From contig NZ_BCZP01000007.1 of NCBI RefSeq assembly GCF_001598795.1, forward strand, positions 280,734-312,733: a stretch of 32,000 nucleotides of DNA, in the 5' to 3' direction. Of the stretch, positions 1-32,000 are shown piece by piece (within the stretch, counting starts at the first letter, position 1; each line of letters begins with the position of its first letter). The DNA is from Delftia acidovorans NBRC 14950 (lineage in GTDB: Bacteria > Pseudomonadota > Gammaproteobacteria > Burkholderiales > Burkholderiaceae_C). The position numbers and the translations under genes were made by a program. Under the pieces are notes generated by a model, which was not told the DNA's origin, did no database searches, and worked only from the letters and a program-made list of their open reading frames with translations.

Positions 1-540
1 CATGTCGGCGATGTAGCGGCTCTTGCGCTCGTGAAAGCCCACCAGCACCTTGCCCTTCTTGGCCACATAGCGCACCGACAGGCGCGAGCGGAAACGGTAG
101 GCCCAGGACGGACCTTCGATGGGGCGCAGCAGCGTCTCGGGCTTGACCTTGGCCAGATGCCAGAGATTGTCTTCCAGCACGCGCTGCTTGATGGCCACCT
201 GGGCGCCCACGTGCAGATGCTGCATCTTGCAGCCGCCGCAGGCACCGGCATGCAGACCGAAATTCGGGCAGCCGGGGCGCACGCGCTGGGAAGATTCGCG
301 GTGGATGGCCGTCAGGCTGGCGGCTTCCCAGTTGTTTTTCTTGCGATGGGTGTTGGCGCTGACCAGTTCGGTCGGCAGTGCGCCGTCGATGAATACCACC
401 TTGCCATCGCTCTTGCGGGCCACGCCCTGGGCGTCCATATCCATGGACAGCACCTGCAGCCAGCCTTCGGGCAGTGCAGGGGCGTCGATGTCGGCTTCGG
501 GCAGGTTGTCGGGGATCTTGTTGTCGCGGGGTTCACTCAT
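1..540 (-). CDS. rlmD: 23S rRNA (uracil1939-C5)-methyltransferase RlmD/RumA, N-terminal 180 codons; the gene continues past the left window edge
   Basis: Own translation of the minus strand from ATG (540-538) gives [60 protein letters not shown]..., a TRAM-like N-terminus. It is followed by [22 protein letters not shown], the Cys cluster typical of the RumA/RlmD Fe-S site. The frame stays open to position 1, so it is absent from the start-to-stop ORF track. Confidence 0.8.
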
Positions 541-616
541 GGGGCACGATTGTCTCAGGCTCTCCCCTTGCCCTGTTGGCGGCTCCCCAAAAAAGCCCCC
601 AACTCGCTTTTGCCTC

Positions 617-934
617 TCAGGACCGCGGAGTGCTGCTGCGGCCCAGGTCCCGCTGCCGCTCCTGGCGCGCCCGGGCCAGTTGCTCGCGTTCGGCCAGCAG
701 GTTGATTTCGGTGATGCAGTTGAATTCGTCCAGCGTGAACACCATGGTGGCGCCGCGCTCGATCTTGTCCACGGTCTGGTGCAGCGGCAAGGTCAGGTCC
801 ACCGGCGGGCGGTTGGAGCGGTAGATCAGTTCCTGCTCGGGCGTGTAGACGGAATAGCAGGCGGCAGACGCGGCCTGCGCCAGCGCGCAGGCGGCCAGCA
901 CGGTGATGGCACGCAGGTTTTGCACAGCAGTCAT
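617..934 (-). CDS. Hypothetical small secreted protein (105 aa)
   Basis: Internal ATG (934-932) of track ORF 617..1336, preceded by GAGGGG 6 nt upstream. The N-terminus [26 protein letters not shown] looks like a Sec signal peptide. No family recognised. Confidence 0.55.
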
Positions 935-1075
935 GGTGTTCCCCTCAAAACGACGGCCTGCCTGTGTATGTACTGGGTGGCAGGCCAGGCTGCCCAGCAT
1001 TATGGAGCAGCACATGCCGCGCCCCGCCAGGTGCCGCCTCCGCGCTGCAGCCGGTTTTGATTTTTCAGCTTTCAC

Positions 1076-1102
1076 AAATTTCTCTCTTGACAGAAATTTC
1101 AG
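1076..1102. promoter_or_regulatory. AT-rich operator-like inverted repeat AAATTTCT-N8-AGAAATTT containing a perfect TTGACA, 20 nt upstream of the GbsR/MarR regulator gene
   Basis: Read directly: CAAATTTCTCTCTTGACAGAAATTTCAG. It is an AT island in GC-rich DNA. A near copy in the opposite orientation lies at 1679-1704. Confidence 0.45.
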
Positions 1103-1121
1103 GCCTGCAGACACTGATGCC

Positions 1122-1682
1122 ATGCAACTGAGTCCCATCGCACACCGTTTCATCCACCATTGGGGCGACATGGGCAGCTCCTGGGGGGTGAACCGCACGG
1201 TCGCCCAGATCCACGCCCTGCTGTTTTTCCATGGCCGCCCGCTCAACGCGGAAGAGATTGCCGACACGCTGGGCGCCGCTCGCTCCAACGTGAGCAACAG
1301 CCTCAAGGAACTGCAAGGCTGGGAGCTGATCCGCACCAGCCGCAGGCCTGGCGACCGCCGCGACTACTTCGAGACCTCGTCCGATGTCTGGGAGCTGCTG
1401 CGCACCATCGTGCGAGAGCGCAAGCAGCGCGAGTTCGACCCGACCTCCGAGATGCTGCGAGAACTGATCGCCGAGCCTGGCTTCGACGACGAATCCCCCG
1501 ACACCCAGGACCGCGTGCACGAGACGCTGCGCCTGATGGAGTCGCTGGGCATCTGGACCGACGAGATGCTGCGGCTGTCGCCCTCCACGCTGGACAAGCT
1601 GCTGCGCCTGGGCGCCAGCGTGCAGCGCTTCGTGCGCTCCGAGGCCGCTGACACCCGCGTCAAGCGCGGACGCCGAGCCTGA
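1122..1682 (+). CDS. GbsR/MarR-family winged-helix transcriptional regulator (186 aa)
   Basis: ATG at 1122 within track ORF 903..1682. MQLSPIAHRFIHHWGDMGSSWGVNRTVAQIHALLFFHGRPLNAEEIADTLGAARSNVSNSLKELQGWELIR matches the GbsR-type pattern (regulator core with wHTH). Confidence 0.8.
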   Translation: MQLSPIAHRFIHHWGDMGSSWGVNRTVAQIHALLFFHGRPLNAEEIADTLGAARSNVSNSLKELQGWELIRTSRRPGDRRDYFETSSDVWELLRTIVRERKQREFDPTSEMLRELIAEPGFDDESPDTQDRVHETLRLMESLGIWTDEMLRLSPSTLDKLLRLGASVQRFVRSEAADTRVKRGRRA

Positions 1683-1704
1683 AATTTCCGTCACAAGAGA
1701 AACT
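1679..1704. promoter_or_regulatory. Second copy of the AT-rich operator-like motif, immediately upstream of the SD of the SDR gene
   Basis: CTGAAATTTCCGTCACAAGAGAAACT compared with the reverse complement of site 1, CTGAAATTTCTGTCAAGAGAGAAATT. About 20 of 24-26 positions are identical by eye. GGAGG (1705-1709) and ATG 1715 follow directly. Confidence 0.45.
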
Positions 1705-1714
1705 GGAGGTCACC

Positions 1715-2584
1715 ATGCGCATTCTGGTCTGCGGCGGCAACGGCTTCATCGGCCGCCATATCGTCAACCTGCTGGCCCTGGCCGGCCATGATCCCGTGGC
1801 GCGCAGCCGCCATTCCCTGCCTGCGCTCGACTACGCCAAGGCCACCACGCCCGACGCCTGGCTGCCGCACCTGGCGGGCGTGGACGCCGTGGTCAATGCC
1901 GTGGGCGTGCTGCGCGACAGCGCCTCCCGGCCCATTGATGCCATGCACGCCCAGGCCCCCATCGCCCTGTTCGATGCCTGCGCGGCGGCCGGCGTGCGGC
2001 GCGTGGTGCAGATCTCTGCCCTGGGCATAGAAGGCAGTGCCACGCGCTACGCCACCACCAAGCGCGCCGCTGACGAGCATCTGCTGGCACTCACGGCAGC
2101 CGGACATCTGCAAGGCTGCGTGGTGCGCCCCAGCGTGGTGTTCGGCGCTGGCGGCGCCAGCAGCGAGATGTTCCTGTCCATGGCGCGCCTGCCGGCGCTG
2201 CTGCTGCCGCGCCCCGTGCTGCAGGCCCGCGTGCAGCCGGTGGCCGTGCGCGACCTGGCCGAGGCCGTGGCCGGCCTGGTGACACGCCCCGAACCCGTGG
2301 GCATGATCGAGATCGGCGGCCCCCTGCCCTTGCCGCTGGCCGCGCTGATTGCCAGCCTGCGCGCGCAGATGGGCCGCGCTCCAGCCCGCGTGGGCACGCT
2401 GCCCGGCTGGCTCACCCGCGCCAGCGCACGCGCTGGCGACTGGGTCAGCGCCTCACCCTGGTGCAGCGAGACACTGGCCATGCTGGCCAGCGACAACGTC
2501 ACCGATCCGGCCGGATTGCAAGCCCTGCTGGGCCGACCCGGCGTTGCGCCATCCCAACTGCTGTCCACCTTGCGCCATGGATGA
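1715..2584 (+). CDS. NAD(P)-binding SDR / epimerase-dehydratase family protein (NmrA/NDUFA9-like), 289 aa
   Basis: MRILVCGGNGFIGRHIV carries the Rossmann GxxGxxG motif. GGAGG lies 6 nt upstream of the ATG. Confidence 0.85.
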   Translation: MRILVCGGNGFIGRHIVNLLALAGHDPVARSRHSLPALDYAKATTPDAWLPHLAGVDAVVNAVGVLRDSASRPIDAMHAQAPIALFDACAAAGVRRVVQISALGIEGSATRYATTKRAADEHLLALTAAGHLQGCVVRPSVVFGAGGASSEMFLSMARLPALLLPRPVLQARVQPVAVRDLAEAVAGLVTRPEPVGMIEIGGPLPLPLAALIASLRAQMGRAPARVGTLPGWLTRASARAGDWVSASPWCSETLAMLASDNVTDPAGLQALLGRPGVAPSQLLSTLRHG

Positions 2585-2981
2585 GCGCCGCTCCCGCCCC
2601 GTTCCAGCACCGCTGCGCACCATGCACTTGAGCCTGATCGCCGTCTGGCTGGGCACGGCCCTGGTCAGTGCCATCGAGCACCGCGGCCTGAGCGTGCAGG
2701 TGCTGGCCGATGCCGGCATCCACGATGCGCGCTGGCAGACATTCCTGATCTGGAGCGGCCTGCTCGCCGACCTGGCCGTGGGCCTGGCGCTGTGGCTGCG
2801 GCCGGGCCGGGAGAGCTATCTGGCGGCCTTGCTGCTGATGGCCGCCATGACCGTGCTGGCCACAGTGCTGCAGCCCACGCTGTGGCTGCATCCGCTGGGG
2901 CCGCTGCTCAAGAACCTGCCGATCGCCGCCATGCTGCTGCACCTGATGTCGGCACCTGTCACCCCGAAGGAGTCCGCATGA
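2577..2981 (+). CDS. DoxX-like small integral membrane protein
   Basis: Four predicted hydrophobic helices (LIAVWLGTALVSAI, LIWSGLLADLAVGLALWL, LAALLLMAAMTVLATVL, LPIAAMLLHLM). The ATG at 2577 overlaps the SDR stop (ATGGATGA). An alternative ATG at 2622 cannot be excluded. Confidence 0.65.
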   Translation: MDERRSRPVPAPLRTMHLSLIAVWLGTALVSAIEHRGLSVQVLADAGIHDARWQTFLIWSGLLADLAVGLALWLRPGRESYLAALLLMAAMTVLATVLQPTLWLHPLGPLLKNLPIAAMLLHLMSAPVTPKESA

Positions 2982-3457
2982 ATCTCTACCTGTTGCTCAA
3001 GACGCTGCATATCGCGTCCAGCGTGCTGCTGGTCGGCACCGGCCTGGGCTCGGCCTTCTACATGTTCTTCGCCAACCGCAGCGGCAGCGTCGCTGCCCAG
3101 GCCGTGGTCAGCCGCCTGGTGGTGCGTGCGGACTGGTGGTTCACCACGCCCTGCGTGGTCATACAGCCCTTGAGCGGCATTGCCCTGGCCCACATGGCGG
3201 GCTGGCCGTTGACCACGCCGTGGCTGGCACTGTCGCTGGGCCTGTACCTGCTGGCCGGCGCCTGCTGGCTGCCCGTGGTCTGGCTGCAGGTGCGCATGGC
3301 CGCCATGGCGCGCGGCGCGCACGCAGCGCAGGCCGCCCTGCCCGCGCTGTATGCCGTCTACGCCCGGCGATGGGAGGCGCTGGGCTACCCGGCCTTCATC
3401 GCCATGGCCGTGACCTACTACCTCATGGTCAACAAGCCGATGCTCTGGGGCGGTTGA
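2978..3457 (+). CDS. DUF2269-family integral membrane protein (159 aa)
   Basis: MNLYLLLKTLHIASSVLLVGTGLGSAFYMFFA... has the typical DUF2269 N-terminus. The ATG at 2978 overlaps the previous stop (ATGA), implying translational coupling. Confidence 0.7.
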   Translation: MNLYLLLKTLHIASSVLLVGTGLGSAFYMFFANRSGSVAAQAVVSRLVVRADWWFTTPCVVIQPLSGIALAHMAGWPLTTPWLALSLGLYLLAGACWLPVVWLQVRMAAMARGAHAAQAALPALYAVYARRWEALGYPAFIAMAVTYYLMVNKPMLWGG

Positions 3458-3485
3458 GCATCGGCAGTGCCTTCAGTGCCTGGCC

Positions 3486-3701
3486 TCAGAGCTTGGCAAT
3501 GGACACTTCGGTGGACTTGACCAGGGCCACCACGTCGGAGCCCACGACCAGGCCCAACTCGTCCACCGAGCGCGTGGTGATCACCGAGGTGACCACGCCC
3601 CAGGGCGTCTGCACATCGACTTCGGAGACAACGTCGCCTCGGATGATTTCGCGCACCTGGCCCTTGAACTGGTTGCGCACGTTGATGGCTTGAATGGACA
3701 T
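3486..3701 (-). CDS. ssuF: Single-domain TOBE/Mop (molybdopterin-binding-like) protein, SsuF-type, 71 aa
   Basis: MSIQAINVRNQFKGQVREIIRGDVVSEVDVQTPWGVVTSVITTRSVDELGLVVGSDVVALVKSTEVSIAKL has the Mop/TOBE pattern. GGAGA lies upstream of ATG 3701. It is the last gene after ssuB, as in the Pseudomonas ssuEADCBF operon. Confidence 0.8.
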   Translation of the reverse strand: MSIQAINVRNQFKGQVREIIRGDVVSEVDVQTPWGVVTSVITTRSVDELGLVVGSDVVALVKSTEVSIAKL

Positions 3702-3755
3702 GTTTTTCTCCTGGGGATCAAAAGGAATCAAAGGAAGGTTGGGGAAAACGGAAAG

Positions 3756-4736
3756 TCAGACCGCCCAGCGCAGGCCATGGGCCGGTACGCCGGGCCAGGC
3801 CGTGGTGTCGGTCAGCGGATTGGCTTCGGGCTCGGCGGCGGGCTTTTGCAGCACGCGGTCGAGAATGCGTTGCTCGATGGCCGCCAGCGCCACGCTGCCG
3901 TGCACGCGCGGCCGTGGCAGGGCGATGCGTTCATCCAGCGCGATGCGGCCGTCCTCGATCAGCACCACGCGGTCGGCCAGGGCCACGGCCTCCTGCACGT
4001 CATGCGTGACCAGCAGGGCCGTGAAGCCGTGGCGTTGCCACAGGCCTTCGATCAGGCGGTGCATCTCTATGCGGGTGAGCGCATCGAGCGCGCCCAGCGG
4101 CTCGTCCAGCAGCAGCAGTTGCGGGCGGTGCACCAGGGCGCGCGCCAGGGCCACGCGCTGGCGCTGGCCGCCGGACAGGCGCGCCGGCCATTCGCCCTCG
4201 CGGTCGGCTAGGCCGACCTGGGCCAGCACTTCGCGGCCACGCTCCTGGGCCGAGGCGGGCAGGCCCAGCGTCACATTGGCCAGCACGCGCCGCCAGGGCA
4301 GCAGGCGCGCGTCCTGGAACATGATGCGCGTGCCGCCCTGCGCGCCCTGCACGGCCCGTGCGGGCTCGCCGTCCAGCAGCAAAGTGCCGGCCGTGGCCTG
4401 CTCCAGGCCAGCGACCAGGCGCAGCAAGGTGCTCTTGCCGCAGCCGCTGCGGCCCACGATGGCGACGAATTCGCCAGGCTCCACCTGCAGCTGCACTTCG
4501 TGCAGCACCTCGCGCTGGCCGTAGCGCTTGGTCAGCCCGCCGGCCTGCAGGCGCACGCCACGGCGCGGTGCGGATTGGGGGGATGCGGACTGCGGCGCAT
4601 CGTCGTTCTGGGCCAGGCGGTCGCTGACGTCCAGGCCATCGGCATCGAACGAGGCCTCCCAGGCCATCGCCGGCGCGGTGGTGTTCAGCTCCACGGCCTG
4701 TGCCAGCGTGGTCTTCATGCGGTTCCATCGGCTCAT
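3756..4736 (-). CDS. ssuB: Aliphatic sulfonate ABC transporter ATP-binding protein with an N-terminal extension of about 65 aa
   Basis: Walker [10 protein letters not shown], signature [15 protein letters not shown] and Walker B LLLLDEP are present. AAGGAG lies 7 nt upstream of ATG 4736. Confidence 0.9.
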
Positions 4737-4751
4737 GTCGTGCTCCTTGTG

Positions 4752-5603
4752 TCACTTGGGCTGGTAGCCCGGATGCCAGCGCAGCCACCAGTGCTCCAGC
4801 GCACGCGCAAACCAGTCGGCCAGCTTGCCCAGCAGGGCGTACAGCAGGATGCCGACCAGCACCACGTCGGTCTGCAGGAACTCGCGGGCATTCATGGTCA
4901 GGTAGCCGATGCCCGACTGCGCCGAGATGGTCTCGGCCACGATGAGGATCACCCACATCAGGCCCAGCGAAAAACGCAGGCCCACCAGGATGGAGGACAG
5001 CGCGCCCGGCAGGATGACCTCGCGGTACAGCTGCCAGCGCGTGAGGCCGTAGCTGCGCCCCATCTCGATCAGCGCAGGGTCCACATTGCGTATGCCGTGG
5101 AAGGTGTTCAGGTAGATGGGAAAGAACACCGACACGCTGATCAGGAACAGCTTGGCGCTCTCGTCGATGCCGAACCACAGGATGACCAGCGGAATCAGCG
5201 CCAGCGCGGGGATGTTGCGCACCATCTGGATGGTGGAGTCCAGCAGCGTCTCCGCCCAGCGCAGCGAGCCCGTGAGCAGGCCCAGCGCCAGCCCCAGCCC
5301 GCCGCCGATGGCCAGACCGCCCAGCGCGCGGCCCGCGCTCACCTGCACATGCTTGAGCAACTCTCCCGACTCGGCCAGCGCCTGCGCGGCGCGCAGCACA
5401 TCCAGCGGAGCGGGCAGCACCCGCGTGGACAGCCAGCCCCACGCCGAGGCGGCCTGCCAGACGGCGATCAGCGCCAGCGGCACCAGCCAGGGCACCAGAC
5501 GGCGGCCCACGCCGGCCGCAAAGCGCAGCAGCGGCGACCAGGAATCGCCGGCCGGGGGGGCCGAGGAGGCCGGCAGCGCAGTAACGGTACGTGCATCGGA
5601 CAT
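4752..5603 (-). CDS. ssuC: Aliphatic sulfonate ABC transporter permease
   Basis: BPD-type permease with multiple TM segments (PALALIPLVILWFGIDESAKLFLISVSVFFPIYLN). GAGGGAG lies upstream of ATG 5603. It sits between ssuD and ssuB. Confidence 0.9.
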   Translation of the reverse strand: MSDARTVTALPASSAPPAGDSWSPLLRFAAGVGRRLVPWLVPLALIAVWQAASAWGWLSTRVLPAPLDVLRAAQALAESGELLKHVQVSAGRALGGLAIGGGLGLALGLLTGSLRWAETLLDSTIQMVRNIPALALIPLVILWFGIDESAKLFLISVSVFFPIYLNTFHGIRNVDPALIEMGRSYGLTRWQLYREVILPGALSSILVGLRFSLGLMWVILIVAETISAQSGIGYLTMNAREFLQTDVVLVGILLYALLGKLADWFARALEHWWLRWHPGYQPK

Positions 5604-5614
5604 GCGTGACTCCC

Positions 5615-6775
5615 TCAGCTTTGCGACGCGCGCGGCGAGTACAGGTTGGCAACGGTCTCGCCTAGCGGCCCGCCCACTCCGCCAGCCAGCCTGTCGCGCA
5701 CGGACAGCGGCAGCAGCGGGAAGACCAGCTCGGCAAAGCGGTAGGCCTCTTCCAGGTGCGGATAGCCGGACAGCACAAAGGTGTCTATGCCCAGGTCCGC
5801 GTACTCCTTGATGCGGTCGGCCACGGTCTGCGCATCGCCCACCAGGGCCGTGCCCGCGCCCCCGCGCACCAGGCCCACGCCGGCCCAGAGGTTGGGGCTG
5901 ATCTCCAGCTCGGCCCGCGTGCGGCGGCTGCCGCCGGCATGCAGGGCGGCCATGCGGCGCTGGCCTTCCGAGTCCATGCGCGCGAAGGCGGCCTGGGCCT
6001 GGACCACGGTCTCGTCCTTGAGGCGGCTGATCAGGCGATCGGCATCGGCCCAGGCCTCATCCTCGGTCTCGCGCACGATGACGTGCAGGCGGATGCCGAA
6101 CTTCACGCTGCGGCCATGGCGCGCCGCCTTCTCGCGCACATCGGCAATCTTTTTGGCCACCTCGGCCGGGGGCTCGCCCCAGGTCAGGTAGGCATCGACC
6201 TGCTCGGCGGCCAGGTCGTGCGCGGCCTCGGACGAACCGCCGAAGTACACGGGCGGATACGGCTTTTGCAGCGGCGGGAACAACAGCTTGGCGCCCTTGA
6301 CCGAGAGGTGTTCACCTTCGTAGTCGAGCGTGCCGCCCTCATGGCTGCGCTCAAGGATCTCGCGCCAGATGCGGATGAACTCGGCCGATTGCTCGTAGCG
6401 CTGCGCATGGTCGAGGAAGACGCCGTCGCCCTCCAGCTCGGCGCGGTCGCCGCCCGTGACCAGGTTGATCAGCAGCCGCCCGCCCGACAGGCGGTCGAAC
6501 GAGGCCGCCATGCGCGCCGCCAGGCTAGGCTGGTGCAGGCCGGGACGCACGGCGACCAGGAACTTCAGGCGCTTGGTGACCGGAATCAGGCTGGAGGCGA
6601 CGACCCAGGGGTCCTCGCAGGAGCGGCCCGTGGGAATCAGCACGCCCTCGTAGCCCAGGCTGTCGGCCGCGATGGCGACCTGCTTGACATAGTCGTGGCT
6701 GAGCGGGCGGGCGCCCTCGGCCGTGCCGAGGTAGCGGCTGTCGCCGTGGGTGGGAATGAACCAGAAAACCTGCAT
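5615..6775 (-). CDS. ssuD: FMNH2-dependent alkanesulfonate monooxygenase
   Basis: [18 protein letters not shown]...[23 protein letters not shown]...LINLVTGGD is the characteristic SsuD luciferase-like sequence. Confidence 0.95.
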
Positions 6776-6813
6776 GCGCTGCTCCAGTCAGGGGACGGAA
6801 TCGAGGAAGGAAA

Positions 6814-7869
6814 TCAAAGGGCGGAAGAAGGCCGTGCCGCCGCAGGCTCGGCCAGCCGCGCGTACTCGGCCGCCGAGGGCCGCCAGACGATGTCGGCCAC
6901 CTGCACCTGGCGCGGAATCAGGCCCAGCCGAAAAAACGCATCGGCCACGCGCTGCTGGTCCACCACGGTCTGCGCAGCCAGCAGGCCCACGGGGGAGCTG
7001 GGCCGGCGCGCAATGAAGCGGCTGACCACCGCCGCATCCAGACCGCTGAAGCCGGCCACCAGGGCCACGGCCTCCTGGCGCGCGCTCTGAGCCAGGCGAT
7101 CGGCGCGCGTGAGCTCGTCGAACAGCGCGCGCAGCACCTGCGGATGGCGCTCCACCAGGCCGCGAGAGGCCAGGTAGAACGAGGCGTTGCCCGACAGGCC
7201 TTCGCCATTGGCCAGCACGCGCGGGCGAATCGCCAGCTCGGTGGCCGCGTAGAACGGGTCCCAGATGGCCCAGGCATCCACGCTCTTGCGCTCGAAGGCG
7301 GCGCGCGCATCGGCCGGGGCCAGGTACACGGGCTGGATCTCGTTCCAGGCCAGGCCCGCCTTGTCCAGCGCACGCACCAGCAGGTAATGGGCGCTGGAGC
7401 CTTTTTGCAGCGCCACGCGCCGGCCCTTGAGGTCGGCCAGGGCGCGCAGCGGCGAGTCCGACGGCACGAGGATGGCCGAGCTTTCGGGCTTGGGCGGCTC
7501 GGCACCCACGTACAGCAGGTCGCGGCCCGCGGCCTGGGCAAAGACCGGGGGTGAATCGCCGGTCAGGCCGAAATCCAGGCTGCCGGCGGCCAGGGCCTCC
7601 AGCAGCTGGGGGCCGGCCGGAAACTCCAGCCAGCTGACCTTGGTGCCCGCAAAGCGCTTTTCCAGCACGCCTTGCTGCTTGAGGATGACCAGGTTGACGG
7701 CTGACTTCTGGTAGCCGATGCGCAACTGCTCGGGCCCGGCCACGGCGGCCGGCGTCTCGGCGCGTGCGTACTGGCCGGCCAGGCTCCAGCTGAAGGCGGT
7801 GGTGCCCAGCAGTTGCAGGGCCTGGCGGCGCACGCGGTCCAGGCGGGGCTTCTTGGAATTGGCATTCAT
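6814..7869 (-). CDS. ssuA: Aliphatic sulfonate ABC transporter periplasmic substrate-binding protein
   Basis: Signal-like N-terminus followed by LRIGYQKSAVNLVILKQQGVLEKRF...WLEFPAGPQLLEALAAGSLDFGLTGDSPPVFAQAAG (SsuA family). AAGGAG lies upstream of ATG 7869. Confidence 0.9.
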   Translation of the reverse strand: MNANSKKPRLDRVRRQALQLLGTTAFSWSLAGQYARAETPAAVAGPEQLRIGYQKSAVNLVILKQQGVLEKRFAGTKVSWLEFPAGPQLLEALAAGSLDFGLTGDSPPVFAQAAGRDLLYVGAEPPKPESSAILVPSDSPLRALADLKGRRVALQKGSSAHYLLVRALDKAGLAWNEIQPVYLAPADARAAFERKSVDAWAIWDPFYAATELAIRPRVLANGEGLSGNASFYLASRGLVERHPQVLRALFDELTRADRLAQSARQEAVALVAGFSGLDAAVVSRFIARRPSSPVGLLAAQTVVDQQRVADAFFRLGLIPRQVQVADIVWRPSAAEYARLAEPAAARPSSAL

Positions 7870-7892
7870 GGTGCGGACTCCTTGCAGTGGGC

Positions 7893-8903
7893 TCAGGGGC
7901 GCGACGCGATCAGGTCCACCGGCGCGGCATGCAGCAGGTTGAGCTTGCGGGGGATGAGCTTGAGCTCGAAGAAGGTGTCGGCGATCTGCTGCTGCTCGGC
8001 CAGGATCTCGCGCGTCACGGACGAGGTGCCGAAGCGGGCACGGCTCAGGTACAGCTCGGTGATGGACTTGTCCAGGCCCAGGATGCTGGACAGCTCGGCG
8101 GCAGCGGCCGTCTGGTTCTTCGAGGCCCAGCGGTCAATCCCATCGACCTCTTCGATGGCAATGCGCAGCACATCGGCATTGCGCGTGGCGAAATCGCGCG
8201 AGGTGAAGTAGTAGGCGCGGTTGTTGACCACGCCCGTGGCATCGGCCAGCAGGCGGGCGTCCAGCGTCTTTTGGGCGGCAGCCAGGAAGGGGTCCCAGAT
8301 CAGCCAGGCATCGACGGAGCCGCGCTCGAAGGCGGCGCGCGCATCGGCCGGCGCCAGGAAGACGGACTGCACATCGCCGTACTTCAAGCCATGCTTTTCC
8401 AGCAGCTTGACCAGGAAGTACTGCACGTTCGAGCCCTTGTTGTAGGCCACGCGCTTTCCCTTGAGGTCCTGCACGCTGCGGATGGGCGAATCCTTGGGAA
8501 CGATCACCGCCTCCAGCCCGGGGCGCGGCACGGTGGCGCCCGCATAGACCAGGGGTGCGCCTGCAGCCTGCGCAAAGATGGGTGGGGCCTCGCCCACATC
8601 GCCGAAGTCGATGGAGCCCACGTTCAGCGCCTCCAGCTGCACGGGGCCGGCGTTGAACTCGATCCAGCGCACGGATACGCCCAGCGGCGCCAGCCGCTTT
8701 TCCAGCGTGCCCCGGCTCTTCAGGATGGACAGCCAGCCCTTTTGGTGGCCCACGCGCAGCACGCGGTCGCCCGCCTTGTCCTGGGCCAGGGCCGGGCCGC
8801 CCACCGTGGCGACTGCTGCGGCAAGGCCCGCGCCCAGCAGTTGGCGTCGGCGCCAGTTGGCTGTGTGTCGGGGGAAAGAATCAAACGAGACCATGACGGA
8901 CAT
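7893..8903 (-). CDS. Second SsuA-family sulfonate-binding protein (paralogue) with a twin-arginine signal
   Basis: ATG 8903 (MSVMVSF; alternative ATG 8894). It carries RRRQLLGAGLAAAVATVGGPALAQD, then LRVGHQKGWLSILKSRGTLEKRL...WIEFNAGPVQLEALNVGSIDFGDVGEAPPIFAQAAG. The longer track ORF start at 9032 has an implausible Pro/Cys-rich N-terminus. Confidence 0.85.
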   Translation of the reverse strand: MSVMVSFDSFPRHTANWRRRQLLGAGLAAAVATVGGPALAQDKAGDRVLRVGHQKGWLSILKSRGTLEKRLAPLGVSVRWIEFNAGPVQLEALNVGSIDFGDVGEAPPIFAQAAGAPLVYAGATVPRPGLEAVIVPKDSPIRSVQDLKGKRVAYNKGSNVQYFLVKLLEKHGLKYGDVQSVFLAPADARAAFERGSVDAWLIWDPFLAAAQKTLDARLLADATGVVNNRAYYFTSRDFATRNADVLRIAIEEVDGIDRWASKNQTAAAAELSSILGLDKSITELYLSRARFGTSSVTREILAEQQQIADTFFELKLIPRKLNLLHAAPVDLIASRP

Positions 8904-8945
8904 CCTTGGAAGAGTGGTGCGTGGCTCAGGCAAAGCGCTGCCCAT

Positions 8946-8962
8946 GCATGCGCGCGGCATGC
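8946..8962. promoter_or_regulatory. Palindrome GCATGC-N5-GCATGC in the promoter region of the ssuA-paralogue/ssu operon
   Basis: Read directly: GCATGCGCGCGGCATGC, 43-59 nt upstream of ATG 8903 on the minus strand. Candidate LysR-type (CysB/Cbl/SsuR-like) site. The function is inferred only. Confidence 0.3.
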
Positions 8963-8965
8963 AGC

Positions 8966-9028
8966 CAGAAAACAAAAAAAGGGAAGGCGGAGCAAGGGGC
9001 GGCCGCCTGCAGGGCCGGGCCTGCAGGC
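8966..9028 (-). terminator. Candidate intrinsic terminator or attenuator on the minus strand
   Basis: The 9-bp stem GCCTGCAGG (9005-9013) pairs with CCTGCAGGC (9020-9028) around a 6-nt loop. Further along the minus strand come GGCGG..CCGCC and the run CCCTTTTTTTGTTTTC (about 8966-8983). The T-run is 20-25 nt from the strong stem, so the geometry is imperfect. Confidence 0.4.
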
Positions 9029-9110
9029 GCACCGCACGGAGTCGTCAGGTGCTACATCGCCGGCTGGCGAAGGCCATGGTCTCGAAGCGAAGAAAAGAGC
9101 TGGATGCCAC

Positions 9111-9167
9111 CACGCCTGCCACGCCTGCCTTGCCTGCCACTCCTGCCTTGTGCATCCGCACGCCTGC
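9111..9167. repeat. Imperfect 9-bp tandem repeat (CACGCCTGC-like x4, plus one more copy after a 12-nt gap)
   Basis: CACGCCTGC CACGCCTGC CTTGCCTGC CACTCCTGC (9111-9146), then CACGCCTGC at 9159-9167. It lies in intergenic DNA. Confidence 0.7.
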
Positions 9168-9278
9168 CTGCGCCGTGCGGCGCGCGGCCTGCAAAGAGTG
9201 GCGGGAGGTCAGGAAGATGGACATGGCGGATCGTGGGGGTTGGCAGGGGTCTGGGACAGCGGGTGAATCAGTGGGTGG

Positions 9279-9297
9279 GCGCCGGCCGGGCCGGCGC
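9279..9297 (-). terminator. GC-rich hairpin 8 nt downstream of the sbp stop
   Basis: GCGCCGG-ccggg-CCGGCGC forms a 7-bp stem. No U-run follows. Confidence 0.4.
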
Positions 9298-9304
9298 GCT
9301 GCAC

Positions 9305-10327
9305 TCACTTCTTGGTGTAGATCTGGTCGAAGCTGCCGCCGTCGGCAAAGTGGTCCTTGTCAGCCTTGGCCCAGCCGCCAAAGGCCTGGTCGATGGTGAC
9401 CAGCTCCAGCTTGGGGAACTTGTCCGCAAACTCGGCCTTGACCTTGGCATCGGTGGGACGGTAGTAGTTGCGGCCGGCGATGCGCTGGCCTTCCTCGGAG
9501 TACAGGTACTTCAGGTACTCCTCGGCCACGGCGCGCGTGCCCTTCTTGTCCACGACCTTGTCGACCACGGCCACCGAAGGCTCGGCCAGGATGGACAGCG
9601 AAGGCACGACGATCTGGAACTTCTCGGGACCGAACTCCTTGAGTGCCAGGAAGGCCTCGTTCTCCCAGGCCAGCAGCACATCGCCCACGCCGCGCTGCAC
9701 GAAGGTGATGGTGGCGCCGCGCGCGCCGGTGTCCAGCACGGGCACGTTCTTGAACAGCTTGCCGATGAAGTCCTTGGCCTGTGCGTCGCCGCCGTACTTG
9801 CGCTTGGCGAATTCCCAGGCGGCCAGGTAGTTCCAGCGCGCACCGCCGCTGGTCTTGGGGTTGGGCGTGATCACCTGCACGCCGGGCTTGACCAGGTCGT
9901 CCCAGTCCTTGAGGTTCTTGGGATTGCCCTTCTTCACCAGGAAGACGATGGTGGAGCTGTAGGGCGCCGAGTTGTGCGGCAGGCGCTTTTGCCAGTCGGC
10001 CTTGAGCAGGTTGCCGTTCTTGACCAGGGCGTCGATGTCGCCGGCCAGCGCCAGCGTGGCCACGTCGGCGTCGATGCCGTCGATGATGGAACGCGCCTGC
10101 TTGCCCGAGCCGCCATGCGACTGCTTGACGCTCACGTCCTGGCCGCTCTTGGCCTTCCAGTGCTTGGCGAAGGCCTGGTTGTACTCCACGTACAGCTCGC
10201 GCGTCGGATCGTAGGAGACATTGAGCAGTTGCACCGACTGGGCCAACGCCGGCAGAGCCGACAGGGTCAAGCCCGCGATCAGGCCGGCGGCGACAGGAAA
10301 CTTGATAAAGTGGCGGCGAATTTTCAT
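9305..10327 (-). CDS. sbp: Sulfate/thiosulfate ABC transporter periplasmic binding protein
   Basis: 340 aa with a signal peptide (ALPALAQS). [13 protein letters not shown]...[30 protein letters not shown]...[19 protein letters not shown] is diagnostic of Sbp/CysP. Confidence 0.95.
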
Positions 10328-10471
10328 TGGAGTGTCGGTAGAGAGTGGAGACGACGGTCTGGTGCCGTGGAAAGCATTCTCAAAGCCAACTCTTAAAACT
10401 CAAACCAATAAGATTTCAGTTTGTTATTCCAAAAACATCTGAATCTCCACAAGACAAGGACTCAATTCCCC
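10328..10471. promoter_or_regulatory. AT-rich divergent control region between sbp and yggX (candidate CysB-type sites)
   Basis: CCAATAAGATTTCAGTTTGTTATTCCAAAAACATCTGAATC is a marked AT island with the imperfect inverted repeat AATAAG..TTATT. The CysB assignment is inferred from sbp being a classic cys-regulon gene. Confidence 0.35.
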
Positions 10472-10744
10472 ATGGCACGTACCGTTCACTGCATCAAGCT
10501 TGGCGTTGACGCTGAAGGCCTGGACTTCCCGCCCTACCCCGGCGAGCTGGGCAAGCGCATTTTTGAAGGCGTGAGCAAGCAGGCCTGGGCCGACTGGCTC
10601 AAGCACCAGACGATGCTGGTCAACGAAAACCGCCTGAACCTGGCCGACGCACGCGCCCGCCAGTACCTGGCCCGCCAGATGGAAAACCACTTCTTCGGCG
10701 GCGGCGCCGATGCGGCGGCCGGCTACGTGCCTCCTACGGCCTGA
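10472..10744 (+). CDS. yggX: Fe(2+)-trafficking / oxidative-damage protection protein YggX (90 aa)
   Basis: [66 protein letters not shown] is the canonical YggX sequence. ATG at 10472. Confidence 0.9.
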
Positions 10745-10762
10745 GCCGCTTCGCGCCTTTTC

Positions 10763-10800
10763 ACCGCCCCCGTCGCAACGCGCCGGGGGCGGTTTCATTT
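10763..10800 (+). terminator. Rho-independent terminator after yggX
   Basis: ACCGCCCCCG (10763-10772) pairs with CGGGGGCGGT (10784-10793) around an 11-nt loop, followed by TTCATTT. Confidence 0.7.
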
Positions 10801-10916
10801 GCGGTGCCGCAAACGGCCGCCGCCCAGAGACCGCCTACAATGCCCGCCTTCTTGCGCTGGACGGCGCAGTGGCCGCACACCCTGCGGCGCGGGCCGGTCT
10901 TCACCCGAGGTTTTCC

Positions 10917-11585
10917 GTGCTTCCATCCGTCTCCCTGCTGGAATCGTTCCAGGCATCGCAGTTCACCGTCATGCTGGTGATCTACCTCGTGGCCATCACG
11001 GCCGAAGCCATGTCGGGCGCGCTGGCGGCGGGCCGGCGCAACATGGACATCTTCGGCGTGGCCGTGATCGCCTTCGTCACCGCGCTGGGCGGCGGCACCA
11101 TCCGCGACATGGTGCTGGGCCACTACCCCATCGGCTGGACGCAGCACCCTGAATATGTCTACCTGGTCATCTCGGCCGGGCTGCTGACCATCGTCGTGGC
11201 GCGCCACATGCACCATCTCAAGCAGGTCTTTCTGCTGCTGGACGCCATGGGGCTGATCGCCTTCTCGCTGATCGGCTGCAACGTGGCGCTGGAGCTGGGC
11301 TATCCGCCCGTGGTGGTGGTGATGTCGGGCATGCTGACCGGCATCAGCGGCGGCATTCTGCGCGACGTGCTGTGCAACCAGGTGCCGGTCGTCTTCCGGC
11401 GCGAGCTGTACGCCAGCGTGTCGCTGGCCGTGTGCCTGCTGTTCCTGGGACTGCGCACGCTGGAAGTGGGCTCCAACCTCAGCACCGTCGTCTGCTTTGC
11501 CGGCGGACTCACGCTGCGCCTGGCTGCCATCCGCTTCAAGTGGCGGCTGCCCGTGTTCTCCTACCAGCAGCGCTGGGAGGAGTAG
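10917..11585 (+). CDS. UPF0126 / trimeric intracellular cation channel (YadS/YicG-like) membrane protein
   Basis: Duplicated glycine motifs ALGGGTIRDMVLG and GISGGILRDVLCN. The start is taken as GTG 10917 (GAGG 8 nt upstream), with an alternative ATG at 10971. The upstream part of track ORF 10710.. overlaps yggX and is rejected. Confidence 0.8.
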   Translation: MLPSVSLLESFQASQFTVMLVIYLVAITAEAMSGALAAGRRNMDIFGVAVIAFVTALGGGTIRDMVLGHYPIGWTQHPEYVYLVISAGLLTIVVARHMHHLKQVFLLLDAMGLIAFSLIGCNVALELGYPPVVVVMSGMLTGISGGILRDVLCNQVPVVFRRELYASVSLAVCLLFLGLRTLEVGSNLSTVVCFAGGLTLRLAAIRFKWRLPVFSYQQRWEE

Positions 11586-11600
11586 TTCTGCCCCTTGCCC

Positions 11601-13541
11601 ATGTCCGAACCCATTGACTGGCTGCCCGATGGCACGCCCTACAGCCCGCGCTTCGGCGACCGCTACCACAGCGAACTCGGCGGCCTGGACCAGGCCCGTC
11701 ACGTCTTTCTGGGCGGCTGCGGCCTGCCGGCGGCCTGGGCCGATGCGCCGCAATGGCGCATCCTGGAGACCGGCTTCGGCTTCGGCCTGAATTTCCTCGT
11801 GGCCTGGGAAGCCTGGAAGACCGATCCCCGGCGCCCAAGGCTGCTGCATTTCGTCTCGGCCGAGGCCTTTCCCGTCAGTGCAGACGCCATGCGCCAGGCC
11901 CTGCCCCGGGAACCCGGCCTGCGTGCGCTGGCCGAGCAACTGGCGGCCCGGTTCCAGGGCCTGCTGCCCGGCGTGCACCGCCTCGCCTTCGAGCAGGGGC
12001 GCGTGCTGCTGACGCTGTACATCGGTGATGCCCAGGCCATGCTGCGGCGCCAGCAGCTCACGGCCGACAGCATCTACCTGGACGGCTTCACGCCGGAACT
12101 CAACCCCGAGCTCTGGAGCGCCGAGACCCTGCGCGCGCTGGCGCGCCATTGCCGGCGCGGCACACAGCTGTCCACCTGGTGCGTGGCGCGCACGGTGCGC
12201 GATGGCCTGGCCCAGCACGGCTTTCAGGTCCGCAAGGTGGATGGCGTGCGCCCCAAGCGCCACAACCTGCATGCCGTGTTTGACCCGGCCTGGCAACCGC
12301 GTGGGCCGCGCGGGCCGCGTGCACAGCCGCAGGAAGCCATCACCCCACGGCGCTGCATGGTGCTGGGTGCAGGCATCGCCGGCGCGGCCGCCGCCGCCAG
12401 CCTGTCGCGCCGTGGCTGGCAGGTCACCGTGCTGGATGCTGCCGACGCGCCTGCAGCGGGCGCCTCGGCCCTGCCCGCGGGCCTGTTCTGCCCCCATGTC
12501 TCGCCCGATGACAGCCTGCTGTCCCGCCTGAGCCGCGACGGCGCACGCCTGACACTGGCGCAGCTGCAAATGCTCTCCGGCCAGGGCCTGCTGCAACCGG
12601 GCACGGACTGGTGCGATACCGGCGTGCTGGAGCATGGCGTGGAAGCCGCCCCGCGGCTGCCGCGCGACTGGCAATCCCCCGGCCCGGGCGACCACTGGAG
12701 CCGGCCCGCAAGCGCCGATCAACTCTCGGCGGCCTGCCTGCCTGCCGACGCCCCGGCCTGCTGGCATGCGCAGGCCGGCTGGGTGCGCCCGGCGCGGCTG
12801 GTGCAGGCGCAGCTGGCGCTGCCCGGCGTGCGCTGGCAGGGCCGCGCCTGCGTGGCGCGTCTTGCATGCACCGACACAGCCGGTGGCGCGCCCGTCTGGC
12901 AGGCCCTGGATGCACAGGGCAATCTGCAGGCCGAGGCTGAACTGGTCGTTATCGCACTGGGCCCCGCAACGAATACGCTGCTGGAGCACAGCCTGGGCGC
13001 CCAGGCCGCCTGGCCGCTGCAGCCCATACGCGGCCAGGTCAGCTGGGATGTGCACACCCCGGCCAGCGCACATGCCATGCCGCCCTTCCCCGTCAACGGC
13101 CATGGCAACCTGGTGCCTGCCATGCCGCTGCCCGGCGATGCAGCCGGGCCAGGCTGGGTCATGGGATCGACCTTCGAGCGCGACCAGACCGCGCTGCCGC
13201 CAAGTCCCGAAGACCAGGCCGCCGCCCATGCAGCCAATGGCGCCAAGCTGGCGCAGCTGCTGCCAGGTGCCTATCAGGGCCTGCAAGGCTTCTTCGACGC
13301 GCCACCGCGCGCCACCTGGGGCGCCGTGCGCGTGGCCTCGCCAGACCGGCTGCCCGTGGTCGGACCGGTGTCCGATCAGGCTCCCGGCCTGTGGGCCCTG
13401 ACGGCCATGGGCTCGCGCGGGCTCACGCTGTCGCTGCTGTGCGGCGAGCTGCTGGCAGCACGCCTGCACGACGAACCGCTGCCCCTGGATGCCAGGCTGG
13501 CGGCTGCCCTGGCCAGCGAGCGCCTGGGCCGCAGGCGCTGA
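11601..13541 (+). CDS. mnmC: Bifunctional tRNA (mnm5s2U34) methyltransferase / FAD-dependent cmnm5s2U34 oxidoreductase
   Basis: N-terminal MnmD-type domain (DWLPDGTPYSPRFGDRYHS...ILETGFGFGLNF). C-terminal DAO domain with VLGAGIAGAAAAASLSRRGWQVTVLD. ATG at 11601 (the track start 11595 is TTG). Confidence 0.9.
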   Translation: MSEPIDWLPDGTPYSPRFGDRYHSELGGLDQARHVFLGGCGLPAAWADAPQWRILETGFGFGLNFLVAWEAWKTDPRRPRLLHFVSAEAFPVSADAMRQALPREPGLRALAEQLAARFQGLLPGVHRLAFEQGRVLLTLYIGDAQAMLRRQQLTADSIYLDGFTPELNPELWSAETLRALARHCRRGTQLSTWCVARTVRDGLAQHGFQVRKVDGVRPKRHNLHAVFDPAWQPRGPRGPRAQPQEAITPRRCMVLGAGIAGAAAAASLSRRGWQVTVLDAADAPAAGASALPAGLFCPHVSPDDSLLSRLSRDGARLTLAQLQMLSGQGLLQPGTDWCDTGVLEHGVEAAPRLPRDWQSPGPGDHWSRPASADQLSAACLPADAPACWHAQAGWVRPARLVQAQLALPGVRWQGRACVARLACTDTAGGAPVWQALDAQGNLQAEAELVVIALGPATNTLLEHSLGAQAAWPLQPIRGQVSWDVHTPASAHAMPPFPVNGHGNLVPAMPLPGDAAGPGWVMGSTFERDQTALPPSPEDQAAAHAANGAKLAQLLPGAYQGLQGFFDAPPRATWGAVRVASPDRLPVVGPVSDQAPGLWALTAMGSRGLTLSLLCGELLAARLHDEPLPLDARLAAALASERLGRRR

Positions 13542-13552
13542 GCCGTTGAACC

Positions 13553-13575
13553 GCCCGGCCGCTGAACGGCCGGGC
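13553..13575 (+). terminator. GC-rich hairpin after mnmC
   Basis: GCCCGGCCG-ctgaa-CGGCCGGGC forms a 9-bp stem. No clear U-run follows. Confidence 0.45.
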
Positions 13576-13632
13576 ATTCACACAACGGCCTGAAAGAAAA
13601 CCCGAGTCTTCCCGCAGACGGTTTTTGTCACT

Positions 13633-13656
13633 CGTTATGTTTGTTAGTGCATATCG
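13633..13656. promoter_or_regulatory. ModE-type (molybdate-responsive) operator look-alike
   Basis: The window has CGTTATGT-TTGTTAG-TGCAT-ATCG. The E. coli modA operator, as I remember it, is CGTTATAT-TGTCGCC-TACAT-AACG (TATAT-N7-TAYAT rule). That gives 14/17 matches outside the spacer. The half-sites also form an imperfect 8-bp inverted repeat (CGwTATGy). Confidence 0.45.
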
Positions 13657-13663
13657 CTAGAAT
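13635..13663 (+). promoter_or_regulatory. Candidate sigma70 promoter of the TonB-receptor operon (-10 TAGAAT 13658-13663; weak -35 TTATGT 13635-13640; alternative -35 TTGTCA 13625-13630)
   Basis: Read directly in the only AT-rich island of the 190-nt mnmC/receptor spacer. It overlaps the ModE-like box. Confidence 0.35.
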
Positions 13664-13731
13664 CCGGAACCTGTTTTCAAAAGGAAACAACCAGCCGCTC
13701 CCCGCGTTCAACCACACAAGAACCTGAAACC

Positions 13732-15813
13732 GTGATCCGCCAGCCCCGCTCCTGCGCTCCCGCATCCTCACCCGCCCTCTGCTCACCCTCGTTCCGCCTT
13801 CGCTCCGCACTGACACACGCCCTGCTGCTCGCAGGCCTGGCCGCCAGCACGCAGGCGCAAGCCCAGGTCGAGGCCCAATCGGGTGCGCCTGCAGCCCAGG
13901 CTTCGCAGACCTTCCAGTTGGGCACGGTCGATGTGCACGGTGCGCGTGATGAGGCGCAGGCCATATCCGGCGATGAACAGCGACTGGGCGCCGACGAGAT
14001 GCGCCAGCGCAATGCCGACACCGTGGCCGACGCCGTGCGCCTGCTGCCGGGCGCCACGCTGTCGCGCAACAATCGCAACGAGGAAATGATCTACCTGCGC
14101 GGCTTCGATCCGCGCCAGGTGCCGGTCTTCGTGGACGGCGTGCCGCTGTACGGGCCCTATGACGGCTATGTGGACTTCGGCCGCTTCACCACGTTCGACC
14201 TGTCCGAGATCCGCGTGGCCAAGGCTGGCGCATCGCTGATGTATGGCCCCAATACGCTGGGCGGCGCCATCAACCTGGTCACGCGCAAGCCCGTCAAATC
14301 CTTCGAGGGCGATGCGCGCATCGGCGCAGGCGCAGGCGGCGAACGCAAGGCCGCCGTGAACCTGGGCGGCAACCTGGGTACCTGGTACTACCAGCTTGGC
14401 GCCTCCTACCTGGACGCGGACAGTTTTCCGCTGCCCAAGGGCTTCAAGGACTTCAAGAAGCAGCCCACCGACACGGGCAACTACCGCGACAACGCCTACC
14501 GCACGGACAAGCGGCTGTCGTTCAAGCTGGGCCTCACGCCCAATGCCACGGACGAATACGCGCTGGGCTATGTGCGCCAGGAAGGCGAGAAGGGCAACCC
14601 CGTGTATACCGGCAGCGCCACGGGCAAGAACGTCATCCGCTACTGGCGCTGGCCCTACTGGGACAAGGACAGCGTGTACTTTCTGAGCACCACGCGCATC
14701 AATGCCGACAACCTGCTCAAGACACGCATCTACCACGACACCTACCAAAACGGCCTGGACATGTACACGGACGCGAGCTACACGCGCCATGACCCCACCA
14801 GCAGCTACAAGGACGTGAGCCAGGGCGCCAGCATCGAGTGGGCCAACTACAGTTTCAAGGGCCATGCGCTGCGCCTGGGCGCGCACTACAAGATCGACGA
14901 GCACACCGATGCCGCCTCGGCCAAGGACCCCAGCAAGCACTACCGCGACGTGACGCGCTCCCTGGTGATCGAGGACACGATCTCCCTGGCCGAACGCTGG
15001 AGCCTGAACCTGGCGCTCAGCCACGACCAGCGCGATGCGCGCGAGGTCTACCAGTGGCCCACGGGCTCCGCCAGCGCCACCAATGGCGTGGCCAAGCTCG
15101 GCTATACGCTGGGCGGTGGCAGCGAGGCGTATTTCATCGCCTCGCACAAGACGCGCTTTCCCACCATCAAGGACCGCTACTCGGCACGCATGGGCACGGC
15201 CCTGGCCAACCCCGACCTGCAGCCCGAGACGGCCAACCACCTGGAGCTGGGCGTCAGCGGCTCACCCTGGCAGGGTGGCCAGGGCCAGGCCGCGCTGTTC
15301 TACAGCCGCGTGCGCAACCAGATCCAGACCGTGGTCGTGGCCTCGGCCGAATGCGGCGGCACCACCTGCAACCAGGCGCAGAACGTGGGGCGCACGCGCA
15401 ACATCGGCATGGAGCTGTCCCTGGCCCAGCAACTGTCCGCGCAATGGGGCGTGAACGCCGGCTACACCTACCTGAACCGCCGCAATACCAGCGACTCCAG
15501 CATCACGCTGACCAACACGCCGCGCCACCGCCTGCTGGCCGGCGTTCAGTGGCGTCCGCTGGCGCAGTGGGAATTCAATGCCGAGGTCGAGACCGAGAAG
15601 GGCCGCTACGTGCCGCTGTCGGGCAGCGGCCAGCTGCAGACGCTCAAGCTGTCGGGCTACGGCATTGCCAACCTGCGCGCACGCTACAAGCCGCGCAGCG
15701 ACATCACCGTGGACTTTGGCGTGGCCAATATCGGCGACAAGTGGTACCAGTTCGATGACGGCCTGCCCATGCCGGGCCGCAGCTGGTATGTCAACCTGGG
15801 CTATCGCTTCTGA
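13732..15813 (+). CDS. TonB-dependent outer-membrane receptor (693 aa)
   Basis: Signal peptide ALLLAGLAASTQAQA and a TonB-box-like FQLGTVDVHG. Plug motifs IYLRGFDPRQVPVFVDGVPLYGP and GPNTLGGAINLVTRKP. Barrel terminus YVNLGYRF. The start GTG 13732 is the first in-frame start and lacks a clear SD, so it is uncertain. Confidence 0.9.
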   Translation: MIRQPRSCAPASSPALCSPSFRLRSALTHALLLAGLAASTQAQAQVEAQSGAPAAQASQTFQLGTVDVHGARDEAQAISGDEQRLGADEMRQRNADTVADAVRLLPGATLSRNNRNEEMIYLRGFDPRQVPVFVDGVPLYGPYDGYVDFGRFTTFDLSEIRVAKAGASLMYGPNTLGGAINLVTRKPVKSFEGDARIGAGAGGERKAAVNLGGNLGTWYYQLGASYLDADSFPLPKGFKDFKKQPTDTGNYRDNAYRTDKRLSFKLGLTPNATDEYALGYVRQEGEKGNPVYTGSATGKNVIRYWRWPYWDKDSVYFLSTTRINADNLLKTRIYHDTYQNGLDMYTDASYTRHDPTSSYKDVSQGASIEWANYSFKGHALRLGAHYKIDEHTDAASAKDPSKHYRDVTRSLVIEDTISLAERWSLNLALSHDQRDAREVYQWPTGSASATNGVAKLGYTLGGGSEAYFIASHKTRFPTIKDRYSARMGTALANPDLQPETANHLELGVSGSPWQGGQGQAALFYSRVRNQIQTVVVASAECGGTTCNQAQNVGRTRNIGMELSLAQQLSAQWGVNAGYTYLNRRNTSDSSITLTNTPRHRLLAGVQWRPLAQWEFNAEVETEKGRYVPLSGSGQLQTLKLSGYGIANLRARYKPRSDITVDFGVANIGDKWYQFDDGLPMPGRSWYVNLGYRF

Positions 15814-15835
15814 AGCACGGACTGGCCCTGAATCC

Positions 15836-16711
15836 ATGGAACCGCTCTGCCCCGATCGCCGCCGCCTGCTGGGCGCCCTGCCCGCGCTGGCAGCCCTGAG
15901 CGGCTGCGCCGCCCAGCCGGCCGAACCTGCCAGCGTGAACGTGGCCGTGGTCGGCGGCCTGTCGCTGTGCGGTGTGTGGCCGCACCTGGCCGACGCGGCG
16001 GGCCGCAGCCTGGGCCTGTCCGTGCGCACCGCCGTTGCCGCGCCCAAGGAGGGCGTGATCCCCGCCATGGCCCAGGGCCGCGCCCAGCTGCTGCTCATCC
16101 ACGCCAGCGATGAAGCCATGTCGCTGGAGGCTGCCGGCCTGGCATCGGCCGCGCGGGTCTGGGGCTGGAACGAGCATGTGTTCGCCGGCCCAGCGCATGA
16201 TCCGGCCGGGGTGCGCGGCGCGGCCGATGGCGTGGAGGCCATGCGCCGCATCGTTGCCAGCGGCTCGCCCTTCATCGCGCTGCGCGACCCCGGCAGCTAT
16301 ACCGTGGTCCAGCGGCTGTGGCGCCGCGCCGGCATACGGCCGGACGCCCGCTGGCTGCGCGCCGACACCGGGCCGCGCCCCCAGGCCGTGCTGCAGTTGG
16401 CGGCCGAGCTCCAGGCCTATGCCGTGGTGGGCCATATCCCGCTGCATTTCGGCAAGATGGGCGCGCCCGGCATCGAGCTGCTGCTGCACGGCGACCCGCT
16501 GATGCGCCGGCCCTATGTGCTGCTCACGCTCGGGCCGCGCCATCCGGCCGACGCTGGCCAGCGCCGCAGCGCGCAACGGCTGGCCGAGCATCTGCTGTCC
16601 GCACCGGGCCAGCAGGAACTGGCGCTGGCCAATGTGGCAGCCGGAGGTCCCTGGATCTTCGGGCGCGACAGCATGCCCCTGGTCAACGACACCGGCGGCG
16701 GCCAGGAGTAA
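15836..16711 (+). CDS. Lipoprotein with a tungstate/molybdate-binding-protein (TupA / PBP_like_2) fold, divergent (291 aa)
   Basis: MEPLCPDRRRLLGALPALAALSGC has an RR motif plus a lipobox. LLLIHASDEAMSLEAAG...NEHVFAGPAHDPAGVRG...PFIALRDPGSYT...LQAYAVVG...RPYVLLTLGP parallels the TupA blocks VVLVHAxxxE..F...G...NDFVIVGPxxDPAGI...PFISRGDDSGT...QAYTLTDRG as I remember them. Confidence 0.75.
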   Translation: MEPLCPDRRRLLGALPALAALSGCAAQPAEPASVNVAVVGGLSLCGVWPHLADAAGRSLGLSVRTAVAAPKEGVIPAMAQGRAQLLLIHASDEAMSLEAAGLASAARVWGWNEHVFAGPAHDPAGVRGAADGVEAMRRIVASGSPFIALRDPGSYTVVQRLWRRAGIRPDARWLRADTGPRPQAVLQLAAELQAYAVVGHIPLHFGKMGAPGIELLLHGDPLMRRPYVLLTLGPRHPADAGQRRSAQRLAEHLLSAPGQQELALANVAAGGPWIFGRDSMPLVNDTGGGQE

Positions 16712-16744
16712 AAACCTGCCTGGATCCCACAAGCACCGCATGCC

Positions 16745-17293
16745 ATGAACTCACCTGCCACCCTGCCCCTGGCCGCCCTGGTCCATCCCGACGACGAGCA
16801 TGCAATGGAGCTGCTGCTCGAACGCGTGGCACGCCGCCTGCAAGGCGCGGGCTGGCGCGTGGGCGGCCTGGTGCATCGCCAGGACCGCTATGCCAACGGC
16901 AACAAGCGCATGCAGTTGTTCGACCTGCGCAGTGACCGCCAATTCGAGCTGTCCCAGGACCTGGGCTGCGCCTCGCGCGCCTGCAGTCTCAACCCCCAGG
17001 CCCTGGCCCAGGCCAGCGCCGTGCTTCGCCAGGCGCTGGACGATGGCGTGGATCTGGTGGTAATCAACCGCTTCGGCATCGTCGAGGCCTCGGGCCAGGG
17101 CTTTGCCGCAGAATTCGCGGCCTTTGTCGAGGCCGGCACGCCCGTGCTCACGGCCGTCGCGGCCCGCCATCTTGAAGACTGGCGCAGGTACACCGGCAGC
17201 CTGCATGCCGAGCTGGCAGCCGATGAGGTGCAGATCGAGCAATGGTGCCAGGCACAGCTTGAGCGCCGTGGCTGCGCCAGCCCCATCCCCTGA
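16745..17293 (+). CDS. DUF2478 domain protein (182 aa, no signal peptide)
   Basis: LAALVHPDD...LLERVARRLQGAGWRVGGLVH...MQLFDLRSDRQFELSQDLGCASRACSLNPQAL...GVDLVVINRFGIVEASGQGFAAEFAAFVEAGTPVLTAV matches the DUF2478 pattern (PF10649, from memory). No P-loop is present. Confidence 0.8.
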   Translation: MNSPATLPLAALVHPDDEHAMELLLERVARRLQGAGWRVGGLVHRQDRYANGNKRMQLFDLRSDRQFELSQDLGCASRACSLNPQALAQASAVLRQALDDGVDLVVINRFGIVEASGQGFAAEFAAFVEAGTPVLTAVAARHLEDWRRYTGSLHAELAADEVQIEQWCQAQLERRGCASPIP

Positions 17294-17298
17294 TTTTC

Positions 17299-18360
17299 AT
17301 GACCGATCTTCTGTTCACCCGCCGCCGCTGGCTGGGCCAGGCCATGGCGGCACTGGCCTCATCGGCTCTTGTTCCCGGCCATGCCCAGGCAACCACGATT
17401 GCCGCCCGCATGGGACAGATGCCGGACCCTGCCAGGCTGCGCCGCGTATTCGCGGCGGGACCGCCCGCAGGCGTGCTGGTGGCCACGCTTGCACCGCACA
17501 AGCTGCTGGGCTGGCCCCAGCAGCTGGACGATGTCTCGCGCGCCTATCTGGGGCCCACGTTGCAGGCGCTGCCGCACCTGGGCCGCCTGTCCGGGCGCGG
17601 CAGCACCATGCCGCTGGAATCGCTGCTGAAGCTGCAGCCCGACCTGGTGCTGGACGCCGGCACGGCCGATACCACCTATATCTCGGCCACCGAGCGGCTG
17701 GCGCGCCAGACCGGCCTGCCCTGCGTGCTGATCCAGGGCTCGCTGGCCGACCACGCACGCCAGTTGCGCGAGGTCGGCGCCTTGCTGGGCGAGGCTGCGC
17801 GTGGCGAAACCCTGGCCCGCCATGCCGATGCCGTGGCAGCACTGGCGCAGCGTGCCACCCAGGGCATGGCACCGGCCGAGCGCCCGCGCGTCTATTTCGC
17901 GCGCAGCGCCAATGGGCTGGAAACAGGGCTGGCGGGCTCCATCAATGTGGAAGCCGTCGAGTACGCGGGCGGGCGCAATGTGGCCGCCGATGCAGGGCGC
18001 GGCGGGCTCACGCGCGTGTCCATGGAGCAGATCCTGGCCTGGGACCCGCAGGTCATCGTCACGCAGGAACCCGGCCTTGCCGAGCGCATGCGCCAGGACC
18101 CGCTGTGGCGCGGCGTGGCCGCCGTGCGCTCGGGCCGCGTGCACTGCGCGCCGGTCTGGCCCTTCGGCTGGCTGGATGGTCCGCCCGGCGTCAACCGGCT
18201 GATCGGTGTGCGCTGGCTGCTGGAAAAGCTCCACCCGCAGGCGCCGGCACTGCAGGGACTGCCGCCGTTGGAACGCGAGGTGCGCGACTTCTACCGCCTG
18301 TTCTACGGCGCCGACCTGTCGCCCGCAGCGCTGGGCAGGCTGATGGAGACCGCGCGTTGA
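17299..18360 (+). CDS. Periplasmic binding protein of the siderophore/heme/B12 (FecB/BtuF, cluster A) class with a Tat signal
   Basis: MTDLLFTRRRWLGQAMAALASSALVPGHAQA, then LKLQPDLVLDAG...YISATERLARQTGLPCVLI...ILAWDPQVIV, typical of PF01497-type binding proteins. Confidence 0.85.
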   Translation: MTDLLFTRRRWLGQAMAALASSALVPGHAQATTIAARMGQMPDPARLRRVFAAGPPAGVLVATLAPHKLLGWPQQLDDVSRAYLGPTLQALPHLGRLSGRGSTMPLESLLKLQPDLVLDAGTADTTYISATERLARQTGLPCVLIQGSLADHARQLREVGALLGEAARGETLARHADAVAALAQRATQGMAPAERPRVYFARSANGLETGLAGSINVEAVEYAGGRNVAADAGRGGLTRVSMEQILAWDPQVIVTQEPGLAERMRQDPLWRGVAAVRSGRVHCAPVWPFGWLDGPPGVNRLIGVRWLLEKLHPQAPALQGLPPLEREVRDFYRLFYGADLSPAALGRLMETAR

Positions 18361-19373
18361 TGCCTGCCACAGGCCGCCGCCTGGGGTGGGTGCTTGCGCT
18401 GGCCTTGCTGGCCGCCGTGCTGCTGTGGGCGCTGGCGGTGGGTCAGTTCTCCATCGCGCCGCAGCAGCTGTGGCAGTCGCTTCTGGCGCGCGCAATGGGC
18501 ACTGCCTCGCCCTTGTCCGCCAGCGCCGAGACCGTGCTCTGGAACATCCGCCTGCCGCGCATCGCCGCAGGCCTGGCCGTGGGCGCCACGCTGGCGGCGG
18601 CAGGCGCAGCCTACCAGGGCATGTTCCGCAACCCGCTGGTCTCGCCCGACATCCTGGGCGTCTCGGCCGGTGCCGGCCTGGGCGCGCTGCTGGGCATCTT
18701 CCTGGGCTGGTCCATGGCGGCCGTTCAGGCGCTGGCCTTTGGCGGCGGGCTGGCCGCCGTGGCCGTGGTGGTGGCCATCAGCGCCAGCGTGCGCCGGCAT
18801 GACCCGGTGCTGGTTCTGGTGCTGGCCGGCATTGCGCTGGGCGCGCTGCTGGGCGCGGGCATCGCACTGGTCAAGACGCTGGCCGACCCCAATACGCAGT
18901 TGCCATCCATCACCTTCTGGCTCATGGGCGGCCTGAGCGCCGTGACCCTGCCCGAGCTGGCTGCCGCGGCACCCGTGATGCTGTGCGCCCTGCTGCCCCT
19001 GCTGCTGTTACGCTGGCGCATCAACCTGCTGGGCCTGCCTGACGAGGAGGCGCTGGCCCTGGGCGTGCCCGTGGCACGCCTGCGCCTGCTGCTGGTGGCC
19101 TGTGCCACGCTGGGCACGGCGGCGGCCGTGTCGCTGGCCGGCATCGTCGGCTGGGTGGGGCTGGTGGTGCCGCATGTGGCGCGCCTGCTGGTCGGCCCCA
19201 ATTTCGTGCGCCTGCTGCCGGCCTCGGCCCTGCTGGGCGCGGGCTTCGTGGTTGCGGCCGACACCCTGGCGCGCAGCGCGACGCGCATCGAGCTGCCGCT
19301 GGGCATTCTCACGGCCCTGGTCGGCGCGCCCTTCTTTCTCTACCTGCTGTCGCGCACGGGCCGCAATGACTGA
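18360..19373 (+). CDS. FecCD-family ABC transporter permease (337 aa)
   Basis: ATG 18360 overlaps the previous stop (TGATG). NIRLPRIAAGLAVGATLAAAGAAYQGMFRNPLVSPDILGVSAGAGLGA and GIVGWVGLVVPHVARLLVGPNF are FecCD/BtuC signatures. The 5' 1.2 kb of track ORF 17103..19373 is out-of-frame overlap with the upstream genes. Confidence 0.9.
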   Translation: MPATGRRLGWVLALALLAAVLLWALAVGQFSIAPQQLWQSLLARAMGTASPLSASAETVLWNIRLPRIAAGLAVGATLAAAGAAYQGMFRNPLVSPDILGVSAGAGLGALLGIFLGWSMAAVQALAFGGGLAAVAVVVAISASVRRHDPVLVLVLAGIALGALLGAGIALVKTLADPNTQLPSITFWLMGGLSAVTLPELAAAAPVMLCALLPLLLLRWRINLLGLPDEEALALGVPVARLRLLLVACATLGTAAAVSLAGIVGWVGLVVPHVARLLVGPNFVRLLPASALLGAGFVVAADTLARSATRIELPLGILTALVGAPFFLYLLSRTGRND

Positions 19374-20160
19374 AATGCCGACGGCGCCCGTGCTGCAGAC
19401 GCTGGCCCTGGCCACGGGCCATGGGCGCCGGCGCGTCAGCCAGGGGCTGGACCTGGCCATCACCGCAGGCGAGGTGCTGTGCCTGCTGGGCCCCAACGGC
19501 TGCGGCAAGACCACGCTGTTCCGCACCGTGCTGGGCCTGCTGGCGCCGCTGGCCGGAGAGGTGCGCGTGCAGGGCCAGCCCGTGCACAGCTGGCCGCGTG
19601 CCGAGTTTGCGCGGCGCGTGGGCTATGTGCCCCAGGCGCAGGCCGGCGTCTTCGGCTTCGAAGCGCTGGACATGGTGCTCATGGGCCGTGCCGCGCGCCT
19701 GCCTGCGCTGGCCCGGCCTTCAAGTGCCGACCGTGCCCTGGCGCGGGGCTGCCTGGAGCAGTTGGGCATCGCCCATCTGGCGCTGCGCCCCTATACCGAG
19801 CTGAGCGGCGGCGAGCGCCAGCTGGTGCTGATCGCACGCGCCCTGGCCCAGGAGCCCGCGCTGCTGGTCATGGACGAGCCCACGGCCAGCCTGGACTTCG
19901 GCAACCAGATCCGCGTGCTGGACCAGATTGCCGCGCTGCGTGCACGCGGCATGGCCGTGCTGCTGTCCACCCACCAGCCCGAGCATGCGCTGCAGGTGGC
20001 CGACCGCATCGCCCTGCTGGGCCGCGGCGGCCTGCAGGCCTGCGGTGCGGCGGCGCAGGTGGCGACACCGGCCGCGCTGGCTGCGCTCTATGGGGTGAGC
20101 GAGGCGGCGGTGGCGGCGCGGCTGCCGGCAGACCTGGACAGGCGCAGCGTTGGCATCTAG
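19366..20160 (+). CDS. ABC transporter ATP-binding protein (FepC/FecE/BtuD-like, 264 aa)
   Basis: ATG 19366 overlaps the permease stop by 8 nt. Walker A GPNGCGKTT, signature LSGGERQLVLIARAL and Walker B LLVMDEPTASLD are present. Confidence 0.9.
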   Translation: MTEMPTAPVLQTLALATGHGRRRVSQGLDLAITAGEVLCLLGPNGCGKTTLFRTVLGLLAPLAGEVRVQGQPVHSWPRAEFARRVGYVPQAQAGVFGFEALDMVLMGRAARLPALARPSSADRALARGCLEQLGIAHLALRPYTELSGGERQLVLIARALAQEPALLVMDEPTASLDFGNQIRVLDQIAALRARGMAVLLSTHQPEHALQVADRIALLGRGGLQACGAAAQVATPAALAALYGVSEAAVAARLPADLDRRSVGI

Positions 20161-21200
20161 TGCTTGGGAACGGGCAGCCTCCAGCCAGGCGGGGGCTGCA
20201 GCGGGCGACCTGCGTCCTTGAGCATGCGCTCCAGCAGTTGCTGTTCGCTGTGGATGGAGGGATCGGACAACAGCCGGACAAACGGATCGCCACCCGCCTG
20301 CATGCTCAGTGGGTTGGACTCGTGCATCAGCCAGTCCAGCTGGCGCCGCCGGGACTGCGCTGCAGCGCGCTCGGCCGGGGTTCTGGCAAGCCAGCGCCGT
20401 ATCGCCAGCCCAAAGGCCTCATCCAGCACGGTGGATGCGCGTTCCGTCATCAGGTGCGCCACATGCAGGCAGTCGGCATCTCGCGCCGGGGCATCGCCCC
20501 GCTTTTCGGGCTTGCAGGCATCGATCAAGGTCCGGTAGCCGGGCAGTTCAAAGGCCGCCCAGATGCCCATGGCCGTGATGGCAGCGCCTTCCTCGGGGCG
20601 GTAGGGCTGCCCACCTCCAAACGCCTGCAACTCCTCGGCCGTGGGCGGGTGTTTCAGCAGCGCCGACTGCATCCAGCGCACGCCCTCATACATGTGCAGG
20701 TCCGCATAGCGGCTGTCGCGCGCGGCAGTCAGCAACTCCTGCGGCCCCAGCGCCTGCCACATCAGCGCAGTGAGATTGCTGGGTTCCAGCGCCAGCCAGC
20801 GGCGCGCAGCCTGCAACCGCAACTCGCCTTCACGTTCAGGCGCCCTGGCAGCCAGCAGTTGGTAGGCCAGCACGTCCTGCCCGGCCCGCTCCAAGGCGGC
20901 CTGGCGCCATTGCGGGGCTCGGCTGTCGGCATCCTCTTGTAGGAAGGGTGGGACCGACAGATTGATCAGGATGGCCGCAAAGGCCAGATCGCGCCCGCTG
21001 CCGGAACCGGCCAACTGCGCCGCCACGCGATGCAGATACGCATCCCAGGCCGATTCCTGTGCGGATTCGTCGGGTTCAGGCGTGTCAGCTGTGTGCGCTG
21101 CTGACAACGGGGACGGCGGCTGTGCCGGCTTCTGGACCTGCGCCTGAGCAGCAGTTGCCAACGCCAAGGCCAGCCCGATGGTGGCACAACGGTTTCGCAT
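20157..21200 (-). CDS. Hypothetical secreted protein (347 aa), helix-rich, no family recognised
   Basis: ATG 21200 with GGAGG 9 nt upstream. Signal peptide MRNRCATIGLALALATAAQAQ. GC3-rich codon usage. Its stop overlaps the stop of the convergent ATPase gene in the palindrome CTAG (20157-20160). Confidence 0.6.
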   Translation of the reverse strand: MRNRCATIGLALALATAAQAQVQKPAQPPSPLSAAHTADTPEPDESAQESAWDAYLHRVAAQLAGSGSGRDLAFAAILINLSVPPFLQEDADSRAPQWRQAALERAGQDVLAYQLLAARAPEREGELRLQAARRWLALEPSNLTALMWQALGPQELLTAARDSRYADLHMYEGVRWMQSALLKHPPTAEELQAFGGGQPYRPEEGAAITAMGIWAAFELPGYRTLIDACKPEKRGDAPARDADCLHVAHLMTERASTVLDEAFGLAIRRWLARTPAERAAAQSRRRQLDWLMHESNPLSMQAGGDPFVRLLSDPSIHSEQQLLERMLKDAGRPLQPPPGWRLPVPKH

Positions 21201-21230
21201 TCTGAAATCCTCCCTCTGGCCGGAAAGCAT

Positions 21231-21462
21231 ATCGGCCGCTCATGCGTTTGACATGCCCGGCCCCACAAAGCCTGCTGCCATTCACTTATATCCATATCCA
21301 CATACTTGCAGGACAAAACAATCGTTTGCTTCTATAAGGCCATTGCTTACATTTCCGTCCATGCAGGGTTCTGTGCGTTTCCCGCAAGTGCCTCGGTGCC
21401 ACGCAATGAACCCCTGCACCGCCGCCACTGGCGGCAGTCGAAGACCCCACATCCGAAGCGCC
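21231..21462. promoter_or_regulatory. AT-rich divergent control region upstream of cysI (candidate CysB sites and promoter)
   Basis: TTATATCCATATCCACATAC lies at about 21286-21305. The direct repeat TTGCTT(CTATAAGG)/TTGCTT(ACATTTCC) is at 21326 and 21343. A possible -35 TTTGCT (21325-30) and -10 TACATT (21348-53) have a 17-nt spacer. Confidence 0.35.
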
Positions 21463-23295
21463 ATGTACCAATACACCGAATTCGACAAACAGTTCATCCG
21501 CCTGCGCGCCGAGCAGTTCCGTGACCAGCTCGAACGCTGGCAGGCCGGCAAGCTCTCGGAGGATGAGTTCAAGCCCCTGCGCCTGCAAAACGGCTGGTAT
21601 GTGCAGCGCTACGCGCCCATGCTGCGCGTGGCCGTGCCCTACGGCGAACTGTCCAGCGCCCAGTTGCGCGTGCTGGCCCGCGTGGCCCGCGAGTACGACC
21701 AGCCCGACGCCGCCCTGCTGGCCGAGGCCCGCGCCACCCAGGACCGGCTGGGCGACATCCCGCTGCACGACGGCCGCCGCATCGGCTCCGACCTGAAGTT
21801 CGGCTACGGCCACTTCACCACGCGCACCAACGTCCAATACAACTGGATTCCGCTGTCCAAGGCCGCCGACGTGATGGACCTGCTGGCCAGCGTGAACCTG
21901 CACGGCATCCAGACCAGCGGCAACTGCATCCGCAACATCAACAGCGACGCGCTGGCGGGCATTGCCATCGACGAGATCGCCGACCCCCGCCCCTTCACCG
22001 AAATCCTGCGCCAGTGGAGCACGCTGCACCCCGAGTTCAGCTTCCTGCCGCGCAAGTTCAAGGTCTCCATCAGCGGCGCCGAGGAAGACCGCGCCGCGCT
22101 GGGCTGGTACGACGTGGGCCTGCAGTTGCTCAAGAACGAGGCTGGCGAGCTGGGCTTCAAGGTGCGCGTGGGCGGCGGCATGGGCCGCACGCCCACCATC
22201 AGCCCGGTGCTGCGCGAGTTCCTGCCCTGGAACCAGCTGATGAACTACCTGGAAGCCGTGATCCGCGTCTACAACCGCTACGGCCGCCGCGACAACGCCT
22301 GGAAGGCGCGCATCAAGATCCTCGTGAAGTCCGAGGGCCAGAACTTCATCGACCAGGTCGATGAGGAATTCCGCCAGATCGTCGAGGTCGAGGGTGGCCC
22401 CCACACCATCACGCAAGCCGAGTACGACCGCGTGGCCGCCAATTTCCGCGAGCCCGAGCTGGACCTGTCGCCCGCCAATGCCGAGGCCGAGACCCTGGCC
22501 CTGCTGCGCACGGCCGCCGAGGAAGACAAGGACTTCGGCCGCTGGCTGATCAGCAACGTGCGCCCGCACCGCCACCCGCAACTGCGCGCCGTGCTGCTGT
22601 CGTTCAAGCGCCTGGGCTACGCGCCCGGCGACGCCACGGCCGACCAGATGGATGCCGCCGCCGCGCTGGCCGACCAGTTCTCGGCCGGCGAGATGCGCGT
22701 CACCCACGAGCAGAACCTGCTGCTGCCCTGGGTGCGCCGCGACCAGTTGCCCCAGCTGTACAAGGCGGCAAAGGCCCTGGGCCTGGCCAAGCCCAACATC
22801 GGCCTGCTGACCGACATGATCGCCTGCCCCGGCGGCGACTTCTGCTCGCTGGCCAATGCGCGCTCCCTGCCCATTGCCGAGGCCATCACCGAGCGCTACC
22901 AGGACCTGGACGAGCTGTGGGACCTGGGCGAGATCGACCTGCACATCAGCGGCTGCATCAACAGCTGCGGCCACCACCACAGCGGCCACATCGGCATCCT
23001 CGGCGTGGACAAGGACGGCAAGGAGTGGTACCAGATCACGCTGGGCGGCGCCGACGGCTCCCACCTGTCCGGCCCGGCCACGCCCGGCAAGATCATCGGC
23101 CCCTCGTTCAGCGCCGCCGAAGTGCCCGGCGTGATCGAAGCCCTGCTGACCACCTACCGCGAGCAGCGCCAAAGCGAAGGCGGCCGTTTCGAGACCTTCA
23201 TCGCCACCGTGCGCCGCGTGGGCATCGACCCGTTCAAGGCCGCCGGCAATGCCGCCCGCCACCCCGCCAAGCACACCGAGGAAGCGGCCGCCTGA
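21463..23295 (+). CDS. cysI: Assimilatory sulfite reductase hemoprotein (siroheme/4Fe-4S), 610 aa
   Basis: MYQYTEFDKQFIRLRAEQFRDQLERWQAGKLSEDEFKPLRLQNGWY, then the cluster and siroheme Cys motifs CPGGDFCSLA and SGCINSCGHHHSGHIGILG. ATG 21463 is chosen over the upstream in-frame ATGs at 21361 and 21406. Confidence 0.9.
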   Translation: MYQYTEFDKQFIRLRAEQFRDQLERWQAGKLSEDEFKPLRLQNGWYVQRYAPMLRVAVPYGELSSAQLRVLARVAREYDQPDAALLAEARATQDRLGDIPLHDGRRIGSDLKFGYGHFTTRTNVQYNWIPLSKAADVMDLLASVNLHGIQTSGNCIRNINSDALAGIAIDEIADPRPFTEILRQWSTLHPEFSFLPRKFKVSISGAEEDRAALGWYDVGLQLLKNEAGELGFKVRVGGGMGRTPTISPVLREFLPWNQLMNYLEAVIRVYNRYGRRDNAWKARIKILVKSEGQNFIDQVDEEFRQIVEVEGGPHTITQAEYDRVAANFREPELDLSPANAEAETLALLRTAAEEDKDFGRWLISNVRPHRHPQLRAVLLSFKRLGYAPGDATADQMDAAAALADQFSAGEMRVTHEQNLLLPWVRRDQLPQLYKAAKALGLAKPNIGLLTDMIACPGGDFCSLANARSLPIAEAITERYQDLDELWDLGEIDLHISGCINSCGHHHSGHIGILGVDKDGKEWYQITLGGADGSHLSGPATPGKIIGPSFSAAEVPGVIEALLTTYREQRQSEGGRFETFIATVRRVGIDPFKAAGNAARHPAKHTEEAAA

Positions 23296-23324
23296 CCCCA
23301 GGGTGAGAGCCGCAGGAGATCCCC

Positions 23325-23708
23325 ATGAAAATCATCGCCGCCCAAGAGCACCAAAGCCCGGCCGAAGGCCAGCAGACCATCATTGCCCCGGCCAATGACG
23401 CCGATCCCTTCACGCTGGATCTGACCGGCGTGCAGCGCATCGACCTGCACTTTCCCAAGTTCACCGACGGCCGCGCCTTCAGCCAGGCCCGCCTGCTGCG
23501 CAAGCGCCTGGGCTTCCAGGGCGAAATCCGCGCCACCGGCGACGTGCTGATCGACCAGCTGGTGCAGATGCAGCGCTGCGGCTTCGACGTGGCCGTGCTG
23601 CGCGAAGGCGTGGACATCGCCGACGCCCAGCGCCAGCTCGACCGCTTCCACGGCTTCTACCAGGGCGATGCCGTCCATCCCGAGCCCCACTTCGTCAAGG
23701 CTGCCTGA
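23325..23708 (+). CDS. DUF934 protein (sulfite-reduction associated), 127 aa
   Basis: FPKFTDGRAFSQARLLRKRLGFQGEIRATGDVLIDQLVQMQRCGFD is the DUF934 hallmark. AGGAG lies upstream. It occupies the conserved position after cysI. Confidence 0.85.
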   Translation: MKIIAAQEHQSPAEGQQTIIAPANDADPFTLDLTGVQRIDLHFPKFTDGRAFSQARLLRKRLGFQGEIRATGDVLIDQLVQMQRCGFDVAVLREGVDIADAQRQLDRFHGFYQGDAVHPEPHFVKAA

Positions 23709-23709
23709 C

Positions 23710-24468
23710 ATGGGTGCGCAAAGCTTTCTGTCGCGACAGGCATCGGCCAAGGCCACCGAGGTCAACGGCCGTGCCAGCAGCGGCTTTGCCGACAAGCTGG
23801 CCGCCACCGAGGCCTTGCTGCGCGAGGCAGCGGCGCTGGGCGCCGAGGCCGTGACACAGGCCTCCAGCCTGGGCGCCGAGGATGTGGTGATCACCGACAT
23901 CATCCACCGCCTGGGCCTGGACATCCCCGTCTTCGTGCTGGACACCGGCGCCCTGCATACCGAGACCCTGGCCCTGCTGGAGCGCACCCAGGCGCTGCCC
24001 GGCCTGAGCGTCAAGGTCTACCGGCCGCAACTGGAATCGGTGATCCACTTCATCCGCGACAACGGCCAGGACGCCATGTACCGCAGCATCGAGCTGCGCA
24101 AGGCCTGCTGCGGCGTGCGCAAGATGGAGCCGCTGGCGCGCGCGCTGGCCGGCAAGAGCGCCTGGATCACGGGCCTGCGCCGCGAGCAGTCCAATGCCCG
24201 CGCCGACGTGCCCGCCGTGGACCGCAGCGAGGTCGAGACCAAGGGCCTGACCAAGTTCAACCCGCTGACCGAATGGACCCAGGGCGATGTCTGGCACTAC
24301 ATCGCCAGCCATGGCGTGGACTACAACCCGCTGCACGACCAGTTCTATCCCAGCATCGGCTGCGCACCCTGCACGCGCGCCGTCAGCCTTGGCGAGGACT
24401 TCCGCGCCGGCCGCTGGTGGTGGGAGGATGAAGCGGCCAAGGAATGCGGCCTGCACGCCAAGAAGTGA
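23710..24468 (+). CDS. cysH: Assimilatory adenylyl-sulfate (APS) / PAPS reductase, Fe-S type
   Basis: ATG 23710. It carries the KACCGVRKMEPL and SIGCAPCTR cysteine pairs (Fe-S cluster signature of bacterial APS reductases) and the C-terminal catalytic ECGLH. Confidence 0.9.
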   Translation: MGAQSFLSRQASAKATEVNGRASSGFADKLAATEALLREAAALGAEAVTQASSLGAEDVVITDIIHRLGLDIPVFVLDTGALHTETLALLERTQALPGLSVKVYRPQLESVIHFIRDNGQDAMYRSIELRKACCGVRKMEPLARALAGKSAWITGLRREQSNARADVPAVDRSEVETKGLTKFNPLTEWTQGDVWHYIASHGVDYNPLHDQFYPSIGCAPCTRAVSLGEDFRAGRWWWEDEAAKECGLHAKK

Positions 24469-24509
24469 AGCCTGCAGGGTTTGACACCGATTTGATTGGA
24501 AACCAAGAA

Positions 24510-25442
24510 ATGAATGCCCGTGTGGACACCTCCGTGCTGAGCCATCTCAGCAACCGCCACCTCGACGCCCTCGAAGAGGAAACCATCTTCGTGCTGCGCG
24601 AAGTGGCCGCCGCCTTCGAGCGCCCCACCCTGCTGTTTTCGGGCGGCAAGGACTCGCTGGTCATGCTGCGCTGCGCCGAAAAAGCCTTCGGCAAGGGCCG
24701 CATCCCCTACCCGCTGCTGATGATCGACACCGGCCACAACTTCCCGGAAGTGACCGATTTCCGCGACCTGCGTGCCAAGGAGCTCGGCGCCGAACTCATC
24801 GTGCGCAGCGTCGAGGACTCCATGGCACGCGGCACCGTGCGCCTGGCCCATCCGGGCGAAAGCCGCAACGTCCACCAGTCGGTAACGCTGCTGGAGGCCA
24901 TCGATGAATTCCGCTTCGACGCCCTGATCGGCGGCGCCCGCCGCGACGAGGAAAAGGCCCGCGCCAAGGAACGCATCTTCAGCCACCGCGACAGCTTCGG
25001 CCAATGGCAGCCCAAGGCCCAGCGCCCCGAGCTGTGGACGCTGTTCAACACGCGTCTGGCCCCCGGCGAGCACTTCCGCGTGTTCCCCATCAGCAACTGG
25101 ACTGAACTCGATGTCTGGCAATACATCGAGCGCGAGCAGATCGCCCTGCCCAGCATCTACTACACGCACAAGCGCGAAGTGGTGGAGCGCCGCGGCCTGC
25201 TGGTGCCCGTGACCGAACTCACACCCCCGCGCGACGGCGAGGAAGTCGTGGTGCGCGACGTGCGCTTTCGTACCGTGGGCGACATCACCTGCACCTGCCC
25301 CGTGGAAAGCGAAGCCGCCACGGCAGCCGACATCGTGCTCGAAACCCTGGCCGCCGAAGTCAGCGAACGCGGCGCCACGCGCATGGACGACAAGACCAGC
25401 GACGCCTCCATGGAAAAGCGCAAGAAGGACGGATATTTCTGA
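24510..25442 (+). CDS. cysD: Sulfate adenylyltransferase subunit 2
   Basis: LDALEEETIFVLREVAAAFERPTLLFSGGKDSLVMLRCAEKAF...GGARRDEEKARAKERIFSHRD...FRVFPISNWTELDVWQYI is the canonical CysD sequence. Confidence 0.95.
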   Translation: MNARVDTSVLSHLSNRHLDALEEETIFVLREVAAAFERPTLLFSGGKDSLVMLRCAEKAFGKGRIPYPLLMIDTGHNFPEVTDFRDLRAKELGAELIVRSVEDSMARGTVRLAHPGESRNVHQSVTLLEAIDEFRFDALIGGARRDEEKARAKERIFSHRDSFGQWQPKAQRPELWTLFNTRLAPGEHFRVFPISNWTELDVWQYIEREQIALPSIYYTHKREVVERRGLLVPVTELTPPRDGEEVVVRDVRFRTVGDITCTCPVESEAATAADIVLETLAAEVSERGATRMDDKTSDASMEKRKKDGYF

Positions 25443-26833
25443 TGACCACCGCAAGCATTGCCGCCGACGCAGCCGTCGCGGATTCCACGGCCACCCAGGC
25501 CAGCCAGGCCACACAGCAGACCGCCGCCAACGCCTCGGCCTTGCGCTTCATCACCTGCGGCTCCGTCGATGACGGCAAGAGCACGCTGATCGGCCGCCTA
25601 CTGGTGGACACGCGCGCCGTGCTGCAGGACCAGCTGGCCGGCGTCACCAAGAGCGGCGAGACCGACCTGGCGCTGCTGACCGACGGCCTGTCGGCCGAGC
25701 GCGAGCAGGGCATCACCATCGACGTGGCCTACCGCTACTTCGCCACCGAAAGCCGCAAGTTCATCATCGGCGACGCGCCGGGCCATGAGCAGTACACGCG
25801 CAACATGGTCACCGCCGCCAGCAGCGCCGACGCCGCCGTGGTGCTGGTCGATGCCACCAAGCTCGACTGGAAGAACCCGCAGCTCACCCTGCTGCCGCAG
25901 ACGCGCCGCCACAGCCTGCTGGCCCACCTGCTGCGCGTGCATTCGCTGGTGTTTGCCGTCAACAAGCTCGACGCCGTCGAAGACCCGCAACAGGCCTTCG
26001 TCCACATCCGCGGCGCGCTGGAGCGCTTCACGGCCGAGGCCGGCATCGCCTCTGCGGCCACCGTGCCTGTGTCGGCCCTCAAGGGCTTCAATGTGGTCAA
26101 CGCCGAGCCCGGCTGGGCCGGCTACGACGGCCCCAGCCTGCTGCAACTGCTGGAGCAGTTGCCCAACACGCCGACCGACACCGGCCTGGCGCTGGCCTTC
26201 CCGGTGCAGTGGGTGGAGAAATTCTCGTCCTCGGCCGATACCAGCCAGGGCCGCCGCGTGTTCTGGGGCCGCGTGGCCGCAGGCCGCGCACGCGTGGGCG
26301 ACGCCGTGCAGATCCTGCCCAGCGGCCAGCAGGCCGTGATTGCCCAGGTGCTGGACCATGCCCGCGTTCCCGGCTCCATCGACGCAGGCCTGTCGGCCGG
26401 CATCACGCTGGACCGCGAAGTCGATGTCTCGCGCGGCGACTGGCTCGTCGCAGCCCCTGCGGCTGCAGCGGCCGCTGCCGATGACGACTTCGACGCCCCG
26501 CAAGCGCAGCCCGCATGGCCCAGCAAGCGCGAGTTGACTGCCACGGTGGCCTGGATGGACGAGCAGCCGCTGGTCCCCGGCCGCACCTACCTGGCGCTGC
26601 ACGGCCACCGCTGGATCAAGGCCAAGGCCCGCCGCGTGGTGCACCGCCTGAACATCCACACGCTGGCCCAGGAAGAGGCCACCCAGCTGGAGCCCAACGC
26701 CATCGGCCGCGTGGAGCTGCTGCTGCAGGAAAGCATTCCCGCAGCGCCCTTCGCCCAGGCCCGCCAGTTGGGTGCGCTGATCCTTGTGGACACGGCCAGC
26801 CACGCTACAGCAGGCGCTGCACTGCTGGATTGA
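25442..26833 (+). CDS. cysN: Sulfate adenylyltransferase subunit 1 (GTPase), without a fused APS-kinase domain
   Basis: ATG overlaps the cysD stop (TGATG). G-motifs GSVDDGKST, DAPGH and NKLD are present. At 463 aa it is too short to include CysC. The N-terminus is low-complexity (about 30 aa). Confidence 0.9.
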   Translation: MTTASIAADAAVADSTATQASQATQQTAANASALRFITCGSVDDGKSTLIGRLLVDTRAVLQDQLAGVTKSGETDLALLTDGLSAEREQGITIDVAYRYFATESRKFIIGDAPGHEQYTRNMVTAASSADAAVVLVDATKLDWKNPQLTLLPQTRRHSLLAHLLRVHSLVFAVNKLDAVEDPQQAFVHIRGALERFTAEAGIASAATVPVSALKGFNVVNAEPGWAGYDGPSLLQLLEQLPNTPTDTGLALAFPVQWVEKFSSSADTSQGRRVFWGRVAAGRARVGDAVQILPSGQQAVIAQVLDHARVPGSIDAGLSAGITLDREVDVSRGDWLVAAPAAAAAAADDDFDAPQAQPAWPSKRELTATVAWMDEQPLVPGRTYLALHGHRWIKAKARRVVHRLNIHTLAQEEATQLEPNAIGRVELLLQESIPAAPFAQARQLGALILVDTASHATAGAALLD

Positions 26834-26855
26834 GCAACTGGACAGTCCCGCTTCG

Positions 26856-26877
26856 CGAGCCGGCACATGCCGGCTCG
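26856..26877 (+). terminator. Hairpin terminator after cysN
   Basis: CGAGCCGGCA pairs with TGCCGGCTCG (10-bp arms, minimal loop), followed by TGGGCTTTCGG. Confidence 0.5.
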
Positions 26878-26997
26878 TGGGCTTTCGGAAAACCGCAGCA
26901 GTCCGCGCCAGAATCCTTGCCATGTGCGGGACTGGCTCCTGAAAAATTTTAGAATCCCGGGTTGATACCGACATTCACACTGCCATAAAAGACTCCC

Positions 26998-27327
26998 ATG
27001 ACTCACGTCGTCACCGAAAACTGCATCAAGTGCAAATACACAGATTGTGTGGATGTCTGCCCCGTGGACTGCTTCCGCGAAGGCCCCAACTTCCTCGTGA
27101 TCGATCCTGACGAGTGCATCGACTGCGCCGTGTGCATTCCCGAATGCCCGGCCAATGCCATCTTTGCCGAGGAAGACGTCCCCGCCGACCAACTGGCCTT
27201 CATCAAGCTCAATGCCGAGCTGTCGCTGGAAAAGGGCTGGAAGAGCATCACCAAGCGCAAGGCCTCGCTGCCCGACGCCGACGACTGGAACGGCAAGCCC
27301 GGCAAGCTGGACCAGCTCGAACGCTGA
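26998..27327 (+). CDS. fdxA: 7Fe ferredoxin ([3Fe-4S][4Fe-4S], Azotobacter FdxA type), 109 aa
   Basis: [56 protein letters not shown] is near-invariant FdxA sequence. A TAGAAT -10-like element lies at 26950-26955. Confidence 0.95.
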
Positions 27328-27340
27328 AGCCGCGCAGCCC

Positions 27341-28393
27341 ATGCAAGACACCTCCGGCACGCAACCGATCCAGACCGATGCCCTCGTCATAGGCGCGGGC
27401 CCGGCGGGCCTGTTCCAGGTGTTTCAGCTGGGGCTGCAAGGCATTCGCTGCCATGTCGTCGATGCCCTGCCCCATGTGGGCGGGCAGTGCGCGCAGCTGT
27501 ACGGCGACAAGCCCATCTACGACATTCCCGGCATTCCGGTATGCACGGGCCATGAACTGGTCCAGCTGCTGCAGCGGCAGGTCGCGCCCATGGACGCGCA
27601 ACTGCACCTTTCCCAGCAGGTCTCCCAGCTGCAGCGCATGGACGATGGCCGCTGGCTGGCGCAGACCTCGCAAGGCCTTGAACTGAACGCGCGCAGCGTC
27701 TTCATTGCGGCTGGCGTGGGTGCCTTTGTGCCCAAGGCGCTGAAGGTGCCCGGCGTGGAGCTGCTGGCTGCAGGCCAGCTTCACTACCATCCTGCCGATC
27801 TGGAAATGGTGCGCGGCCAGACCGCCATCGTCCACGGTGGCGACGAAGAGGCCGTGGCCGCGGCCATTGCCTGCGCCGACAGGGCCCAGGCCACCTATCT
27901 GCTCTACCGCCGCGACGCCTTCCAGGCTTCGGCCGCACTGCTGGAGCGCCTGCAGGAACTGCGCGACAGCGGCGCCATCCGCGTGGTGATCGGCCAGATC
28001 ACGCAACTGCTTGCCGATGCAGGCCAACTGCGCGCCGTTCAATGGATGGACGGCGAAGGCCAGGAGCACGAACTGGCAGCACAGCAACTGGTCGTCTGCC
28101 TGGGCATCTCCCCCCGCCTGGGCCCGGTCGCCGAATGGGGCCTGGCCATGGAGCGCAAGCAGTTGCTTGTGAACCCCGCAACCCAGGCCACCGATGCGCC
28201 AGGCATCTATGCGATTGGCGACATCGTCAGCTACCCGGGCAAGCACAAGCTGATCCTGTGCGGCTTCCATGAAGCCACCATGGCGGCCTTTGCCGCCGCC
28301 GAGTATCTGCAGGGCGAAAAACCGCTGCTGCAGTACACGACGACCAGCGCACGGCTGCACGCCATCCTCGGCGTTTCCCACCCGCAGGCATGA
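27341..28393 (+). CDS. Thioredoxin-reductase-like ferredoxin-NADP(+) reductase (type 2 FNR), 350 aa
   Basis: [54 protein letters not shown] and [25 protein letters not shown] parallel YumC-type FNRs. Confidence 0.85.
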
Positions 28394-28465
28394 TTCCTCG
28401 CGGCCGCACCCCGGCGGCCCTACAGTTTGGCGCGGCAGTGTCGATAGAGTTGGCAGCGTCCACTC

Positions 28466-28753
28466 ATGCACATCAAGCCTATGGTTGCCACACTCGAAGC
28501 CCCTCCCAGCACCGCGATCGCGCCACCGGCCGATCCGCGCAGCTTCACCTTCCAGATGCCGCTGTTTCGCCCCGGCACGCATGTCACGCAAAACGGCAAA
28601 GCCGAGAAGGTCAGCCACGTGATACTGCGTCGCCGCGAACTGATGGTCTACCTGGTCGGCCATGAAGACCCCGTCAGGCCTGAACGGCTGAGCATCACGC
28701 CTTCGATGTTCACCACACAGCGGCGCCCTGAAGCCCTGAGCTGGATCCTTTGA
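28466..28753 (+). CDS. Hypothetical protein (95 aa)
   Basis: ATG-to-TGA ORF with GC3-rich codons, followed 3 nt later by a strong hairpin. No family recognised and no obvious SD. Confidence 0.45.
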   Translation: MHIKPMVATLEAPPSTAIAPPADPRSFTFQMPLFRPGTHVTQNGKAEKVSHVILRRRELMVYLVGHEDPVRPERLSITPSMFTTQRRPEALSWIL

Positions 28754-28755
28754 AA

Positions 28756-28779
28756 GAAACCGGGCCTGGGCCCGGTTTC
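28756..28779. terminator. Bidirectional hairpin between the convergent hypothetical ORF and psd
   Basis: GAAACCGGGCC pairs with GGCCCGGTTTC (11-nt arms), with A/T-rich flanks within the arms. Confidence 0.6.
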
Positions 28780-28798
28780 ATCGATCATCCATCCAGGC

Positions 28799-29653
28799 TC
28801 AGGCCTCGTTGCGCCCTGCCATCTTCTGGCCCAGGCGCACGGGCGCAGCATGCGTCCACTGCCCGTTGAAGCGAAGCCCTGCCGATGCGGGAAACAGCAT
28901 GACGACGGTGGAGCCCAGCTGGAAGCGCCCCATTTCCTCGCCCTGGCCCAGGACGATGGACTGGTCGTCATAGCGCCAGTCCTGGATGCGTCCGGGACGG
29001 GGCGGATTGACGATGCCGTGCCACACCGTTCCCATGCTGCCCACGATGGTGGCGCCCACCAGCACCAGCACCATGGGGCCATGGTCAGTATCGAAAACGC
29101 AGACCACGCGCTCGTTGCGCGCAAACAGGCCCGGCACGCCGCGCGCCGTGACCGGGTTGACCGAGAACAGTTCGCCCGGCACATAGATCATGCGCCGCAG
29201 CCGGCCTGCACAGGGCATGTGGATGCGGTGGTAGTCGCGCGGGCTCAGGTAAATGGTGGCGAAATGCCCGTTGTCGAACTGCCGCGCCAACTGCGCATCG
29301 CCGCCAACCAGCGCCGTGGCGCTGTAGCTGTGCCCCTTGGCCTGGAAGATCTGCTCGCCCTCGATGGCGCCGATCTGGCTGATGGCCCCATCCACCGGAC
29401 AGACCCAGTCGGCCGAAGCCAGCGGCCGCACACCGGGCTTGAGCGCCCGCGTGAAGAACTCGTTGAAGCTGGCATAGGCCGCAGGATCGGAATCGGCCGC
29501 CTCCGACATGTCCACGCCATAGCGTGCAATGAAGCGCCGGATGACTGCCGTGGTCAGGTCGCCAGCACGCGCCTGGGCCAGGCGCCCCATGACGGCAGTC
29601 AGCGCCTGCTTGGGCAAAAGATACTGGGAGAGAACGGCAAGTCGATCAGACAT
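28799..29653 (-). CDS. psd: Phosphatidylserine decarboxylase proenzyme (284 aa)
   Basis: ATG 29653 (MSDRLAVLSQYLLPKQALT). It carries FFTRALKPGVRP, YLSPRDYHRIHMP and the self-cleavage site FQLGSTVV. Confidence 0.95.
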   Translation of the reverse strand: MSDRLAVLSQYLLPKQALTAVMGRLAQARAGDLTTAVIRRFIARYGVDMSEAADSDPAAYASFNEFFTRALKPGVRPLASADWVCPVDGAISQIGAIEGEQIFQAKGHSYSATALVGGDAQLARQFDNGHFATIYLSPRDYHRIHMPCAGRLRRMIYVPGELFSVNPVTARGVPGLFARNERVVCVFDTDHGPMVLVLVGATIVGSMGTVWHGIVNPPRPGRIQDWRYDDQSIVLGQGEEMGRFQLGSTVVMLFPASAGLRFNGQWTHAAPVRLGQKMAGRNEA

Positions 29654-29691
29654 CGAGGTTTTGCTATGAAAGTAATAGAAGTTGTGGGCGG

Positions 29692-29697
29692 ATTCTA
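29692..29697 (-). promoter_or_regulatory. Candidate -10 element (TAGAAT on the minus strand) for psd
   Basis: The minus strand reads GGCTAGAATCCGCC about 39-44 nt upstream of the psd ATG. No convincing -35 was found. Confidence 0.3.
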
Positions 29698-30103
29698 GCC
29701 AACCCACACCCCTCGCCCTCAACTCCTCCCGCCGCTTTCAGCACTTGTCACGCCCGCCTTGAAGCCAAGCGCACGCTTTCCGGAGGCCGCGAATGAAACG
29801 CAGATGACAAAGACAGCACCGTTCCAGCAAAAATCCAACCTGTGTTTTGCGTGCGACGGCCGCATTGGGCCGCGCACGCGCGGGAATGCAACGCTGTAGA
29901 ATTGGGAGGTTTAGCTGTTGCCGGGCTTTGCCTTTGCGACACCATTGTGACCTGGCCTTCCGTTCGGTCTGCGCCTCTTGCGCAGAACATCCACTGCTTT
30001 TTCAGCCTCGGCCCACGTACCCCATGTTCTGTGGGCCAGGCAAGGCCTTCGTGGTTCCGACAAGTGAGTGCCGCAACCGACCCAGACCTGAGAGATTGAA
30101 CAC

Positions 30104-30352
30104 ATGGCCAAAGAAGAACTGATTGAAATGCAGGGTTCCGTCACGGAAGTCCTGCCTGACTCTCGCTTTCGTGTGACGCTGGAAAACGGACACCAGCTGA
30201 TCGCCTACACCGGCGGCAAGATGCGCAAGCACCACATCCGCATCCTGGCTGGCGACAAGGTGTCGCTGGAGATGTCGCCCTACGACCTGACCAAGGGCCG
30301 CATCACCTTCCGCCACCTGGCCAACCGCGGCCCGGGACCTGGCTCGCGTTGA
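30104..30352 (+). CDS. infA: Translation initiation factor IF-1 paralogue with a short C-terminal extension (82 aa)
   Basis: [71 protein letters not shown] is canonical IF-1 (S1 fold). The tail [11 protein letters not shown] is extra. Confidence 0.9.
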
Positions 30353-30412
30353 GCAAAAAATTCGCCCATTGCGAAAATACCCATTTTTTTGACGCTACAA
30401 TAGCGTTTTAGT

Positions 30413-30489
30413 CGGAGCGTAGCGCAGCCTGGTAGCGCATCTGCTTTGGGAGCAGAGGGTCGCGAGTTCGAATCCCGCCGCTCCGACCA
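30413..30489 (+). tRNA. tRNA-Pro, anticodon UGG (77 nt, encoded CCA)
   Basis: Folded by hand. Acceptor CGGAGCG/CGCTCCG and D arm GCGC-AGCCTGGTA-GCGC. Anticodon arm TCTGC-TTTGGGA-GCAGA and variable loop GGGTC. T arm GCGAG-TTCGAAT-CCCGC (one A:C mismatch), then A-CCA. Confidence 0.93.
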
Positions 30490-30496
30490 ATGAATC

Positions 30497-30530
30497 AAGG
30501 GGTTAGCTCGAAAGGGCTAACCCCTTTCTT
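30497..30530 (+). terminator. Terminator hairpin after tRNA-Pro
   Basis: AAGGGGTTAGC (30497-30507) pairs with GCTAACCCCTT (30516-30526) around an 8-nt loop, then TCTT. Confidence 0.6.
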
Positions 30531-30557
30531 CTAACCAAATTCAGGGTCTTCTAACCA
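30527..30557 (+). repeat. Perfect 11-nt direct repeat TCTTCTAACCA x2, 20 nt apart
   Basis: Copies at 30527-30537 and 30547-30557, read directly, immediately 3' of the tRNA-Pro terminator. Confidence 0.7.
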
Positions 30558-30573
30558 GAAGCCGCAAAAAGAC

Positions 30574-30616
30574 AAAGCCCCCTCGGCGCCATGACGGCTA
30601 CTGAGGGGGCTTTTTT
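30574..30616. terminator. Bidirectional rho-independent terminator
   Basis: AAAGCCCCCTC ... GAGGGGGCTTT, with TTTTTT on the plus strand (30611-30616) and TTTGTCTTTTT on the minus strand. The loop is long (about 18 nt) with an internal GCC/GGC pairing. Confidence 0.65.
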
Positions 30617-30684
30617 GCGTTCTGTGGCGCCTGCATTCGCCCTGGAAAAATCAACATCGCCCAGGGCGGGCCGACGCCCTACCC

Positions 30685-31008
30685 CTAGGCCTTCAGCTCG
30701 GCCAGTTGCTCTGCCGGCAGCAGCGCCTTCTCATCGGGCTTCTCCGTACCCGATCTGAGCACACCCAGCGGCGGCAGCTTGATCAGCGCATCAGCCTGGA
30801 TGATCTTGCCAGGCAGCCAGGCATCCCAGTCGGCGGGCTCCAGCATCACCACTCCCCTCTTCTCCATTCCCGGTCTGTGCATCATCGACAGCACTGGATG
30901 CTCGTCCGCCGGATGGGTGACCATGGTGTAGTTGGGCACCAGCTCGCCCGTCTCGGTGTCCATCCATTCGCTGTAGAGCCCGGCCAGGGCGGCTGGCTCA
31001 CCGTCTGC
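30685..31008 (-). pseudogene. 3' remnant of an SOS-response-associated peptidase (SRAP/YedK, DUF159)-like gene; the 5' half is missing
   Basis: Minus-strand translation ..DGEPAALAGLYSEWMDTETGELVPNYTMVTHPADEHPVLSMMHRP..RGVVMLEPADWDAWL follows the C-terminal SRAP pattern (G.P..AGLW..W.D..TGE...FTIIT..A....IH.RMPVIL....WL). Upstream of about 31008 the frame becomes Ser/Cys/Ala junk and hits a stop at 31108-31110. Confidence 0.5.
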
Positions 31009-31009
31009 G

Positions 31010-31290
31010 CGACTGCTGCAGGCGCTGGAGCAGCACCTGCCTGGCGCAGTGGAGGTCGAAGGCGCGGCCTCGGGTCTGCATGCTGCGGACTGGGTGCTGC
31101 CGGTGCACTAGCGCGACGAGGCCTCGCTGGTGCGACAGGCCTGGGCGCAGGGCGCGGGTGTACGGCCCACCTCGCCGCTGTACGCGGCAGGCGATGCTGC
31201 CGGCGCCTTCCTTGCGCCAGCCTGGTGCTGGGCTATGTCAGCCTGGAGTCCGAGGCCATAAAGGAGGGCGTGCGCCGGCTGGCGCGGTGT
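31010..31290 (+). pseudogene. 3' remnant of a MocR/PdxR-type (GntR-aminotransferase fusion) regulator gene with an in-frame stop and a frameshift
   Basis: The plus frame reads RLLQALEQHLPGAVEVEGAASGLHAADWVLPVH, then a TAG (31109-31111), then RDEASLVRQAWAQGAGV.P.SPLY. After a frame change it reads LVLGYVSLESEAIKEGVRRLA, the typical C-terminal block of MocR-family proteins. No N-terminal part is present. Confidence 0.5.
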
Positions 31291-31368
31291 ACAACTGGCC
31301 AGCCGGGCCGGCGCCGCGAAAAAACCTGTGATTCCGGCCTTTCCGGGCGGGCCCTGAGAAGCCTGAGC

Positions 31369-32000
31369 TCAGGTCGCGCTGCAGAGGATCAGGGTGGAAG
31401 ACACGCTGCCTGCAGCCTTTGCTCCGGTGGCGGTATAGCCGTCAGGCAGCGATGTCACGCCATTGAGGGTGAACGCGACGCTGATGGACAGAGTTGTCCT
31501 GAAGGCAATCGTGGCTCCGGCCGGCAGCGCCGCAGTTAGGGTGATCAGGCGTGAGGTCCCCGAGAGCACCGACACGGAGGCCGTTCCGCCTGTCACGCTG
31601 AATACGCCGATGTTGGCTACTCCCGACCCTGTGACGGTCACGGTCGTGCCGATGGGAAGCGGCTCAGAGGGACCTGCAGTGAGAGTGAAGCCCGGGCCCT
31701 GGACACCCATCACGCCGCAAGTGCCGTTGATGTGATGGGCGCCGACTTCGATGTCGGTGTTGCCCGTCACAGTGACCGACATGCTTGCCGTGTTGGTGTT
31801 GTCTCCCTGGATAGTGACCTGGGTCGGCCCTTCCTGAACTGCAGCCTCCAGCGTGATGGTGCAATTGGCCAGCGGCGCCAGCGAAGCGGCGCAGGTGGTG
31901 GAAGCCACCGTGATACCGCTGCCTCCGGGAATGCTGGCCTGCACATTGAGCGCAGGTGCCCCACCGTTGTTGGTGATCGTCACCGGGAACGTGCTGCCCA
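31369..32000 (-). CDS. C-terminal part of a large secreted/surface protein built of Ig-like (beta-sandwich) repeats; it continues beyond the right window edge
   Basis: The frame is open from 32000 (..GSTFPVTITNNGGAPALNV..). ITNNGGAPALNVQASIPGGSGITVASTTCAASLAPLANCTITL fits the xVTNxGxxxLxV....C...LAPGxSCTV repeat theme seen in DUF11 / choice-of-anchor-type domains. The composition is Thr/Gly/Ser/Val-rich. Confidence 0.65.
   Translation of the reverse strand, partial: GSTFPVTITNNGGAPALNVQASIPGGSGITVASTTCAASLAPLANCTITLEAAVQEGPTQVTIQGDNTNTASMSVTVTGNTDIEVGAHHINGTCGVMGVQGPGFTLTAGPSEPLPIGTTVTVTGSGVANIGVFSVTGGTASVSVLSGTSRLITLTAALPAGATIAFRTTLSISVAFTLNGVTSLPDGYTATGAKAAGSVSSTLILCSAT

Follow-up and report, generated by a model that had tools for sequence, protein, structure and literature searches.

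The 32,000-nucleotide stretch of Delftia acidovorans DNA analysed here (the window) contains a six-gene operon that most likely represents a so far uncharacterised route by which scarce molybdenum is scavenged at the expense of energy, since it places a TonB-dependent receptor (TBDR) and a MolBC-A-type importer behind a ModE-type operator. More specifically, it is probably a molybdenum-starvation operon, repressed by ModE and combining a TBDR with MolBC-A-type import of the metal. The evidence on function is computational throughout and comprises the gene organisation, the homologies of the products, the operator with its conservation and the genomic associations. A preliminary description of this DNA had proposed TonB-gated uptake of molybdenum or tungsten by an uncharacterised system. 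This core idea stands, backed by the operator, the synteny with molybdenum genes, the lack of a leader riboswitch and the MolABC relatives, whereas the accompanying notion of a fusion of two transporter types had to be given up, the TupA-fold lipoprotein lacks the TupA anion site and the conserved unit has five genes. No paper on a system of this kind turned up in the open-access literature searched.

Gene organisation, operator and genomic neighbourhood

The unit extends over six co-directional genes from 13732 to 20160 and, together with its control region, comprises the following features:

13633–13656, forward strand: ModE-type operator, CGTTATGTTTGTTAGTGCATATCG (CGNTAT-N12-ATANCG), abutting the TAGAAT −10-like hexamer
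13658–13663, forward strand: putative −10 hexamer TAGAAT, read directly from the sequence, with no good −35
13732–15813, forward strand: TonB-dependent outer-membrane receptor, 693 aa, GTG start (Pfam Plug and TonB_dep_Rec_b-barrel)
15836–16711, forward strand: accessory TupA-fold lipoprotein, 291 aa (PDB TupA matches 3lr1 and 5my5)
16745–17293, forward strand: DUF2478 protein, 182 aa, predicted cytoplasmic (Pfam PF10649)
17299–18360, forward strand: MolA-like periplasmic binding protein (Peripla_BP_2), 353 aa (Pfam and PDB matches)
18360–19373, forward strand: MolB-like FecCD permease, 337 aa (Pfam FecCD; best solved relative HI1471)
19366–20160, forward strand: MolC-like ABC ATPase, 264 aa (Pfam ABC_tran; best solved relative HI1470)

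Start-codon mapping yielded gaps of 22, 33 and 5 nt, followed by overlaps of 1 nt (TGATG) and 8 nt, exactly the packing previously described; only the proposed start of the unit at 13625 needs correction, as this position belongs to the promoter/operator region and the first gene starts at 13732. Independent public assemblies carry the same six gene calls. A terminator scan of the coding strand found no intrinsic terminator inside the six-gene unit, and the next gene past the ATPase (20157–21230) lies in convergent orientation.

The operator reads CGTTAT-N12-ATATCG and is built like the modA operator of E. coli; the published ModE consensus is ATCGNTATATA-N6-TATATANCGAT (PMC545781). The pattern CGNTAT-N12-ATANCG has a single match in the 32-kb window, none of 100 shuffles contains it, and in a 4-kb segment spanning E. 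coli modE-modABC it finds only the known modA operator. The site is kept 5′ of the orthologous receptor gene in numerous loci (L001–L008, L011 with a spacer of 11, L012, L030, L091 and L093), recurring in Comamonas, Acidovorax, Accumulibacter, Stenotrophomonas and Pusillimonas and being kept in seven or more beta- and gammaproteobacterial genera, which bears out the earlier impression of a ModE-operator look-alike in the promoter region. In Thiocystis (L087), three ModE boxes lie within an exbBD-tonB-PBP-TBDR-TupA-like-TBDR cluster. The TAGAAT hexamer is kept in the Delftia and Comamonas loci; because no complete promoter emerged from a strict sigma-70 scan, we regard this −10 element as putative. 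The 32-kb window contains no modE gene. When the leader was searched for riboswitches, as the preliminary description had suggested, a cmscan of 13300–14000 with E-values up to 10 revealed no cobalamin or Moco riboswitch and returned only chance matches to eukaryotic RNAs. Likewise, no convincing Fur box was found, the best match reaching 11/19.

Comparing gene neighbourhoods, the conserved core of the module proved to be receptor-DUF2478-MolA-MolB-MolC, and the suggested survey of related loci revealed modABC, modE, nifQ and nifB next to it. In L012, the module has modA-modB-modC immediately upstream in the same orientation and a gene for a ModE homologue downstream, while the Accumulibacter locus (L030) carries nifQ and modA divergent from the module. 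In Stenotrophomonas (L091), the divergent gene encodes a full-length ModE with 36% identity to the E. coli protein and a retained TSARNQ motif. Locus L089 begins with modE and continues as TBDR-...-PBP-FecCD-ABC-TupA-like-tonB-exbB-exbD-nifB. Metallophore biosynthesis genes were found beside the operon in none of the loci examined. Further genes in these clusters encode a small Oxidored_molyb protein in L089, which also has two receptors, a DUF4213/DUF364 "metal chelation" protein in L092, and a methyltransferase after the ATPase in L012, L030, L091 and L092.

The encoded proteins and their relatives

The Pfam families anticipated for the six products were recovered (Plug/TonB_dep_Rec, DUF2478, Peripla_BP_2, FecCD and ABC_tran) with the exception of PBP_like_2, the lipoprotein giving only a sub-threshold match to SBP_bac_11 (1.4e-4). 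For the permease (FecCD, 1.9e-84), the top PDB match was 2nq2_A (HI1471, MolB; 5.1e-64, 220 bits, residues 16–336 aligned to 16–336), ranking above heme permeases (6.5e-54 and 2.5e-45) and BtuC (about 3e-35). The ATPase (ABC_tran, 1.9e-30), which is devoid of a C-terminal TOBE domain, had 2nq2_C (HI1470, MolC) as top PDB match (7e-41). The binding protein (Peripla_BP_2, 8.6e-21) carries a TRRRWLG Tat-like signal and matched 4pag (4e-31), 4ovk (8e-19) and HI_1472 (MolA, 3psa/3psh; 3.9e-14), with BtuF reaching only about 5e-4; the two structures nearer to it than MolA, 4pag and 4ovk, are uncharacterised structural-genomics proteins. Its homology to MolA is significant but mainly confined to the C-terminal lobe and tail (residues 165–342), the N-lobe being divergent. 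Judged by these alignments, MolB, MolC and MolA appear as the best or near-best solved relatives of the three proteins, rather than proteins of siderophore, heme or B12 systems. The Haemophilus influenzae system MolBC-A imports molybdate/tungstate with low affinity and is of the FecCD/BtuCD type (type II); its substrate and the repression of its transcription by molybdate have been established experimentally, and MolA binds bare oxyanions, tungstate as well as molybdate (PMC4031551). The H. influenzae mol locus also holds a second "modA"-type binding-protein gene, HI1469, and is neighboured by modD and a second ABC pair (PMC3928620). The premise of a separate permease class for oxyanion systems was thus wrong, and since the Delftia ABC part resembles a type II oxyanion importer, the operon is not the supposed fusion of a siderophore-type ABC set with oxyanion parts.

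The receptor possesses a signal peptide and matches Plug (2.1e-20) and TonB_dep_Rec_b-barrel (1.8e-37); by eye only, residues 63–70 before the plug (LGTVDVHG) resemble the usual xTxxVxx TonB box. Against the named NCBIfam receptor families, it stays below every cut-off (best TIGR01783, 165 bits vs 223.5; BtuB, 105 vs 599.7), and its best solved relative, CirA (3e-16), aligns with part of the protein only. Homologues of 50–80% identity are the first gene of the same module in beta- and gammaproteobacteria.

The DUF2478 protein matches the full-length PF10649 profile (2.3e-54, 183.7 bits vs a gathering score of 22.3). With its AlphaFold model (pLDDT 90), the best Foldseek matches were a human NTPase (2i3b, 2e-5) and THEP1 (1ye8, 2.6e-3). 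The Walker A motif GxxxxGK[ST] is absent from the DUF2478 alignment, and the loop after strand 1, PDDEHA in this protein, is not conserved in the family. The protein is hence modelled as a THEP1-like fold without P-loop, and it contains an invariant cysteine, Cys80. DUF2478 belongs to the core of the module in every lineage and recurs across Proteobacteria beside molybdoenzyme and molybdenum-handling genes, with about 40 of 80 genome loci having Mo/W genes within 10 kb (nif/modD, aioBA, narGHJI, fdhD-mobA, TunR-like regulator). It also occurs in contexts without visible molybdenum link, in Thauera/Azoarcus and Nitrobacter. By association, a role as cytoplasmic molybdenum acceptor is plausible.

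The lipoprotein (RRRLL signal, LSGC lipobox) had been described as TupA-fold, and a PDB search supports the fold (3lr1, 1.8e-13; 5my5, 6.6e-13), with no NCBIfam match. The anion site of TupA, however, is not conserved. In TupA, lobe A carries the TTTS motif, and Arg118, Thr124 and Asp170 face the anion (PMC5517513); in our alignments, VVGG stands in place of TTTS, Leu/Phe in place of Arg118, Ser in place of Thr124 and Gly in place of Asp170, and only the His59 equivalent is kept. The family has invariant motifs of its own (VGGL, FRDPGS, VVGHIP and GDPxMRR), VGGL being invariant in 19 members. No tupB or tupC adjoins the gene, which stands among those for the receptor, DUF2478 and the MolABC-type proteins, and distant family members always lie beside TonB-dependent receptors. 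The gene is absent from L005, L006, L008, L030 and L091–L093, and the operon lacks it in other Delftia strains and in most other genera, so the conserved unit consists of five genes and not of six. The lipoprotein is accessory and belongs to a separate family without the TupA anion site.

Proposed mechanism and alternative substrates

From these observations we infer what is transported, in which direction the operon is regulated and what DUF2478 and the lipoprotein do. When molybdenum is plentiful, molybdate-bound ModE would occupy the operator, which overlaps the promoter, and block transcription, whereas under scarcity the operon would be expressed. The receptor would then draw molybdenum across the outer membrane, driven by the proton-motive force via TonB-ExbBD, either as free molybdate at very low concentration or as a molybdenum-bearing complex. 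In the periplasm, the metal would be taken up by the MolA-like binding protein and passed into the cytoplasm by a MolB2C2-type (type II, BtuCD-like) importer, with DUF2478 and its invariant cysteine possibly serving as a cytoplasmic-side molybdenum-handling or regulatory partner. In this Delftia lineage, the TupA-fold lipoprotein, probably anchored in the outer membrane and facing the periplasm, may aid the hand-over at the receptor. The low affinity of MolBC-A fits poorly with scavenging; the affinity may differ in the Delftia system.

Small oxyanions normally cross the outer membrane via porins, and TonB-dependent receptors typically serve substrates too large or too scarce for this route, so the TonB gate suggests a substrate bulkier than free molybdate. 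It is conceivable, if rather unlikely, that a molybdenum (or tungsten) chelate, a "molybdophore" such as catecholate-molybdate, passes the receptor in place of free molybdate, the metal being freed once in the periplasm, perhaps with help from the TupA-fold protein, and then taken in by the MolABC-type importer, or the whole complex being imported. This alternative matches a ModE-repressed molybdenum-starvation operon except for the substrate's chemical form. It agrees with the type II importer class otherwise carrying chelates, with the lost oxyanion site of the TupA-fold protein, which keeps its own invariant Arg/His/Asp/Trp positions, and with the Oxidored_molyb protein and paired receptors of L089, while the DUF4213/DUF364 protein and the methyltransferases hint at extra chemistry. 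However, bare Cu, Zn and Ni ions are also taken up TonB-dependently (OprC), and metallophore genes are missing beside the operon in all loci examined. The characterised relative MolA, moreover, binds bare oxyanions (PMC4031551).

Tungstate rather than molybdate as the specific substrate seems improbable, even though a TupA-fold protein is present, some databases call its homologues "tungstate transport substrate-binding protein", and ModE-type regulators respond to tungstate as well. MolA, too, binds tungstate (PMC4031551). Against this, the TupA-fold protein lacks the tungstate site of TupA and the module can do without it, and the location of the module beside nifQ, nifB and modABC in diazotrophs points to molybdenum. 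The hosts Delftia, Stenotrophomonas and Pseudomonas are aerobes not known for tungstoenzymes. Automatic annotation ("iron complex outermembrane receptor protein"), some database names and the domain families Plug/TonB_dep_Rec, Peripla_BP_2, FecCD and ABC would suit an ordinary system for taking up iron siderophores, heme or cobalamin, with the molybdenum signals being coincidental. We consider this highly improbable, as no siderophore, heme or B12 equivalog of NCBIfam reaches its cut-off, cobalamin riboswitch and convincing Fur box are lacking, MolB, MolC and MolA are the best or near-best solved relatives, and the ModE operator is kept across genera with modABC, modE, nifQ and nifB as neighbours. 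A corrinoid or other chelate is no longer equally allowed, as it had been at the outset.

Scarcity of molybdenum in many soils and fresh waters restricts nitrogen fixation and the use of nitrate, and in textbook accounts bacterial uptake of the metal begins in the periplasm (ModABC, TupABC, WtpABC, MolBC-A), passive porin entry being assumed. If the molybdenum-starvation reading is true, a TonB-dependent gate would account for growth at picomolar to nanomolar molybdenum, provide a concrete candidate receptor for siderophore-bound molybdenum and add this element to the metals with known active outer-membrane uptake, namely Fe, Co (as B12), Ni, Cu, Zn and lanthanides. We see even chances for a broader view, in which many beta- and gammaproteobacteria, as well as some diazotrophs, possess a dedicated ModE-repressed, TonB-energised molybdenum gate with a MolBC-A-type importer. 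This would be the first active outer-membrane molybdenum transporter and the missing receptor for high-affinity or "molybdophore" uptake, and DUF2478, sometimes fused to DUF4213/DUF364, would be a hitherto unrecognised cytoplasmic molybdenum-handling protein serving the maturation of nitrogenase, nitrate reductase, arsenite oxidase and formate dehydrogenase. The analysis also provides testable functions for two function-unknown families, DUF2478 and the TupA-like family beside receptors, and as Delftia, Stenotrophomonas and Pseudomonas, in which the operon is found, are easy to manipulate, the prediction is open to direct test.

Comparison with known systems

The closest counterpart is MolBC-A (HI1470/HI1471/HI1472), whose components are homologous to the Delftia permease, ATPase and binding protein, MolB over its full length and at the same size, although the N-lobe of the binding protein diverges from MolA. 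No TBDR or DUF2478 has been described with the H. influenzae system, whereas both belong to the Delftia operon; likewise, MolBC-A is of low affinity with an unknown regulator, while the Delftia unit includes a ModE operator and an outer-membrane gate. With the E. coli ModE regulon, the operon shares the CGNTAT-N12-ATANCG architecture, placed over the promoter in both cases. Yet two positions of the inner TATAT/TAYAT core are changed in the Delftia site (TATGT...TGCAT), and its target is a receptor with a type II importer instead of the type I ModABC. Compared to TupABC, the lipoprotein is homologous to TupA of Desulfovibrio alaskensis and Geobacter sulfurreducens, sharing its fold class and keeping an equivalent of His59, but it lacks TTTS, Arg118 and Asp170, has no tupB/tupC beside it and forms a separate family next to TBDRs.

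The two-membrane logic and the protein superfamilies are those of BtuB-BtuFCD, FhuA-FhuDBC, HmuR-HmuTUV and the lanthanide lut cluster. The Delftia operon departs from the BtuB/FhuA/HmuR-type systems in its ModE operator, which takes the place of Fur control or a B12 riboswitch, in the assigned substrate and in the DUF2478 gene inside the operon, and its receptor reaches the cut-off of no named TBDR family. Finally, the T6SS-secreted ModA of Pseudomonas aeruginosa, together with IcmP of the outer membrane, addresses the same problem, bringing molybdate to or across the outer membrane under competition (PMC11734730); it does so with wholly different machinery, a secreted ModA and a non-TonB outer-membrane protein.

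The six-gene unit and its ABC importer

Start-codon mapping placed the genes of the operon in the window as follows.

Genes of the operon (start-codon mapping)
13732-15813, + strand, TonB-dependent receptor
15836-16711, + strand, lipoprotein
16745-17293, + strand, DUF2478 gene
17299-18360, + strand, periplasmic binding protein gene
18360-19373, + strand, FecCD permease gene
19366-20160, + strand, ABC ATPase gene

All six share one direction, with spacings of 22, 33 and 5 nt followed by overlaps of 1 and 8 nt, and their boundaries match the public gene calls, bearing out the co-directional arrangement given in the preliminary description. No coding-strand terminator was found within the six-gene unit, the gene 3' of it is convergent, and a strict sigma-70 promoter scan did not find a promoter. 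Five of the six Pfam families predicted earlier were confirmed. The exception was the lipoprotein, whose expected assignment as PBP_like_2 we rejected, as the Pfam search returned no such match and only a weak, sub-threshold one to SBP_bac_11. The convergent ORF (20157-21230, - strand) shares 4 nt with the end of the ATPase gene. Its 357-aa product carries a signal peptide and matches no Pfam family, and Delftia assemblies differ in the length called for it (169-347 aa). The window has a GC content of ~68%. In high-GC loci, some of the ORFs called were antisense artefacts, as on the strand opposite mnmC or certain permease genes. A 938-aa, Ala/Gly/Arg-rich ORF antisense to mnmC (10761-13577, - strand) was discarded as a typical artefact of this kind. 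Gene presence or absence across loci was checked by tblastn and the collection's own gene calls.

The sequence of each ABC component was searched against all solved structures. The permease matched best, over its full length, to HI1471 (MolB) of the Haemophilus influenzae molybdate/tungstate importer MolBC-A (5e-64), with heme permeases (6.5e-54 and 2.5e-45) and BtuC (~3e-35) all ranking behind. The best match of the ATPase was HI1470 (MolC; 7e-41). For the binding protein, two uncharacterised structural-genomics proteins were closest (4pag, 4e-31; 4ovk, 8e-19), followed in third place by HI_1472 (MolA; 4e-14), with the family-specific C-terminal tail included, while BtuF reached only ~5e-4. 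A reading of the operon as generic iron, heme or B12 uptake is unlikely. MolBC-A of H. influenzae has been established by experiment as a type II importer of molybdate and tungstate, its transcription drops upon molybdate addition (PMC4031551), and its locus also carries a second 'modA'-like gene and modD (PMC3928620). The earlier premise that FecCD-class permeases never serve oxyanion systems therefore does not hold: MolBC-A is an FecCD-class oxyanion importer and the ABC part of the operon is alike, and the 'chelate-type' importer by itself points to Mo/W. Rhodobacter capsulatus morABC was rejected as an equivalent, being ModABC-like rather than FecCD-type.

In ModC, molybdate is sensed by the TOBE domain. 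The ATPase of the operon has no TOBE domain, so that a regulatory partner is conceivable, with DUF2478 as a candidate. The binding protein (TRRRWLG, 17299-17390) and the lipoprotein (DRRRLLG, 15836-15910) carry twin-arginine-like signal peptides, suggesting Tat export, which is unusual among ABC binding proteins. The motif of the lipoprotein is kept in Comamonadaceae relatives and absent from more distant ones.

A ModE-type operator and the neighbourhood of the module

The predicted operator, CGTTATGTTTGTTAGTGCATATCG, lies at 13633-13656 and adjoins a TAGAAT -10-like hexamer. The pattern CGNTAT-N12-ATANCG has a single match in the window and none in 100 shuffles. Within 4 kb around E. coli modE-modABC, it matched only CGTTATATTGTCGCCTACATAACG, just upstream of modA, which is the known ModE operator. 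The published ModE consensus is ATCGNTATATA-N6-TATATANCGAT (PMC545781). ModE-type sites precede the orthologous receptor gene in other Delftia, a Comamonas MAG, Comamonas composti, a Burkholderiales MAG, Stenotrophomonas and Pusillimonas, as well as in an Acidovorax MAG (with a spacer of 11) and in Ca. Accumulibacter (in three copies), and the Pseudomonas operon opens with a one-mismatch site. Because the sequence between and around the operator arms has diverged, it is the site itself that is conserved and not merely the region. Riboswitch control was rejected, as the Rfam search proposed in the preliminary description, which had considered a cobalamin riboswitch, found no riboswitch in the leader. 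Fur control was rejected as well, since no site agreed with the 19-bp Fur consensus at more than 11 of 19 positions. In a further locus (L085), a perfect ModE-type box, CGCTATATACACTCGTATATAGCG, is located at 12204-12227, where it follows a TupA-like/receptor gene pair and precedes a PEP-CTERM protein gene, with a molybdopterin oxidoreductase gene nearby.

The neighbourhood comparison proposed earlier came out in favour of a Mo context: a core of receptor-DUF2478-MolA-MolB-MolC is conserved across related loci and lies beside Mo genes (modABC, modE, nifQ, nifB). In the Burkholderiales MAG (L012), the core is preceded on its own strand by an immediately adjacent modA-modB-modC set and followed by a ModE homologue. 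In Accumulibacter, modA and nifQ, the latter encoding the Mo donor in FeMo-cofactor synthesis, are divergent from the core; in Stenotrophomonas (L091) the divergent gene encodes a full-length ModE, which shares 36% identity with the E. coli protein and retains the TSARNQ segment that binds molybdate. A metagenomic diazotroph (L089, 1253-11823) has the order modE, receptor, small Oxidored_molyb protein, receptor, binding protein, permease, ATPase, TupA-like, tonB, exbB, exbD, nifB. Here, the Oxidored_molyb protein (188 aa) is flanked by the two receptors, the tonB-exbB-exbD set is private, and the whole cluster sits between modE and nifB. Thiocystis violacea carries exbB-exbD-tonB-binding protein-receptor-TupA-like-receptor with three ModE boxes.

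In Delftia, the operon lies between mnmC and cysI-cysH-cysDN, and ssu and sbp genes are found farther upstream. The upstream stretch (3756-10327) comprises ssu-type ABC, permease and monooxygenase genes, two binding proteins and a sulfate-binding protein, and the downstream stretch (21178-26833) cysI, DUF934, cysH, cysD and cysN. Sulfate transporters are able to carry molybdate. We nevertheless rejected a link to sulfur metabolism, because the flanks vary among genera while the module is retained; the sulfur-assimilation surroundings are probably a coincidence. Several local variations were also seen. A SAM-dependent methyltransferase gene lies directly 3' of the ATPase gene in four distant module lineages (L012 13522-14301, L030 13438-14220, L091 13417-14214, L092 13566-14363), but not in Delftia. 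In Comamonas composti (L008), a methyl-accepting chemotaxis protein gene (11732-13708) separates the binding-protein and permease genes, and in Ca. Accumulibacter (L030, 14505-20493) a second set of a 1041-aa TonB-dependent receptor, an FecCD permease and a Peripla_BP_2 protein follows just 3' of the module.

The TupA-like lipoprotein and DUF2478

RRR occurs in the signal peptide of the lipoprotein, and Ala follows the Cys of its LSGC lipobox. In E. coli, the residue after the lipobox Cys sets the membrane destination, and by this rule the protein would be sorted to the outer membrane. Comparison with the PDB revealed significant similarity to solved TupA proteins, in which tungstate binding involves a TTTS motif, Arg118, Thr124, Asp170 and His59 (PMC5517513).

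TupA tungstate residues and their counterparts in the lipoprotein
TTTS motif: VVGG
Arg118: Leu/Phe
Asp170: Gly
Thr124: Ser
His59: retained

The two proteins are thus homologous but differ in most of the tungstate residues, and the lipoprotein was rejected as a bona fide TupA. The invariant motifs VGGL, APKEG, LLIH, FRDPGS, VVGHIP and GDPxMRR are common to 19 members of its family, and a lipobox to some, not all, of these. The operon lacks the gene in D. acidovorans MMO-42, D. tsuruhatensis NBRC 16741, C. composti, Accumulibacter, Stenotrophomonas, Pseudomonas and Pusillimonas. Its presence is polymorphic among Delftia strains: it occupies 15836-16711 in the window strain, and only ~140 nt separate receptor and DUF2478 in MMO-42 and NBRC 16741 (L005, L006, ~9860-10000). 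Distant family members always adjoin TonB-dependent receptors. Given the lost binding residues, the patchy presence and the receptor adjacency, we assign the lipoprotein, on sequence grounds, to a new TupA-derived family of putative accessory, receptor-associated periplasmic proteins distinct from TupA.

At 98% identity, the DUF2478 protein matches one of D. acidovorans, and identical copies occur in Delftia assemblies. Its AlphaFold model is confident (pLDDT 90), and THEP1/NTPCR NTPases are the only structural neighbours among the significant matches. The family alignment lacks the Walker A loop and contains one invariant Cys; an active THEP1-type NTPase was rejected for want of the Walker A motif. 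Scanning one genome per species yielded 255 loci, of which the best 80 were examined (L005-L084, with DUF2478 at ~10001 in each). Mo/W genes occur within 10 kb in ~40 of these 80, mostly adjacent, a co-location counted without matched background and hence to be read as an association, not a statistic.

Genomic contexts of DUF2478 (best 80 of 255 loci)
Receptor-Mol module: 8 loci
nifB / nifA / modD / modAB: 9 loci
aioBA arsenite oxidase: 6 loci
narGHJI: 4 loci
fdhD-mobA: 8 loci
TunR-like HTH_17 + PBP_like regulator: 2 loci
In-frame fusion to DUF4213-DUF364: 3 loci

Gene orders include nifB-SIR2-DUF2478-nifA-modD, aioBA-DUF2478, narGHJI and DUF2478-fdhD-mobA (examples: L023 6893-13654, L047 3638-6693, L061 2315-10507, L044 10001-12055). 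In ~20 Thauera/Azoarcus loci and in the Nitrobacter loci, no Mo/W link was seen. The recurrence in unrelated Mo contexts suggests a general cytoplasmic Mo/W role of the family and supports a cytoplasmic, Mo-related role in the operon, where DUF2478 could be an acceptor, chaperone or regulator. The in-frame fusions are found in Magnetospirillaceae, Azospirillum and Arenibaculum (L017 9902-11191; L046 and L048, ~10000-11200), and DUF4213-DUF364 bears the label 'putative heavy-metal chelation'. In Pseudomonas (L092), the first gene of the receptor-DUF2478-MolABC operon is a separate DUF4213/DUF364 gene (7135-7950). Fusion and shared operon together provide a Rosetta-stone link between two uncharacterised families.

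A proposed route of molybdenum uptake

The evidence for a Mo uptake operon is computational throughout. From the observed anatomy, homologies, synteny and conserved operator, we infer its substrate, its regulatory direction and the roles of DUF2478 and the lipoprotein. ModE together with molybdate would repress the operon. When Mo is scarce, the receptor, powered by TonB-ExbBD, would accumulate Mo in the periplasm, where the MolA-like protein would hand it to MolB2C2. DUF2478 would then act in the cytoplasm, and the TupA-like lipoprotein may help at the receptor in some lineages.

The receptor may take either a Mo complex or free molybdate. A complex would suit type II importers and TonB gates, which usually carry bulky ligands, and the low affinity of H. 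influenzae MolA is an awkward fit with a scavenging role. Against this, metallophore synthesis genes are absent beside the module, and TonB systems are known to take up Cu, Zn and Ni as bare ions. Specificity for tungstate instead of molybdate is less likely, given the association of the module with nif and mod genes.

The operon is widespread and its proposed function lends itself to direct tests, which makes it of high interest. Searches of the open-access literature for a TonB-dependent Mo system, DUF2478, 'molybdophore' receptors or a ModE regulon with TonB returned nothing relevant, though an earlier mention in regulon databases such as RegPrecise is possible. TonB and MolA both go unmentioned in a 2026 survey of Mo/W use. 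In the same literature, we found no description of a ModE-controlled TonB-dependent receptor within a Mo uptake operon, of the systematic inclusion of DUF2478 in such operons or of the receptor-associated TupA-like family, whereas the component superfamilies, MolBC-A and ModE control are known already.
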